Source: Candidatus Dormiibacterota bacterium (GTDB lineage: Bacteria; Chloroflexota; Dormibacteria; Aeolococcales; Bog-877). Taken from it: a stretch of 64,000 nucleotides of DNA. The DNA is taken from NCBI GenBank assembly GCA_049583555.1, contig JBAUWA010000095.1:6533-70532 (forward strand). The letters are read 5' to 3'. Shown piece after piece: positions 1 to 64,000 of this stretch (positions are counted from its first letter, which is position 1; the number at the start of each line of letters is the position of its first letter). The position numbers and the translations under genes were made by a program. A model generated the notes under the pieces. That model was not told where the DNA came from and ran no database searches. It saw only the letters and a program-made list of their open reading frames with translations.

Positions 1-596
1 ACCGTGACCTTAAGGGGGCGGACGTGGTGGTTCTGCCGGGTGGCTTCGCCTACGGAGACTACCTGCGCTGCGGCGCCATCGCCCGGTTCGCTCCCCTGAT
101 GGAGGCGGTGCAGGAGCATGCCCGGGCGGGCGGGCCGGTGCTGGGGATCTGCAACGGTTTCCAGATCCTCTGCGAGGCGGGCATGCTACCCGGCGCCCTG
201 CTCCGCAACTCCAGCCTGCAGTTCCGATGCCAGCCAACCTGGCTCCGAGTGGAGACGACCGCGACACCCTTTCTCGGGGAGTGCCGCCGGCGCCAGAGGC
301 TACGGGTGCCGGTCTCCCACGGCGAGGGCCGCTTCTACGCCGACCCCGAAACCCTGGCCCAGCTCAACTCCGAGGATCAGGTAGCGCTGCGCTACTGCGA
401 CGCCGATGGTCAGTTGAGCAACGATGCCAACCCCAACGGCTCCTTGGAGAATATTGCCGGGATACTCAACCGGCAGAGAAATGTTCTGGGGATGATGCCC
501 CACCCCGAGCGAGCCTGTGAAGAGCTGCTCGGCTCGGCCGACGGACTGCAGCTCTTCACCTCGGTGATCCGCCAGCTGGCGCTGCTGCCGGCATGA
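1..596 (+). CDS. purQ: Phosphoribosylformylglycinamidine synthase, glutamine amidotransferase subunit PurQ (5' truncated by window edge)
   Basis: ORF 24..596 translates to a class I glutamine amidotransferase with the GICNGFQIL and MMPHPER motifs typical of PurQ. The frame stays open to the window start. The stop overlaps the purL start (ATGA at 593-596). Confidence 0.9.
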
Positions 597-2857
597 AGTC
601 GGCGCCCGCCAGCCCACCTCCGACCAGGGAGGAGCTGCACGAGCTGGCCCTGACCCAGGGCGAGTACGAGGCGGCGGTGGCGCAACTGGGCCGGACGCCG
701 AACCGCCTCGAGCTGGGCATGCTCGGGGCGCTCTGGTCCGAGCACTGCTCCTACAAGACCTCACGGCCCCTGCTGCGGCAGCTTCCCTCTCAGGGGGTAA
801 GGGTGGTCCAGGGCCCAGGCGAGAACGCCGGCGTGATCGATCTGGGTGGGGATCTGCTCTGCTGCTTCAAGATCGAGTCCCACAACCACCCCAGCGCGGT
901 GGAGCCGGTGCAGGGAGCCGCGACCGGGGTTGGCGGCATTCTCCGAGACGTCTTCGCAATGGGGGCGAGGCCGGTGGCACTCCTCGACGGCATCCGCTTC
1001 GGTGATCTCGACGATCCCAGCCAGCGTCAGCGCTTCGCCAGGGTGGTGGAGGGCATCGGCTGGTACGGAAACTGCGTCGGAGTCCCCACGGTAGGCGGTG
1101 AGACCTACTTCGACGACGCCTACCGACACAACTGCCTGGTGAACGCCATGTGCGTGGGTCTGGTGGAGCGAGATCGGCTGGTCCGAGCCCGGGCCTGCGG
1201 CGTCGGCAACCCGCTGCTTCTGGTGGGGGCCGACACTGGCCGGGACGGCATCCATGGGGCCACCTTCGCCTCAGTGCAGCTGGACCAAGGCGCCGAGGAG
1301 CGCCGGCCAGCGGTGCAGGTCGGTAACCCCTTCTTGGAGAAGTGCCTGCTGGAGGCCTGCCTCGAGCTGGTAGACGACCCCGACCTGATCGGGCTCCAGG
1401 ACTGCGGGGCGGCGGGGCTGACCAGCAGCTGCGCCGAGATGGCCCAGCGTGGCGGCGTCGGACTTGAGCTGGCGGTTGACAGGGTGAGTCGGCGGGAACA
1501 GGGCATGACCCCCTACGAGGTGATGCTAAGCGAGTCCCAGGAGCGGATGGTATTGGTGGTCCGGAGAGGGAGCGAGGAGAGATTCCGAGCCGCCTTCGGG
1601 CGTTGGGGACTGCAGAGCGACGTGGTTGGCACGGTGATTTCCGAGCCGGTTTTCAAGATCACCGAGCAGGGTGTGGAGGTGGCTGCGCTGCCGCTGGAGG
1701 TGCTGGTCTCCGGAGTTCCCGAGCGCCATCCCCAAGCCCGGGCCCCATCTACCCATTCCCTGCTCGCCGCAGACCCGCTCGATCGAGAGCCCCCCTGGAG
1801 CCTCTCCGAGGCCTGGCTGCGCCTTTTGGCGTCTCCCAACTGCGGGGAGAGCCGCTGGGTCTGGCGCCAGTACGACCACCAGGTGGGGGATGACACGATC
1901 GTGGGCCCCGGTGGCGACGCCGCGGTCCTGCGACTGCGGGGCCGGGTGGACGGGCTGGCCATGACCGTGGACAGCGCCCACCGCTCGGCGGCTCTAGATC
2001 CCCGGCGGGCCACCTCGATCGCGGTCGCCGAGGGGGTGCGCAATCTGGCCTGCGTGGGCGCCGAGGCCATCGGGATCACCAACTGCCTCAACTTCGGGGA
2101 CCCCGACCGCCCCGAGATCATGTGGCAACTGGAGGAGGCGGTGGCGGGGCTGGCCGAGGCCGCCACCAGCCTGGGCATCCCCGTGGTGAGCGGCAACGTC
2201 AGCTTGTATAACCAGTTCGACGGCGAGGGTATCCCCCCGACTCCAATCATCGGGATGGTGGGGCTGCTCGCCGATCTCGATCGTCGCCTGGGCGCCGGCT
2301 TTGTCCAGGCAGGGGATGTGGTAGCCCTGGTCGGGGCCGGTGCTGGACCGGAGGGGGTCGAGTTGGGCGGTTCCGAGTACCAGCGACTGGCCCACCACGC
2401 GCTCGAGGGGCCGGCACCGGAGCTGGATTTGGTCGCCGAGAAGAGGGCGGCGGAAGCCATCCGCGCCGTCATCGCCGGGGGACTGCTGGCCTCCGCCCAC
2501 GACTGCTCGCTGGGGGGCCTGGCCGTGACTCTCGCCGAGTCCTCGCTGCTGGCTGGGCTCGGTGCCCGGATCAACCCGCCCATGGCTCCTCCGGAGGGAG
2601 CCGGGCCAGCTTGGCCCTACGGCTTGCTCTTTGGCGAGTCTCAGGGCCGGTACCTGGTCAGTCTCCGACCCTCCGCTCTGGGACCGGCCCGAGAGGTCTT
2701 TGAGCGGCACGGGACCTCCTTTCTGCCTCTGGGTGAGGTCGGTGGAGACGTGATCTCGATCGAGGGACTGGCGGAGATCCAGCTGGAATTGGCCCGGAGC
2801 GCTTGGTCCCGAGCCATCGTGGACAGGGTCGAGATGCCTGTCGGGAGTCCACTGTGA
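593..2857 (+). CDS. purL: Phosphoribosylformylglycinamidine synthase subunit PurL (FGAM synthase II)
   Basis: 754-aa ORF with two PurM-like domains ([27 protein letters not shown]). ATGA overlap with the purQ stop. Sits in purine-operon context. Confidence 0.95.
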
Positions 2858-2888
2858 CGCGGTCTGAATCCGGTCTCCACCCGAGGCC

Positions 2889-4409
2889 GTGAGGCGAATT
2901 CAGGCTATCCTGATGGAGGTGACCTCCAAGGCCGGGCCTGCCGCCCAGAGCCCGTTCGTGGCCAATCCGGTCGCGGACGAGCCTGACAAGCTGCACGAGG
3001 CTTGCGGCATCTTCGGTGTCTACGCGCCGGGCCAAGACGTGGCCGAGCTCTGCTACCTCGGGCTCTACTCACTTCAGCACCGAGGACAGGAGTCGGCCGG
3101 GATCTGCACCTCCGACGGCAAGGACCTTCACCTTCATCGCGATATGGGGCTGGTGGGTCAGGTCTTCTCCTCCGAGGAGTTGGCTCAGCTCCGGGGCTCG
3201 GTCGGGATCGGGCATACCCGGTACTCCACCACCGGCTCCTCCCGTCTCAGCAACGCCCAGCCCTTCACCTTCGACCACGGCCAGTTGGGGCCGGTCGCCC
3301 TGGCCCACAATGGCAACCTAACCAACACCCAGGCGCTCTACGCGGGGCTGGTGGAGGAGGGGCAGCACTTCGAGACCTCGAGCGACAGCGAGGTCTTGGC
3401 CACCCTCCTCTCGCGCACCCCGGGGGACCGGCTGGAAGTGGTCTTGCAGCGGGCACTGCCCCGGGCCCAGGGCGCTTATTCGTTGGGGTTCATCACTCTG
3501 GAAAGTCTGGTGGCGGCCCGCGACGAGCTCGGCATCAGGCCGCTCTGCATAGGCCGCCTGGGTCCCCTCGATGCCCCCGGGGGTTACGGGTACATCATTG
3601 CCAGCGAGACCTGTGCCCTCGACGTGGTCGGGGCCAAGCTAGTTCGCGAAGTCCGGCCCGGGGAGATCGTCACGATCGACCGGGAGGGGCTGCATAGCGT
3701 CAGCTTCGGGGTTCGTCGGCAACCGGCGATGTGCTCTTTCGAGTACATCTACTTCGCTCGACCTGACTCGGTGCTCCAGGACCGCAGCCTCTACGAGGCC
3801 CGGCGGGCAATGGGTATGCAGTTGGCCCAGGAGGCACCGGTCTCGGCCGATCTCGTCATCCCCCTGCCTGACTCCGGCACCCCGGCGGCAATCGGTTATG
3901 CCGAGGAGAGCCGGCTTCCCTTTGCTGAGGGAATGATGAAGTCGCGCTACATCAACCGCACCTTCCTTCAGCCCGAGCAGGGACTGCGCGACGCCGGGGT
4001 CCGGCTCAAGTTCAACCCCATGCGTCACGTGCTCGAAGGCAAACGGGTGATCCTGGTCGACGACTCGATCGTTAGGGGCTCGACCTCCCGCCAGATCGTC
4101 GAGGCGCTGCGTCGGGCGGGGGCGGTGGAGGTGCATATGCGGGTGGCCTCGCCACCGATCCGGTTTCCCTGTTTCATGGGCATCGACATCGCCAGCCGGA
4201 GCGAGCTGATAGCCGCCGGTCGGACCCTAGATGAGGTCCGGGAGTTGATTGGAGCCGACTCTCTCGCCTACCTCAGCCTCCCGGGCCTACGACATGCCCT
4301 GCGGACGGGGACGAGTGGTTCGGGCTTCTGCTTCGCCTGCTTAGACGGCGCGTATCCGGTGCAGGTCCCGCAGCAGTTGGAGATGGACAAGCTGGCCCTT
4401 GAAGGCTGA
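2889..4409 (+). CDS. purF: Amidophosphoribosyltransferase PurF
   Basis: 506-aa ORF. The catalytic N-terminal Cys follows a propeptide (CGIFGV). It has the PRTase motif VILVDDSIVRGST and the C-terminal Cys cluster of the Fe-S type PurF. The long N-terminal propeptide matches actinobacterial PurF. Confidence 0.95.
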   Translation: MRRIQAILMEVTSKAGPAAQSPFVANPVADEPDKLHEACGIFGVYAPGQDVAELCYLGLYSLQHRGQESAGICTSDGKDLHLHRDMGLVGQVFSSEELAQLRGSVGIGHTRYSTTGSSRLSNAQPFTFDHGQLGPVALAHNGNLTNTQALYAGLVEEGQHFETSSDSEVLATLLSRTPGDRLEVVLQRALPRAQGAYSLGFITLESLVAARDELGIRPLCIGRLGPLDAPGGYGYIIASETCALDVVGAKLVREVRPGEIVTIDREGLHSVSFGVRRQPAMCSFEYIYFARPDSVLQDRSLYEARRAMGMQLAQEAPVSADLVIPLPDSGTPAAIGYAEESRLPFAEGMMKSRYINRTFLQPEQGLRDAGVRLKFNPMRHVLEGKRVILVDDSIVRGSTSRQIVEALRRAGAVEVHMRVASPPIRFPCFMGIDIASRSELIAAGRTLDEVRELIGADSLAYLSLPGLRHALRTGTSGSGFCFACLDGAYPVQVPQQLEMDKLALEG

Positions 4410-4439
4410 GCCAGCATCACCAGGGCGGGGGGCGTCGAT

Positions 4440-5459
4440 GTGAGCCGGTACGCCGACGCCGGGGTGGACCGGGGCCGGGCCCAAGCAGCGGTGGCCCGCG
4501 TCGCCGAATTGGCGGCCACCACCCACGGCCCCTCGGTGCTGGAGGGAATCGGTCCTTTCGCGGCGGTGTGGAAGCTGGGCTCAGAGCTCCCGGGAGATGC
4601 GGTGCTGGTCAGCTCCACCGACTCCGTGGGCACCAAGTCCAAGGTGGCGGTGGCCCTGGGCCGACACCGCGGCATCGGTCAGGACATCGTCAACCACTGT
4701 GTCAACGACGTCCTGACCACTGGCGCTGAGCCACTCTTCTTTCTCGATTACTTCGCTACCGGCCGGATCGAGGCCGACGTGCTGGCGCAGTTGGCCGAGG
4801 GCATGGCTCAGGCCTGCATCGCGAACGGCTGTGCCCTGGTGGGTGGGGAGACCGCCGAGATGCCGGGTGTCTATGGCATCGGCGACTATGACCTAGCCGG
4901 CTTCCTGGTGGGGATGACCTCGGCGGGAACGCTGCTGGGCCCCAACCGGGTAAGCCAGGGCGACCTTCTCCTGGCCCTGCCTTCAACCGGGCTCCATACC
5001 AACGGCTACTCCCTGGTGCGCCACCTGCTGGCGAAGCACGAGCTCGAGTACGACACCCGCCTTCCCGGCACCGATGGACCGATCGGAGAGCTGCTGCTGG
5101 CCGTCCACCCCTCCTATCTCGAACCTATCCGTGCCCTCCGGAACGCGGGGACGGTCCACGCCTTGGCCCACGTCACCGGAGGCGGGATCATCGAGAACCT
5201 GCCGCGGGTCCTGCCCGAGGAGCTAGCGGCGGTCGTGCATCGCGACCGCTGGCGGGTTCCCGCGCTCTTCAACGCCTTGCAGGAGCTGGGCGCCATCCCC
5301 GAGGACGAGCTCTGGCGCTCCTTCAACATGGGGGTGGGGATGATCGCGGTGCTTCCCTCGAACACCGTCGCTGCCGCCGCCGAACTTTCCCGATTTGGCT
5401 TCTTCGAGATCGGCGAGGTGGTGGCGCGGGACGGGCCTGATCGGGTGCTGTTGCGCTGA
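4440..5459 (+). CDS. purM: Phosphoribosylformylglycinamidine cyclo-ligase PurM (AIR synthetase)
   Basis: 339-aa ORF with GTG start. It has the AIRS N- and C-terminal domains (SSTDSVGTK, GGETAEMPG). Confidence 0.95.
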   Translation: MSRYADAGVDRGRAQAAVARVAELAATTHGPSVLEGIGPFAAVWKLGSELPGDAVLVSSTDSVGTKSKVAVALGRHRGIGQDIVNHCVNDVLTTGAEPLFFLDYFATGRIEADVLAQLAEGMAQACIANGCALVGGETAEMPGVYGIGDYDLAGFLVGMTSAGTLLGPNRVSQGDLLLALPSTGLHTNGYSLVRHLLAKHELEYDTRLPGTDGPIGELLLAVHPSYLEPIRALRNAGTVHALAHVTGGGIIENLPRVLPEELAAVVHRDRWRVPALFNALQELGAIPEDELWRSFNMGVGMIAVLPSNTVAAAAELSRFGFFEIGEVVARDGPDRVLLR

Positions 5460-5470
5460 GTCCGGAATTC

Positions 5471-6106
5471 GTGCCTGGCTCAAAGGTGGGGGTGGGCGTT
5501 CTCGTGTCGGGCGCGGGAACCAATCTCCGCGCGATTCTCGAGGCCAGCACAGCCCCCGGCTACCCAGCCGAGGTGGTGGCGGTCGCCAGCAACCGACCTG
5601 GCTGTCTGGCATTGGAGATCGCCCGCAACGCCGGGGTCCCCGTCCGCTCATTCCCGGCCACCACCTTCTCAGGCGACGTTGAGGCTCGGGACCGAGCGAT
5701 GGCCGCCTGGCTATTTGAGAAGGGTGTGTCCCTGCTGGTGCTGGCCGGATATGACCGCATCATCACCCGGCCCTTGCTGCGAGCCTTTCCGGAACGGGTG
5801 CTCAACCTCCACAACAGTCTGCTACCCGCCTTCGCGGGCACCATGAGCGCTGTACAGGCCGCCCTCGACCACGGGGTCAAGGTGACCGGTTGCACCGTGC
5901 ACCTGGTCGATGAGAACTACCTGGATGGCGGTCCGATCGTGCTCCAGGCGGCTGTAACGGTCGAGGACAACGATTCGGCGGAGAGCCTCCTAGAGCGGAT
6001 CCACGCCCGGGAATGGCGAATTTTGCCCGAGGCGATTGCCCTGCTGGCTCGGGGCGAGATCAAAGTGCAAGGTCGCCGCGTCCTCAGGGTCGATACAGTC
6101 AGATGA
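5471..6106 (+). CDS. purN: Phosphoribosylglycinamide formyltransferase PurN
   Basis: 211-aa ORF with the formyl-transferase N-domain (VGVLVSGAGTNLRAIL, NLHNSLLPAFAG, HLVDENYLDGGPI). Its stop overlaps the purH ATG (ATGA at 6103-6106). Confidence 0.9.
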   Translation: MPGSKVGVGVLVSGAGTNLRAILEASTAPGYPAEVVAVASNRPGCLALEIARNAGVPVRSFPATTFSGDVEARDRAMAAWLFEKGVSLLVLAGYDRIITRPLLRAFPERVLNLHNSLLPAFAGTMSAVQAALDHGVKVTGCTVHLVDENYLDGGPIVLQAAVTVEDNDSAESLLERIHAREWRILPEAIALLARGEIKVQGRRVLRVDTVR

Positions 6107-7644
6107 GCTCTCGGCGCGCCCTTCTCGGCGTCGATGACAAGTCAGGTCTGGCAGAGTTTGCCGCCGGCTTGGATCGTCTCGGCTTCGAGCTGGTAGCCAC
6201 CGGAGGCACCGAGCGAGCCCTGCGCGAGGCCGGCCTGCCAGTGATCTCGGTGGCCTCGGTGACCGGACTCGAGGAGCTCTTGGAGGGCAGGGTGAAAACC
6301 CTCCATCCCGCCATCCACGCCGGAATCCTCGCCCGCCGCGACCGTCCCCGAGACATGGCGACTCTGGTGCGGCACGGCTACCAGCCCATCGACCTGGTGG
6401 TGGTCAACCTATATCCATTCGCCGAGGTTGTCGCCAGCGGCGCCGAGGAGGCTCCCGCCCTGGAGGCGATCGACATCGGGGGCCCCACCATGCTGCGGGC
6501 CGCGGCCAAGAACTTCGCCAGCGTTGCGGTGGTCTCGTCACCCTTGCAGTACGCAAAGGTGCTGGCCGAACTCCAGTCGGGCGAGCTCAGCCTGGAGTCG
6601 CGTCGGAGGCTGGCCGTCGAAGCTTTCCAACTGGTCTCGGCCTACGACGCCCTCATCGCTGGGTACCTAAGTGGGGCGCCCGATCCCGGCCGGGACGGCT
6701 GGCCATCACATCTCGCAGTGGCCGGCGAGTTGGGTCAGGCGTTGCGCTACGGCGAGAACCCGCATCAAGCGGGCGCCCTCTACCTGACCGGACCCAGGCC
6801 GTCCGGTCTTGCCGCTGCCTTCCAGCTCCAGGGGAGCGAGCTCTCGTACACCAACTGGCTCGATGCCGACGCCGCTTGGCGTCTGGTGAGCGGTCTCGAG
6901 GGCACCGCGGCGGCAGTGGTCAAACACACCAATCCTTGCGGTGTAGCGCGGGCATCAACCGCAGCTGAGGCCTTCCGCCGCGCCTTCGACTGCGACCCTC
7001 GATCCGCCTACGGCGGCATCGTGGCTATCAATCGAAGCCTGGATGCCGAGGTCGCGGCGGCGCTGACCAAGCATTTCCTTGAGGTAGTGGTGGCCCCGGG
7101 GATCAGGGCCGCGGCCCATCCCTTGCTGGCCAAACGGCCTCGCATGCGAGTGCTCGACGTCGGACAGAAACCCTCGGCCAATGCAGGCGATCTCGAGGTT
7201 CGAAGTCTGGACGGCGGTCTCCTGGTCCAGCTCCCAGACCCTGCCAGTGATGACGAGTCCTTGTTCCAGGTGGCGTCAAAGCGGACGCCCACCAAGGACG
7301 AATTGCGTCAACTGCGGCTGGCGTGGCGGATCGTTCGGGCAGTCAAGTCGAATGCCATCGTCCTCTGCAAGGAGGACCGGGCGGTGGGGATTGGTGCCGG
7401 ACAGATGTCCCGGGTGGAGGCAGTGGAGCTTGCGGTGAGTCGCGCTGGGGCCCGCGCCCAGGGCAGCGTTCTCGCCTCCGACGCTTTCTTTCCAATGCCG
7501 GACGGACTCGAGGTGGCGGCTCGAGCCGGGGTCTCAGCAGTGATCCATCCCGGCGGATCGCGCAAAGATGCCGAGGTTCTCGCTGCCGCCGATGCCGCCG
7601 GAATGGCGGTGATCGTGACGGGAATGCGGCACTTCCGGCACTGA
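6103..7644 (+). CDS. purH: Bifunctional AICAR formyltransferase / IMP cyclohydrolase PurH
   Basis: The internal ATG at 6103 (MSSRRALLGVDDKSGL) matches the PurH N-terminus (MGS-like domain), followed by the AICARFT domain. The longer ORF from 6013 is an upstream extension that overlaps purN. Confidence 0.95.
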   Translation: MSSRRALLGVDDKSGLAEFAAGLDRLGFELVATGGTERALREAGLPVISVASVTGLEELLEGRVKTLHPAIHAGILARRDRPRDMATLVRHGYQPIDLVVVNLYPFAEVVASGAEEAPALEAIDIGGPTMLRAAAKNFASVAVVSSPLQYAKVLAELQSGELSLESRRRLAVEAFQLVSAYDALIAGYLSGAPDPGRDGWPSHLAVAGELGQALRYGENPHQAGALYLTGPRPSGLAAAFQLQGSELSYTNWLDADAAWRLVSGLEGTAAAVVKHTNPCGVARASTAAEAFRRAFDCDPRSAYGGIVAINRSLDAEVAAALTKHFLEVVVAPGIRAAAHPLLAKRPRMRVLDVGQKPSANAGDLEVRSLDGGLLVQLPDPASDDESLFQVASKRTPTKDELRQLRLAWRIVRAVKSNAIVLCKEDRAVGIGAGQMSRVEAVELAVSRAGARAQGSVLASDAFFPMPDGLEVAARAGVSAVIHPGGSRKDAEVLAAADAAGMAVIVTGMRHFRH

Positions 7645-7699
7645 CCTCTGTACCGACTTTGTGTATGGTGCCGACGGGGATCGGAAGGAGGTTAGGCAG

Positions 7700-8431
7700 A
7701 TGAGCATCGTGCAGGGACGGCGGAGGCTGGCGGCGTGGGCGGCGGACGGGACGGCGCTGGCGCTGGCGTCGTTGCTGTTCATCGTCGACCTCTTTCTGCC
7801 CTGGTCTCAGGTCTGCGCTGGCTCGGTCCTGTTCCACCCTTTCCTCCCCGGAAACCGTGGATTCTCTCCCGCCATTGCCCACGCGACCGCCGCCTTCTGC
7901 GCCAGCAGCAGCAACGGCTTCAGAGGCGCGGGCGTTGTGGCTGCCGTGCTGGCCGGGCTCCTGTTTCTCTGGGAGGCTGCCCGGGTGGCGCGGATTTCCC
8001 TGCCCATGGGGTTCGGTCATCGCAGCCTGATCAGCGCCGCACTTGCGTTCGGAGTGGTGCTCTTCACCGCCGTGGATGTGGTGGCCCGTCTCAGCTGGGA
8101 GCACCCGATAGCGGGTGGGCTGATTTACGGGGGTTTGTTCATCTGGATAGCTGTGGCCCTAGCGGTTCTGATTGGATTTGCTGGGGTGGTGCACTGGCGC
8201 TTGTGGGAGGAGCAGGCTCCTGCCCGGGGATTCCCGGCGGGGCCGCTGTCACCCAATGAGACGGTGACGATTCCTCCCAAGTCGCCGCCTCCGCCCAGCA
8301 CATCGGGGGTCTGCCCTGCCTGCGGCGCGGTCAACCCCCCGGAAGCCAAGTTCTGTTCCAACTGTGGCCACAGCCTGGGTCCACCGGCGCCTCGTCGTCG
8401 CGCCCCTCGTCGCACTCCTCCGACCAGCTGA
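7700..8431 (+). CDS. Membrane protein with C-terminal zinc-ribbon (CPACG...CSNCG)
   Basis: ATG at 7700 is preceded by a strong SD (GGAAGGAGG at -9). Several predicted TM helices. The C-terminal C-x2-C-x13-C-x2-C zinc ribbon sits after a Pro-rich linker. No recognisable catalytic domain. Confidence 0.5.
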   Translation: MSIVQGRRRLAAWAADGTALALASLLFIVDLFLPWSQVCAGSVLFHPFLPGNRGFSPAIAHATAAFCASSSNGFRGAGVVAAVLAGLLFLWEAARVARISLPMGFGHRSLISAALAFGVVLFTAVDVVARLSWEHPIAGGLIYGGLFIWIAVALAVLIGFAGVVHWRLWEEQAPARGFPAGPLSPNETVTIPPKSPPPPSTSGVCPACGAVNPPEAKFCSNCGHSLGPPAPRRRAPRRTPPTS

Positions 8432-8526
8432 CGGCTCGCCCAGGCGCTACAGAATTCATGCCCTAAAAGGGCGCCTCTGCTGCGACGCGGCGGGCGCTTG
8501 CGGTACAGAAGTGATGCACGGTTCCG

Positions 8527-9996
8527 TTGCGATTGCGTCATCAAACAGTGAGGCGCTGGCTCGGAAACTCGGTGCAGAGCAAGGTACCGATGAAGAGTTA
8601 CTTCAGGGCGAGGAAGCCACGCGCGTCTGAGTGGAGGAGTCGTCCTCTACTCAGTTTTGGCTTGCGATTCTTCGTCTTCGTGACGCCGATTGCATTCGGA
8701 CTCGCGCTGGTATTGGGGCTCAGCGACGCGATTCGCCGGCCAGCGCAATTTCCCGCTCTGTTGGGCTGGTGGCTGCTGATCTCCCTAGCCGGCTTCGCGG
8801 CTCTGTTCTTGACCGAGCGGACGACACGGCGGCTCCTGCCATTGGCGGCCCTTCTCCGGCTCTCGCTGCTTTTCCCCGATCACGCCCCGGCGCGATTCGC
8901 CCTGGCTCGGCGGGCGGCCCGGCCCAAGCAGGTCCTCGCCCACCTCGAGCGGCTCGGCGAGGACGCTGATACCGCTGACATCAAGGTGGCTCAGAGAGTG
9001 TTGGAACTGACGGCGGCCCTCAGTGTCCACGACCGGGCCACCAGGGGTCATTCCGAGCGGGTTCAGGTGCTGACCAACATGCTCGCGGTTGAGCTCCGTC
9101 TGGGCGAGGCCGCCCGGGCCCGGCTCAGGTGGGCGGCTCTGCTCCACGACATCGGCAAGCTCAGAGTGTCGGCTCGAATACTCAACAAGCCCGCCAAACC
9201 CGACCCTCGGGAATGGACCATCCTCCGCCGCCATCCGGCCGAGGGAGCGAAGCTGGTGGCGCCCATCCTGCCCTGGCTCGGGGTGTGGGGCAAGGCGGTG
9301 GAGCAGCACCACGAGTGGTTCGACGGCAGCGGGTACCCTCGCGGCCTGAAGGGGTCGGAGATCTCACGGGCGGCACGGATCGTCGCGGTGGCCGACATCT
9401 TCGAGGTGATAACCGCCCCCCGCCCCTACAGCCGTCCCGTGGGGGTGACCAAAGCACGCGAGGAGCTGGTTAGGGTTTCGGGTACCCAGCTGGATCCAGC
9501 CGTGGTACGGGCGTTCCTGAACGTCTCTGTAGGAGAGCTGTGGCCGGTGGTCGGGATCGGATCGATTCTCTGCCAGGTGCCGCTCGTCTCAAGGTTGGTC
9601 GGGCTGTTGGGCAACGCCATGCCCGCTTGGGGCGGCTCGACCGCCGCCACCGCAGCCGCGGGAGCGCTGCTGGTCGTGGGCATCAACCACCCAACCGAGG
9701 TGAGGACGCCACCGCCTTCACCGCCCCGGGCGTCTCAGCCCTCTCGAGGATTGAAAACGACAGTCAGGTCACCCGTGGTGGCTCGACCCGACGCCAGCGA
9801 TCCTTCGCCGACTGCGCCCCTTCCGGGTGCTACCCCGACGCCTTCGCCGGTGACCTTGCCCGTGCCAACCCCTTCGCTAACTCCCCCACCGCTACCTCTT
9901 CCGACACCGCTAGACCAAGACCTGGGAGGGGTTACCGGGGCGCTGCACCAACTGGGCGGGGCTCTCCATGGTCTTCTCGGAGGCGGGGATGAATAG
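8527..9996 (+). CDS. HD-GYP domain c-di-GMP phosphodiesterase with N-terminal TM segments and Pro/Thr-rich C-terminal tail
   Basis: HD-GYP signature (HSERV..., LLHDIGK, HHEWFDGSGYPRGL). Two or three N-terminal hydrophobic helices. The last ~130 aa are a low-complexity P/T/S-rich segment. The start could instead be ATG 8590 (MKSYF...). Confidence 0.8.
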   Translation: MRLRHQTVRRWLGNSVQSKVPMKSYFRARKPRASEWRSRPLLSFGLRFFVFVTPIAFGLALVLGLSDAIRRPAQFPALLGWWLLISLAGFAALFLTERTTRRLLPLAALLRLSLLFPDHAPARFALARRAARPKQVLAHLERLGEDADTADIKVAQRVLELTAALSVHDRATRGHSERVQVLTNMLAVELRLGEAARARLRWAALLHDIGKLRVSARILNKPAKPDPREWTILRRHPAEGAKLVAPILPWLGVWGKAVEQHHEWFDGSGYPRGLKGSEISRAARIVAVADIFEVITAPRPYSRPVGVTKAREELVRVSGTQLDPAVVRAFLNVSVGELWPVVGIGSILCQVPLVSRLVGLLGNAMPAWGGSTAATAAAGALLVVGINHPTEVRTPPPSPPRASQPSRGLKTTVRSPVVARPDASDPSPTAPLPGATPTPSPVTLPVPTPSLTPPPLPLPTPLDQDLGGVTGALHQLGGALHGLLGGGDE

Positions 9997-10401
9997 GGAC
10001 TGCTGGGCCGCTGATCTGCCTAGAGATCGCGGGAGCGATCACGAATGATCACGATCACCGGAATGGCATGAGGCGCGCCGGCAACTAGGAGTTCCGCCGA
10101 GGAGCCACGCCCACATCCAAATCGTTTCAGCGGACCCGGTAACGATGTGATAGGCGCCAACACCAGCCCGTACGGAAAGAAGATCGTGTTGTAAAGCAAC
10201 GCCTGGGTAACCAACATCGGGACGCTCGGGAAGAGCGCTACGGTATTCGCGCACTCCGCCGCGGTGATCTCTGCGGGTCAGTACAGTTAGTTGCGGCCGG
10301 ACGCAATCCAAGTCGAAGCGCCGCACCAACTCGTGCATCGACCGCGGCATACCGCAGCTGACGTGAAAACGCATGCGCTCAGCGCCTAGGACCGAAGCGT
10401 C

Positions 10402-10432
10402 TTGACAGGAATCCGCATCGATCCTAGGATCT
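10402..10432 (+). promoter_or_regulatory. Possible sigma-70-like promoter (TTGACA-17-TAGGAT) overlapping a perfect 12-bp palindrome GATCCTAGGATC
   Basis: TTGACA at 10402-10407, a 17-nt spacer, then TAGGAT at 10425-10430. The palindrome 10419-10430 covers the -10 region. It sits in the 570-bp lower-GC region upstream of aceA. Confidence 0.3.
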
Positions 10433-10525
10433 TGTGATGGGCGCGGGGATCAATCAGGGAATGGCGGATTAGCCCCGAGCGGGGGATGTCGCCAATCTGA
10501 CGACTTCTTCTTAGGCTGTGGGAGC

Positions 10526-10537
10526 AACGTTTGCAAT
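10526..10537 (+). promoter_or_regulatory. Candidate operator upstream of aceA resembling the RamB box
   Basis: AACGTTTGCAAT lies 60 nt upstream of the aceA ATG. It matches the corynebacterial/mycobacterial RamB consensus A(A/G)AACTTTGCAAA at 10 of 12 positions. RamB regulates the icl and malate synthase genes in those taxa. Confidence 0.3.
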
Positions 10538-10596
10538 GAGACGCGCTCCTGCTTTACGCGGAACGCCGGGTGCGCCCGGATGGGAGGCAGCACACC

Positions 10597-11921
10597 ATGA
10601 AATCTGCAGATGGCCAGGCCAACGGTCATAGGCGTACCGGCGTCGACACCCAGGCGGAACAGCTGAAGCGAGGCTGGGAGAGCAGCCGCTGGCGGGGTAT
10701 CTCTCGGCCGTACAGCGCCGAGGAGGTGGTCAGGCTGCGCGGTTCGATCCGCGTCGAACACACCATCGCGCGACGAGGCGCGGAACGACTTTTTGAACTG
10801 CTCACCAACTCGGGCTACGTCGCCGCTTTAGGAGCCCTGACCGGTCAGCAGGCGGTCCAGATGGTGAAGGCCGGCCTCAAAGCGATCTACCTTTCTGGCT
10901 GGCAGGTCGCCGCTGACGCCAACCTCTCTGGCGAGACATATCCGGACCAGAGCCTCTACCCGGTCAACAGTGCCCCCGCGCTCGCCCGCCGGCTAAACAA
11001 CGCCATGCTCCGAGCTGACCAGATCGCCTGGGCTGAAGGGCACCGCGACGGCGAATGGGTGGTTCCGATCGTAGCTGACGCTGAGGCTGGCTTCGGGGGT
11101 CCGCTGCACGCGTTCGAGTTGATGAAGGCGATGATTGAGTCCGGGGTCTCGGGCGTGCACTTCGAGGACCAGCTGGCCTCCGAGAAGAAGTGCGGCCACC
11201 TGGGCGGCAAGGTCCTGGTGCCGACCAGCCAGTTCGAGCGCACTCTGGCCGCGGCCCGGTTGGCCGCCGACGTTCTCGACGTACCCACTCTGCTGGTGGC
11301 CAGGACCGATGCGCTGAGCGCCACCTTGATCACCAGCGACATCGACCCTCGCGACCAGGAGTTCCTGCTCGGAGATCGAACGTCCGAGGGGTTCTTCAGG
11401 GTGAAGCCGGGGATCGAGCCAGTGATTGCCAGGGGGCTGGCCTTCGCTCCCTTGGTGGATGCCCTCTGGTTCGAAACCTCGACTCCCAACATCGACGAGG
11501 CGGCTCAGTTTGCCGAGGCCATCCACAGCCGGTTCCCGGGCAAGATCCTGGCCTACAACTGCTCGCCGTCGTTCAACTGGAAGCTCCACCTAAGCGATGA
11601 AGAGGTGAGTGCATTCCAGTGGCGCCTGGGGGAGCTGGGCTACAAATTCCAATTCGTCACCCTGGCCGGCTTCCACGTCGCCAATAGCTCGATGTTCGAG
11701 TTGGCCAAGGGCTACGCCGAAGAGGGGATGAGCGCCTACGTCAGGCTGCAGCAGCGAGAGTTCGAGCTGGAGCAGAAAGGGTACACCTCGACCCGTCATC
11801 AATCGGAGGTTGGGGCCGGCTACTTCGACGCCGTGCTGGAGACGGTGACCGGGGGTGCGAGCGCCACTTTGGCCCTGCAGGGATCCACCGAGGAGGCTCA
11901 GTTCGAATCGACCCCGCGGGC

Positions 11922-11925
<4 letters not shown>
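10597..11925 (+). CDS. aceA: Isocitrate lyase AceA
   Basis: ICL signature [16 protein letters not shown] at 10597 has a GGGAGG SD 8 nt upstream. The ORF track gives an upstream alternative start at 10570. 442 aa. Confidence 0.95.
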
Positions 11926-13478
<1,553 letters not shown>

Positions 13479-13658
13479 TTGCGAGCTCTCGCCTCACGGA
13501 GCTGTCACAAACTCTCAATACCCTGTCAGAGAGCTTGTTCGCCGCGTACGCCTCTGCTATGTTCGATCTCAGTTTGGTAACGCGACTACGGCTGAGGGTG
13601 GAGATGCCGCCCGGCGCCGGGTCATTTTCGAGACACTCGAGCACGGAGGCGCCACACC

Positions 13659-14381
13659 ATGCCTGATCAGGCCCAGATGAAGACCCTAGGGCTGACGCCG
13701 GAGCGCTACGGCGAGCCTGAGGGCGGTGGCTGTGATCAGGCTGATTGCCACAACCAGGAAGCCTTTCGCTGTCTTTACCGGGACCGGCGCGCGGTCGACT
13801 GCTCCTGGGCGGCGTGCAAGGAGCACCTGAAGATGGTCGCTGGCAGGGCCTACTGCTTCCGCCACGCCAGCATTGTCGAGGTCCTGGCGATGGCTCTGGA
13901 CCAGGGCACTCAGGTGCTACCCCCCGACCTCGACAACCGCTGCGCCTCTCTGGTGATGTGGGTCTCTCGAGACCTCGACGAGCCGGTGATCGAGCGGCTG
14001 GTGCGCTGGGGCGACGCCGACATGAGCATCATCAACGACCCAGTGGTCCGCTACACCCGGCCGGAGCAGGCGCGGATGCAGCCGGGTCACTGGGAGCGGG
14101 TCTGGGCGCTGGCGAACCGCACCGGGATCCTGCTGCGGGTGGGGCTGCGGGTGGAGGACAACCGTCCCGAGACTGTCATCCTCACCGGCGGCACCACCCA
14201 CCTGGTTTCCATGATCCCACCCTGGATCCAGCGTCACCTCACAGGTGAGCCCAACACGAGCCCTCAAGCCGACCTGGTCGAAAGGCTGGCGTTCCGGCAG
14301 GAGCTCCTGCGGGCCCTCGACGCCTACGTCGAGAAGTACGGGGTCAACTTCCCCAACCTGGTGATCCCACTTCGGGTCTGA
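13659..14381 (+). CDS. Hypothetical protein with Cys/His-rich N-terminus
   Basis: 240-aa ORF with a GGAGG SD 11 nt upstream. The N-terminal 70 aa contain 7 Cys plus His residues (C-x4-CH, C-x10-C-x3-C, C-x2-H), suggesting metal binding. I recognise no known domain. Codon usage matches neighbouring genes. Confidence 0.5.
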   Translation: MPDQAQMKTLGLTPERYGEPEGGGCDQADCHNQEAFRCLYRDRRAVDCSWAACKEHLKMVAGRAYCFRHASIVEVLAMALDQGTQVLPPDLDNRCASLVMWVSRDLDEPVIERLVRWGDADMSIINDPVVRYTRPEQARMQPGHWERVWALANRTGILLRVGLRVEDNRPETVILTGGTTHLVSMIPPWIQRHLTGEPNTSPQADLVERLAFRQELLRALDAYVEKYGVNFPNLVIPLRV

Positions 14382-14417
14382 GACCGGCCCACCTCGGCCA
14401 GTCTCATAATCGTCGCT

Positions 14418-16445
14418 ATGGCGTACGAGGCGATTGTCCCCGCCCCTGTTGGCACATCATCGGTCGCTGGTGCGCCTACTCGGCATCGCCCTGAGTACCA
14501 AGCCGACTACCTAACTTTCAGTCGCAGCTACACCGTCGATGTCACCTACCGATGCTTCCGCCGCTGCGGCTACTGCGAGTACCGCAAGGACGAGGGCGGC
14601 CTGATCAGTTTGGCCGAGGTCGACAATCACCTGGAGGAGGCTAGGCAGCTTCGCTGCCGCGAGCTCCTGATCATGGCCGGCGAACAGCCCTGGCGACTGC
14701 CCGACCTCGGACTCCGCGACGAGGATGCCTTCGTCGACCTGGTGGTCGAGATCTGCCGGAGGGCGATGCGGCGAGGGTTGCTGCCCCACACCAATGTGGG
14801 GCTGCTGTCCCGCTCCAGCCTGGTCCGTCTCCAACCCTGGAACGCCTCGATGGGCCTGATGCTGGAGACCGGTACCGATGACATCCGGGCCCATGCCATG
14901 GGTGGGGGCAAGCGCTATCAGGAGCGGCTGGCGCATTTGGAAGCTGCCGGCGAGCTGGGCATACCGTTCACCACCGGGATCCTGGTCGGGATTGGTGAGA
15001 CCGAGTCGGATCGGCGCCATGCCCTGGAATTGATCGCCGCCTGCCACAAGCGGCATCACCACATCCAAGAGGTCATCGTCCAGAACTTCGTGCCGAAGCC
15101 GGGCACTCCGATGGCCAACCATCCGGCTCCCGATCAGGCGACATTCCTGGCCGCGGTCGAGCTGGCGCGAGCGATCCTTCCTAGCGACGTCGCGGTCCAG
15201 GTACCACCGAACCTCAACTTCGACAGCTGGCCAGAGCTAGTCAGGGCCGGGGCCACTGATCTGGGCGGCATCTCCGCAGACGGTGACTCGGTCAGCCCCG
15301 AATACGCCTGGCCCGATGAGGGAGAGCTGGCGGCCAAGGCGAGGACCCTGGGCTACCAACTCCAAGAGCGCCTGCCCGTCTACCAGGAGTCGCTAGCGCA
15401 GTTGCAGCCGGCGGCTGACAGGCTGCGAGAAGAGTTGGTCGGGGACACCGTCACCTACGTGGTAAACCGCAACGTCAACATCAGCAACGTCTGTGTGGGA
15501 ACCTGCAAGTTCTGCGGCTTCCGGCGCGGTTCTATCAATGTCAAGGGCGCCTATTTTCACGACCACGACACCGTCTTCGCCAAGATCGAAGACGCGGTGC
15601 AGCGGGGCGCCACCGAAATTTGCATGCAATCCGGGCTGACTCCGGAGCTAAACCTCAGTTTCTACGACGCGCTGTTTCGAGAGATCAAAGAGCGCTGGCC
15701 CACACTCCACCTGCATGCGCTGTCACCGGAGGAAATTCGCTATATCTCCCAGGAATCACGGCGATCGGTGGAGGACGTCCTCCGCCAGCTGCGCGACGCT
15801 GGATTAGGAACGCTCCCCGGGACCGCTGCGGAAATCCTGGTGGAAGAGGTGCGACGCATCCTCTGTCCTGAGAAGTTGACCAGTGAGGAGTGGGTCGACA
15901 TCGTCAAGACCGCGCATCGAGTCGGCATTCGAACCACATCAACCATCATGTACGGCCACATCGAAACTCCCTGGCACCGACTGAGGCATCTCGAGGTGAT
16001 CCGCAATCTGCAGCGGGAAACCGGCGGAATCAGCGAATTTGTGCTCCTGCCCTTCCAGGTTCAGAACAACACCCTGGGCAAGTATTTCGGTATTCGCGAG
16101 CCGCTGACCCTCGAGGACTCGCTCCGCTTCACCGCGTTCTGCCGCCTCTACTTCGGGAGCGACATTCCCAATATCCAGACCAGCTGGGTAAAACTCGGGC
16201 CTGAGGGCGTGGCCGAGTCGTTGCGCTGGGGAGCCAACGACTTTGGCGGAACCTTGATGGAGGAATCGATCACCCGGATGAGCGGCGCCGACCACGGCCA
16301 GAACCTCGACCGTCAAGAGATCGAGGCCGCCATCCGCAGTGTCGGCCGGACTCCGAGGGAGCGTGACACCCTCTACCGCCCGGTCAAGGTGCGGCCAGGC
16401 GACCTCGGGCTGGTCGGCGTAGCCAGCGCCGCAGCCGGCGGCTGA
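14418..16445 (+). CDS. fbiC: FO synthase, fused CofG/CofH (FbiC), F420 biosynthesis
   Basis: 675-aa ORF with two radical-SAM Cx3Cx2C motifs: CFRRCGYCEY in the N-terminal half and CVGTCKFCGF in the C-terminal half. That is the CofG+CofH arrangement. Confidence 0.9.
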   Translation: MAYEAIVPAPVGTSSVAGAPTRHRPEYQADYLTFSRSYTVDVTYRCFRRCGYCEYRKDEGGLISLAEVDNHLEEARQLRCRELLIMAGEQPWRLPDLGLRDEDAFVDLVVEICRRAMRRGLLPHTNVGLLSRSSLVRLQPWNASMGLMLETGTDDIRAHAMGGGKRYQERLAHLEAAGELGIPFTTGILVGIGETESDRRHALELIAACHKRHHHIQEVIVQNFVPKPGTPMANHPAPDQATFLAAVELARAILPSDVAVQVPPNLNFDSWPELVRAGATDLGGISADGDSVSPEYAWPDEGELAAKARTLGYQLQERLPVYQESLAQLQPAADRLREELVGDTVTYVVNRNVNISNVCVGTCKFCGFRRGSINVKGAYFHDHDTVFAKIEDAVQRGATEICMQSGLTPELNLSFYDALFREIKERWPTLHLHALSPEEIRYISQESRRSVEDVLRQLRDAGLGTLPGTAAEILVEEVRRILCPEKLTSEEWVDIVKTAHRVGIRTTSTIMYGHIETPWHRLRHLEVIRNLQRETGGISEFVLLPFQVQNNTLGKYFGIREPLTLEDSLRFTAFCRLYFGSDIPNIQTSWVKLGPEGVAESLRWGANDFGGTLMEESITRMSGADHGQNLDRQEIEAAIRSVGRTPRERDTLYRPVKVRPGDLGLVGVASAAAGG

Positions 16446-16777
16446 GGCTCTCGCCGACGGCGATCCCGGCCACCAGACAGAGCGCCTCTACGCCCCGCGT
16501 CAGCAGCTCGTTCGACCCTTGAGCCGGAATCAGCAGCAGCGCCAGCGCAACCGGGAAGACGAACCAGCGCCAAGCGAAGCGACTGTTCTTGATCCGGGGG
16601 CCGTAGAGGACACCAAAGCCGGTCGCCAGCAGCACGCAGAGCAGGCCCAACACCAGATAGCCAACCAGGTACTGGGCGAGGGCAGTCTGACGCACGCCCA
16701 CCGTAAAGCGAATCGCCAGCGGGGGCAGGTAGTCGGTGGCGTAGAAGGTGGCCAGAATCCAGGCCATCGAGTGCAGA
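16384..16777 (-). CDS. Small integral membrane protein (hypothetical)
   Basis: The minus-strand ORF 16384..17190 has an N-terminal part that is low-complexity and probably untranslated. From the internal Met (MAWILATFYATDY...) there are 3-4 strongly hydrophobic helices. Its 3' end overlaps the fbiC 3' end by about 60 nt. Confidence 0.35.
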
Positions 16778-16993
16778 CAAAATGTGGAGACCTGGAGGCT
16801 CCGGACCCGCCGCTCCTCTTTGGCGCGGGCCTCAGCCAACGTCAGGGGGACTCGGTGACGTGGGCGCGGACCCGGCTCCGTGGTGCTCACGTCTGCAAGT
16901 GTGCTCTGTGGGACCGGCTTGGGTCCGGCGGCTAGAATCGAAGGCCGGTGAGGCTTTCCCGCGGGCGGTCGCCACGCATCTCCGCAGCATGAG

Positions 16994-18691
16994 TTGAAGC
17001 GCGCGCCGCGGGAGTGGACGCTGCCGCCGCCCGTCGGTGACAGCAATGGTTCTGCCTTCGAGCGCGTGACAAAGGCGAGGGGGACCACGCCCGAGCTGGC
17101 CCTGGCGGCGTCCAAGTCAGTAGGTGAGGAGTTCGACCCTCTGCTGCTGGCGGACATGGACCGGGCAGTCGAGTTGATTCGCGCCGCCATGGCGCGCGAC
17201 GAGTTGATCGCGATCTACGGCGACTACGACGCCGACGGGGTCACCGCCTGCGCGCTCTTGGTCCGGGCCTTCCGCGCGGCGGGACGCGAACCTCTTGCCT
17301 ACATCCCTCAGCGCCAGAGCGAGGGCTACGGCCTCAATCGGGACGCGTTGGTTGAGCTCCGCCGCAAAGGCGTCTCTCTGGTGATCACGGTGGACTGTGG
17401 AACCACGGCGGTGGACGTGGTCCGGGATCGCCCCGAAGGACTGCGGCTCATCATCACAGACCACCACCTCTCCCATGCCGAGCCGGGCGACGGTGGGCCC
17501 GACCTGGCCCCTGCGGATGCGTTGGTGAATCCCCAGCGCCCCGATGACAGGTACCCCTCGAAGGGCCTGGCTGGGGTCGGGGTGGCCTACAAGTTGGTGG
17601 TGGCGATGGAGTTGTCGGGTCTGGTGCCGCCTGGAACGGCCGCGGCCCAATTGCCCCTGGTGGCCCTGGGCACAGTGGCCGACATGATGCCCCTCCAAGA
17701 GGAGAACCGCTGGCTGGTCCGACAGGGGCTGCTCGCCTGGTCCGACCGGGCCCCACGTGGACTGGTTGAGCTGGCGAGGCGAGCGGGGGTCGAAGGCACA
17801 CCCAGCAGCGCCAATTTGAGCTTCGGGCTGGCGCCGCGAATCAATGCCGCGGGCCGGATGGAGGACGCCTACCTGGCCCTGCGTTGCTGCCTGGCGGCTA
17901 ACGAAGAGGAAGCGAAGGAGTCGGCCGCCAAGCTGGAGTTACTCAACCAGAGCCGGCGTTCGGCTCTGGTGCTGGCGCTGACCAGGGCTCGCGCAGCAGT
18001 CGCTCAAATGGCCGAAGATCTGCCGGCGATCGTATTTGGATCTGCCGAGATCATCCCCGGGGTGGTCGGGTTGGTCGCAGGACGCTTGGCTGACGAGTAC
18101 AGTCGGCCGGCCTTCGTTTACAGCCAAACCGGCCAGGAGTGGCGGGGCTCTGCGCGCGGGGTGACCGGCCTCAATGTGGTGGAGACGCTCCGCCGCTGCA
18201 GCGATCATCTCCTGGCCTACGGGGGCCACCTCTCTGCCGGAGGCTTCAGCCTGCCCGCGGATCAAGCGGCGGCCGATGCCTTCGCGGAGGCGATGATGGC
18301 GGCGGTTAAGGCCCAGCTAGGAGATCGGGAGCCGTGCCGCACTTTCAATATTGACGCCGAGGTCAACCTAGGAGAGTGCGGCCTGCAGTTGGCCGAGGAA
18401 CTCTGCTTGCTCCAGCCCTGCGGTACGGGCAATCCAGCGGTCCTCCTCTGCGCCAGTGGTTGCACCGTGGTCCGGACCGAAGCCTTGGGGAAGTCCGGCG
18501 GTCACCTCAAGGTCATCCTCAAGGACGCGACTGGTAGTGCCCAGTCGATCAGCTTCAACCGACCGCACCTCCGAGTTCACCTCCCGTCCGGACGCAAGGT
18601 CGACGCCCTCTTCGAGCTGGAGGTCGATTGCTGGGGAGGACGGCGGAAGCCGCGGCTGATGCTCCGGGATCTGCGACCGGCCCGGCACTGA
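16994..18691 (+). CDS. recJ: Single-stranded-DNA-specific exonuclease RecJ
   Basis: DHH motifs (IYGDYDADGVTA, ITDHH) and a DHHA1 C-terminal domain. 565 aa. Begins with a TTG start per the ORF track. A possible TAGAAT -10 element lies about 55 nt upstream. Confidence 0.9.
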   Translation: MKRAPREWTLPPPVGDSNGSAFERVTKARGTTPELALAASKSVGEEFDPLLLADMDRAVELIRAAMARDELIAIYGDYDADGVTACALLVRAFRAAGREPLAYIPQRQSEGYGLNRDALVELRRKGVSLVITVDCGTTAVDVVRDRPEGLRLIITDHHLSHAEPGDGGPDLAPADALVNPQRPDDRYPSKGLAGVGVAYKLVVAMELSGLVPPGTAAAQLPLVALGTVADMMPLQEENRWLVRQGLLAWSDRAPRGLVELARRAGVEGTPSSANLSFGLAPRINAAGRMEDAYLALRCCLAANEEEAKESAAKLELLNQSRRSALVLALTRARAAVAQMAEDLPAIVFGSAEIIPGVVGLVAGRLADEYSRPAFVYSQTGQEWRGSARGVTGLNVVETLRRCSDHLLAYGGHLSAGGFSLPADQAAADAFAEAMMAAVKAQLGDREPCRTFNIDAEVNLGECGLQLAEELCLLQPCGTGNPAVLLCASGCTVVRTEALGKSGGHLKVILKDATGSAQSISFNRPHLRVHLPSGRKVDALFELEVDCWGGRRKPRLMLRDLRPARH

Positions 18692-18785
18692 CCGCCTCTG
18701 GCGATCGCTGCGGCCGCCGCTGTGATCTATTGTTGGAACCGGTCGCGCGACAGACTCGACGGAGTCCAGAGTAGGAGGGAGCCAG

Positions 18786-19472
18786 ATGGCCGGTCGCATG
18801 GTCGAGTTCCCCAGTAACGGCACCACCGCAAGCGGGTACCTCAGCGCACCGAAGTCGGGGGCTGGTCCCGGACTGGTTGTGATTCAGGAGTGGTGGGGGC
18901 TCAACGATCAGATCAAACGCACCGCCGATCGGTTCGCTGGCGAGGGGTTCACCGCGCTGGTTCCCGACCTTTACCACGGACGGGTGATCGGGTTCCACGA
19001 GCCCGATGAGGCGGGCAAGGCCATGATGGCGATGGACGAGGCCAGGGCGGCCAAGGAACTGCGGGGAGCAGTGGAATACCTGTTGAGCTCCGGGGAGGCG
19101 AAGGGTGAGTTCGTGGGGGCGGTGGGCTACTGCATGGGCGGAGCACTGGCCCTGTCCCTGGCCGCGACTCACGACAGGGTGAAAGCCGCGGTTAGCTTCT
19201 ACGGTGTCCCGGGCCCCGACACCGACTTCAAAAGGATCGCCGGGTCGGTGCTGGGCCACTTCGGAGACCACGATGACTTTGCCTCACCCGAGGCGGTAGC
19301 CAAGTTGGACGAAGCACTCCAGGCGGCCCAGGTTCCTCACAGCTTTTATACGTACCGTGGAGGCCACCATGCCTTTGCCAACGAGGATCGGCCTGAGGTT
19401 TACCACCCCCAAGCTGATGCCCTTTCTTGGCAGCGAACCCTCGAATTCCTTCGCCAAAATCTGACGGGGTGA
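18786..19472 (+). CDS. Dienelactone hydrolase family protein
   Basis: 228 aa. DLH fold motifs (DLYHGRV, GYCMGGALAL with the nucleophile Cys, catalytic His near the C-terminus). GGAGGGAG SD upstream. Confidence 0.8.
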   Translation: MAGRMVEFPSNGTTASGYLSAPKSGAGPGLVVIQEWWGLNDQIKRTADRFAGEGFTALVPDLYHGRVIGFHEPDEAGKAMMAMDEARAAKELRGAVEYLLSSGEAKGEFVGAVGYCMGGALALSLAATHDRVKAAVSFYGVPGPDTDFKRIAGSVLGHFGDHDDFASPEAVAKLDEALQAAQVPHSFYTYRGGHHAFANEDRPEVYHPQADALSWQRTLEFLRQNLTG

Positions 19473-19528
19473 CCGCGACGCTCGCGCCAGTCTCCGGCCC
19501 AATCGCAGATCGGCGCGGCGGCGCATAG

Positions 19529-21082
19529 ATGGTGGGCTCCCGAGGACCGAACGGCGCACTCCTGGGGGCGTGCGCCGGGGGTCTGATCGTGGCGGCCTCG
19601 CTCCTGCTCCGGGTAATCACCGGCTTGCCCTCGCTGAGCGAGATTCTCGGGAACGGCCTGGCCCTGCTGCTGCCCGGCAACATCTTCGGCACCTTGATCG
19701 ACACCCTCCAGGAGAGGGGGAGGCCTCTGCTGCTGCTGGGGGCCTCGGTGCTGATCGTGTTCGTGGGCGCGGTAATAGGGAGGTGGTTGGCACGCTGGAG
19801 CTGGGCCTCGGTAGCCCCCTATCCGGCCGCTCCCGCTACCCGGAGAGGCAAAGCGCTGCTGCGCTGGCTGGTGCCCGCGATCGGCCTTTGGATCCTCACC
19901 CTGCCACTGGTCGTGATCGGGGAGGGCTCAATCTCTGTCTCGGCCACCTGGCTCGCGCTCCTGGATTGGCTGGTTCTGTCCGGTCTCATCGAAGTACTCC
20001 TGACCATGCCCGAAGCGGGAGGCAGCCAGCCCGGGGCCGTGCGACAAACCCAGGAGGGGGCCCATACGCGGCGCACCTTCCTGGCGGGAGCGGGGGCCGT
20101 GTTCGGCGCCATCACCCTGGGATACCTCGGGGTGAACGTTCTGCGCGCCGCCTCCCCACCGGTGCCGCGGCTCAACCTGGGTCGGCCGACGGGGGGACCC
20201 GGGGACAGGTTGCCAGAGGGCATCACCCCCACGCCCGACTTCTACGTGGTCTCCAAGGACCTATTCGGACCGCCAGCGGTGGATGCCGCGACCTGGCAGC
20301 TCCGGGTGGACGGCCTAAACCCCTATTCGCTGAGCTATCAGGAGTTGCTGTCTGAACCGCACCTGAATCAGACCCAGACCCTGGAGTGCATCTCCAATCC
20401 GGTCGCAGGAACCCTGATCAGCACCGGGGTCTGGCGGGGAGTGCAGCTGAGCCGCTTACTGGAGCGCGCGGGGGTGCCCTCTTCAACCGTGCAGATAGTC
20501 TTCGGCTGCGCCGACGGCTATACCGAGAGTCTGCCTCTGGCGCAGGCTATGGCCCCCACCACCCTAGTGGCCGACCACCTGAACGGCCGGCCGCTCAATG
20601 CGGAGCACGGATACCCGGCACGGATTCTGGTGGTCGACCACTACGGCATGAAGAACCCCAAGTGGCTGACCAGTGTCGGTCCCTCCGCCCATCCCTACTT
20701 CGGCTACTGGGAGCAGCAGGGGTGGAATGCCGGCGCCTACCCCAAGACCTTTTCCAGGTTCGACTTTCCCGCGGGGAACAGCTCGCTCAGTGCTGGCCGC
20801 AGCTACCTTCTGACCGGGGTCGCCTGGGCGGGGACCAGGGGGATCTCAGCAGTGGAGCTCAGCTTCGACGGGAGCCGAAACTGGACCAAAGCCAAGCTGA
20901 TCCCGCCGCTATCGCCTTACACCTGGACTCTGTGGAGCTACCCTTGGACTCCCCCGGAGGGTTTCTACACTGTCAGGCTGCGCGCCCGCGATGGCCTCGG
21001 TCACTACCAGCCCGCCAACCAGACCTCGAGTTACCCCAGCGGCGCCAGTGCCTACCAGGAGCTGACGCTGCTAATCCGCTAA
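19529..21082 (+). CDS. Sulfite-oxidase-family molybdopterin oxidoreductase with N-terminal 4-TM domain
   Basis: The C-terminal 350 aa carry the SUOX-fold Moco domain (TLECISNPVAG with the Mo-ligand Cys) and the Ig-like dimerisation domain. They are preceded by a Tat-like motif (HTRRTFLAGAGAVFG) at about residue 185. The N-terminal 170 aa form four hydrophobic helices with no His residues. Confidence 0.8.
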   Translation: MVGSRGPNGALLGACAGGLIVAASLLLRVITGLPSLSEILGNGLALLLPGNIFGTLIDTLQERGRPLLLLGASVLIVFVGAVIGRWLARWSWASVAPYPAAPATRRGKALLRWLVPAIGLWILTLPLVVIGEGSISVSATWLALLDWLVLSGLIEVLLTMPEAGGSQPGAVRQTQEGAHTRRTFLAGAGAVFGAITLGYLGVNVLRAASPPVPRLNLGRPTGGPGDRLPEGITPTPDFYVVSKDLFGPPAVDAATWQLRVDGLNPYSLSYQELLSEPHLNQTQTLECISNPVAGTLISTGVWRGVQLSRLLERAGVPSSTVQIVFGCADGYTESLPLAQAMAPTTLVADHLNGRPLNAEHGYPARILVVDHYGMKNPKWLTSVGPSAHPYFGYWEQQGWNAGAYPKTFSRFDFPAGNSSLSAGRSYLLTGVAWAGTRGISAVELSFDGSRNWTKAKLIPPLSPYTWTLWSYPWTPPEGFYTVRLRARDGLGHYQPANQTSSYPSGASAYQELTLLIR

Positions 21083-21098
21083 GCGATCCCTACCTGGC

Positions 21099-21797
21099 TC
21101 AGTGCCGCGGTGCCTGTCGATCCCCGAACAGGAGTGTCCCGATCCTCACCTCGGTGCTGCCCTCGGCGATCGCCGCCTGAAAATCCCCAGTCATCCCCAT
21201 GCTCAGGGTGGACAGGGCAAGTCCAGACAGCTCTCTCATCCCCTCCGCCAGCTTGCGGCAGGCTGAGAAGGTCGCGCGTGGAGTGTGGGGCGCTGCCACC
21301 GTCATCAACCCGTCCACCGCGATCCCAGCCAGCTCCACCAGCTGTGGCATAGCCTCCTGCAGTTGAGCCGGCTGGAAGCCGGTCCGATTCGGCAAACCGG
21401 TGAGCTCTACCTCGCAAAGCACTGGGAGCGGCGGCTGCCCTGACCTCGCCGCTGAGAGCTTGCGGGCCAGCTCCAAGCTGTCGACGCTTGCCACCGACTG
21501 GAAGAGCTGGGCGGCGCGGGCTACCTTGTTGCGCTGCAGGTGGCCCAGGAGATGCCAGCTGACCGCGGGTGCGCCGGTGGCTCTCAGGAAGCGGTCCTTC
21601 TCTTGACATTCCTGCACGTAGTTCTCGCCTAGGCGGGTAAGCCCGACCATGGTCGCCAGCTCGGCTGTCTCCGCCGGGTGGCCCTTGGTCACCGGCAAGA
21701 GATGGACACTTCCGGCTGGTCTGCCAGACTTGTCCTCGGCCTCGCGGATCTCCTTCCAAACCTGCTCCAGGCGCTGGCGCAGGATCGCCTCGGTCAG
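21099..21797 (-). CDS. yggS: PLP-binding protein YggS (PLPBP/COG0325)
   Basis: HLLGHLQRNK and the FGENYVQE-like motifs are present. The conserved N-terminal 33 aa (…LTEAILRQRLEQVWKEIREAEDKSGRPAGSVHLLPVTK with the PLP-Lys) lie in-frame upstream of the first canonical start, TTG at 21698. The likely start is a CTG at 21797-21795 that overlaps the nrdR stop (CTGA). Confidence 0.8.
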   Translation of the reverse strand: MTEAILRQRLEQVWKEIREAEDKSGRPAGSVHLLPVTKGHPAETAELATMVGLTRLGENYVQECQEKDRFLRATGAPAVSWHLLGHLQRNKVARAAQLFQSVASVDSLELARKLSAARSGQPPLPVLCEVELTGLPNRTGFQPAQLQEAMPQLVELAGIAVDGLMTVAAPHTPRATFSACRKLAEGMRELSGLALSTLSMGMTGDFQAAIAEGSTEVRIGTLLFGDRQAPRH

Positions 21798-22294
21798 CGG
21801 GGCAGTGGCCGTCGGTTTCGCTTCACAGGAGCAGCTTCGGGCGCTCCGGATAGCAGGTGATCGATCTCGTTGCGGACCTCTGACACGTCGCGGAATGAGC
21901 GATAGACCGAGGCAAAGCGGACGTAGGCGACGTCGTCGAGCCGCCGCAGATGCTCCATCACCAGCTCACCCACCTCGACGCTGGGAAGCTCTGACTGCCC
22001 CCGGCCCCGCAGCTCGGCCTCTATCTCCTCAACCATCTGAGATATGACGGTGGGCGAGATGTCGCGCTTCTTGCAGGCATTCATCAGGCCCTGGAAGAGC
22101 TTGGCTCGATCAAAGTCCTCCCGTCGGCCGTCCTTCTTGACGATGTAGAAGGGAATCGACTCGATCCGCTCATAGGTGGTGAAGCGCTTGCCGCAACTGT
22201 TGCAGGCGCGGCGCCGCCTGATGGCCTCGCCCGTCTCCGAATCCCGGGAGTCGACCACCCGGAGGTCGTTGTGGTTGCAGTAAGGGCAGCGCAC
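21794..22294 (-). CDS. nrdR: Transcriptional repressor NrdR
   Basis: N-terminal zinc ribbon (CPYCN...CNSCGKRF) followed by an ATP-cone domain. 166 aa. GTG start with a GGAG SD 8 nt upstream. Confidence 0.9.
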   Translation of the reverse strand: MRCPYCNHNDLRVVDSRDSETGEAIRRRRACNSCGKRFTTYERIESIPFYIVKKDGRREDFDRAKLFQGLMNACKKRDISPTVISQMVEEIEAELRGRGQSELPSVEVGELVMEHLRRLDDVAYVRFASVYRSFRDVSEVRNEIDHLLSGAPEAAPVKRNRRPLPR

Positions 22295-22517
22295 GGAGGC
22301 TCCAGTTCAGAGATGAGATTGACCCCGAAATATAGGGGTCGTGTCCGCATTGTAATACCTCATCTTGTGGCCAGCGCCAAAGATCGGGTTCGCTTGTGCC
22401 CTCGCCGTTGACCTCCGCGCTTCGCCCCTTCGGAAACTGCCCCACGGCAACCCCAACCGGTTGGCGGCGGTGCTCGATCGCGATTGCCGCGGAGGTCGGT
22501 AGTTGGACCCGATTGGG

Positions 22518-23501
22518 TCAGACGTTGACTCGACTCATGTCGAGGTAGCGATCGCCTTTGACCGCTCCCACTGGCAAGGCGTCGTCGAGCTCCTGGAGGG
22601 TTGCCGGATCCAGCTCCAGCTCCGCAGCCGCCACGTTCTCCTCGAGCCGGCCTGGGTGCCTGGTACCAGGGATGGGCACGATGTCCCGGCCTTGGTGAAG
22701 GAGCCAGGCCAGGGCCAGTTGTGCCGGGGTCACATCCTTGGCCGCGGCGATCTCGCGGACGTGCTCCGCCAGCTTCAGGTTGTACTCGCGGTTCTCGCCC
22801 TTGAAGCGAGGGAAGCGAGCGCCGCGGGTATCGCCCTCGGAGAGATGCTCCAGGGAGGTAGGTTGGGCGGCCAGGAAGCCCCGTCCTAGGGGGCTGTAAG
22901 CGACGAACCCAATTCCCAGCTCTCTGACGGTGGGCAGGAGCTCCGCCTCGGGCTCGCGGCTGAAGAGTGAGTACTCAGTTTGCAGCGCGGTTATGGGGTG
23001 GACGGCCTGAGCACGGCGGATGGTCGAGGCGCCCGCTTCCGAGAGCCCGAGGTACCGCACTTTGCCCTGGTCGACCAGCTCGGACATGGCCCCAACTGTC
23101 TCCTCGATGGGGACGTGCGTGTCCACCCGGTGCTGGTAGTAGAGGTCGATGTAATCGATCTGAAGCCGGGTCAGCGACGCGTCGCAGGCCTCGCGCACGT
23201 ACTCAGGTCGGCCGTTGATTCCAACCCACGAGCCGTCCTCCCGGCGCTGGTTGCCGAACTTGGTCGCGATCACCACCTGGTCGCGGCGCCCAGCGATGGC
23301 ACCGCCCACCAGCCTCTCGTTGGTGAATGGACCGTACATGTCGGCGGTGTCGAGCAAGTCGAGGCCCAGCTCCAAGGCCCGATGAATCGTGGCCACCGAT
23401 AACTCATCGTTGCTGGGGCCATAGAACTCCGACATCCCCATGCACCCCAGGCCCAGGGCGCTGACCACCAGTCCCTGGCTACCGAGGTTCCTTCGCTCCA
23501 C
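22518..23501 (-). CDS. Aldo/keto reductase
   Basis: The AKR fold runs from [28 protein letters not shown] start around 23501 gives about 327 aa. The longer ORF to 23684 would overlap msrA by about 130 nt and is low-complexity. Confidence 0.8.
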
Positions 23502-23556
23502 ATCTACCTCCCATTGGGTGACTCGACCAGCTTGCAGGGCTCCAGCCGCGCCACGA

Positions 23557-24210
23557 TCAGGAGGCTGAGAGAACCCCAACCGGGCAGCTGACCCCGGTGC
23601 CCCCGATCCCGCAGTACCCGCCCTTGTTCTTGTCAAGGTACTGCTGGTGGTAGTCCTCGGCGTAGAAGAACGGGCCGGCGTCAACGATCTCGGTGGTGAT
23701 GCGCCCGAAGCCAGCCTTGGTGAGGGCCTGCTGATATTGGTCGCGGGAGGCCTCTGCGATCCTCCTCTGCTCCTCGTTCAGGACATAGATGGCAGAGCGG
23801 TACTGGGTTCCCACGTCGTTGCCTTGACGCATGCCCTGGGTGGGGTCGTGGCTCTCCCAGAACGTCTGTAGCAAGCGCTGGTAGGAGGTCTTGCCGGGGT
23901 CGAAGACCACCAGCACCACCTCGGCGTGACCGGTGCGGCCGCTGCAGACTTCCTGGTAGGTGGGGTTGGGGGTGAGGCCGCCGCTGTAGCCGACCGCGGT
24001 GGTGTAGATCCCATCCAGCTGCCAGAAGTCTCGCTCGGCGCCCCAGAAGCAACCCAAGCCGAAGATAGCCTGCTCACTCCCCCCGGGGAACGGTGGCTTG
24101 AGCGATGTGCCCAGGACCGTGTGCTGGCCCCCGACCCGCATCTCGGCGGTGCGTCCCGGCAGCGCTCGAGCGGGATCCGGCATCGTTGTTTTGGGACCAA
24201 AGAAACTCAT
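23557..24210 (-). CDS. msrA: Peptide methionine sulfoxide reductase MsrA
   Basis: GCFWG active-site motif. ATG at 24210 has a GAGGTGG SD. 217 aa. Confidence 0.9.
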
Positions 24211-24360
24211 GACCTGCCACCTCTGCTGAATGGAGCTAAACCGTACCACCGGGGACTTAGAGACTCCGCTTAAACATTCCCCAATTCGAACCCGATCACT
24301 CCATAGGAACCGGGGCCTGGCTGCGGCCTCGTCCCGGCGTCATCCCGTGCCCTGGTCGGG

Positions 24361-25104
24361 TCAGCGCTCGACTTGGATACCTGGGGCCAGGTCGATCCGG
24401 TAGCCCACCCCGAAGACGGTGTTGATCCGGAATGGCATGGTGGGGAATGCCTCGAACTTCTCCCGTAGCCAGCGGATGTGGACCGCCACGGTCTTACCGT
24501 CACCGTGGAAGTCGCTGCCCCACACGTCCCGAAGCAACGCCTCCCGACTCTGCACTTTGCCGGGGTTCCGGAGCAAGAAGAAGAGCAGGTTGAATTCGCG
24601 GGGACTCATCTTGACCTCTCGATCGCCGAGCATCACCCGTCGGGCCGCGGCGTCTAGCACGAAGTCGGCGAGCTTGATGTGGTCGGGGGTCGGGGTGGCC
24701 CTGGGCGGGCGCTCGGCGCGACGGATCAGGGCCTCCACGCGGGCTAGGAACTCAGAGATCCCGAAGGGCTTGGTCATGTAGTCGTCGGCCCCCAGCGCCA
24801 GCCCCTGGACCTTGTCCGGTTCCGATCCCCGCGCCGTCAGCATCAGGATGGGTACGTCGGACTCCTGGCGGATGATCCGGCAAAGTTCCTCGCCGGTCAG
24901 CTCGGGGAGCATGAGGTCGAGCACCACCAGGTCGGGGGTTCGATCACGCGCGATCTCCAGCCCGCGGGTCCCGCTGTTGGCCTCCAGGACCACGTAGCCG
25001 GTGGCCGCCAGGTTGTAGCGCAGCGTCATCCGGACCGCCTCGTCGTCCTCGACCAGTAGCACCTTGCGGCCCCGGCCAGTGCTGGGCGGCGGTTGAGCCG
25101 TCAC
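24361..25104 (-). CDS. OmpR/PhoB-family two-component response regulator
   Basis: REC domain (LLVEDDEAV, D-L-LP) plus a winged-helix trans_reg_C domain. It lies immediately downstream of phoU and the PhoR-like kinase. Confidence 0.9.
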   Translation of the reverse strand: MTAQPPPSTGRGRKVLLVEDDEAVRMTLRYNLAATGYVVLEANSGTRGLEIARDRTPDLVVLDLMLPELTGEELCRIIRQESDVPILMLTARGSEPDKVQGLALGADDYMTKPFGISEFLARVEALIRRAERPPRATPTPDHIKLADFVLDAAARRVMLGDREVKMSPREFNLLFFLLRNPGKVQSREALLRDVWGSDFHGDGKTVAVHIRWLREKFEAFPTMPFRINTVFGVGYRIDLAPGIQVER

Positions 25105-25767
25105 CTAGCCCAGCTCTGCCAGCTCGCCGGTCTCCAGGAAGACCACGTCCTCGGCGATGTTGGTGACTCGATCCGCGATCCGCTCCAAGTTGTGGGCGAT
25201 GAAGATCAGGTTGGTGGCGGGGTAGACCCACTCCGGTTGCTCCCGCATGGTCTCCAGCATGTCGTCGAAGACCCGGTGATAGATGCGGTCAATCCGGTCG
25301 TCGCGGGCGGCGATGTCCTGGGCCCGGCGGTGGTCGTGAGCGGTGACCGCCTCCAGGATGTCGCGGACCTGCTCTTCAACATAGCGCCCCATGCTGAGGA
25401 TGATCTCCAAGCGCGGCCGGGAGCTAAGCTCGATGAGAGGGAGGGCGTAGCGGGCGCAGCTCTTGGCGTGGTCGCCCATCCGCTCCAGCTCCGCCGACAT
25501 CAACATCAGGCCGAAGACTTCATTTAGCTCATGCCCGGTGGGGTGCCGGGCGGCCAGCACCGCCAGGCCCCGCTCCCGTTCCTGCCGGTGGCGCTCGTTG
25601 AGCACCGCGTCGCCAACCACCACCGCACGCAGGCGATCGCCGTCCCGTATCTCCAGGCCCGACATGGCCGCAGCGACCCCCTCGGCGACCATCCGGCCGA
25701 GAATCCGGACCCCGTCGCGCAGGGCTGCCAGGTCAGCTTCGAAGTCAAGAGCGAGGGATGCCGCCAC
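25105..25767 (-). CDS. phoU: Phosphate signalling complex protein PhoU
   Basis: Two PhoU repeats with the E-x3-D motifs (RIYHRVFDDMLE, AHNLERIADR). 220 aa. Confidence 0.9.
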   Translation of the reverse strand: MAASLALDFEADLAALRDGVRILGRMVAEGVAAAMSGLEIRDGDRLRAVVVGDAVLNERHRQERERGLAVLAARHPTGHELNEVFGLMLMSAELERMGDHAKSCARYALPLIELSSRPRLEIILSMGRYVEEQVRDILEAVTAHDHRRAQDIAARDDRIDRIYHRVFDDMLETMREQPEWVYPATNLIFIAHNLERIADRVTNIAEDVVFLETGELAELG

Positions 25768-25804
25768 AGAGCGATAGTAGTCGACCCGGATTACGGCGAA
25801 GCGA

Positions 25805-26875
25805 TCACGCTCGGGGGAGGACGATCCTCACCAGAGTCCCATGTCCGGGAATGCTCCGGACCTTGATTTCGCCACCCTGGAGCTCCACCGTCTGCTTGGC
25901 GATGGTCAGTCCCAGGCCGCTGCTTCGATCCGAGCGGGACCTGTCCCCGGTGTAGAAGCGGTCGAAGATACGCGGGAGCTGGCTGGCGGGGATGCCGGAG
26001 CCCGTGTCCCGAACCGAAACGGTGGGACGGCCGGTTGATGCGCCTACTGTCACCCTCACCGACCCCGGCGGGGAGGTGAACTTGAGGGCGTTGTCGAGGA
26101 TGTTGCTCAGCGCTCCCTCCAGGCGGGCGGGGTCAGCCAGGGCGATCGTGGGTCTGCCGCGAAGTGAGAGGCTGATCTGACGCTCTCCGGCCTGCGGGCG
26201 GAGGTGCTCCACCGCCTTGCGGGCAACCTCCCAGAGGTCGACCGGATCACTCCGCGTCCGCTCCACGCCGGCCTCCAGCCGACCCAGATCGAGGATTCCC
26301 GCCACCAGGGTGTAGAGACGCTCGGCCTCGGCGGCGATTCTGGTGGCGAAGGCTTGGGTTGCCTCGGGGTCATCCCGGGCCTCACCGGTGAGGGTCTCAG
26401 CCATGAGCCGGAGGCCAGCAAGCGGCGTGCGCAGGTCGTGGGATAGGTTGGAGATGAGTTCCTGATGGGCCCGGGTCAACCTCCGTTCCGCCGTGATGTC
26501 GGTCAGGATCATGAGAACGCGGCGGCTGCCGTCGGGGAGATCGGCGCGAGCACCGACAGCCTTCAAGACCCGGCGCCAGTCGTTCTGTCGGAGCTCGGCG
26601 CTGGCGGTCTCACCGGTCACCAGCACCCTGCCCACCACGTCGGCCGCCCGGGGGTCGTCGAGAATCTGCGCTAAGGGGGTGCCGGCAGCCAGCCCCGGCC
26701 GCTGAACTTCCCGGGAATACGGGCCTTCTAGCAGGTTCACGGTGTTTGGGCTGGCCCAGAGCAGGTTCCGGGCTGGGTCCAGCAGTAGTACGGCGTCAGA
26801 CCCGAAGGTCGTCAGTCCCCGGAGGAGCTGGTCGGTGCCGGTAGGTAGGGAGTCGGGAGTCTTGCTCCCGCTCAC
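25805..26875 (-). CDS. Cytoplasmic PAS-domain sensor histidine kinase (PhoR-like)
   Basis: HisKA H-box (ISNLSHDLRTPL), HATPase_c N/G boxes and an N-terminal PAS domain, with no TM segment. The GTG start at 26875 overlaps the stop of the upstream phosphatase gene (GTGA). The ORF extension to 27208 is Arg/Pro-rich and would overlap the upstream gene. Confidence 0.85.
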   Translation of the reverse strand: MSGSKTPDSLPTGTDQLLRGLTTFGSDAVLLLDPARNLLWASPNTVNLLEGPYSREVQRPGLAAGTPLAQILDDPRAADVVGRVLVTGETASAELRQNDWRRVLKAVGARADLPDGSRRVLMILTDITAERRLTRAHQELISNLSHDLRTPLAGLRLMAETLTGEARDDPEATQAFATRIAAEAERLYTLVAGILDLGRLEAGVERTRSDPVDLWEVARKAVEHLRPQAGERQISLSLRGRPTIALADPARLEGALSNILDNALKFTSPPGSVRVTVGASTGRPTVSVRDTGSGIPASQLPRIFDRFYTGDRSRSDRSSGLGLTIAKQTVELQGGEIKVRSIPGHGTLVRIVLPRA

Positions 26876-27378
26876 CTCTGGTCCCAGCCGCCACCTAGAT
26901 CGGGACGCCCCAGGTAGACAGCCTGCGAGACTCGGTCCTTGTCGTCGGGGAGATCGAGTCGCCAGACTCCGCCTTTGGGGCAGCGGGCCCCGGCCGCTCC
27001 GGCCGCTTCTAGCAGGGGGGGCAGAAGGTCCCCATGGCTGCAGGCGGCGACCCGCCGCATCCCGTCGACGAAGTAGGCCTTGAGCAGGGATCGGAGTGCG
27101 GCACCGGCCCCGGCCAGGTCCTGTCCCAGGGCTCCCTCGAAGAGCCGGGCGTCGTCCTCGACCTCGAGGCCGGTGACGTGGGCCAGCGGCAGCAGGGTGT
27201 CGCGGCACCTGGTGGCGGGACTGCTCAAGTGGCGGTCGATCCCGGCATCTGCCAGGAGGTCGGCCAGGACCACGGCTTGGCGCCAGCCGACCTCGTTGAG
27301 AGGACGGAGTTGATCCGGCTTTTGCCAGCCATCCCGCTCACGGGCGACCGCGTGACGAACCAGGTAGAGACTGCGCAC
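26872..27378 (-). CDS. Histidine phosphatase superfamily protein (SixA-like)
   Basis: An LVRHAVA (RHG-type) motif 8 aa from the GTG start at 27378. About 168 aa, matching SixA size. Translationally coupled to the downstream kinase. Confidence 0.65.
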   Translation of the reverse strand: MRSLYLVRHAVARERDGWQKPDQLRPLNEVGWRQAVVLADLLADAGIDRHLSSPATRCRDTLLPLAHVTGLEVEDDARLFEGALGQDLAGAGAALRSLLKAYFVDGMRRVAACSHGDLLPPLLEAAGAAGARCPKGGVWRLDLPDDKDRVSQAVYLGRPDLGGGWDQR

Positions 27379-27476
27379 CGCGATCTCGGAAGTATAGGGA
27401 CGGCTGGCGGCCGTCCCAACGGCGCAAACTATGACGGTGCGCGTGGAGTGGCCATCGAATTGAGCTGCGGCGGTCG

Positions 27477-28472
27477 GTGACCGGTCCCCGGGCGGCTCCA
27501 GCGCCCCGTTTTGCCGCCATCGACGTCGGCAGCAACACCGTCCACCTGCTGGTGGCCAGCTGCCCGCCCAACCGACTCCCAATACCGGTGCTCCGGCGCC
27601 GGGACTTTGTTCAGCTCGGGCAGGACGTCACCGCCGCCGGAGTCATCGGCCCGGAGAGGCTGGAACTCGCCAGCCGGGCTCTGCGTCGTCAGGTTGAGGA
27701 CGCCCGGCACGCAGGCGCCATGGAGATCGCGATCGGCGCCACCCAGGCGCTGCGCTCGGCAGGTAACGGGCCCGAGGTGGCGGAGCGCCTGGCCGCCGAG
27801 GCTGGGGGTGGCCCGGTCAGAATCCTGCCCACCCAGGTGGAGGCCCAGCTGGCCTTCGATGGGGCCACGATGACCCTCTCTCCGGGGCGGGCGACCGTGG
27901 TCCTGGACATCGGTGGGGCCTCGGCGCAGATCGCCTGGGGAGCCGCTGGGGGATCTTGCCTTCACAGTTGGTTACCGCTCGGCTCCGGCTCGGTAGCGAT
28001 GCTGGCCAGCTCGGACCCGCCCACCGAGCAGGAGTGGAAGGCTATGGAGAGGCGGGTGGGGCAGCTGATCCCTGACCTGATCCCGCTTCCCGCCAACATG
28101 GTTGCGCTGGGGACCGGTGGAACCATCACCAACCTGCCCAGGCTGCTGGGAAGGGGAAGGGGGGTTGTGCTACGGCTCCGGGATGTGGAGGTGGTCATCG
28201 AGACCTTTCGAGACCTCTCGGCGGAGGAGCTGGCCCAGCGGTCGGGAGTGGATCTGGAGCGAACCCGGCTCTGCCGCGGCGGCGCCTTGATCCTGGCCCA
28301 GATGATGGATTTGCTCCACCTGCGTTCGATCCGGAGCTCCGAGCGCGGGCTTCGAGACGGGATGATCGCGTCGCTGCTGGATCACGGCGAGAACTGGTGG
28401 CAGCTGCGGGAGGCGGCCCTGGCTGGTCAGGTGGATGAGGCGCGAGCGTTGCTCGCGACCGGAGCTGGCTGA
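27477..28472 (+). CDS. ppx: Ppx/GppA family exopolyphosphatase / guanosine pentaphosphate phosphohydrolase
   Basis: ASKHA-fold motifs (FAAIDVGSNTVHLLVA, DIGGASAQI). 331 aa. Divergent from the sixA-like/kinase/phoU cluster. Confidence 0.9.
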   Translation: MTGPRAAPAPRFAAIDVGSNTVHLLVASCPPNRLPIPVLRRRDFVQLGQDVTAAGVIGPERLELASRALRRQVEDARHAGAMEIAIGATQALRSAGNGPEVAERLAAEAGGGPVRILPTQVEAQLAFDGATMTLSPGRATVVLDIGGASAQIAWGAAGGSCLHSWLPLGSGSVAMLASSDPPTEQEWKAMERRVGQLIPDLIPLPANMVALGTGGTITNLPRLLGRGRGVVLRLRDVEVVIETFRDLSAEELAQRSGVDLERTRLCRGGALILAQMMDLLHLRSIRSSERGLRDGMIASLLDHGENWWQLREAALAGQVDEARALLATGAG

Positions 28473-29433
28473 GCTCCTGCTCTGCTGCGACCTTGCGGCC
28501 AGCTGCCTCGAGGATCGGTCTCAGAGCCTGCGTTGGGCACTGGCCCGGCTGCCTCTGGCCAGCGATGCCGAGGCGTCCCATGACGCTCGGGTCGCGTTGC
28601 GCAGACTGCGATCGGCTTCGATCGGGTTCTCCGATTGCCTGGCGCCCGAAAAGTCTTGGACTCGGCGGCTGCGGTGGGCAGAGAAGGCCCTCGGCGGCTT
28701 GAGGGACGCCGAGGTGAGGCTAGAGCTGCTCGAGGAAGTCCTGGGACCGGTGGCGGTCTCGCGGGACCGCAGCGACGACCCCCGCATCGCTGCCGAACTG
28801 GGTGGCCCGATCGTGATGGATCGGACCAGCCCGATTCGGCCTGGACTACGCGGTCTGGAGATGGAGGCTCGGCGGGCGCTGGCCGACAGCACCGCAGCCG
28901 AGATCGCGAAGTACCGCGAGCTGGCCCTCACCGAAGATGCCATGCTGCGCTACCAATCCTTGGCTAAGACGCCGCGAATTCGCCGGGGTCACAAGGGGGT
29001 GACGCCGGCGATCCTGCTCGCGGAGCAGCAGCTGCCTCGGCTGTTCAAGCGAGCCGGACGCGGCGCCCACGTCGATGTTGATCTGCACCGGAGGCGGATC
29101 CACATCCGCAAACTGCGCTACCGCTTGGAGCTCTTCGCACCTGTGCTCGGCCCCGGCCACCAGACGGTCCTCCAGGAGCTCCGCCAGGTCCAGAGTTTGC
29201 TGGGCCGATTCCACGATCTGGTGGTGCTCTCCGCCTGGATCGACGGCTCGTCCCGGGCGCTCCGGCACGAGCTCCGTCCGGCCCTCAGACGCCTGACCAT
29301 GCGAGTAGGTCTCGAGCAGCAGGTGGCCAACGAGGGAGCCGAGAGCGAGCTGGGCCGTCTGGACGAGGCGAACTGGTGGTCGGCGGCCCAGGCCGCCTGC
29401 CTGGGTGGTGCACTGGGCGTTCCCTCGGGCTGA
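28435..29433 (+). CDS. CHAD domain-containing protein
   Basis: Helical protein with repeated conserved His/Arg (HDARVALRRLRSA, HRRRIHIRKLRYRLELF) typical of CHAD. Its position immediately after ppx is a common partner arrangement. The start may be a later GTG, because the first 38 nt overlap the ppx end. Confidence 0.7.
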   Translation: MRRERCSRPELAELLLCCDLAASCLEDRSQSLRWALARLPLASDAEASHDARVALRRLRSASIGFSDCLAPEKSWTRRLRWAEKALGGLRDAEVRLELLEEVLGPVAVSRDRSDDPRIAAELGGPIVMDRTSPIRPGLRGLEMEARRALADSTAAEIAKYRELALTEDAMLRYQSLAKTPRIRRGHKGVTPAILLAEQQLPRLFKRAGRGAHVDVDLHRRRIHIRKLRYRLELFAPVLGPGHQTVLQELRQVQSLLGRFHDLVVLSAWIDGSSRALRHELRPALRRLTMRVGLEQQVANEGAESELGRLDEANWWSAAQAACLGGALGVPSG

Positions 29434-29464
29434 AGCCTCCGACGGTGACCGTATCCTCGACTCG

Positions 29465-30592
29465 ATGAGCTCGCAGGAACCACCGGAGTGTCTGGTCGTC
29501 GGGGCTGGCGTGGTAGGGCTATCGGTGGCTCTCAGCCTGGCTAGGGGTGGGGCTAGAGTCAGGATTCTCGAGCGCGAGCGCAAGTGCGGTCAGGCGGCCT
29601 CGGCGGCGGCAGCGGGGATGCTTGCCGAGGGCGCGGAGGTCAACGCCGAGGGGCCGTTTCAAAATCTGTGTCGCCAGAGCAGTGCACTCTGGCCCAATTG
29701 GGCTGCAGAGCTCCTCGCCGAAACCGGCGTTGACTGTGAGCTCGAACGCAGCGGACTGCTCCGGGTGACCGGCTCCGAGGAGGTGTCCCGGCGGCTTGCG
29801 TCCGGCCGGGATTGGCAGCTGAGCCATGGGGTCGAGGTATCGGAGCTTCTGAACCTAGCAGAGCTCAGGCAAGTGGTGCCCGGACTCGGAGGCTCGGTCG
29901 TGGCTGGGTTGCGTTACCCCGGAGATTGGCACGTTCACAGTCACCGGGTCGTGGACGCCCTGGTCGCGGCCTGCCGCGTTCGCGGGGTGGAGATCGAGAC
30001 CGATACCAAGGCCACTGGTCTGGAGCCTGGGCCCGTCCGGCCCCGCCTCAGGCTCCATTCCGGCGGGGAGATCGAGGCCGACTACGTCGTCATCTGCGCC
30101 GGGAGTTGGAGCGGTGGAATCCTGAGTGACGCACTGAAGAAGGAGTGTCCAGTCGAGCCGGTACGGGGTCAGATCGTGGCGCTCGACCCGGGGCGGCCGG
30201 TGCTGCGCCTGATCCTGTTTGGAGACGATGGCTACCTGCTCCAGAAGCGCTCAGGCCTAGTTCTGGTTGGCACCACCGAGGAGCAGGTGGGCTACCAGGC
30301 CTGGCCCACGGCCGAGGGCGTCGAGCTGCTGACCGGAATAGCCTGCCAGCTATTGCCGGCCTTAGCCGACGCCCGCTTTGCCTACGCGTGGGCCGGGCTG
30401 CGACCTCATGTGGCGGACGGTTTGCCGCTGCTGGGCCGGCTGGAGCCTGGCGGACGGGTACTGGTGGCCACCGCCCACTATCGCAACGGGGTGTTGCTGG
30501 CCCCAATCACGGGAGAGCTCATCGCCCAAGCCGTACGGGAGGGCGAGGATCCGCCCGCCCTGGCGGCGTTCAGCCCCCAGCGATTGGCCTGA
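29465..30592 (+). CDS. FAD-dependent oxidoreductase, DAO family (glycine oxidase ThiO-like)
   Basis: N-terminal Rossmann motif VVGAGVVGLSVALSLARGG and a DAO-fold C-terminus (HYRNGVLLAP). ATG at 29465 gives MSSQEPPECLVVGAG. The ORF track start at 29405 overlaps the CHAD gene. Confidence 0.7.
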   Translation: MSSQEPPECLVVGAGVVGLSVALSLARGGARVRILERERKCGQAASAAAAGMLAEGAEVNAEGPFQNLCRQSSALWPNWAAELLAETGVDCELERSGLLRVTGSEEVSRRLASGRDWQLSHGVEVSELLNLAELRQVVPGLGGSVVAGLRYPGDWHVHSHRVVDALVAACRVRGVEIETDTKATGLEPGPVRPRLRLHSGGEIEADYVVICAGSWSGGILSDALKKECPVEPVRGQIVALDPGRPVLRLILFGDDGYLLQKRSGLVLVGTTEEQVGYQAWPTAEGVELLTGIACQLLPALADARFAYAWAGLRPHVADGLPLLGRLEPGGRVLVATAHYRNGVLLAPITGELIAQAVREGEDPPALAAFSPQRLA

Positions 30593-31415
30593 GCCGTAGC
30601 ACGAGGCCGTCCGATGCCAGGATGGCGCCCTTGACCGGGGCGCGCTCCGAGAGGTGGGTCAGGATGAAGCTAGCGGCGGGGAATTCGCGGATCAGCTGCT
30701 CCACCTCCTCCCGCCAGAGGTGGATCGGTGCCGGACCAGACATGCTGGTGCACTCACACAGCAGGTACTCGACCGAGCCGGCCAGGTCGCGTATCCCCGG
30801 ACAGAGGGTCGTGTCGCCGGAGTAGCCCAGGGTGATGCCCTCGCGCTCGAGGCTGAAGCCCAGGCAGCTGAGCTGGGTCGAGTGCTCGACCCGGAAAGCC
30901 TTGGCCCTGAACGCCCCTAGTTGTCCCGACTGCCCGCCCTCCCACTCCTCCATGATGGGCGTACCCAGCCCCATCACCTCCTCCCAGAACCCATCGCCAA
31001 AGCCGGTCCTGCCCAACCGATCCAACATTTCAACAGTGCCCCGGGGGCCGACGATCCGGAGGGGATCGGAGTCCGGGCAGTGGAGGGCGCGAGCCGCAAC
31101 CAGGGTTGGCAGGTGAAAGACGTGGTCCGCATGTAGGTGGGAGATCGCCACCGATCGGAGATCTCGGAGGCCATACCCGAGCTGACCCACCAGGCTGATC
31201 ACCGGAGCCCCGCAATCCAAGAGCAGCTCGCCATCGACCAGGTAGGCGGCGTTGTGGCCGATGCTGGCAAACGCCGAACCGCTGCCGAGAATAGCCAGCT
31301 CCAGGGCGCGGCCGGCCGTCCCGCCGCCTTCGGTCTCTGTTACCGGTGGCGTCCCGAGTACCGCTTCAGACCACCGCTTGGCCGTGCAGCGCGTCCAGGC
31401 GGGAGAGGTCGTCAC
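30570..31415 (-). CDS. MBL-fold metallo-hydrolase
   Basis: HxHxDH motif (HLHADHV) and other beta-lactamase-fold His/Asp ligands. The start is probably internal (near LELAILGSGSAF), because the first 50 nt overlap the upstream DUF58 gene. Confidence 0.7.
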   Translation of the reverse strand: MTTSPAWTRCTAKRWSEAVLGTPPVTETEGGGTAGRALELAILGSGSAFASIGHNAAYLVDGELLLDCGAPVISLVGQLGYGLRDLRSVAISHLHADHVFHLPTLVAARALHCPDSDPLRIVGPRGTVEMLDRLGRTGFGDGFWEEVMGLGTPIMEEWEGGQSGQLGAFRAKAFRVEHSTQLSCLGFSLEREGITLGYSGDTTLCPGIRDLAGSVEYLLCECTSMSGPAPIHLWREEVEQLIREFPAASFILTHLSERAPVKGAILASDGLVLRLRPIAGG

Positions 31416-32520
31416 CTCGATGGACCACCCACAGGTCCATCACCAGTCGCCATTGAGCCGGAATCTGGGTTGCCGGCCTGGCGAGGAAGCCCGAGGGGTC
31501 GACAAATATCGCCAGCGATCTAGTCCCGGGCGCGGAAGCGGCGGCAACCGTTGCCACCCACTCCTGGCCGGCATCGGGGGTGATCAGCACGACTCCGCCC
31601 CGCTGCCGCCAACCGGGCATCTCGCGTCGGACCAGCTCCGAGAACGGGATCAATCCATCGCTCCGAGCCGTCGCCAGATACTCCAGCAGAGTTCGATCTT
31701 GGAGTTCCCCCCGGCCTGCGGGGATCCGGCTCATCCTTCCGTCCGAAGCCGCCAGAGCCACCGCCCGTCCATGGCCGGCCGCGGCGTGAGCTACCGACGC
31801 CGCGAGGGTGAGCAGATAGTCGAGAGAGCTCTCGGGACCATCCCCGTGGAGGCTGGCGTGGCCCAGGTCGAGCAGTATCAGCAGGTCACTGGCGGGTTGG
31901 CTGAGAGCGGCCTGGGGCGGCCGCTGGGTCCTGGCTTTGGGCACCGGGCGCAGTCGTTGCGGCCCTCGAGGGGCCTTGATGTGAGGCCTGCCAAGAGGAG
32001 GACTGGACGGAGCCGCGGGGAGGCTTCGACAGGGCACCGAGACCAGGCTGGGGTAGACCACCAGGGTGTCGGTCCCCGGCAAGGTCACTCGCCTGGGGAA
32101 GAGTCCGAAGGGGTCGGCCACCCGTAGTTCGGTCGGCCCTAGCTCGTACCGCCCTCGGGAGTGGAGGCGACGAATGGAGTCCCAGGTCACGATCTGGCGC
32201 GGCGCCAGCGATACCACCCTAGGGGCTGCCGCACCGGGGAGTCGGGAGAGGTCGCGTACCTCCACCAGCCGAATCGGCAGGCCGGACCGGTTCTCCAGGG
32301 TGAAGCGCTCGACTAACTGCTGGCCGGCGATGCGGCCCCCTTCCGGCGATTCTCGAAATAACCGCAAATGGCGACCGCACCACCAACTCCAGATCGCCGC
32401 GAGGAGTGCCACCAGCACCGCCGAGTAGATCAGAACGAAGGCCCAAAGAAGGTTGTCTAGATAGGCTAGGCCGCCTGCTATTGCCAACAGCGCCAGCAGC
32501 CAGCCGCGACGGCCCGACAA
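31366..32520 (-). CDS. DUF58 (vWA-like) domain membrane protein
   Basis: N-terminal TM helices followed by a DUF58-type region (LLILLDLGHASLHGDGPESSLDYLLTLAASVAHAA...). No MoxR ATPase partner lies in the window. Confidence 0.6.
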   Translation of the reverse strand: MSGRRGWLLALLAIAGGLAYLDNLLWAFVLIYSAVLVALLAAIWSWWCGRHLRLFRESPEGGRIAGQQLVERFTLENRSGLPIRLVEVRDLSRLPGAAAPRVVSLAPRQIVTWDSIRRLHSRGRYELGPTELRVADPFGLFPRRVTLPGTDTLVVYPSLVSVPCRSLPAAPSSPPLGRPHIKAPRGPQRLRPVPKARTQRPPQAALSQPASDLLILLDLGHASLHGDGPESSLDYLLTLAASVAHAAAGHGRAVALAASDGRMSRIPAGRGELQDRTLLEYLATARSDGLIPFSELVRREMPGWRQRGGVVLITPDAGQEWVATVAAASAPGTRSLAIFVDPSGFLARPATQIPAQWRLVMDLWVVHRGDDLSRLDALHGQAVV

Positions 32521-32570
32521 CTCACGCCCGCGGGGGTGAGGTCGAAGATCGGGTCTCAGTCGCGGCCTGC

Positions 32571-32885
32571 TTAGAGCCGTTCGACCCGGCCGAGGTCCAG
32601 AACGAACACGGTCGCCCGTCCCACCTCCACCTCGACGTCTACCTCAGTTGCTCCCTGCTCGCCGTGGCCGCCCAGCTGCTCGTGGCGGGGTTTGCAGACC
32701 GATCGCAGGGTGGAGATAACCTCCTCGACCAGGTTGTCGTCGATGCCCATCAGCAGAAGCGAGTTGCGGCGCTGCAGGAAGCCGCCCTCGCTGTTGAGAC
32801 GGGTGACTCCGAATCCTCGTCCTCCCAGCACCTCGACCGCTCTGGTGGCGTCCTGCTCGTGAACTACCGCGACCGCCAGTTTCAA
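32571..32885 (-). CDS. darA: PII-like c-di-AMP receptor protein DarA/PstA (DUF970)
   Basis: 104-aa ORF. MKLAVAVVHEQDATRAVEVL...GGFLQRRNSLLLMGIDD aligns along its whole length with the DarA consensus (MKLIVAIVQDQD...GGFLREGNTTLLIGVED). Its TTG start overlaps the tmk stop (TTGA). Confidence 0.75.
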   Translation of the reverse strand: MKLAVAVVHEQDATRAVEVLGGRGFGVTRLNSEGGFLQRRNSLLLMGIDDNLVEEVISTLRSVCKPRHEQLGGHGEQGATEVDVEVEVGRATVFVLDLGRVERL

Positions 32886-33532
32886 GTAGCCCTCCTTGCT
32901 GCCAGCCGCTCTCGAGTGACCTTCCAGGAGGACTCGGCGAGCTCCTCAAGCGGAAGGTCGGCCGGGAGCACCACGATCCGCTCGGGGAATTTTGTGGCCA
33001 GTGCTAGGTACCCCTGGCGGACCCTCTCATGGTAGGTGGTTGGCTCAGCCTCCATCCGGTCCAGGGGCAGGGCGGGGTCCGAGCGTGCCTGGGCGCTGCC
33101 AACGGGGAGGTCCAGGACCAGGGTCAAGTCGGGCATCCGGTCAGCCCCAGCCAGTCTGTGGAGATCCAGCAGTAGCGCCTGGTCTAGACCTCGGCCCGCG
33201 CCTTGGTAGACCAGGGTGGAGTCGAGGTAACGGTCGGAGACCACTACTGCACCCTCGGCCAGCGCTGGTTCGATCACCTCGCGGAGCAACTGCACCCGGG
33301 CAGCCAGAAAGAGCGCAGCCTCGGCCAAAGGATGGGGGGGGGTGCTCTGCGACTGCTCAAGAAGCATGGTCCTGACCTGCTCTCCCACCCGGGTGGTGCC
33401 GGGGTCGCGCACCAGCGTGACCAGCTCACCCTGGCCCCTTAGTCGCTCAGCGAGCAGTCCCGCCTGGGTGGTCTTGCCGGAGCCGTCGACGCCTTCCACG
33501 CTGATGAAGAAACTCCGTCCCGACACCCCCAC
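32882..33532 (-). CDS. tmk: Thymidylate kinase Tmk
   Basis: P-loop EGVDGSGKTT, a DRY motif and the LID region. 216 aa. Confidence 0.9.
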   Translation of the reverse strand: MGVSGRSFFISVEGVDGSGKTTQAGLLAERLRGQGELVTLVRDPGTTRVGEQVRTMLLEQSQSTPPHPLAEAALFLAARVQLLREVIEPALAEGAVVVSDRYLDSTLVYQGAGRGLDQALLLDLHRLAGADRMPDLTLVLDLPVGSAQARSDPALPLDRMEAEPTTYHERVRQGYLALATKFPERIVVLPADLPLEELAESSWKVTRERLAARRAT

Positions 33533-33541
33533 CTGAGGTTC

Positions 33542-35059
33542 CTAGGAAGCCTGACTGGAGGGGTAGATCCGGAGCCGTCGTCGCGGCTCCTTGCCGGTGC
33601 TCCGGGCCACCAGCTCGCTCTGCTCGACCAATTGGTGCTGCAGGCGCCGCACGTAGGCGTTCTGGGGCGAGAGCTCCACCACCGTGCCCTGACGCGCCCG
33701 CTCGATGCCCTCCCTGACCTCACGGAGAGCGTCGTCAGTGGGGTCGGAGGGCTCGAGGTTGTATAGCTGCGCCAGAAAGCTGCGGACCTGCGCTACCGAG
33801 TTGCTCCGCAGGATGGTGATGGGGATGCCCTCAGACTCGGCGGCTCGAAGCGGTGAGTCGCGGCGGCGGTAGTAGTTCTTGAGAGTGACCACCAAGTCGG
33901 CATCGTCGACATGGTGCTGGATCCGCACTGGCACCTTGAGTTCGCGGATCGCCTGCTCCAGGTAGACCCGGGAGACGCCGTAAGGGAACAGTGAGGTCTC
34001 GGCTCCGGCCAGACCGTTGTGACCTTCTGAGAGATCGGCCAGCGTCACCGGCCGCCTAGGCTTGGCGAACGCGAACTCCTCTCCAAAGAGCTCACGCGAG
34101 CCGCGATCGTCGAATGGCGAAGGCTCCACCAGTCTGGTGGTGACTCCTCGCCCGGGGTGAGACTCGCGCAGCTGAGCCGGCCGGGGCCGCCCGCGCAGGG
34201 CGTCGTCGACGACGTCGGCCAGGGGCATGTGGACGGTGACCCGGTGGCGATCGACGATTTCCACCAAGGCGTCGAAGGTGGGCGGGGCCTTGCGCTCCAG
34301 AACCGACTTCTGGGTCCCCCGACGTCTGGCCTCCTCGTCTGAGAGGGTGACGGATTGAATCCCACCCAGGAGGTCGTTGAGGGTGGGGTTGACCAGAAGG
34401 TTGTCGAGGGTGTTGCCGTGGGCGGTGCCCACCAGTTGCACGCCGCGTTCGGCGATGGTCCGAGCCGCCGCCGCCTCCAGCTCGGTGCCGATCTCGTCGA
34501 TGACGATCACCTCGGGCATGTGGTTCTCCACTGCCTCGATCATCACCGCGTGCTGGAGCTCGGGCCGGGCCACCTGCATCCGCCGCGAGCGCCCGATCCC
34601 GGGGTGGGGAATGTCGCCATCGCCGGCGATCTCGTTGCTGGTATCCACCACCACCACCCGCTTTCGGCTCTCGTCGGCGAGGATGCGAGCTACCTCGCGC
34701 AGCATGGTCGTCTTGCCGACTCCGGGCTTGCCCAGCAGCAAGAGGCTCTGGCCGCTGATCACGATGTCGCGGATGATCTCGACCCGACCGGTGACAGCGC
34801 GACCTACCCGGCAGGTCAGGCCCACGATTTCGCCGGCGCGGTTGCGGATGGCACTGATCCGATGCAGGGTTCGCGCGATCCCGGCGCGGTTATCCCCACC
34901 GAAGTCGCCCACCCGGTCGGCCACGTAGGCGATGTCCTCCAGGCTGACCGGAGTGGGACTGAGGATCACCTCGCTGCCTTCGAAACGGGCCTCCGGCTCA
35001 CGCCCCAGGTCGAGCACGATCTCCAGCAGGTCACCCGACTCCTCGGGGAGCTTGCGCAC
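33542..35059 (-). CDS. AAA-type ATPase with nucleic-acid-binding (R3H-like) C-terminal region, SpoIIIAA/Ycf45-like
   Basis: Walker A (LLGKPGVGKTT) and Walker B (VIVIDEIG) motifs inside a SpoIIIAA-like ATPase core. It is followed by about 250 aa resembling the R3H/Jag-type region of Ycf45-family proteins. 505 aa. Confidence 0.5.
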   Translation of the reverse strand: MRKLPEESGDLLEIVLDLGREPEARFEGSEVILSPTPVSLEDIAYVADRVGDFGGDNRAGIARTLHRISAIRNRAGEIVGLTCRVGRAVTGRVEIIRDIVISGQSLLLLGKPGVGKTTMLREVARILADESRKRVVVVDTSNEIAGDGDIPHPGIGRSRRMQVARPELQHAVMIEAVENHMPEVIVIDEIGTELEAAAARTIAERGVQLVGTAHGNTLDNLLVNPTLNDLLGGIQSVTLSDEEARRRGTQKSVLERKAPPTFDALVEIVDRHRVTVHMPLADVVDDALRGRPRPAQLRESHPGRGVTTRLVEPSPFDDRGSRELFGEEFAFAKPRRPVTLADLSEGHNGLAGAETSLFPYGVSRVYLEQAIRELKVPVRIQHHVDDADLVVTLKNYYRRRDSPLRAAESEGIPITILRSNSVAQVRSFLAQLYNLEPSDPTDDALREVREGIERARQGTVVELSPQNAYVRRLQHQLVEQSELVARSTGKEPRRRLRIYPSSQAS

Positions 35060-35324
35060 CGCCTGGTAGAGGTGGCGCGGAAGCGTACTGATCAGAAGTT
35101 CCAGCTCCTCGGGAAACGAGGGGCCGAAAGCGGGGTCAGATGCCGTCAGAGTGCGGCCTCCAGTGGGTCACGGTGAGCGGTGTGCCCTGGGCCTGGTTGA
35201 GAGTCGCTTTAGCGCTCATGCCCTCCGGCGGCAGGCGCAGCGGCTCGGTAGTAAGCAACTCCAAGCCCGCCTGAAATCACAGCTGGAATATAGCGCAAGC
35301 CGATGCCACTTCGGCCCTTCGCAC

Positions 35325-36374
35325 TCAGGACCCGGTGTCCGAAGCGCCGCGGGCCTGGACTACGGGGACCACGCCGGCCAGGACTGCCTTCTTCTGCTCC
35401 GCCAGATGACGAGCCCAGAGCTTGAGCGGAAGATCGCGAGCCATCAGGATCTGGGTCGCCACCGGCTCGAATCCGCGCGCTGCGGCGGCCCGATGCAGCT
35501 CGGCGTCGTAGTGGCGCAGCAGGCACAGCGTCGGTCCCGGCGGCACCTGTCCCAGCAGGCCATGCAGAGCCTCGACCGCCAGCCCACCCTCTTGGGGATC
35601 GAGCATGAGGCTGATCAGACTCGGCCTGGCCCGCGAGGGGAGTCTGATCCCTGCCCAGGCCACGATGCCGCCGCTCTGGCGGATCACATAGTGGCGAGAG
35701 TCGCCGGTCCGTCCATCAAGCCGACCCAGCCAGCCCAGCTGAAAGGTCGCCTTCCACTGTGTGAAATTGGGCGCCTCGACCGCCGCCACGGCGTGCGGAG
35801 CGGTGCGCAGGTAGAGCAGATGGATCCCAGCCAGATCGTCTGGGCTTGCTGGAACCCAGGGCTCGGAGTGGTTGTCGGCCGGCTTGGGGAGCTCCCGAAA
35901 CCGGATCTGTTCGGTGGCGTAGGGCTGGAAACCCTGCTCGCGGAACATCGCCTGGAGCGGGTGATCCTCCGGAATCCTGACCAGGAATCGGGTGACCTTG
36001 CGCTCCAAGCCCTCGTTGACCAGATGCTGGAGCAGGGGCACGCCGGCAAAGTGACCTTCGGCGGTGTGGGCCAGGCAGAGGTTGAGGATTCGCCAGGCAC
36101 GCTTGCCTGGGGCTGTCTCGGCCTGGATGAAGCCGACGATCCGTCCCTGCTCCTCTGCCACGTACAGCTGGTCGCCGACGTCCGCCAGCGGCATCAGGGC
36201 CGAGAGGCTTCGGGTCAGGATCGACCAGGCCCGGGCCAGTGCCGGACCGGGCACGGGGCTCTGAGGCCCGGCGCTCTGCAGCCGCTGGTCGATCTCCTGC
36301 TCCATGACCATGCTGGCGCGATAGAGCTCGTCCACCTGGCTTAGGTCGCGATAACTGGCCGATCTGACCTGCAT
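35325..36374 (-). CDS. GNAT-family N-acetyltransferase (two GNAT-like halves)
   Basis: Acetyl-CoA binding-like segments (GRIVGFIQAE..., GGIVAWAGIRL...) in both halves. The start is taken at the internal Met (MQVRSASYRDLSQV). Specific function unknown. Confidence 0.45.
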   Translation of the reverse strand: MQVRSASYRDLSQVDELYRASMVMEQEIDQRLQSAGPQSPVPGPALARAWSILTRSLSALMPLADVGDQLYVAEEQGRIVGFIQAETAPGKRAWRILNLCLAHTAEGHFAGVPLLQHLVNEGLERKVTRFLVRIPEDHPLQAMFREQGFQPYATEQIRFRELPKPADNHSEPWVPASPDDLAGIHLLYLRTAPHAVAAVEAPNFTQWKATFQLGWLGRLDGRTGDSRHYVIRQSGGIVAWAGIRLPSRARPSLISLMLDPQEGGLAVEALHGLLGQVPPGPTLCLLRHYDAELHRAAAARGFEPVATQILMARDLPLKLWARHLAEQKKAVLAGVVPVVQARGASDTGS

Positions 36375-36474
36375 GACTTCAGTTTGACTCGCTCGACCGA
36401 TTGCTGCAGCCGGCACGCGTTGAGATCGTCACCGGGAGACGCGGGCAAGCGGCGGGGAACCGGACCCCGTTACC

Positions 36475-37110
36475 TTGCGTCGTCTAGTTGCGATGGTGCG
36501 TCCCGACTACAACCGCCGATTTCAGCGCCTCGCATTGGCTGTGGTCGCACTGTCCATCCTGGCTCTGATCTGCTCCGCATGTGGGGGGTCGTCGGACCCC
36601 TGGCATCTCTCCCGCGGCGGGCCATACATTCGAGTCCTTGCGAGCGGGAGCTGCCCGAGCTCGCTGGGGCCGGCGCGCGACGTACGCAATCTCGGAGCCT
36701 GGCGCCTCAGCGAGCTGGTTCCTGCGTCGCCTATAGCCGGCCTGATCTGCCGGTACGCATATGCCACGCCAGGGAGCGGCAGCGTGGTGCCAGCCGCATG
36801 GCCATCGCTTTATCGCCAGGTTCGACTCGCTGCAGCCGAGGCCTCCAAACTGGCCGGCGTCATAGGTGAGGTCAGCACCAAGGCCCCGGTAGGCGTCTTC
36901 CACTGCCCCGCCGGATGGGATACGGCCACCGTGATCGCTTTCTCCTATCGGAGCCGGACCGACGCGGACCTCTGGTACTACGACAGCGGCTGCCAGACCC
37001 TGGACAACGGAAGGATCGGCGCCTTCCAGGGCGGCAACCCCTCTTTCTATCTCCGCTTCGTTCCCCTGGTCGACCGGTTGGCGCCCCAGACGGAGCTCCC
37101 GCCGAGCTGA
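36475..37110 (+). CDS. Secreted/lipoprotein candidate (hypothetical)
   Basis: N-terminal signal peptide (RRFQRLALAVVALSILALICSACGG) with Cys residues near the cleavage region. No recognisable domain. The base composition is slightly lower in GC than neighbouring genes. Confidence 0.45.
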   Translation: MRRLVAMVRPDYNRRFQRLALAVVALSILALICSACGGSSDPWHLSRGGPYIRVLASGSCPSSLGPARDVRNLGAWRLSELVPASPIAGLICRYAYATPGSGSVVPAAWPSLYRQVRLAAAEASKLAGVIGEVSTKAPVGVFHCPAGWDTATVIAFSYRSRTDADLWYYDSGCQTLDNGRIGAFQGGNPSFYLRFVPLVDRLAPQTELPPS

Positions 37111-37120
37111 CCGGGTACGG

Positions 37121-37699
37121 TCAAAGGCCGGCCAGGAAGAGCTGGTGCAGGCGAGGATCTCCGGTGATCTCGGGGTGAAAGATCAGGCTGAGGTGACGAC
37201 CCTGCCGGACCGCCGCGGGCTGACCCTCGTACGTTGCCAGCACCTCGACCTCCTCGCCCACCTCCTCGATGGCAGGGGCGCGGATCAGTGCCACCAGAAT
37301 CGGCTCGGGTCCGATGGCAGGCACGTCGAGCTCTATCTCGCCCGATCTCAGTTGACGACCGAACGCGTTGCGCCGCACCACGATATCCAGGATCCCTAGA
37401 GAAACCTGGCCCGGCAGACCGTCCCTGATCGTTCTGGCGACCAGGATGGTGCCGGCGCAAGTTGTCAGCGAGGCGGTCCCATTCTCAAGGGCCTCTCGGA
37501 GGGGCTCGAGCAGGTGGAAGCGCTCCATGAGGCTGCTCATGGTCGTGCTCTCGCCACCGGGAATCACCAGCCCCTGCAGGCCTTGGATCTCGTCTGGCAA
37601 TCGGACTGGACGGGCGTCGGCGCCGCAGGATTCGAGCAGGCGCAGGTGCTCGCGTACGTCGCCCTGAAGGGCCAGGACCCCGACTTTTGGAGATGCCAT
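37121..37699 (-). CDS. pdxT: Pyridoxal 5'-phosphate synthase glutaminase subunit PdxT
   Basis: Class I GATase with the catalytic Cys (GTCAG) and a C-terminal His/Glu. 192 aa. Sits directly downstream of pdxS. Confidence 0.9.
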   Translation of the reverse strand: MASPKVGVLALQGDVREHLRLLESCGADARPVRLPDEIQGLQGLVIPGGESTTMSSLMERFHLLEPLREALENGTASLTTCAGTILVARTIRDGLPGQVSLGILDIVVRRNAFGRQLRSGEIELDVPAIGPEPILVALIRAPAIEEVGEEVEVLATYEGQPAAVRQGRHLSLIFHPEITGDPRLHQLFLAGL

Positions 37700-37716
37700 C
37701 GCAGCTCGGCTTGGGG

Positions 37717-38616
37717 TCAGATGCCTCTGGCGGCCAGGAGCTCTTCTTGGCGCAGGCTCGACACTCCGATCCCCACCATCGGCTCCCCCAAATCCTCGCT
37801 GACCTCGGCGAGGATGTCGGGCTTGTCGAAGTAGGTGGTGGCCGCCACGATCGCCTTGGCCCGACGCAGCGGATCGCCGCTCTTAAAGATGCCGCTGCCC
37901 ACGAAGTTGCCGTCGCACCCGAGCTGCATCATCAGGGCAGCATCCGCCGGGGTGGCCAGTCCACCTGCGGAGAAGTTGACGACCGGAAGGCGCCCTAACT
38001 CCGCTGTTTCTCGCACCAGTTCCAACGAGGCACCCAGCTCCTTGGCGGCGCTTGCTAGCTCATCCGGACGGAGCGACTGCAACCGTCGAATTCCCTTGCT
38101 CACTGCCCGCATATGGCGCACTGCCTCGACCACATCCCCAGTCCCTGCCTCGCCCTTGGTGCGGATCATGGCCGCTCCCTCGGAGATGCGGCGGAGCGCT
38201 TCGCCGAGGTCCCGGGCACCGCAGACGAACGGCACCTTGAATTGCCATTTGTCGACGTGATGTTCCTCGTCAGCCGGGGTTAGCACCTCCGACTCGTCGA
38301 TGTAGTCAACTCCCAAGGCTTCCAGAATCTGCGCCTCGGCGAAGTGGCCGATGCGACATTTGGCCATCACCGGGATCGACACCGAGGCCATGATCGCCTT
38401 GATCAGCTTGGGGTCACTCATACGCGCCACGCCGCCTTGCGCGCGAATGTCGGCGGGAACCCTCTCCAGCGCCATCACCGCCACGGCGCCCGCTTCCTGC
38501 GCGATCTCCGCGTGCTCGGGAGTGACGACGTCCATGATCACGCCGCCCTTGAGCATCTCCGCGAGACCGCGCTTGACCCGGGCGGTTCCGGTCTGGATAT
38601 GTCCGTTCTGGCTCAT
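37717..38616 (-). CDS. pdxS: Pyridoxal 5'-phosphate synthase lyase subunit PdxS
   Basis: Highly conserved PdxS/SNZ sequence ([48 protein letters not shown]). 299 aa. Confidence 0.95.
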
Positions 38617-38879
38617 TGCTTTACCTGCGTATGAATTGCCCGGGCTCGCTCTCAGCGATCCTCAAGCGCAGTTCGATTCTAGTCCCCGCTGAGTGCCGCT
38701 CCGCCAAGGTCGCGATCCCCGCGACCAAAGTGGTTTGTCTTCTTCTGCTTGCTGGGGATATCAAGAGGCGCGGGCTGGCAGGCCCCGCCTCTTGATTGGA
38801 CTGTCGATGTTGGAGCCTCCTCATTCGTCGTATATAGAGAAGGGGTCAGCTACCCCCAAAGCGCCATTGAGGAGCGGGC

Positions 38880-39200
38880 TTGAAGTACATGCTGATCTTC
38901 GCGGGTGACGGCGACAACAACGACGAGAAGGTGATGGAGGGAGTGGGAGCTTGGTGGGGTAAATACAGCCAGTCCGGTGCGATCGTGGGCGGTGAGCGGT
39001 TGCAACCCGCTTCCCGCGCCACCACCGTCCGTTTTGACGGCGGCGCACCGAGCATCGTCGACGGCCCCTTCGCCGAGACCAAGGAGATCATCGGAGGCTA
39101 CGCGATCGTCGAGGTACCTGACCTCGATGCCGCCCTGGAGATGGCGAAGACCTGGCCCGCCAGCGCTGCGGTAGAGATCAGACCGGTCTGGGTGGACTGA
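38880..39200 (+). CDS. YCII-related / DGPF domain protein
   Basis: 106 aa with GPFAETKEIIGGYAIVEVPDLDAALEMAK, typical of DGPF/YciI-like proteins. Sits immediately upstream of an ECF sigma factor, the common pairing. Confidence 0.65.
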   Translation: MKYMLIFAGDGDNNDEKVMEGVGAWWGKYSQSGAIVGGERLQPASRATTVRFDGGAPSIVDGPFAETKEIIGGYAIVEVPDLDAALEMAKTWPASAAVEIRPVWVD

Positions 39201-39265
39201 AGCTCGGGCCCGGCGCAGCGATCGAGGCCGTCCTCGGCGAGGTCTTCCGAGAGGAGGCCGGCCGA

Positions 39266-40411
39266 GTGACAGCCTCGCTGATGCGTCGCTATGGCAACTT
39301 CGAACTGGCCGAGGACAGCACCCAGGAGGCCTGCGTCGAAGCGCTGAGGTCATGGCCGGCGAAGGGAATTCCCTCTCGCCCTGGGGCCTGGTTGCGAACG
39401 GTGGCCGAGCGTCGGGCTCTGGACCGTCTGCGCCGGGACCAGCGCTTCGCCGCCAAGGTCGGTGGGTTGCCCTTCACCGGACCCGAGTCCGGCGATGACC
39501 GCCTCAGCCTCATGTTCGCCTGCTGCCACCCCGCGCTATCGCGCGACGCCCAGGTGGCGCTTACCCTGCGCACGGTCGCCGGCCTCACCACCGCTCAAAT
39601 CGCCCGCGCCTTCCTCAGCTCAGAGGCCAGCGTCGCCCAGCGGATCACACGGGCCAAGCGCAAGATAGTCGACGCTGCCATCCCCTTCCGGATGCCAGCG
39701 CCCGCCGACCTTGAGGAGCGGGTTGCCGAGGTCCTCTCCGTCCTCTATCTGATGTTCAACGAGGGATACCTGGCCAGCGGCTGGGAGACGTCGCGGGATC
39801 GGTCACTGGCGGAGGACGCCACCTGGCTGGCGGGCCTGGTGGCGCAGGTGCTTCCCGCACAGGCGGAAGTGCTGGGGCTGCTGGCTCTGTTCAAGCTCCA
39901 GCTGGCCAGAATGGGGAGTCGGTTCACCGACGATGGCTCGATGGTGATGCTGGCGGACCAGGAGCGGTCGCAGTGGGACCACGATGCCATCCGCGAGGCG
40001 ACCAATCTATTGGAGCGGGCGGCGTCGTTAGACCGACCCGGCCCCTATCAACTGCAGGCGGCAATCGCCTCCTGCCACGCGACTGCAGCGTCGTGGTCGG
40101 CCACTGACTGGCGGCTTTTGGTCCGGCTCTACGATCGCCTAGTCCAGCTCCAGCCATCTCCGGTGGTCAGGCTCAACCGAGCGGTCGCGCTGTGGCACGT
40201 TGCTGGTGCAGAGGTGGCGCTGAGCGAGACTGAGGCGCTCATTCCAGATCTTCAGCGCTACCATCTGCTGCACAGCACACGCGCTGAATTGTTGCGAGAA
40301 CTTGGCCGGGAAAACGAAGCGCAAGCGGCATGGATCCTTGCTCTGACGCTCACACTAAATCCTGCCGAGCGTCGTCACATACGAGCCCGTGCCAAGGCCG
40401 CCGGAACGTAA
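39266..40411 (+). CDS. ECF-type RNA polymerase sigma factor with extended C-terminal domain
   Basis: Sigma-70 region 2 (TQEACVEALRSWP) and region 4 (LTTAQIARAFLSSEASVAQRITRAKRKI), followed by about 200 aa of helical extension. This matches the DGPF-associated sigma-factor class. Confidence 0.8.
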   Translation: MTASLMRRYGNFELAEDSTQEACVEALRSWPAKGIPSRPGAWLRTVAERRALDRLRRDQRFAAKVGGLPFTGPESGDDRLSLMFACCHPALSRDAQVALTLRTVAGLTTAQIARAFLSSEASVAQRITRAKRKIVDAAIPFRMPAPADLEERVAEVLSVLYLMFNEGYLASGWETSRDRSLAEDATWLAGLVAQVLPAQAEVLGLLALFKLQLARMGSRFTDDGSMVMLADQERSQWDHDAIREATNLLERAASLDRPGPYQLQAAIASCHATAASWSATDWRLLVRLYDRLVQLQPSPVVRLNRAVALWHVAGAEVALSETEALIPDLQRYHLLHSTRAELLRELGRENEAQAAWILALTLTLNPAERRHIRARAKAAGT

Positions 40412-40510
40412 TCTCTATCGACCCGGTGCGGCAGGTCGCTAAAGAAGCAGTGCCGTCGACGCTCGTGGATCGGCCGCCCCCGTGTTGGGAGTGCGTTAGG
40501 CTGCTTTCGA

Positions 40511-40585
40511 GCCGCCATGGCGCAGTGGTAGCGCAGGGGCCTTTTAAGCCCAGGGTCGCAGGTTCGAATCCTGCTGGCGGCACCA
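40511..40585 (+). tRNA. tRNA-Lys (anticodon UUU), CCA encoded
   Basis: Manual fold: 7-bp acceptor stem (GCCGCCA/TGGCGGC), D-arm GCGC/GCGC, anticodon loop CTTTTAA, T-arm GCAGG-TTCGAAT-CCTGC (identical to the E. coli tRNA-Lys T-arm), discriminator A, then CCA. One G-A mismatch at anticodon-stem pair 27-43. Confidence 0.9.
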
Positions 40586-40847
40586 ACGCGACTCCTGCAG
40601 CGGCGCCCGCGCCGGGACCCCGCATCAGCGTCGGGAAGTGCTGGTCTCTCCAGTCAGTGCGACTGTATGCCTCAGTGCGCCTAGAAGCGCAGCAGGTAGG
40701 CCGAACTATGATCTGGGTGATGCGAAGTTCACCCGCTAAGGGCCTGGTGGACGCCGCACTAGCCACCTGTCATAGAGAGTTGGCCGCCGGCTCGATCGCT
40801 GTGGAGGGAGAGCTCGGCCGGCGCGGAGGCGAGTCCTCGACACCAAC

Positions 40848-42476
40848 ATGATCCCTCGGGACCTCACGGCGCTGCCTAACCTGCTTCACCCCCGCGCCAG
40901 CGCCGGACCGGTGCGCAGTCGCCGACCTGCCTACGTCGACCTGATGCCGCCCTGCAATGCGGGTTGCCCGGCGGGCGAGAATATCCAGTCCTGGCTCGCC
41001 AGCGTCGAGGCTGGGAACCACGAGCAGGCGTGGCGTCAGCTAGTCACCGACAACCCCATGCCCGCCATTCATGGTCGGGTCTGTTATCACCCCTGCGAGA
41101 CCGTCTGCAACCGAGCCGAGCTCGACAGTGCAGTCTCGATCCATTCCGTGGAACGGTTCTTGGGTGATCTCGCTCTGGAGAAGGGATGGATCCTCGACCC
41201 GCCATCGCTGCGCAGTCACAAGCGGGTTCTGGTGATCGGTGCTGGGCCCAGCGGGCTGTCGGCCGCCTACCACCTGGCGCGCCTTGGTCACGAGGTCGAG
41301 ATTCGCGACGCCAGTCCCGAGTCAGGCGGGATGATGCGCTATGGCATCCCCGCCTACCGGCTGCCTCGTACGGTGCTGGCCGGGGAGTTGCAGCGGATCG
41401 CCGCGTTGGGCGTGCGGATGACCTCCGGACACCGTGTCACCAACCTCGACGAGGAGCGGCGCGAGGGCAACTTCGACGCCGTCTTTGTGGCAGTCGGGGC
41501 GCATCTTTCCAAGCACGTTGACATACCGGCCCGCGACGCTGGGCGACTGTTAGATGCGCTTGCGTTTCTGCGCAGCGTCGCATCCGGGGCGCCGCCGGTC
41601 ATCGGACGCCGCGTGGCCGTCTACGGCGGGGGCAACACTGCAATGGACGCCGCTCGCACGGCTCGACGCCTGGGTGCCGACGAAGCGGTCATCATCTATC
41701 GCCGGACCAGAGCTCAGATGCCCGCTCACGAGGAGGAGGCTCAGGAGGCCGAGCGCGAGGGCGTGAAGATCAACTGGCTTAGAACGATCACGGAGGTTCA
41801 GGGACCGGAGCTAACGGTAGAGGCGATGGAACTCGACGAAAAAGGCTTCCCCCAACCCACCGGGCGCTTCGAAAGTCTCGCCGCGGACACAGTGATTCTG
41901 GCCGTTGGCCAGGACGCCGACACCGCCTTTTTGAGGTCGGTGCCCGGGGTGGAGTTCACCCGGGACGGTACGGTGGTGGTGTCGGCCTCGATGATGACCG
42001 GCTGCCCGGGGTTGTTCGCCGGAGGCGACATGGTGCCAGCCGAGCGCACCGTGACGGTCGGCGTTGGTCATGGCAAGAAGGCCGCTCGGAACATCGATGC
42101 CTGGCTCCGTGGCGCCGACAGTTCGGTCGTCACCAAGCACGAACTGGCGAGCTTCGACCAGCTGCATCTCTGGTATTTCGGCGACGCGGCCCAGCGCCGC
42201 CAACCGGAGCTGGCACCCGAGGAGCGGATCGATACCTTCGCCGAAGTGGCCGGCGGCCTGACGGCCGAGGCGGCTAGCTACGAGTCGGCCCGCTGCCTTT
42301 CGTGCGGGAATTGCTTCGAGTGCGACGGCTGCCTCGGAGCCTGCCCCGAGGACGCGGTGATCAAGCTCGGCATCGGCAATCGCTATCGGTTCGACTACGA
42401 CCGCTGCACGGGTTGTGGCGTTTGCTTCGAGCAGTGTCCGGTGCATGCCATCGAGATGGTGGCGGAAGAAGGCTGA
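40848..42476 (+). CDS. GltD/PreT-like NAD(P)H-dependent FAD oxidoreductase with N-terminal [4Fe-4S] domain and fused C-terminal 2x[4Fe-4S] ferredoxin domain
   Basis: N-terminal Cys cluster (CNAGCPAG...CYHPCETVC) as in the glutamate synthase small subunit. Two Rossmann GxGxxG motifs (VIGAGPSGL and VYGGGNTAMD). The C-terminus carries CLSCGNCFECDGCLGACP and CTGCGVCFEQCP ferredoxin motifs. The stop overlaps the PFOR ATG (TGATG). Confidence 0.8.
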   Translation: MIPRDLTALPNLLHPRASAGPVRSRRPAYVDLMPPCNAGCPAGENIQSWLASVEAGNHEQAWRQLVTDNPMPAIHGRVCYHPCETVCNRAELDSAVSIHSVERFLGDLALEKGWILDPPSLRSHKRVLVIGAGPSGLSAAYHLARLGHEVEIRDASPESGGMMRYGIPAYRLPRTVLAGELQRIAALGVRMTSGHRVTNLDEERREGNFDAVFVAVGAHLSKHVDIPARDAGRLLDALAFLRSVASGAPPVIGRRVAVYGGGNTAMDAARTARRLGADEAVIIYRRTRAQMPAHEEEAQEAEREGVKINWLRTITEVQGPELTVEAMELDEKGFPQPTGRFESLAADTVILAVGQDADTAFLRSVPGVEFTRDGTVVVSASMMTGCPGLFAGGDMVPAERTVTVGVGHGKKAARNIDAWLRGADSSVVTKHELASFDQLHLWYFGDAAQRRQPELAPEERIDTFAEVAGGLTAEAASYESARCLSCGNCFECDGCLGACPEDAVIKLGIGNRYRFDYDRCTGCGVCFEQCPVHAIEMVAEEG

Positions 42477-45400
42477 TGGCCGCGACGCTAGACGGGAACG
42501 AGGCGACAGCCTCCGTCGCCTACCGGCTCAACGAGGTCTGCTGCATCTTCCCAATCACACCATCGTCGCCGATGGCCGAGCTGGCCGACGAGTGGTCGAG
42601 TCAGGGCCGAACCAACATCTGGGGCAGCGTGCCCGCAGTGATCGAGATGCAGAGTGAGGGAGGCGCCGCTGGTGCCCTGCACGGAGCTCTACAGGGAGGG
42701 GCTCTGTCGACGACCTTTACGGCCTCCCAGGGACTCTTGCTGATGATCCCCAACATGTACAAGATCGCCGGCGAGTTGACGCCCACCGTGTTCCACGTCG
42801 CGGCCCGTTCACTGGCCGCGCAGGCGCTTTCGATCTTCGGCGATCACTCTGATGTGATGGCGGTTCGCCAGACCGGCTTCGCCATGCTCGCTTCCTCATC
42901 AGTCCAGGAGACCCACGATATGGCGGCCGTGGCCCAGGCTGCCACGCTCAGGGCACGGATCCCCTTCGTCCACTTCTTCGACGGCTTCCGGACCTCACAT
43001 GAGCTCAACACAGTAGAGCTGCTTTCTGATGAAGACCTGGCCGCGCTGGTGCCCGACGAGCTGGTGCAGGCGCACCGCGGGCGGGCCCTCTCGCCAGAAC
43101 ATCCATTCATTCGCGGCACCTCCCAGAATCCCGATGTCTACTTCCAGGCGCGCGAGACGGTGAATCCTTTCTACGAGCGCACGCCCGGGATGGTGCAGGA
43201 CGCCATGGGCCACCTGGAAGAGCTCACCGGGCGGCCCTACCATCTCGTCGACTACTCCGGGCATCCGGAAGCGGAGCGCGTCCTCGTGGTGATGGGCTCC
43301 GGCGCCGAAACTGCGCGCGAGACCGTAGCCCACCTCGCCGGAAGGGGCGAGCGGGTGGGGGTAGTTACGGTCCGGCTCTACCGGCCATTCCCGGCCCAGG
43401 CGCTGCTTCGAGCACTGCCTCCCACCGCGGCACGGATCGCGGTCCTGGACCGAACCAAGGAGCCCGGCTCGTTCGGTGAGCCACTGTTCCTGGATGTTCT
43501 GGCCGCTTTGGCTGAGTCGCAGGCTGAGCGAGGATTTATGCCGCTCGTGACCGGCGGTCGCTACGGGCTCTCTTCCAAAGAGTTCACTCCGGGGATGGTG
43601 GCCGGAGTGTTCGAAGAGCTCGGGTTCGAGCGACCACGAAGCCGATTCACGGTTGGGATCAACGACGACGTCTCAGGCACCAGCATTGCCTATCAGGCGT
43701 CACTTGACATCGAGCCGCCAGAGACTCTGCGGGCGGTCTTCTTCGGTCTCGGTTCGGATGGGACCGTCAGCGCCAACAAGAACACGATCAAGATTCTTGG
43801 CACCGAGGGAGAGCTGTACGCACAGGGCTACTTCGTATATGACTCGAAGAAATCGGGCTCTCAGACTGTGTCGCACCTGCGCTTCGGCCCCCATCCGATC
43901 CGAGCACCATATCTTGTGAATCAGGCCAGTTTCATTGGCTGCCACCATTTCGAACTGCTCAAGCGGGTCGACATCCTGGAGTGCGCCGCGCCCGGCTCGA
44001 CCCTCTTGCTGAACTGTCCCCATCCTGCTGACGAAGTCTGGGACCTGCTAGCCCGTCCGATCCAAGAGCAGATAATCAGCAACTCGATCCAACTCTACGT
44101 AATCGATGCCGGACGAATCGCGCGCAAGTTCGGACTCGGTGAACGCATCAACACGGTGCTACAGACTTGCTTCTTTGCCATCTCCGGGGTACTGGAGCCG
44201 GACATAGCGATCTCCCGCATCAAGGCGGCCATTACCAAATCCTACGGGTCACGTGGGGCAAAGGTGGTCGAGGCCAACCTTCAAGCGGTGGATGTCGCCA
44301 TCGAAGGTCTGGAGCGCGTCCAGGTTCCCGCCGCGGCGACTGCTACGGCCGAGATGCCATCTCTGGTACCCGACAATGCACCCGAGTTCGTCCGCACGGT
44401 GACCGCCAAGATGATGGCCGGGCATGGCGACGAACTGCCGGTCAGTGCGCTTCCGCCAGACGGAACTTGGCCCAGTGGGACGGCGGCGTTCGAGAAACGC
44501 AATGTCTCCGATCTGGTGGCACTTTGGGATCCTGATTTATGCATCCAGTGCGGCAAATGCAGCTTTGTCTGCCCGCATAGCGTTATCAGGTCCAAGTACT
44601 ATCCCAAGTCCCTCCTGATGGAGACACCGGAGACCTTTCGCTCGGCACCGCTTTCGGCGCGAGGGCTGCCCGACACCGCCTTCACCTTGCAGGTGTACGC
44701 AGAGGACTGCACCGGGTGCGCATTGTGCGTCGAAGCCTGCCCGGTCTCGGCCCCTGATGACCCAGCGCACAAGGCCATCAACCTGGCACCGCGCGAGCCA
44801 TTGGCGACCATCGAGCGGGAGAACATCGCATTCTTCGAAACCCTGCCGGTCGTGGACCGAGCGCGTGTGGACTTCGGAACAGTTCGCGGGACTCAATTCC
44901 TTCAGCCTCTCTTTGAATTCTCTGGTGCCTGTGCCGGCTGCGGTGAGACCCCGTACCTGAAGCTGCTATCCCAACTATTCGGCGACCGGGCAACGATCGC
45001 CAACGCCACCGGTTGCTCATCAATCTACGGTGGGAATCTGCCAACCACACCCTGGACCACCAACCGCGAAGGCCGTGGTCCCGCCTGGTCGAACTCTCTC
45101 TTTGAGGACAACGCCGAGTTTGGACTGGGCTTGCGTCTGGCGGCCGACCGCCACGTCGCGCTGGCCCGCCGACGCCTTGGCCAACTGCGAAAGGAACTCG
45201 GCGCGGAGCTAGTCGATGCCATCCTCGAGGCACCGCAGCGTTCGGAGTCGGAATACCAGTCCCAGCGTGACCGGGTTGCCGAGTTGAGACGCAGGCTAGA
45301 ACACTTGACCGGGCCCGCGGCGCAAGACCTAACCAGTGTCGTTGACCAGCTGGTTCGCCGCAGCGTGTGGATCGTCGGCGGAGACGGCTGGGCATACGAC

Positions 45401-46039
45401 ATTGGCTCCGGTGGACTTGATCACGTCCTGGCCAGCGGTCAGGACGTGAATGTGCTGGTGCTGGACACCGAGGTCTATTCGAACACCGGAGGCCAGATGT
45501 CCAAGGCGACGCCGCTGGGGGCGGTCGCCAAGTTTGCTTCCGCAGGTAAGACTGCAGAGAAAAAAGACCTTGCGCTGCAGGCGATCGCGTACGGTACCGT
45601 CTACGTGGCCCGGGTCGCGATGGGTGCGGACCCCCAGCAGACCCTGCAGGCTTTTCGGGAGGCTGAGGCCTACGAGGGTCCATCGCTTCTGATCGCCTAC
45701 AGCCACTGCATCGCCCACGGCATCGAGATCCGCCGCGGGCTTGACCAGCAGTACCGGGCCGTGGCCAGTGGGATCTGGCCGCTACTACGCTACGACCCGA
45801 CGATTCGTGCCGCAGGCGGCAACCCGTTCTTGCTTGACTCACCCCGGCCCCACATTCCACTCACCAGCTATACACAACAGGAACTGCGCTACAGCACGCT
45901 GGCACACACCGATCCCGCCGAGGCTGAGCGTCTCGCTGGCCTCGCCCAGTCCTCGGTCCGTCTGCGCTGGGCGACGTATGAGGATATGGCGACCTGGCCC
46001 GCCCAGCGCTTCGCGAGCGATGCTCGCCGAGAGCGCTGA
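42476..46039 (+). CDS. Pyruvate:ferredoxin (flavodoxin) oxidoreductase, single-polypeptide NifJ/PFOR type (2-oxoacid specificity not established)
   Basis: 1187 aa with all PFOR domains in order, including the ferredoxin domain (CIQCGKCSFVCPHS, CTGCALCVEACP) and the TPP-binding domain (GGDGWAYDIGSGGLDH). ATG at 42476 overlaps the upstream stop. The ORF track extension from 42302 lies inside the previous gene. Confidence 0.9.
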   Translation: MAATLDGNEATASVAYRLNEVCCIFPITPSSPMAELADEWSSQGRTNIWGSVPAVIEMQSEGGAAGALHGALQGGALSTTFTASQGLLLMIPNMYKIAGELTPTVFHVAARSLAAQALSIFGDHSDVMAVRQTGFAMLASSSVQETHDMAAVAQAATLRARIPFVHFFDGFRTSHELNTVELLSDEDLAALVPDELVQAHRGRALSPEHPFIRGTSQNPDVYFQARETVNPFYERTPGMVQDAMGHLEELTGRPYHLVDYSGHPEAERVLVVMGSGAETARETVAHLAGRGERVGVVTVRLYRPFPAQALLRALPPTAARIAVLDRTKEPGSFGEPLFLDVLAALAESQAERGFMPLVTGGRYGLSSKEFTPGMVAGVFEELGFERPRSRFTVGINDDVSGTSIAYQASLDIEPPETLRAVFFGLGSDGTVSANKNTIKILGTEGELYAQGYFVYDSKKSGSQTVSHLRFGPHPIRAPYLVNQASFIGCHHFELLKRVDILECAAPGSTLLLNCPHPADEVWDLLARPIQEQIISNSIQLYVIDAGRIARKFGLGERINTVLQTCFFAISGVLEPDIAISRIKAAITKSYGSRGAKVVEANLQAVDVAIEGLERVQVPAAATATAEMPSLVPDNAPEFVRTVTAKMMAGHGDELPVSALPPDGTWPSGTAAFEKRNVSDLVALWDPDLCIQCGKCSFVCPHSVIRSKYYPKSLLMETPETFRSAPLSARGLPDTAFTLQVYAEDCTGCALCVEACPVSAPDDPAHKAINLAPREPLATIERENIAFFETLPVVDRARVDFGTVRGTQFLQPLFEFSGACAGCGETPYLKLLSQLFGDRATIANATGCSSIYGGNLPTTPWTTNREGRGPAWSNSLFEDNAEFGLGLRLAADRHVALARRRLGQLRKELGAELVDAILEAPQRSESEYQSQRDRVAELRRRLEHLTGPAAQDLTSVVDQLVRRSVWIVGGDGWAYDIGSGGLDHVLASGQDVNVLVLDTEVYSNTGGQMSKATPLGAVAKFASAGKTAEKKDLALQAIAYGTVYVARVAMGADPQQTLQAFREAEAYEGPSLLIAYSHCIAHGIEIRRGLDQQYRAVASGIWPLLRYDPTIRAAGGNPFLLDSPRPHIPLTSYTQQELRYSTLAHTDPAEAERLAGLAQSSVRLRWATYEDMATWPAQRFASDARRER

Positions 46040-47049
46040 TGGATCTTGCGACCGATTACATGGGACTGGCGCTCCGTAACCCCCTGGTTGCCTCAGCTTC
46101 TCCCATCTCCCACACCGTGGAGGGGGTACGTCGGCTCGCCGAGGGTGGTGTCGGGGCAGTGGTGCTCCACTCTCTCTTTGAAGAGGAGTTGGCCGAGGAG
46201 GCAGAACGTCAAGAACGTCTGGTGGAGGTTGGCAGCGAGAGCTTTGCCGAATCGCTGTCCTATTTCCCGGGCGTGGCGAACGCTCAGTTCGGCCCGCGCA
46301 ACTACCTCAGTCTGGTGGAGCGTTCGGCGGCCGCACTCGAAGTCCCGGTCATAGCCAGTCTCAATGGAGCCACCCCCAGCGGCTGGACCGGATATGCCCG
46401 GGCCATGCAGGATGCCGGGGCCGCCGCGATCGAACTCAACATCACCTATCTTCCGGCCGACAACAGAGTCTCAGGCAGCGATGTCGAGCAGCGCCATCTT
46501 GAGGTTCTTCAGCTGGTCAAGGCGTCGGTGAGCATCCCGGTTGCAGTCAAGCTCAGCCCCTACTTCAGCTCGATGGGAGAGATGGCTCGGAAGCTGGACG
46601 ACGCCGGCGCCAACGCCTTGGTGCTCTTCAACCGATTTCTCTATCCCGATATCGATTCAGAGTCCCTGGGCCTGGCTCCTGGCTTAGGACTCTCCAGGTC
46701 GTCGGAGGCCAGACTGCCCCGTGCCTGGATCGCGCTCCTCCACGGGCGAGTCAGTTGCGCCCTGGCTGCCACCACGGGTGTGGAAGCTCCGGAGGACGTC
46801 GCCAGTTACCTGCTTGCCGGTGCCGACGTGGTCATGACCACCTCCGCGCTGCTCCGCCACGGACCCGAGCATGCCAAGGTGCTGCTCGGCGGCCTGTCCG
46901 CTTGGATGAACCGCAAAGGCTTCGCAAACGTCGGTGCCCTGCGCGGAAAGCTTGCGGTCGGGTCCCAAGGGGATCAGGCAGCGCAGGCCCGAGCTGGTTA
47001 TGTTGCGGCCCTGCGTGCAGCCAACGCGGCCCCGTATGGGCCCTGGTGA
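46039..47049 (+). CDS. Dihydroorotate dehydrogenase-like (PyrD/PreA-family TIM barrel) protein lacking the catalytic S/C-P-N motif
   Basis: 336-aa class-1 DHOD-like fold (NPLVASASP..., AIELNITYLP, VAVKLSPY). The catalytic Cys/Ser motif seen in the genuine pyrD at 52460 (ELNISCPN) is replaced by ELNITYLPA. ATG overlaps the PFOR stop (TGATG). Confidence 0.75.
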   Translation: MDLATDYMGLALRNPLVASASPISHTVEGVRRLAEGGVGAVVLHSLFEEELAEEAERQERLVEVGSESFAESLSYFPGVANAQFGPRNYLSLVERSAAALEVPVIASLNGATPSGWTGYARAMQDAGAAAIELNITYLPADNRVSGSDVEQRHLEVLQLVKASVSIPVAVKLSPYFSSMGEMARKLDDAGANALVLFNRFLYPDIDSESLGLAPGLGLSRSSEARLPRAWIALLHGRVSCALAATTGVEAPEDVASYLLAGADVVMTTSALLRHGPEHAKVLLGGLSAWMNRKGFANVGALRGKLAVGSQGDQAAQARAGYVAALRAANAAPYGPW

Positions 47050-47183
47050 GGCCGCCGACCTTCCGCTCTAGCTGTCGGTGAGCGGTTGGTACGTTCCGGC
47101 GCCCTCAGCTCAAAGAGATCTCCGACTCTCTCGGCGCGCCAGCGGGTTTCATCCGGTGAATACTGCCGGCGCAGGGGGTTGCG

Positions 47184-47678
47184 TCAGTCGCCGGGTACGG
47201 CCTCCTGGAACTGGAAGCCCCAGTCTGGACCTCCGCACCAAGCGCAAGCCACCGGTGGATAGGTGCCCCGCTCCGCAATACCGCACCGGCCGCACACCCA
47301 CTGGTGCTGACAGAGGTATGTAACTAGCCTTCTTCGCGAGACCCGGCCCACCAGTTTGCCGTGGCAGACTACCAGAAGCGACGACAGGCGCTGCTTGAAC
47401 AACAGCTCCGCCGCCTCCGAAATGGGACGCCCTTCGTCGATCGTCCGCGTTGGGCCTGTCATGACCTCTGCCACGGTGCGGCCGCGCTGGCCGCGCAAGC
47501 TGGCCTCACCCACACTTCCCACCACTTCCATGTAGTTGTTGACAACTGGAAGATTGGTGAGGTGGTCCCGCCGCAACTCACTTGCGGCACTCAGTGCGCT
47601 GGCCGAAGCGTTGACAGCGACCACGTCGTGGCTCATCATCGCCCAAACCCTTGGTGACCTGGTTGGGCTTGCGCTCAC
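47184..47678 (-). CDS. CBS-pair domain protein with C-terminal zinc ribbon
   Basis: Two CBS motifs (VVAVNASASALSAASELRRDHLTNLPVV, GRPISEAAELLFKQRLSSLLVV) followed by CGRCG...CAWCG. The real start is probably the internal Met at about 47639. Confidence 0.65.
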   Translation of the reverse strand: MSASPTRSPRVWAMMSHDVVAVNASASALSAASELRRDHLTNLPVVNNYMEVVGSVGEASLRGQRGRTVAEVMTGPTRTIDEGRPISEAAELLFKQRLSSLLVVCHGKLVGRVSRRRLVTYLCQHQWVCGRCGIAERGTYPPVACAWCGGPDWGFQFQEAVPGD

Positions 47679-47978
47679 AACCTATCCTCCTAGGCGACCA
47701 TCACATCGGGTGGGGGACCACCCTGGGCCTCAGCCTAGGAGGTGGTTGGACGCGCGAACACCGTGAAATCGCTCGCTGCGCGACCGTGGAACCACTCGGG
47801 CGGAGGAGTCTGACCAGACCCTCGCGTGGAATTGCCCCCCCAGTAGCTGGGTGGAATCACCCCTGTCCTCTTGAGAGGAACGCTCGTAGCAGGGCAGTAC
47901 GGGCCGTCCGAACATGTAGCTAGGCACTTGATCAAGGCTCAAAAGTAGGTGGAGCGAGCGTTTCAAGGAGGTAGGTTT

Positions 47979-48479
47979 ATGACACGTTGGGACCCGTGGA
48001 GTGACATGTTCAATCTGGAGGGTGAGTTGACGCGCCTCGTCAACGAAAGTTACGGCCCAGAGGTCGCATATGGCCGCGGCGCTTTGCCGGCTCTCCTCCC
48101 TCTAGACATCCGCCAGACCGAAGGTGAGTTCGTGCTCGAGGCTTCGGTTCCAGGTTTCTCTCCCCAAGAGGTCGAGCTGACATGGGACGAGGGCATCCTC
48201 ACCATTAGAGGCGAGAAGAAGACCGAGACTGAATATGAGGGTCGCTACCTACGCCGCGAGCGCAGGCAGCAGTCGTTCTGGCGTCAGCTGACACTCCCTC
48301 ACGAAGTCAAGTACGATCAGATCAGCGCCGTCTTCACCAACGGTGTACTGACCATCCGTATCCCCCGGGTAGCGGCTCCTGCGCCGAAGAAGATCCCAGT
48401 GGGGATCAGTGCCGCCAAGCCAGGGCTAGAGGCATCGGTGACGCCGACCGAGCCAGCAGCGCTGGCAGCCCAGAGCTGA
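47979..48479 (+). CDS. Hsp20/alpha-crystallin family small heat shock protein
   Basis: Alpha-crystallin domain (FVLEASVPGFSPQEVELTWDEGILTIRGEK, LTLPHEVKYDQISAVFTNGVLTIRIPR). ATG at 47979 has an AAGGAGG SD. A Rho-independent terminator follows. Confidence 0.9.
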   Translation: MTRWDPWSDMFNLEGELTRLVNESYGPEVAYGRGALPALLPLDIRQTEGEFVLEASVPGFSPQEVELTWDEGILTIRGEKKTETEYEGRYLRRERRQQSFWRQLTLPHEVKYDQISAVFTNGVLTIRIPRVAAPAPKKIPVGISAAKPGLEASVTPTEPAALAAQS

Positions 48480-48498
48480 GTGCTCTAGGCTTTCCGAA

Positions 48499-48535
48499 CC
48501 CCGGAGTGGCTAATCCTGCTCCGGGGCTTTCTTTG
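48499..48535 (+). terminator. Rho-independent terminator downstream of hsp20
   Basis: CCCCGGAG-(12-nt loop)-CTCCGGGG, a perfect 8-bp GC-rich stem, followed by CTTTCTTTG. Confidence 0.6.
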
Positions 48536-48823
48536 CGCCGCGGACCCAATCCGCGGCTCGCGTGAGTGCACCGCAGCGCTCCAGACCGGGCCAACGCAAG
48601 GTGAGTCACCACTGCGGGTAGAGGACCAAAGTCGACGGTGGCGCCGCGTTTGGGCAGAGGAGTGCAAGAATCGGACACTGCCGGCGCCTGAGCGTGAGAG
48701 CCAGCCTGGGGCATGGGGCTATCCGAGGCGTGCGGGTCGGCAAAAGTCGGCGATGAGGGAGGAAAACGATTGCCAACGATTTGCTGCGGGTCGCCTGATG
48801 CCCTGGAGAGACGGGCCACCTAG

Positions 48824-49720
48824 ATGGGCATTCTCGGTGAGTTCAAGCTCCGGGGCGGCGGAGGAGAGCCGGTCGATTGGAGACGCACTCTCTCATCGCA
48901 CGGGGTCGCAACTTTACCTCCCAACCAGGTTGACACAACCGCATGGACTCTAGAGACGACGCTAGTAACTGAGGGTTTCCGCGCGCGCAGCGCACGCTTG
49001 AGCCAGGTTCGTCCCGGCGTCGCGGCGGCGTCCGTGGGCGGGAGGGTCGGCTCGGTGGAGAGTGGCTTCCTCATCTCGACGTTTCGGCGGGTATTGCGAC
49101 TTGACGAGGATCTTTCCCGCTTCTACGAGCAGGCGGCGACAGATCCGGACCTTGCTTGGGTGACGGAGGGAGGGGGCAGGATGCTCCGTAGCCCGACGGT
49201 GTTCGAAGATGTGGTCAAGACCGTTTGCACCACTAACTGTGCCTGGTCTGCCACCGAGCGGATGGTAGGGGCACTCGTTCAGCATTTAGGTAGTGCCGAT
49301 CCCGGTGGTCGTCATGCCTTCCCCAGTGCTCAGTCGATGGCCGAAGCCGACGACGCCTTCTATCGGCTGCAGGTCCGCGCCGGCTACCGCGGTGCCTACT
49401 TGAAGGCGCTCGCCACGCAGGTGGCCGATGGGGAGATCGATCTTGAGGCGCTGAACGACCCCGAGCTTCCCGATGCCGAGGCCGAAGCCCGTCTCCGCGC
49501 CCTGCCGGGGGTGGGGCCGTACTCGGCCGCGCACATCATGCTCACCGGGCTGGGCCGGTATGGGTTGCTGGTTCTCGATTCCTGGACCCGTCCCACTTTC
49601 GCACGACTCAGCGGTCACAAAGCTTCAGACCGGGCGATCCATCGCCGTTTTCGCAGGTACGGAAAATACCAGGGGCTTGCCTTCTGGTTGTACGTCACAC
49701 GGCACTGGCTCGAGGACTGA
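48824..49720 (+). CDS. HhH-GPD superfamily DNA glycosylase (AlkA-like, 3-methyladenine DNA glycosylase II family)
   Basis: AlkA-type N-terminal domain plus the HhH-GPD motif (LPGVGPYSAAHIMLTGLGRYGLLVLDSW) with the catalytic Asp. 298 aa. Confidence 0.75.
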   Translation: MGILGEFKLRGGGGEPVDWRRTLSSHGVATLPPNQVDTTAWTLETTLVTEGFRARSARLSQVRPGVAAASVGGRVGSVESGFLISTFRRVLRLDEDLSRFYEQAATDPDLAWVTEGGGRMLRSPTVFEDVVKTVCTTNCAWSATERMVGALVQHLGSADPGGRHAFPSAQSMAEADDAFYRLQVRAGYRGAYLKALATQVADGEIDLEALNDPELPDAEAEARLRALPGVGPYSAAHIMLTGLGRYGLLVLDSWTRPTFARLSGHKASDRAIHRRFRRYGKYQGLAFWLYVTRHWLED

Positions 49721-49802
49721 GCCTACCGCGCTGCGGGTGCCAGGTTCGCGAGAAGCTGGTGGTCGCCGATCGCGTGCCTCGCCTATCCTCGCCTATCATC
49801 GG

Positions 49803-50288
49803 TTGGTGCCCAAGGATGCTCGATTGGACTTTCCCGCAGGGAACCAGGACGAGCGGGAGCTCTTGCTGAGTTGGCTTCGCTTCCTGCGGGGCGCGGTGGT
49901 GCGCAAGGTGGAGGGGCTGAGCGAAGAGAACGCGCGGTGGCGCCCGGATGGTGCGCTCATTTCACTGCTCGGGATCGTCAACCATCTAGCGCATGTGGAG
50001 TGGCGCTGGATAGAGGGCGCCATGCTCGGTCGAGATGTGAGCCGGAGTGAGGAAGAGTTCCACCCCGGTCCCGAGCTCACGGTCGGAGTTGCGTTGGCGG
50101 CATACCGCGAGAGGGCAGCGATCACTAACGAGGTGGCGCGGGCGATGCCGTCGCTGGCCGAGCCCACCAAACGTGGCGATGGAACCGACCTGCGCTGGGT
50201 TTTGTTGCACCTGATCAACGAAACCGCGCGCCACGCCGGCCATGCAGACGCCACACGCGAGCTCTTGGACGGCACGACCGGCGAGTGA
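49803..50288 (+). CDS. DinB_2/DUF664 family protein (mycothiol-dependent maleylpyruvate isomerase N-terminal-like fold)
   Basis: Conserved pattern DERELLLSWLRFLRGAVVRKVEGLSEE...SLLGIVNHLAHVEWRW, with three His residues spaced for metal binding. TTG/GTG start at 49803/49806, because the in-frame ATG is absent. Confidence 0.6.
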   Translation: MVPKDARLDFPAGNQDERELLLSWLRFLRGAVVRKVEGLSEENARWRPDGALISLLGIVNHLAHVEWRWIEGAMLGRDVSRSEEEFHPGPELTVGVALAAYRERAAITNEVARAMPSLAEPTKRGDGTDLRWVLLHLINETARHAGHADATRELLDGTTGE

Positions 50289-50388
50289 GACGCCAGCGAT
50301 AGCAGCGCATCCCAGTCCGATCTGCACCGACAGTAATCAAGAAAATCGGGAGGAAATCCGGCTTGGCTCATAACAGGGACAATCACCG

Positions 50389-51360
50389 ATGAAAATGCCA
50401 TATCGCCGTCTGGGGCGATCCGGCCTTAGGGTGAGCCTGCTTTCGTTCGGCTCCTGGGTGAGTTTTGGCGAGCAGGTGGATGAAGACTTGGCGCTTGATT
50501 GCATGAGCGCAGCCCATGATCAGGGAGTCAATTTCTTCGACAACGCCGAGTCCTACGCCAGCGGCGAGTCGGAGCGAATCATGGGCCGCGTCCTAGCCCG
50601 GACCGACTGGCCGCGCAAGAGCTACATCGTCTCCACCAAACTCTTCTGGGGCCTGGACGAGGGCGTCAACACCTCCAATACGCTGAACCGAAAGTACCTG
50701 CAGCAGGGGATTGAGGGTTCGTTGGACCGATTTGGACTTGACTTCGTTGACCTGGTCTTCTGCCACCGGTCGGATCCGGAGACTCCCATCGAGGAGACAG
50801 TCTGGGCCATGCACGACATGGTCGCGCGGGGACAGGCCCTCTACTGGGGCACGTCCGAGTGGTCCGCAGACGAAATCCGCGCTGCCTACGACATCGCAGA
50901 ACGCCACCACCTGCACAAGCCCTTGATGGAGCAGGCGCAGTACAACCTGCTCCACCGGGTGCGGGTGGAGCGTGAGTACGCACGGCTCTACGAAGACTTG
51001 GGCCTGGGAATGACCACGTGGAGTCCACTCGCCTCCGGCGTGCTGACCGGCAAGTATCTCAACGGCATTCCCAAGGGCAGTCGCGCCGCCCTGCCCGGCT
51101 ACGAGTGGCTGCGTGAGGAAGTGACCGATCCCCAAGTGAACGCAGGAGTTGCCAAGCTGATGGCGGTTGCCGAGCAGCTGCAATGCTCGCTGCCCCAGCT
51201 AGCGATTGCGTGGTGCACTCACAATCCCCACGTCTCCACAGTCATCACCGGGGCGACCAGCGTAGAGCAAGTAAACGAGAACCTGCACTCGCTTGCGGCC
51301 CTGCCCAAGCTCACTGACTCTGTTCTCCAGCGCATCGACGAGGTGCTCCCAGGGGACTGA
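50389..51360 (+). CDS. Aldo/keto reductase, Kv-beta-subunit-like subfamily
   Basis: [25 protein letters not shown]...[14 protein letters not shown] and the C-terminal [20 protein letters not shown] are typical of Kvbeta/YghZ-type AKRs. 323 aa. Confidence 0.85.
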
Positions 51361-51405
51361 GCACTGGCGCCGAGAGGGGTCCTTCTGGCCGTGGCTGGCC
51401 GGGTT

Positions 51406-52320
51406 CTAGCCGACCTCGGCGAACCGCTGCAGGAGCTCGGTCCAGCCATCATCTGCGGCGAAGGTCGCTTGTAACCGCGCCGCCTGGGGGCCGACCTGCT
51501 CCAGGCTCCGGTGCTCCACCTGGACCTGGCAGGAGCTGAGGCCCTCAGGGGTGAAAGTGACCTCCACCTCAGTTCGGAGGGCGGGATCGTAGCGCCAGTC
51601 TGGTCCCACCTTCCAATTCAACACCACTCTTCGGGGAGGCTCCCACACCAGGACCGTGCCCCAGGGTGATTCGCTGCCGTCGTCACCGCGCTCGAACCAG
51701 CGGCCGCCGATGCCTGGCTCGAGGATGACGGTGACAGCCGCAACCTCGCTGAAGTGACGTCGGCCCAGCGGCCACCAGGTGCCCATGCCCAGAGTGAACA
51801 GCTGAAAAGCGCGGACCTGGTCGCAGTGAATTTCCACCGCTCGATGGACAAGAAAGCGAGCATCCAGTTCGATGATTTCGGCCAGGTGGCGGCCCACTGG
51901 CAGCCCCTTGACCTCAGCACTGGGGAGGTTGGCGATCCGCTCCAGGTAGTCGCGCAGCTCCTCGACGCCCTTGGAACTGACCTGGTAAATGGTGTTGGCC
52001 CCAGTGCAGTCTTGGGCGACCAGCCCGGCGCCCCTCAGGGTCTCCAGCCACTCGATCAGCACCGGTCCCGGAGCCGCCAATTCGATTGCAAGCTGGGCAG
52101 CCGTTCTAGGTCCCGCAGCCAGCTGTTCCAGTACCTCGCGGCGGCCAGGATCGGTCAGGGCGTCAAGCGCGCGGCTGAGGCTGGAAGCCACGCTGCTAAC
52201 TATGGGGCACCCAAGGTCGAGCGCGGGAGGCCGCCACCATGCCGCGCCAACTGCCACAGACCCGACAGTTTGCAGGGCCGGACATCGAGCTTCTCGGCTA
52301 CTCCTCCCGGAACCTCTCAC
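51406..52320 (-). CDS. ArsR-family HTH regulator fused to SRPBCC (Aha1/AHSA1-like) domain
   Basis: N-terminal ArsR/SmtB wHTH (LSRALDALTDPGRREVLEQLAAGPRTAAQLAIEL). The C-terminal ~150 aa have the START/Bet v1-like fold (AHSA1 family). The start is uncertain; the first ~40 aa of the ORF may be non-coding. Confidence 0.7.
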   Translation of the reverse strand: MRGSGRSSREARCPALQTVGSVAVGAAWWRPPALDLGCPIVSSVASSLSRALDALTDPGRREVLEQLAAGPRTAAQLAIELAAPGPVLIEWLETLRGAGLVAQDCTGANTIYQVSSKGVEELRDYLERIANLPSAEVKGLPVGRHLAEIIELDARFLVHRAVEIHCDQVRAFQLFTLGMGTWWPLGRRHFSEVAAVTVILEPGIGGRWFERGDDGSESPWGTVLVWEPPRRVVLNWKVGPDWRYDPALRTEVEVTFTPEGLSSCQVQVEHRSLEQVGPQAARLQATFAADDGWTELLQRFAEVG

Positions 52321-52459
52321 GGAGCTGCGTCAGCGCCGCGGCGATCGCCGCTGACAGTGCCGCTCGAGCTTGGCTTGGGGTGGTCTCTGCCGGAGCTGGC
52401 GTCTCCACTCGGCCGCGAATCTTTCCAATTCTGCCCGCAGGGCGCGAACCAGCCAACCG

Positions 52460-53428
52460 TCAGCCCGCTTCTGGGTCGGGCTCCTCCGCTCCGGGATGAT
52501 CGAACTCCTGCCAGCGCAGCTCGGAGAAGCGCTGCAGTTGGTGTTGCGCTCCGTAGGCCAGGCAGCCCGCAACGATCTCTTTGCTCACACCCGGGTTGTT
52601 GAAGTTCGCCGTCCCCACCTGGATGGCGTCTGCTCCCGCCACCATGAACTCGAGGGCGTCGGCGGTGGTGGCAATGCCACCGATTCCGATCAGTGGGATG
52701 GCCACCGCCCGGCGCACCTTGGCCACCGCCGCCAGGGCCAGGGGTTTGACCGCCGGGCCGCTGAGTCCACCCAGGCCCGCACCCGGTAGCACCGGACCGT
52801 GGCGCTCTAGCGAGATCTTCATTCCCACGTAGGTGTTCACCGCGGACAGCGCATCCGCTCCGGCATCCTCCACTGCCCTTGCCACCTCGGCAATGTCGGT
52901 GACATTGGGACTCAGCTTGACCACCAGCGGCAGGGTCGTAGCCGCCCGGACTGCCGCGACGCAGCGGGCAGCGGCACCGGGCTCGGTGGCAAAGTCGAGT
53001 CCGTGAGCGATGTTGGGGCAGGAGATGTTCAACTCCACCCCGGAGACACCAGCAACGCCGTCTAGGCGCAGGACAACCTCGACGTACTCCTTGATGTCGG
53101 CGCCGGCGACGTTGACGATCACCGGCACTGACCAAGCGGCCCAGCGGGGGGCGTAGTCGCTTGCCACTACCTCGACCCCGGGGTTTTGGAGCCCGATGGA
53201 GTTGAGCATTCCGGCCGCCGTCTCCGCGATCCGGGGAGGACGGTTGCCCTCCCGGGGCTGCGCCGTGGTTCCCTTGGAGAAGATCGCACCCAGATGGCTT
53301 ATCCCGGCCATCTCCTCTGCCTCGAACCCGAATCCAAAAGTTCCCGAGGCCACGCCGACCGGATTGGCCAGGACCAGCCCCCGTCCTAAGTCGACGCGGG
53401 GGTCAAGCTCCGAACTGAGGGCGCTCAT
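52460..53428 (-). CDS. pyrD: Dihydroorotate dehydrogenase, class 1B catalytic subunit PyrD
   Basis: Class-1 DHOD with the catalytic Cys motif ELNISCPN, plus VKLSPN and IGIGGI. ATG at 53428 overlaps the pyrK stop (ATGA). The ORF extension to 53581 overlaps pyrK. Confidence 0.9.
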   Translation of the reverse strand: MSALSSELDPRVDLGRGLVLANPVGVASGTFGFGFEAEEMAGISHLGAIFSKGTTAQPREGNRPPRIAETAAGMLNSIGLQNPGVEVVASDYAPRWAAWSVPVIVNVAGADIKEYVEVVLRLDGVAGVSGVELNISCPNIAHGLDFATEPGAAARCVAAVRAATTLPLVVKLSPNVTDIAEVARAVEDAGADALSAVNTYVGMKISLERHGPVLPGAGLGGLSGPAVKPLALAAVAKVRRAVAIPLIGIGGIATTADALEFMVAGADAIQVGTANFNNPGVSKEIVAGCLAYGAQHQLQRFSELRWQEFDHPGAEEPDPEAG

Positions 53429-54318
53429 TCCAGGTGAGCGGGCTGGGTGAGCAATCGCTCCCAGTCCAGCATCGAGGCAAGGAATACGGGGCCCTGACGG
53501 CAGCAGAGTCCTAGGACGGGGTGGTCGCCATCGATATCGCCCACCGGGACGGCGCATCCCAGGCAGGTGCCGAACCCACAACCCATGGGCGCTTCGATGG
53601 AGACCTCGAGCGCCGGTGCGGTCGCCAGCCGGCCGGAAAGGTCGGCGAGGGATCTAAAAACCGCCGCCAGCATCTGATTGGGCCCGCAGGCGTAGGCACG
53701 TTGCGCTTGGCTGAGATGAGAGGCAAGTCCCACCGTGACGCGCCCCAAAATTCCGGAGCTGCCGTCCTCGGTGAGGCGGATCATCTGGTCTACCCCCGGG
53801 GGTACGAGTTCTTGGGGATAGAGCTCAGTAGCAGTCCTGGCGCCGTTGATCCATACCACCTGCTCACCGCGATCCAGGAGCACCTGAGTGAGGAGCGGAA
53901 AGGGGGCTGCACCCAGTCCACCCGAGATCAGCACCGACCGCCCAGGGCGGTCCGGCAGGGTGAACCCTTGGCCCAATGGCCCCAGGATCCTCGCCGGCAT
54001 ACCAGGCGCGAATCGCTGCAGGCGCCGGCTGCCCTCGCCCACCGCGCCCACGTAGAAGGAAACCTCGCCAGTCTCCGGGTCCGTACGGCTGAAGGAGAAG
54101 GGTCGGCGCAGCAGTGGGATGTGACTCTCCTCCACCCAGATCTGGGCGAACTCCCCAGGTTGGGCTCGGCGGGAGATCTCGGGCGCGCAGAAGGAGATCT
54201 GAAAAAGGTTCCCCTCCAGGGGCAGCACCGAGGTGCACTCGACCTGCTCATCCACCGCTCGGGACAGCCGGCTCTCGCCGATTAGACGCTTGGCGGACAG
54301 GCTGGCCAGCTGAGTCAC
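53425..54318 (-). CDS. pyrK: Dihydroorotate dehydrogenase electron-transfer subunit PyrK
   Basis: FNR-like FAD/NAD domain plus a C-terminal [2Fe-2S] Cys cluster (CGFGTCLGCAV...C). Translationally coupled on both sides (carB stop to pyrK start, pyrK stop to pyrD start). Confidence 0.9.
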   Translation of the reverse strand: MTQLASLSAKRLIGESRLSRAVDEQVECTSVLPLEGNLFQISFCAPEISRRAQPGEFAQIWVEESHIPLLRRPFSFSRTDPETGEVSFYVGAVGEGSRRLQRFAPGMPARILGPLGQGFTLPDRPGRSVLISGGLGAAPFPLLTQVLLDRGEQVVWINGARTATELYPQELVPPGVDQMIRLTEDGSSGILGRVTVGLASHLSQAQRAYACGPNQMLAAVFRSLADLSGRLATAPALEVSIEAPMGCGFGTCLGCAVPVGDIDGDHPVLGLCCRQGPVFLASMLDWERLLTQPAHLE

Positions 54319-57300
54319 GGCGCCACCTGGCGGAGGCTGCCCTGGCGGTGTTCACCAATAGTCGCGACCTCGACCACGCCGCCGCCGCCGCTTTCCAGAG
54401 CGGCCACTAGGGCGGCGGCAGTCTCGAGTGAGGTGAGGCAGGGTATGCCCCTCTGCACTGCGGCCTGACGGATGCGGTAGCCGTCTCGAACCGGTCGCCG
54501 GCCGCCCCAGTCTTCGCCATCCGGTTCCAGCTCATCGGTCCCGGTGCCCGAGATGGTATTGATGACCAGCTCGACCTGGCCGGCCACGGTGACGTCGAGG
54601 ACGTTGGGCCGGCCGGAGTGGAGCTTGCTGACCTCGACCACACTGATTCCCGCTTGGCGGAGAGCCGCTGCAGTGCCCGGAGTGGCGTAGAGACGAAAGC
54701 CCAACTCGGCCAGTCGGGCGGCGATCGGCAGACCCTCGGCCTTGTCCTGATCGGCGATGCTGACCAGCGCTCCACCCCGGCGAGGTAGGCTGCCCAGGGC
54801 GGCCCAGAACGCCTTCTCGAGTGCCTCCGGGAGCGACGGTGCCACCCCGATCACCTCCCCGGTGGAGGTCATTTCTGGCCCCAGGACGCTGTCGACCTGG
54901 TCGAGTTTGCGCGCCGAAAATACCGGGGCCTTGACCGCAACCAGAGGTGGCGGTGGCAGCAATCCCACCGCCAGGTGACGTGATTGCAAGGACTCGCCGA
55001 GCATGGCTCCGACCGCGGTGTCCACCATTGCCACCCCGGTCACCTTGCTCAGGAAGGGAACGGTCCGGCTTGCCCGGGGGTTCACCTCGATTACCAGGAC
55101 CTGCCCTCGGTGGACCACGTACTGGACGTTGATCAGGCCCACCGTGCTGGTGCCCAGCGCCAGCTCGGCGGTGATCCTGACTAGATCGGCGATGGCGGTC
55201 GGGTCGAGCCGCTGCGGCGGAAAGACCGCCATCGAGTCCCCGGAGTGGACGCCGGCCCTCTCGATGTGCTCCATGACGCCGGGAACCAGCACCTGCTCGC
55301 CGTCGCAGATGGCGTCGACCTCAACCTCCATCCCCAGGATGTACTTGTCGATCAGCACCTCGCCGCCAGCGTCGCCCGAGGCCAGCAGGGCGTCGCCCAG
55401 ATACAGCCGCAGCTCTTGCAGCGAGTGAACCACGTCCATGGCCCGACCACCCAGGACGTAAGAGGGCCGCACCAGCACCGGGTAGCCCACCCGGTCGGCG
55501 ATCCGCTCCGCCTCCTCGGGGTCGCGAGTGGCGGCCCCGGGGGGACGGGCGATGCCTAGGCGCTGGAGCAAGGCCTCGAAGCGCCCGCGATCTTCGGCCA
55601 TCTCGATGGAGGCTGCTGCCGAGCCCAGCAGGGGCACCCCCAGGTGGTGGAGCTGTCCAGCCAGGTTGACTGCGGTCTGGCCGCCGAACTGGACCATGAC
55701 TCCCCGGGGCCGCTCCACCGAGCAGACCTGGAGCACCGACTCCAGGTCCACCGGCTCGAAGTAGAGCCGGGAGCTGCAGTCGAAGTCGGTGGACACCGTT
55801 TCCGGGTTGCTGTTGATCATCACTGCCTCCAGGCCCCGGCGCTGGAGAGCCGCTGCCGCCTGAACCGAGCAGTAGTCAAACTCGATGCCCTGCCCGATCC
55901 TGATCGGGCCCGACCCCAGCACCACCGCAGACCCCGCGCCTCCCCTCTGCTCGTCCTCAATCTCGAAGCTGGAGTAGAAGTAGGGGGTGGTGGCGTCGAA
56001 CTCAGCCGCGCAGGTGTCGACGCACTTGAAGGTGGGGAGGACCCCAGTCCGGGTGCGCTCCTCCTCCACCTGAGCCGGAGCTCGTTCGGTGAGCTGGGCG
56101 ATCCTTCGGTCGGAGAGGCCGGAGCGTTTGGCCAGACGAAGGAGGGCCACCGGGAGCTCACCACCGGCCGCCTTCGCGAGGTCCGCCTCTAGGCCGGCCA
56201 GGTCGCCCAGGCGATCGCAGAACCACTGCGGGTAGCCGGTGCGGCGCGCGACGGTGGCGGCGTCCTCGCCGCGCGCCAGCGCCTCGAGCACCGCCTGCAG
56301 CCGAAGATCGGTGGGTTCCTCCAAACGCTCCGTCGCTCGCCGCAGCGCCGATGGCTCGGGCGCAACCTGCTCCAGCGAGCGCAGCACCTTGCTGATCGCC
56401 GACTCGAAGGTTCTGCCAATGGCCATCGCCTCGCCGGTTGACTTCATCTGGGTGCCCAGCCGCCGGTCGCCGTGGGGGAACTTGTCGAATGGCCAGCGGG
56501 GCGACTTGGCGACGCAGTAATCCAGGCTGGGCTCAAAGGCCGCGCAGGTGCGGCCGGTGACCTGGTTGCGAATCTCCCTGAGCCGCCGACCCACCGCGAT
56601 CTTGGCCGCCACCCGTGCGATCGGGTAGCCGGTGGCTTTGGAGGCCAGGGCTGAGGAGCGGCTCACCCTAGGGTTGACCTCGATCACGAAGTAAGTGAAG
56701 GAGTCGGGCGCAAGCGCGAACTGGACGTTGCAGCCGCCCTCGATCTTGAGTGACCGAATGATGCGGAGCGCGGCCGAGCGCAGCTGCTGGTGCTCTTTAT
56801 CGGTGAGGGTCTGGCTGGGAGCAACCACCAGGGAGTCCCCGGTGTGGACTCCCATCGGGTCGAGGTTCTCCATGTTGCAGACACAGATGCAGGTGTCGTC
56901 GCCGTCTCGCATCACCTCGTACTCCAGCTCCCGCCAGCCCACCAGCGCCTGCTCCACCAGCACCTGAGTGATGGGGCTGACCTGGAGCCCGCGAGCCACC
57001 ACCTGCTCCAGCTCCTCCAGACTGTGGACAAGGCCACCACCCGTGCCTCCCAGGGTGAAGGCGGGCCGGACCACTAGCGGCAACCCCACCTCGAGGGCAA
57101 AGGAGGTGGCTTCTGACACGCTGTTGACGGTCCGGGAGGGGGGTACGGGCTCCCCGATCGAGATCATTCTTCGCTTGAAGCGCTCACGGTCTTCGGCGTC
57201 GCGCACCGCCTCCAGCGGAGTCCCCAACACCCGCACCTGGTATTGCTCAAGCACTCCGGCCTCGTCGAGAGCCACGGCCAGATTCAGAGCCGTTTGCCCT

Positions 57301-58773
57301 CCTAGGCCGGCGAGAAGTCCGTCGGGACGTTCCCGCGCTATCACCTTGCTCAGGACCTCTACGGTCAGCGGCTCCAGGTAGACCCGGTCGGCAACCTCCT
57401 CGTCGGTCATGATGGTGGCGGGGTTGCTGTTGACCAGCACCACCTCCATGCCCTCCTCGCGGAGAGCCCGGCAGGCCTGGGTTCCCGCGTAGTCGAACTC
57501 GGCAGCCTGTCCGATCACAATCGGCCCACTGCCCAGAACCAGCACCCGGCGGATCGATCCTCTATCAGGAGCTGAGGTCGGGACCCGATGCCGGTTATCC
57601 CCGCGCCCAGTCCGGCTCAGGTCCAGGAACTCGTCGAAAAGATGCTGGCGATCTTGAGGTCCAGGACTGCCCTCGGGGTGGTACTGCACTGATATCACCG
57701 GGAGTTGGTGGTGTCGCAGCCCCTCCACCGAGTCGTCGTTGAGGTTGCGCTCGGAAACGATCCAGCCGCTCTCCACAACGATGCTCTGGGCATCTACCTG
57801 GAATTCGTGGTTTTGGGGGGTCACGAAGACCTCGCCAGTGACCAGGTCCGCCACCGGGTGGTTGCCCCCGTGATGCCCGAAGGGAAGGCGACTGGTGGTT
57901 CCCCCGATCGCCCTTCCCACCAGCTGGTGGCCCAGGCAGATGGCGAGGATGGGATAGCGCTCCAAGAGGCCTTTGACCAGCTCGACCTGGGCGGTGAGGC
58001 TGGCGGGGTCGCCGGGTCCGTTGCTGAGGAAGACCCCGTCCGGGTGGAGGTCTGCGATCTCATCGAGGGTGGCCGAATGGGGCAGAACCCAAACCTCGGC
58101 GCCCCGACTGACCAGCGAGCGCAGGGCGTTGCGCTTCACCCCCAGGTCTAGCACGGCGATGCGTAACCCCTCCCCGCTGGCGCGCTGTCCGGCCCCCCGG
58201 CGCAGGGCCGGATGGAGCGGCTCCAGCCAGCGCCTGGTCTGAGTCGAGGAGACTGCGGCGACCAGATCCTGCTCCGAGACTGAGGGCGAGCGCCGCGCTA
58301 GCTCCGCCAGTTCCCCCACGGATCCGGCGCTGGTGGGCGCCATTACCCCACGCAAGGTCCCGTGGTCCCGCAGATGTCGGGTCAGCGCTCTGGTGTCCAC
58401 CCCCTCCAGGCCGGGCACACCCTGGTCCTCGAGCCAGGCTCCAAAAGTCGACTGAGCCTGCCAGTGGGGTGAGGTCGGACTGCACTCGGCGACGATCACC
58501 CCCCGGCAGAAGGCGCGGTCCGACTCCATATCCACTTCAGCCGCCCCGACATTTCCGATCAGAGGCTGGGTGAAGACCAGCAGTTGCCCGGCATACGAGG
58601 GGTCGGTGCAGACCTCCTGATACCCGGTCATGCAGGTGTTGAAGACCACCTCCCCCAAGCCCAGCTGCGAACCGACCGCGGGCTTGGCGCCGATCCAGGT
58701 TCCTGAGAAGGACGCGCCCGACTCCAGAACCAGTCGTCCCTCCTCCCCCTGCCCCCGACTGCTCAGAACCAAC
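54315..58773 (-). CDS. carAB: Carbamoyl-phosphate synthase: carA (small, glutaminase) and carB (large) read as one continuous in-frame ORF
   Basis: The CarA part (RLVLESGASFSG... ICLGHQL ... YHPEGSPGP) runs directly into CarB (…RVLVLGSGPIVIGQAAEFDYAGTQA…) with no stop and no canonical start in the linker of about 10 aa. CarB shows both ATP-grasp halves and the MGS-like domain. The likely start is a TTG at about 58772, immediately after the pyrC stop. The ORF extension to 58997 overlaps pyrC. Confidence 0.85.
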
Positions 58774-60081
58774 TCAGTCGTCAGCCAGTTCCGGGACCAG
58801 TTCGCGGTTGAGGTGCACCATCCGCCCCCGGGCGAAAGTCGCCAGCACGGTGCCCCGGAGCGTCTCCCCCCAAAAAGGCGTGTTGGTACCCAGCGAAAGC
58901 CAGGTCTGGCTACTGGGGGTCCAGCTCTGGTTGGGGTCGAACCAGGTGAAGGACGCAGGCTCGCCGGCCCTGATCCCGTCGCCCGGTGCGATGGCACCGG
59001 CCTCCCCGAGCACGCGCCGAGGACCGGCGGTCAGAGCCTCCAGCACTCTGGCCAGATGGAACATCACTCCTCCCTGGCCGAGGACCGCCGAAAGTGCTAG
59101 CTGGACCCCACTGAAGCCCGCCTGTCGCTCGAAGGCGGGGGCTGCCTCATGGGGAGCGTGGTCGCTGGCGATGGCGTCGATGGTCCCGTCCAAGAGCGCC
59201 TCCCAGAGGGCCATCCGGTCGGACTCGGTGCGCAGGGGCGGGTTGCAACGCCCGGTCGCCTCGAGTTCGATGCCGCTCTCCGGAGCGGTGAGCATGAGAT
59301 GGTGGGGTGTGACCTCGGCCGTCAGCCCGAGGCCGCTCGCCTTGGCCCGACGAACCATGTCGGCGCCGGCGGCGGTACTGACGTGCTGGAGGTGAAGCCG
59401 GGAACCGGGGACCGACCGCAACGCGGCAATTCCCCTTTCGATTGCCGAGATCTCCGCTTCCGGAGGCCTGACCCGCCAGAGGAATGGATCTTGATTGCCC
59501 CGGTTGGCCTTGGCTAGGAGGCTCTCGTCCTCGGGGTGGATCGCCACCACTCGGTCCAGGGCCGCTGCCTGTCGCAACGCCTTGCCGAGTTCTTCCTCCC
59601 TCATGCCGTTCCGGCCGTCGTCGGAGAACCCCGCCGCCCCGCCCTCAGCGAGCGCCTCGAAATTGGTGAGCGCTGACCCCTCTAAGCCCTCGCTGCACGC
59701 CGCAAACTGAAGAACCGGGACCCTTGCCCAGGTCTTGTTCTCGCGCTGACACTCCCGGAGCCGCCCCAGCGTGTCCACCGGCGGTACCAAGTTGGCCATG
59801 CCGCACACGGCGCCAAATCCACCAGCCGCCGCCGCTCCGGTTGCCTTGGCGATCCGCTCCTTCCAGGGCTGGCCTGGCTCACGGAGGTGGCAGTGCAGGT
59901 CGACAAAGCAAGGCGAGACCACCGAGCCCTCCCGATGAAGCTGGATAGTCCCCTCTCGGGGCTCTAGGCCGGTGCCGACCTGAAGGAGCACGCCGTCCTC
60001 GAGCAGCAGGTCGCAAGCGGGCAGATCAACCGCGCTGATGGGATCGATCAAGCGGACCTGCTGGACCATGATCTGGGTCAA
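58774..60081 (-). CDS. pyrC: Dihydroorotase PyrC
   Basis: Metal-binding motifs (DLHCHLREPG, carboxylated-Lys region, DHAPH). About 435 aa with a TTG start. Its start overlaps the pyrR stop. Confidence 0.9.
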   Translation of the reverse strand: MTQIMVQQVRLIDPISAVDLPACDLLLEDGVLLQVGTGLEPREGTIQLHREGSVVSPCFVDLHCHLREPGQPWKERIAKATGAAAAGGFGAVCGMANLVPPVDTLGRLRECQRENKTWARVPVLQFAACSEGLEGSALTNFEALAEGGAAGFSDDGRNGMREEELGKALRQAAALDRVVAIHPEDESLLAKANRGNQDPFLWRVRPPEAEISAIERGIAALRSVPGSRLHLQHVSTAAGADMVRRAKASGLGLTAEVTPHHLMLTAPESGIELEATGRCNPPLRTESDRMALWEALLDGTIDAIASDHAPHEAAPAFERQAGFSGVQLALSAVLGQGGVMFHLARVLEALTAGPRRVLGEAGAIAPGDGIRAGEPASFTWFDPNQSWTPSSQTWLSLGTNTPFWGETLRGTVLATFARGRMVHLNRELVPELADD

Positions 60082-60656
60082 GCCGAATCGACCTCGTTGG
60101 ATCGCAACAGCACCCCGTCCTTGCCGTCAACCTCCAAGAGTTGGACCAGCACCCGTTCGGTCTCGGAGGTGGGCAGGTTTCGGCCCACATAGGTTGCCCT
60201 GAGCGGCAGCTCTCGATGCCCCCGATCGACGACCACCAGAAGCTCGACAGCGTGGGGCCGACCGAGGTCGGCCAGGGCGTCGAGCGCCGCCCTTCCGGTC
60301 CGCCCATGAAAGAGCACGTCGTCAACCAGCACCACCACCCGGTCGCGGACCGAGTCGGCCGTCGCTGGAGTCATTGGTAGCGGAGGGGTCCCGGGAGGGG
60401 AGATCCGGGCCCCATCGTCGCGATAGGGGCCGACGTCCAAGGTGGCCCCACTCCACTGGGCCCCGCCTTGCGATCGGATCAGATCGAGCAGCCTGGCGGC
60501 GAGGAACGCCCCTCTGGTAAGGATCCCGATGAGCACGACTCCGCCCTCGGGGTGACGCTCCTGCAACTCACGGGCGAGCCGCCAGAGGGTGCGTTGCAGC
60601 TCGTCCGCACCCAGGAGCTCGCGGGCCCCGCTGGTCGCCAATTGATCCGTGGTCAC
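60078..60656 (-). CDS. pyrR: Bifunctional pyrimidine operon regulatory protein / uracil phosphoribosyltransferase PyrR
   Basis: PRTase motif VVLVDDVLFHGRTGRAAL and LVVVDRGHRELPLRATYVGRNLPTS, closely matching the PyrR consensus. 192 aa. Confidence 0.9.
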   Translation of the reverse strand: MTTDQLATSGARELLGADELQRTLWRLARELQERHPEGGVVLIGILTRGAFLAARLLDLIRSQGGAQWSGATLDVGPYRDDGARISPPGTPPLPMTPATADSVRDRVVVLVDDVLFHGRTGRAALDALADLGRPHAVELLVVVDRGHRELPLRATYVGRNLPTSETERVLVQLLEVDGKDGVLLRSNEVDSA

Positions 60657-61609
60657 CCTTGCAGCAGCATCTGGAGCAGGGCCATCCGCACCGCCACCCC
60701 ATTGCGCGCCTGGCGGAAATAGGCTGCCCGGGGATCGCGATCCACGGCCGGGTCGATCTCGCCCACCCGCGGCAGAGGGTGCATGACAATCGCGGTCTGG
60801 GGCAGGTGGGACATGACCTCCTCGCTGATCCGGAAGTTGCGCCTCTGGTCCTCGGACTCGTCCCAGGGCTCGCTGAAGCGCTCAAGTTGTATCCGGGTCT
60901 GGTAGACGATGTCGGCGTCGGCGACCGCACTAAGTAGGTCCTCGGTCTCGTGGACCTCAGCCCCGTGCTTGAGCAGGTGGGTGATCACCCCAGGGCTCAT
61001 GCGGATCCGCTCCGGCGCCACCAGGGTCACTCTCAAGCCCCGATACAGGGCCAGCAGGTAGGCCAGGGAGTGGACGGTTCGACCGTGGCTGAGATCACCG
61101 ACCATCACCACGTGGAGATCGTCGAGGTGGCCGATCTCGCTCTGGATGGTGTAGAGGTCGAGCAGGGCCTGGGTGGGGTGCTGCCCAGGGCCGTCACCGG
61201 CATTGATCACCGGGACCGGAGATACCTCCGCCGCCCGCGCCGCGGCGCCTTCCTCTGAGTGCCGCAGCACGATGCAGTCCGAGTAGCCGGCCACGATCCG
61301 GACGGTGTCCTCCAGGGTCTCCCCCTTGATGGCCGAAGAGAAGTCGCGGGCGTTCTCGGTGCCGATCACCTGGCCCCCCAGCCGCAGCATGGCCGCCTCG
61401 AAGCTGAGCCGGGTCCGGGTGCTGGGCTCGTAGAAGAGGCTGGCCATGATCCGGCCGGGAAGCACCTGCCCGCCGCCCCGGGCCCTTAGCGCCTCCATCT
61501 CCGCGCTCAGTCGGAAGAGCGCGCCGAGTCGCTCGCGGTCGAACTGCTGGGCGGCGACGACATGACTGAGAGGTGCAAGGGCCGCTTTCGGAGGGCTGCT
61601 CGCCGACAT
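60653..61609 (-). CDS. pyrB: Aspartate carbamoyltransferase catalytic subunit PyrB
   Basis: STRTR carbamoyl-phosphate binding motif (YEPSTRTRLSFEAA) and the HPLP motif (HPLPRVGEI). 318 aa. Confidence 0.95.
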   Translation of the reverse strand: MSASSPPKAALAPLSHVVAAQQFDRERLGALFRLSAEMEALRARGGGQVLPGRIMASLFYEPSTRTRLSFEAAMLRLGGQVIGTENARDFSSAIKGETLEDTVRIVAGYSDCIVLRHSEEGAAARAAEVSPVPVINAGDGPGQHPTQALLDLYTIQSEIGHLDDLHVVMVGDLSHGRTVHSLAYLLALYRGLRVTLVAPERIRMSPGVITHLLKHGAEVHETEDLLSAVADADIVYQTRIQLERFSEPWDESEDQRRNFRISEEVMSHLPQTAIVMHPLPRVGEIDPAVDRDPRAAYFRQARNGVAVRMALLQMLLQG

Positions 61610-61674
61610 GGTGTCCTCCCATATGGGAGTCCGGCACGCCGGCAGGCGGCCGCGGCGGCGACGGCCGCCGAGCT

Positions 61675-61702
61675 CCTTACCGGCCTCGCTGGACCGGCTT
61701 CA
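61675..61702 (-). promoter_or_regulatory. Candidate PyrR-binding RNA motif in the pyrB leader
   Basis: The minus-strand leader reads ...GAAGCCGG-UCCAGCGAGGCC-GGUAAGGAG..., i.e. UCCAGCGAGGCC versus the PyrR binding-loop consensus UCCAGAGAGGCU. It is flanked by a CCGG/CCGG stem and followed by a perfect 8-bp GC hairpin (GGCGGCCG...CGGCCGCC, plus coordinates 61636-61660) just before the RBS. Confidence 0.45.
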
Positions 61703-61767
61703 AGGTCGCGTCGCGAGAAATCATAAGACCGGGCGGCCGGTGGCGGGTGCTGCCTTAGGGCGAGCCG

Positions 61768-62877
61768 CTATACGGCAGCGCCGGTGGCGGCGCCATCAGC
61801 CGACGCCAGCTCCAGATACGCGGCTCGCTCCTCAGGGGTGAGCGGCGTGCGGCCTGAGGGGACGATCTTGACTCTCAGAAAGAGGTCGCCCGGGGTGCCC
61901 GATGCCTTCAACGCGGGGATCCCTTTGCCCGGAACTCGAAGGACCCTCCCCGGCGGGCAGTTCTCGGGGATCGTCACCTCGAGTCGTCCGGTGGGGCCTT
62001 CGGCGACGACCTTGCCCCCCAGCGCCGCCCGGTAGTCGCGAACCGGCAGGTCTCGGTAGACGTTCCGCCCCTTGACCTCGGTACCAGCATCCAGTTGCAG
62101 GTGGACGACCAGGTAGAGGTCACCCCGCTTGCCGTTACCTGACCCGCTGGCGCCCTCCCCTGCCATCCGGATCTTGGAGCCTTCGGTGACTCCCTTGGGG
62201 ATGGTCACCTTGAGGGTCCGCCGACGGTACTGGCGGCCGGTGCCTTGACAGGTGGGGCAGATCTTGGCTCCGAACTGGCCAGGCCCTCCACCCGCTGACG
62301 TGTCGGGGACGTGTCCGGTGCCACCGCAGGTGGGACAGGGCTCGACGATCGACACATGCATGGTGCGCTCCCCACCCGAGACCGCCTCCGCCAGACTGAC
62401 CTCGACCTGGTCCTCGGTGTCGGGACCCTTCCGGGAAGCGTTCTCGGCTCGGAGCTGGTCTAGCTGGGCCTCGATCCAGGGGTCGCTCCCCTCGCTGCCG
62501 CGGCTGCCAAAGAAAGTCTCGAAGAAGTCGCTGAAGCCACCGAACCGTGCCCCTGCCCGTTCCGCAGTCCGTTGGGCCGTCTGTCGGGCCCGCGCCCCCG
62601 CTTCGGCGAAGGGCTGCTGTCCGTGTTCGCGGCGATAGGCCTCGGCCCGCTCGACCTGCTCCCAGTCCGCTCCCAGGCGGTCGTACTTGGAGCGCTTCTC
62701 GGGGTCCTTGAGGACCTCGTACGCCTCGTTCACCCGCTTGAAGCGCTCGGTCGCCTTGGGGTCCTTGTTGACGTCGGGGTGCAGTTCACGCGCCAGCTTG
62801 CGGTACTTGGCCCGAATCTCCTTGTCGGTCGCGGTCCGCGCCACCCCCAGGGTTGCGTAGTAGTCGCGGAACTCCAT
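61768..62877 (-). CDS. dnaJ: DnaJ-family co-chaperone (type I: J domain, Gly-rich region, Zn finger, C-terminal domains)
   Basis: J domain with HPD (YYATLGVARTATDKEIRAKYRKLARELHPDVNKD). Four CxxCxGxG repeats (CPTCGGTG, CPTCQGTG...). No dnaK or grpE adjacent. Confidence 0.85.
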   Translation of the reverse strand: MEFRDYYATLGVARTATDKEIRAKYRKLARELHPDVNKDPKATERFKRVNEAYEVLKDPEKRSKYDRLGADWEQVERAEAYRREHGQQPFAEAGARARQTAQRTAERAGARFGGFSDFFETFFGSRGSEGSDPWIEAQLDQLRAENASRKGPDTEDQVEVSLAEAVSGGERTMHVSIVEPCPTCGGTGHVPDTSAGGGPGQFGAKICPTCQGTGRQYRRRTLKVTIPKGVTEGSKIRMAGEGASGSGNGKRGDLYLVVHLQLDAGTEVKGRNVYRDLPVRDYRAALGGKVVAEGPTGRLEVTIPENCPPGRVLRVPGKGIPALKASGTPGDLFLRVKIVPSGRTPLTPEERAAYLELASADGAATGAAV

Positions 62878-63237
62878 TAGAAACAGCGTTCCAGGATCGA
62901 AAGCAGCCTCAAAACCTCGATTGAGTCATGAAGTCGGCAGCCAGCGGGGCCCGGCGTCAAGTTGGGATGCTGCCACTGGCCAAGAGTTGAGATCAGGTAG
63001 CCGCGAGTTGGGATGTTGTCGACCATGCCGCATCGAGGATACCCAGTGCCATGGAGATCAGACAGGCAAGAGCCGGCTGAGGCCGAAAGAGGCGGCTGAC
63101 CGCCCGCCGGCGCGGTTTGACCGGGAGAGGGTGCCCGCCGGGCACAGCCGCGGTTTCGATGTTCAGCCCGGGATTGGTAAGAGGTAACTAATTAGGCGTC
63201 GGCATGAGCGGGCAGCGCGACTCTCCCGCACCCCGTT

Positions 63238-63468
63238 CTACTCGCCCTGGCCTTCTGCCGGGTATCTCCTACCAACGTAGTGATAGGCAGTGTTAGTCAA
63301 TCGGTAGCTGGGCAGCACTTCACCCGTGTCAGAGACGACAATCGCGTACGTCGGAGATCCCGCATTGTCGGGATCCACTACCCAAGCTACGACGGTACCC
63401 GAAACCGCCGCGGCCGACATGGTGCCGGTAACTCGGACATCCGTTGCCGCCACCACGTGCTTAGCCAT
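63238..63468 (-). CDS. Possible small hypothetical protein (76 aa)
   Basis: ATG-initiated ORF in an otherwise gene-free stretch. GC3 is clearly lower than in neighbouring genes and there is no clear SD. It may be non-coding. Confidence 0.2.
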   Translation of the reverse strand: MAKHVVAATDVRVTGTMSAAAVSGTVVAWVVDPDNAGSPTYAIVVSDTGEVLPSYRLTNTAYHYVGRRYPAEGQGE

Positions 63469-63783
63469 TGCCCGGCTCGCTGGTTACCCCACTTGCCGCT
63501 GTCGGGTCCATCAGACCCTCTCCACCAGGTGTGAATCCCTCAATTTCTCCCCTGATTCATGCTTGTTTCTGGTCGACCAAAGTGGTGCAGAAGCGAGGAC
63601 GTACACGCTTTCATTCAGCCGGGCAGACATTGCTGGACGATGAATAGTAGGCAGAGTAGCCCGCAGTCTGCGCGTCAGTCCTTGCGCTGACCAGAAACGC
63701 CAAGTGCCAGCGATCCAGGGTCGTATGGCCCACCGGGTGGCATGTCGAAGATCAGGCGATTGATCGCTACGGGGCGCACCGCC

Positions 63784-64000
63784 ATTAAGAATCCGTCCCC
63801 ACCGCGAGGGGAATCTCCAGTTGCGAGCGGAGTTCGCGAACATAAGCCTCGAGGGGGGCTAGAAGGGACCCATCCGGGGCGCAGCACGGCCCCTCGAACC
63901 AGAGCCGGGCCAGCTCTCTGCCCGGACGGGAATGCTCCTGCACCAAGAGGCCGACCTGACCCGGCGCGGGTCCCCGAAGACCCAGCTCTGCCTCGGGGAT
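63784..64000 (-). CDS. 3' end of a minus-strand CDS continuing beyond the window (function unknown)
   Basis: Open frame with high GC3 from the window edge to a TAA stop at about 63784-63786 (…LAPLEAYVRELRSQLEIPLAVGTDS*). Too short to assign a family. Confidence 0.3.

Follow-up and report, generated by a model that had tools for sequence, protein, structure and literature searches.

A pyruvate:ferredoxin oxidoreductase gene and two separable candidate redox partners form a widely conserved operon

The results presented here show that three plus-strand genes of a Dormibacterota MAG, located in the 64,000-nucleotide stretch that we analysed (the window), constitute a real, widely conserved and translationally coupled operon. 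The central gene (g2) encodes a predicted single-chain pyruvate:ferredoxin (flavodoxin) oxidoreductase (PFOR), preceded by the gene of a putative iron-sulfur flavoprotein (g1) and followed by that of a dihydroorotate dehydrogenase (DHOD)-like barrel (g3). A first-pass annotation of this DNA had taken g1 and g3 for the halves of one split PreT/PreA module. This was not supported, because the two are separable: g3 accompanies PFOR without g1 in many phyla, and g1 accompanies PFOR without g3 in Aeromonas caviae. We give about an even chance to a reading in which PFOR has two separate dedicated redox partners, g1 as its route to NADP+ and g3 as a PFOR accessory.

Table 1. Features of the operon and of its surroundings, in positions of the window.
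Feature	Position	Strand	Basis or remark
tRNA-Lys (anticodon UUU)	40511-40585	+	ARAGORN; upstream boundary of the operon, given as context and not as part of the system
g1, DsrL/KGOR-alpha-like iron-sulfur flavoprotein, 542 aa	40848-42476	+	NCBIfam NF009410 ("NAD(P)-binding protein")
g1 Fer4_20 domain, aa 34-113	40947-41186	+	Pfam; invariant Cys36, 40, 79, 83 and 87
g1 FAD and NAD(P) Rossmann domains, aa 126-409	41223-42074	+	PF07992, 121 bits
g1 YRR motif, Tyr284-Arg285-Arg286	41697-41705	+	Invariant in 60 of 60 orthologs
g1 His294	41727-41729	+	Alignment to 5jca_L: Arg333 position of P. furiosus NfnB
g1 NfnB-leader-like stretch, aa 452-486 (ER..F.EV....EA.RCLSC)	42201-42305	+	Sits after the Rossmann domains
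g1 C-terminal ferredoxin domain, two CxxCxxCxxxCP motifs	42306-42458	+	Pfam; all Cys invariant
TGATG stop/start overlap, g1/g2	42474-42478	+	Read directly in the sequence
g2, single-chain PFOR, 1187 aa	42476-46039	+	TIGR02176
g2 ferredoxin-like 2x[4Fe-4S] domain, aa 681-759	44516-44752	+	Pfam
g2 thiamine-diphosphate-binding domain, aa 961-1072	45356-45691	+	PF02775
TGATG stop/start overlap, g2/g3	46037-46041	+	Read directly in the sequence
g3, PFOR-associated DHOD-like TIM-barrel protein, 336 aa	46039-47049	+	NCBIfam NF005741
g3 family-specific segment, aa 45-85	46171-46293	+	Opens with invariant S-L-F-E-E; replaces the DHOD pyrimidine-binding loop
g3 ELNITYLP, aa 132-139	46432-46455	+	Asn134 kept; Tyr137 at the catalytic Cys/Ser position
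g3 Lys171	46549-46551	+	Aligns with FMN-binding Lys164 of L. lactis DHOD A

Direct reading of the sequence confirmed the three-gene layout and both stop/start overlaps as first annotated, and ARAGORN placed the tRNA-Lys(UUU) gene 262 bp upstream of g1, the first-pass annotation having given 260 bp (Table 1). A neighbourhood search, which the first-pass annotation had recommended, covered 68 related genome loci with at least 5.3 kb of upstream DNA and recovered the trio, in the same order and on the same strand, in 65 of them; such an arrangement is far beyond chance. In the 66 loci with a complete trio, overlaps of 1 or 4 nt were present at the g1/g2 junction of 39 loci (38 of them 1 nt long) and at the g2/g3 junction of 54 (1 nt in 43, 4 nt in 11). 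Most of the related loci carrying the trio belonged to Actinomycetota, and it was also plasmid-borne in two Alphaproteobacteria (Methylovirgula and Phenylobacterium). The pairwise-distance matrices of the three proteins agreed closely (r = 0.91-0.94).

Profile searches with Pfam returned the domains expected for each of the three proteins. The assignment of g2 as a complete NifJ-type PFOR was borne out by 1693 bits against TIGR02176 (cut-off 911), by a match of 1315 bits to the Moorella PFOR 6cin across residues 3-1172 and by the presence of PF01855, PF17147, PF01558, PF10371, two Fer4 domains and PF02775. As judged by these matches, g2 is a canonical single-chain PFOR. Its length was counted from the ATG; the longest open reading frame begins at a GTG at position 42302, inside g1. 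The 2x[4Fe-4S] domain of g2 corresponds to the usual electron exit in published PFOR structures. When PFORs with a g3 partner were compared with seven unpartnered PFORs, the differences amounted to four columns and two single-residue indels, with no distinctive insertion or surface signature, so that no docking site was evident on the PFOR in this comparison.

The g1 protein scored 763 bits against NF009410 (cut-off 516) and carried PF14691 (aa 34-113), PF07992 (aa 126-409) and a Fer4 dicluster (aa 488-537), which upheld the earlier reading of an iron-sulfur flavoprotein with FAD and NAD(P) sites and an additional 2x[4Fe-4S] domain at the C terminus; its type is GltD/NfnB. The assigned start codon is correct, since the N-terminal residues are kept in 60 orthologs. 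Its Fer4_20 domain aligns from profile position 30 and the usual N-terminal leader is therefore absent there; a leader-like stretch including the invariant Cys483 and Cys486 follows the Rossmann domains, as it also does in StnC-like chains and in an Aromatoleum relative of g1. The cysteine sets of the ferredoxin domain are Cys489/492/495/499 and Cys520/523/526/530. The 60 orthologs showed no variation at any of the 15 Fe-S cysteines, in the YRR motif or at Arg171 on the FAD side, and every one of them had His at the position of His294. In NfnB, YRR holds the 2'-phosphate of NADP(H) (PMC7596348), and Arg333 of P. furiosus NfnB has been proposed to support bifurcation (PMC12221290). The best PDB matches of g1 were StnC-like chains and NfnB (9bov_A, 8oh5_C, 5jca_L and 4ylf_B), and its scores fell far under the cut-offs of PreT/GltD-type models. 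By sequence, PreT and GltD are more distant from g1 than NfnB, StnC and DsrL are, and g1 has a DsrL/KGOR-alpha architecture with four predicted [4Fe-4S] clusters and FAD.

The g3 protein matched NF005741 ("dihydroorotate dehydrogenase-like protein") with 432 bits (cut-off 303). Its sole Pfam domain was a weak PF01180 (44.8 bits), it scored far under the DHOD and PreA family cut-offs and it matched positions 3-201 of 422 of the PreA profile. The best fold matches of an AlphaFold2 model (pLDDT 84.6) were the FMN domain of pig DPD, which came top, and DHOD B/A (Foldseek E ~1e-15, TM ~0.67). As had been noted from the first reading, this DHOD/PreA-fold barrel has no ferredoxin domain and no catalytic Cys, with ELNITYLP at the site of ELNISCPN in the window's genuine pyrD (52460-53428, minus strand); across the family, the catalytic Cys/Ser position is occupied by Tyr or Phe. 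An Fe-S domain is absent and the single Cys is not conserved. The protein begins directly at the first barrel strand, with no membrane or quinone-binding extension, and its family-specific segment was modelled with low confidence (pLDDT <50 for aa 67-84). Lys171, Asn134 and Asn198 align with the FMN/substrate-site residues Lys164, Asn127 and Asn193 of DHOD A, and Lys171 was conserved in 100% of 111 diverse family representatives, while Lys43 of DHOD A is replaced by His or Tyr. From these few aligned residues we infer that g3 binds FMN and that its large family consists of probable FMN barrels. The description of g3 as catalytically degenerate does not suit a family that is strongly conserved and has invariant residues of its own, and because of this conservation g3 looks re-purposed rather than decayed. 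In our preferred reading it is not a dihydroorotate or dihydropyrimidine dehydrogenase.

Further analyses of gene neighbourhoods in distant phyla revealed a single-chain PFOR directly upstream of g3 homologs in 69 of 73 metagenome loci, almost always without g1, and in all eight look-ups from other phyla, again without g1. Even a distant GltD-like gene was present in only one of 25 long g3-PFOR loci. Sources of the pair were MAGs with the labels Omnitrophota, Verrucomicrobiia, Bacteroidota and Paceibacterota and a protein that is also reported from the cyanobacterium Trichormus; homologs of g3 located apart from PFOR were found in Bacteroides, Methylocella and Acaryochloris. Aeromonas caviae carried a g1-PFOR pair with no g3 within 4 kb downstream, in Aromatoleum a g1-like gene of the same architecture overlapped korA/korB-type genes by 4 nt with no g3, and in Enterococcus NfnA-like and NfnB-like genes lay directly before nifJ. 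These data identify g3 as a partner of PFOR and not as the missing half of g1.

The gene identities, conserved domains and ligands, synteny and separable partners stand as observed; from them we infer a complex, its order of electron transfer, its direction and the part played by g3, as follows. g1 would be a DsrL/KGOR-alpha-type NADP(H):acceptor oxidoreductase whose C-terminal ferredoxin domain receives single electrons from the PFOR exit cluster. These would pass through the four [4Fe-4S] clusters of g1 to FAD and on to NADP+, the net reaction being pyruvate + CoA + NADP+ -> acetyl-CoA + CO2 + NADPH, for which free ferredoxin would not be needed. For g3, the likeliest role is that of a PFOR-binding protein that acts at or close to the site where electrons leave the enzyme. 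The 2-oxoacid:NAD(P)+ oxidoreductase role suggested at first thus remains the most plausible one for g1 together with PFOR, but it does not extend to g3 as part of that module; an Fe-S-free barrel is unnecessary for a wire from PFOR through g1 to NADP+. The overall reaction proposed here is that of the pyruvate:NADP+ oxidoreductase (PNO) of Euglena and Cryptosporidium, in which PFOR is fused to a cytochrome-P450-reductase-like FMN/FAD module and its electrons reach NADP+ through flavin, whereas the modules considered here are separate genes from unrelated families.

The earlier statement that no characterised enzyme has this composition held for the trio and failed for the coupling of a g1-like protein to a 2-oxoacid oxidoreductase, which has a biochemical precedent in the 2-oxoglutarate:NADP+ oxidoreductase (KGOR) of Azoarcus evansii; PMC10134865 places the alpha subunit of KGOR in the protein group of g1. 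Like the g1-PFOR pair, KGOR, so classified, combines a 2-oxoacid:acceptor oxidoreductase with a GltD/NfnB/DsrL-group flavoprotein that reduces NADP+. The relative from Aromatoleum aromaticum EbN1, whose gene overlaps korA, shares the truncated Fer4_20, the Rossmann domains, a post-Rossmann EAERCLNC and the C-terminal dicluster, but it is 31% identical to g1 and lacks YRR. In KGOR, reportedly, and in Aromatoleum the partner is a two-subunit KorAB-type enzyme for 2-oxoglutarate instead of a single-chain PFOR, and there is no DHOD-like third gene. DsrL has the domain order of g1 (N-terminal 2x[4Fe-4S], FAD with embedded NAD(P) domain, linker, C-terminal 2x[4Fe-4S]) and YRR in its NADP-preferring type, and it exchanges electrons directly with a large Fe-S enzyme (PMC7596348). 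However, this enzyme is the dissimilatory sulfite reductase DsrAB, and the linker spans ~100 aa compared to ~60 in g1. DsrL-like genes that are linked to those of pyruvate/ketoisovalerate oxidoreductases were met by the DsrL authors, whose definition of DsrL leaves them out (PMC7596348). DPD (PreT/PreA and mammalian) and class 1 DHODs share the TIM-barrel fold of g3, which lacks their catalytic Cys/Ser, pyrimidine-binding Asn loop and PreA ferredoxin domain and associates with PFOR rather than with a PreT or PyrK partner.

An alternative that we judge unlikely is that the three products are independent, co-regulated enzymes with no stable complex: PFOR would reduce free ferredoxin or flavodoxin, g1 would be a soluble ferredoxin:NADP+ oxidoreductase, and g3 either an unrelated FMN enzyme with some small molecule as its substrate or a factor that protects or repairs PFOR in cells exposed to oxygen. 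Many hosts of the pair are presumably aerobes or oxygenic phototrophs, and both the PFORs lacking a partner-specific signature and the g3 homologs away from PFOR agree with this view. The PFOR of Synechocystis is air-stable and requires anoxia for activity in vitro, yet in vivo it is in use under aerobic conditions (PMC8887894). For NfnB-like proteins that stand alone, activity as ferredoxin:NADP+ oxidoreductases is proven; those of the Cac_0764 type resemble g1 in having no nfnA neighbour and a non-Arg residue at position 333, and they reduce NADP+ with electrons originating from PFOR (PMC12221290). g1 could use free ferredoxin as they do, but these enzymes have no C-terminal ferredoxin domain and are not encoded beside PFOR; the domain tethered on g1 makes a free shuttle unnecessary. 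In addition, a g3-PFOR adjacency of ~95% and stop/start overlaps are tighter than usual for mere co-regulation, and DsrL, by analogy, acts directly on its partner enzyme (PMC7596348). Less probable again is an Nfn-like confurcation or bifurcation, essentially proposed by McCubbin et al. 2020 for Propionibacterium (PMC7650540), with the g1 FAD as the bifurcating site and low-potential electrons from PFOR and higher-potential ones at the g3 FMN (from quinol, lactate or another donor) together reducing two NAD(P)+, or the reverse. The operon does hold a second flavoprotein, g1 has homologs in NfnB and StnC, which are bifurcating subunits and with which it shares the Fer4_20 and FAD/NADP module, YRR and Arg171 (Arg201 of PfNfnB), and a true NfnA-like/NfnB-like pair precedes nifJ in Enterococcus. 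Moreover, by textbook midpoint potentials, direct transfer from pyruvate to NADP+ wastes ~180 mV. Nevertheless, g3 lacks both an Fe-S cluster that could link its flavin with the g1 FAD and a quinone-binding extension, no nfnA-like gene adjoins the operon, and a three-part bifurcating machine is not the conserved unit, because g1 and g3 each pair with PFOR alone. The comparison with NfnAB and Stn gave no evidence of bifurcation in g1, which lacks an NfnA, StnA or StnB partner and has an extra ferredoxin domain. The invariant His in place of Arg333 also speaks against it, although it does not exclude bifurcation, since bifurcating StnC enzymes have Glu there.

More doubtful still is the wire of the first-pass annotation, a split DPD-type chain (NAD(P)H - FAD - 2x[4Fe-4S] - 2x[4Fe-4S] - FMN) into which PFOR is plugged and where g3 is an obligatory station between PFOR and g1. 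All five DPD domains are present across g1 and g3, g3 has the length of PreA minus its ferredoxin domain, and pig DPD was its top fold match. Against this stand the many PFOR-g3 loci without g1, the Aeromonas pair without g3, the coupling of g1-like proteins to KorAB-type enzymes without g3 and the low scores of g1 for PreT/GltD-type models. Finally, we consider it highly improbable that the system works as an NADPH-driven pyruvate synthase by reductive carboxylation of acetyl-CoA, as had also been raised at first. PFOR is reversible in principle, but no result obtained here speaks directly for this direction. By textbook potentials, pyruvate synthesis (~-500 mV) is out of reach for NADPH (~-320 mV) unless energy coupling assists, and the operon encodes none of the modules Rnf, Fix or NfnA for such coupling. 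In addition, sugars raise the expression of the Propionibacterium PFOR, which is linked to acetate formation (PMC7650540), and the Synechocystis operon is fermentative (PMC11368403).

The trio cluster itself was already known from Propionibacterium in 2020, where its genes are co-transcribed and co-regulated and knockout of this PFOR cripples growth (PMC7650540). Its relative, the Synechocystis nifJ operon (sll0741-sll0743-sll0744), includes a g3-family gene (PMC11368403). The Synechocystis operon and the P. freudenreichii nifJ1 cluster hold the same families in the same order as the window and are co-transcribed and induced micro-oxically or on sugars (PMC11368403; PMC7650540), although in Synechocystis there is no g1 and an extra small gene lies between nifJ and the DHOD-like gene. 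In the literature searched, neither biochemistry nor structures turned up for the trio members or the g3 family, and there was no functional study of the DHOD-like PFOR partner. Neither the Synechocystis nor the Propionibacterium study put the function of the partner proteins to the test (PMC11368403; PMC7650540). Altogether, g3 tracks PFOR over many bacterial phyla, with or without g1.

The two TGATG stop/start overlaps described by the first-pass annotation were read directly at both gene junctions, where one base is common to the stop codon and the next start, and the tRNA-Lys gene that it had placed upstream was found ahead of g1, which encodes a DsrL/KGOR-alpha-like iron-sulfur flavoprotein. 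On the upstream side, an ECF sigma factor gene lies beyond the tRNA, while a convergent CBS-domain gene follows the DHOD-like g3. The operon therefore consists of exactly three genes. The longest ORF of g2, the single-chain PFOR gene, opens at a GTG within g1 (42302-42475, + strand) and a gene caller could add 58 aa to the PFOR; the ATG at 42476 was backed as the start by alignment to solved PFORs. No promoter or terminator above the shuffled expectation was detected in a scan of 40300-47700. The rest of the window's left half holds purine-synthesis and other housekeeping genes. Among the neighbours at related actinobacterial loci (such as L021, L028, L057 and L068), we read from the sequences a presumed GAF sensor kinase, NarL-type response regulator, wax-ester/triacylglycerol synthase and Acg-like nitroreductase. 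With the CBS-domain and HSP20 genes of the window, we take them to be reminiscent of the mycobacterial DosR hypoxia/dormancy regulon, each being found in 4-6 loci only.

Features of the operon, of the remaining window and of related loci (L-numbers denote genome or metagenome loci used for comparison)
Feature	Record	Coordinates	Strand	Remarks
Isocitrate lyase and malate synthase	window	10570-13478	+	4-nt overlap; glyoxylate shunt
Radical-SAM protein with CofH/MqnC C-terminal region	window	14418-16445	+	probably F420 (FO) synthase
tRNA-Lys(UUU)	window	40511-40585		262 bp ahead of g1
g1	window	40848-42476	+	542 aa ORF
TGATG stop/start	window	42474-42478 and 46037-46041	+	g1/g2 and g2/g3
g2	window	42476-46039	+	1187 aa counted from the ATG
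g3	window	46039-47049	+	336 aa ORF
CBS-domain protein	window	47184-47678	-	just past the operon
HSP20	window	47949-48479	+	just past the operon
Class 1B pyrD	window	52460-53428	-	ELNISCPN; 5 kb downstream of the operon
PyrK-type Fe-S/FAD subunit	window	53425-54318	-	pyrD operon
1560-aa ORF, CPSase small-chain/GATase and large-chain domains	window	54315-58997	-	apparent carA-carB fusion
Hydrogenase-side neighbours	L085	9036-15510
Hydrogenase-side neighbours	L086	1219-4340
Hydrogenase-side neighbours	L087	1-640
Hydrogenase-side neighbours	L090	1668-4316
Hydrogenase-side neighbours	L092	1748-4327

Anaerobic and fermentative carbon metabolism depends centrally on PFOR, which is usually seen as passing its electrons to free ferredoxin or flavodoxin. 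The g2 product scored 1693.5 bits against the NCBIfam model TIGR02176 (NifJ/YdbK type; cut-off 911) over model positions 3-1166 of 1167, and its Pfam domains came in the order POR_N, PFOR_II, POR, EKR, 2x[4Fe-4S] and TPP domain. Over its whole length it matched the Moorella PFOR structure 6cin_A with 1315 bits and 1b0p_A with 1210 bits. By its sequence, g2 is a single-chain pyruvate:ferredoxin (flavodoxin) oxidoreductase. The domains predicted for all three proteins in the first-pass annotation were borne out by Pfam and NCBIfam alike, with the full PFOR set in g2. A fusion like the PNO of Euglena (pyruvate:NADP+ oxidoreductase), which joins PFOR to a flavodoxin-like FMN domain and an FNR-like FAD/NADPH domain, was not found: g2 stops after the TPP domain, and none of the Pfam domains of the three proteins is of the flavodoxin or FNR type.

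The g1 product matched NF009410 (PRK12771, NAD(P)-binding protein) with 763.5 bits (cut-off 516; positions 27-566 of 566) and carries Fer4_20, Pyr_redox_2 and a C-terminal dicluster domain (Pfam). Fifteen of its cysteines were invariant in 60 orthologs: the Fer4_20 domain has five (36, 40, 79, 83 and 87), an 'RCLSC' segment that follows the Rossmann domains has two (483 and 486), and the two CxxCxxCxxxCP motifs (489-499 and 520-530) share the other eight. Residues 452-486 look like the leader at the N-terminus of NfnB, and occupy the same post-Rossmann place in StnC-like chains and in a relative from Aromatoleum. We infer that g1 binds four [4Fe-4S] clusters, the distal Fer4_20 cluster being completed by Cys483 and Cys486. 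Arg171, the equivalent of Arg201 in P. furiosus NfnB (PfNfnB), was invariant in the orthologs, as was Tyr284-Arg285-Arg286, the YRR motif that marks NADP(H) preference in NfnB and DsrL (PMC7596348). As GltD, g1 stayed below the cut-offs (TIGR01318, 229 vs 483; TIGR01317, 184 vs 448) and had no gltB partner in the window, where the carbamoyl-phosphate synthase gene alone reaches GltB size; the view that it is not an ordinary glutamate-synthase small subunit was thus upheld. NfnB shares with g1 the Fer4_20 domain and the FAD/NADP module with its YRR motif, but it is recognised by an nfnA gene immediately upstream (PMC12221290), whereas g1 is preceded by the tRNA and ECF sigma factor genes and the sole PyrK/NfnA-like gene in the window (53425-54318) is that of the pyrD operon. 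Moreover, Arg333 of PfNfnB, which is proposed to support bifurcation (PMC12221290), corresponds in g1 to His294, invariant in the 60 orthologs. DsrL has the same order of N-ferredoxin, FAD and NAD(P) domains, linker and C-ferredoxin, but its definition demands an organism with dsrAB and a gene that is not linked to pyruvate/ketoisovalerate:ferredoxin oxidoreductase genes (PMC7596348), and g1 overlaps the PFOR gene. The DsrL authors explicitly set aside DsrL-like genes 'immediately linked with' pyruvate/ketoisovalerate oxidoreductase genes (PMC7596348), so linked genes of this kind had been seen before.

Like g3, g1 is separable from the trio, and its relatives were encountered beside 2-oxoacid oxidoreductases elsewhere. 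In Aeromonas caviae (L182, 2337-7540), a g1 homolog (59% identity) directly precedes a PFOR (62%) and no g3 lies within 4 kb downstream; this 4.9-Mb record is filed as a plasmid, is evidently a mislabelled chromosome and is hardly annotated. Plasmid 2 of Aromatoleum aromaticum encodes a 595-aa protein in which the architecture of g1 is complete (31% identity, residues 21-537), and whose gene overlaps by 4 nt with a KorA/KorB-type 2-oxoacid oxidoreductase. The alpha subunit of the characterised 2-oxoglutarate:NADP+ oxidoreductase (KGOR) of Azoarcus evansii is assigned to the GltD/NfnB/DsrL group (PMC10134865). The window, too, has a gene for a flavoprotein of this group next to that for a 2-oxoacid oxidoreductase, of a different OFOR type, and the two products might work together as in the Azoarcus enzyme. 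On an Enterococcus faecalis plasmid (L183, 3505-9829), flavodoxin, NfnA-like, NfnB-like ('gltA') and nifJ genes stand in a row beside selenium-cofactor genes; here PFOR is linked to NAD(P) in another manner. For NfnB-like proteins that stand alone, ferredoxin:NADP+ oxidoreductase activity is proven (PMC12221290). Altogether, these cases indicate that NfnB-type NADP reductases are recurrently coupled to 2-oxoacid oxidoreductases, a design characterised at least once. The trio g1-g2-g3 is a variant of this OFOR-plus-NADP-reductase scheme, from which it differs by its single-chain PFOR core and its extra partner g3.

In a scan of one genome per species, 531 genomes contained a relative of g3, and the best 80 loci belonged nearly all to Actinomycetota (Mycobacterium, Nocardia, Propionibacteriaceae, Solirubrobacterales, Gaiellaceae and Acidimicrobiia among them). 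The grouping proposed in the first-pass annotation held at these related loci, as 65 of the 68 with at least 5.3 kb upstream keep all three genes in the same order and on the same strand. Identities to the window proteins were 63-81% for g1, 66-80% for g2 and 55-74% for g3, and among 66 loci with all three genes a 1- or 4-nt overlap joined g1 to g2 in 39 and g2 to g3 in 54. The whole trio was also present on large plasmids of Alphaproteobacteria, pHY1 of Methylovirgula sp. HY1 (L082) and one of Phenylobacterium zucineum (L093), which suggests that it has been transferred horizontally as a unit. One plasmid copy is flanked by IS elements and toxin-antitoxin genes, the other by a zinc alcohol dehydrogenase and a type II GAPDH. 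The pairwise-distance matrices of the three proteins agreed closely (r = 0.91-0.94), a result that shared species history would give equally and that is therefore no evidence of physical interaction. Clustering of the neighbours at 77 actinobacterial-type and 88 distant loci revealed no conserved fourth gene, none being present in more than 9 loci. Since the gene cluster was already described for Propionibacterium in 2020 (PMC7650540) and as the nifJ operon of Synechocystis, and an NCBI family exists for each gene, the window trio is a new (Dormibacterota) member of a known operon. In the literature searched, neither the trio nor sll0744 (the Synechocystis counterpart of g3) nor the PRK07565 family was characterised biochemically or structurally, and no functional study dealt with the DHOD-like family to which g3 belongs.

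The g3 product fell within NF005741 (PRK07565, dihydroorotate dehydrogenase-like protein) with 431.7 bits (cut-off 303; positions 2-331 of 335), and a weak DHO_dh match was its only Pfam domain. It was rejected as PreA (NF006183, 79.9 bits vs a cut-off of 335, first half of the model only) and as DHOD of PyrD class 1/2 (NF005574, 83 vs 269; TIGR01037, 78 vs 270). Tyr137 takes the position of the catalytic Cys, the sole Cys (240) lies outside any Fe-S motif and the C-terminal 2x[4Fe-4S] domain of PreA is missing. As the first-pass annotation had noticed, the catalytic motif is lost in g3 (ELNITYLP) and retained in the window's pyrD at 52460 (ELNISCPN); the NSxGxxN loop is missing as well. Family scores and active-site residues thus rule out both an ordinary pyrD and an ordinary preA, and the genuine pyrimidine genes in the window make g3 dispensable for pyrimidine synthesis in the source genome. 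Relative to L. lactis DHOD A, the equivalents of Lys164, Asn127 and, by our reading of the alignment, Asn193 are retained, whereas Cys130 is replaced by Tyr/Phe and Lys43 by His/Tyr in the family, and the pyrimidine loop Asn67-Asn72 gives way to a family-specific acidic segment. The AlphaFold2 model was a confident TIM barrel (pLDDT 84.6) in which the acidic segment was poor (aa 67-84 below 50), and its top structural matches were the FMN domain of pig DPD followed by DHOD B and DHOD A, at 16-20% identity. In the PDB, neither sequence nor profile searches returned a closer solved structure, the best being DHOD B/A (E ~1e-19 with the profile).

The g3 family is large and diverse: a search of 1.84 billion cluster representatives gave about 900 clusters (50% identity, E <= 1e-30). 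In 111 diverse representatives, Ser45, Phe47, Glu49, Asn109, Trp116, Glu132, Asn134, Glu150, Lys171 (100%), Phe197, Asn198, Arg199, Ser219, Trp230, Gly247, Gly261 and Arg318 were at least 90% conserved. With a family so conserved, the word "degenerate", which the first-pass annotation had applied to the catalysis of g3, is wrong. An FMN cofactor is predicted from Lys171, Asn134, Asn198, Gly247 and Gly261 together with the modelled fold, and g3 is probably an FMN barrel in which some other property has taken the place of pyrimidine chemistry. The label 'dihydroorotate dehydrogenase (fumarate)' that its relatives routinely receive is a mis-annotation, through which metabolic models acquire a spurious pyrimidine enzyme.

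Of all the results, the near-obligate pairing of PFOR with the DHOD-like protein across phyla is the most valuable. We inspected the surroundings of family members just 42-50% identical to g3 and in all eight loci a single-chain PFOR gene ended 14-91 nt ahead of the DHOD-like gene, with g1 absent. By their source labels, these loci include MAGs of Omnitrophota, Verrucomicrobiia, Bacteroidota and Paceibacterota, in addition to a protein that is also reported in the cyanobacterium Trichormus variabilis. An independent scan placed a PFOR C-terminus directly upstream on the same strand in 69 of 73 metagenome loci with at least 300 bp upstream. Among the 25 with at least 5.4 kb upstream, a GltD-like gene preceded the pair only once, and it was distant (35%). 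This gene (L169, 1263-2549) aligned with aa 34-436 of g1, leaving the C-terminal ferredoxin part unmatched, and may be an independent recruitment of an NADP module. In Synechocystis, nifJ (sll0741), sll0743 and sll0744, the last labelled 'dihydroorotate dehydrogenase (fumarate)', form one transcription unit with micro-oxic induction (PMC11368403). Exceptions occurred on both sides: g3 homologs lay away from PFOR in Bacteroides finegoldii, Methylocella tundrae and Acaryochloris, and PFOR had no adjacent partner in E. coli, Sporomusa, Fusobacterium, Listeria and Azospirillum. A PFOR directly upstream is an empirical feature of the NF005741 members found here, outside the curated definition of the family, and it holds in the window. 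Genes for a HoxEFUYH bidirectional [NiFe] hydrogenase or the maturation genes hypC/hypF stood beside the pair in five of the eight inspected loci, in 4 of 22 long metagenome loci and in 10 of 72 actinobacterial-type loci. An ORF that we take to be NAD(P)-malic enzyme-like followed the pair at L105 (3735-5408) and at 8 other metagenome loci (9 in all; 58 loci had more than 1.5 kb downstream), and could possibly supply it with pyruvate. A database protein, P0053 (562 aa, from an ENA contig of 38 kb), comprises a PFOR C-terminal TPP domain and a full DHOD-like protein; it was considered as a natural fusion and is probably a frameshift or gene-calling artefact, as g2 and g3 are in different frames in the window.

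In the best-supported reading, PFOR would oxidise pyruvate, the tethered ferredoxin domain of g1 would collect the electrons and g1 would then reduce NADP+. Given the textbook potentials of about -500 mV on the pyruvate side and -320 mV for NADPH, the reaction would proceed in the direction of NADPH; to run the other way, it would require an energy-coupling module, which the operon does not encode. The adjacency statistics argue for g3 as a separate PFOR accessory with a direct functional tie to PFOR. It might serve as a flavin acceptor or gate where electrons leave PFOR, as a reductase of some further substrate that draws in trans on the ferredoxin-like domain of PFOR, comparable to PreA with its own domain, or in protecting PFOR in oxygen-exposed cells. 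The PFOR of Synechocystis is air-stable and inactive in air in vitro, yet is used aerobically in vivo (PMC8887894).

The Propionibacterium authors proposed instead an Nfn-like bifurcating complex with quinol (PMC7650540). This is less likely, because g1 and g3 are separable and g3 has neither an Fe-S bridge nor a membrane anchor. A bolder version of the accessory reading, which we hold to be rather unlikely, would make g3 a previously unrecognised, near-universal flavoprotein docked to PFOR at its ferredoxin-like domain, in the way that the barrel of PreA packs against the ferredoxin domain of the same protein. The two proteins together would be a 'pyruvate-driven PreA-like reductase' or else a safety valve or gate for the outgoing electrons, which could account for the working of PFOR in aerobes and oxygenic phototrophs. 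In the actinobacterial-type trio, this core might join with the NfnB-like g1 into a new flavin-based confurcating pyruvate dehydrogenase. When 56 PFORs with a g3 partner were compared with a small sample of 7 that have none next to them (E. coli, Sporomusa, Fusobacterium, Listeria, Bacteroides, Azospirillum and Acaryochloris), only 4 discriminating columns and two single-residue indels emerged as partner-specific features, so that no docking signature is visible in PFOR.

A sizeable set of bacteria, to which environmental mycobacteria, Nocardia, propionibacteria, Dormibacterota and some Proteobacteria belong, has genes for a predicted tethered module for NADP reduction that is directly coupled to PFOR. 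Most of these hosts are regarded as aerobes. If the module works as proposed, it would give them NADPH and acetyl-CoA from pyruvate independently of ferredoxin. The DHOD-like family trails PFOR over many phyla, including the model organisms Synechocystis (sll0744) and Propionibacterium, and its role could explain the use of an oxygen-sensitive PFOR in air-exposed cells. The pairing corrects a widespread mis-annotation and is testable in existing model organisms.
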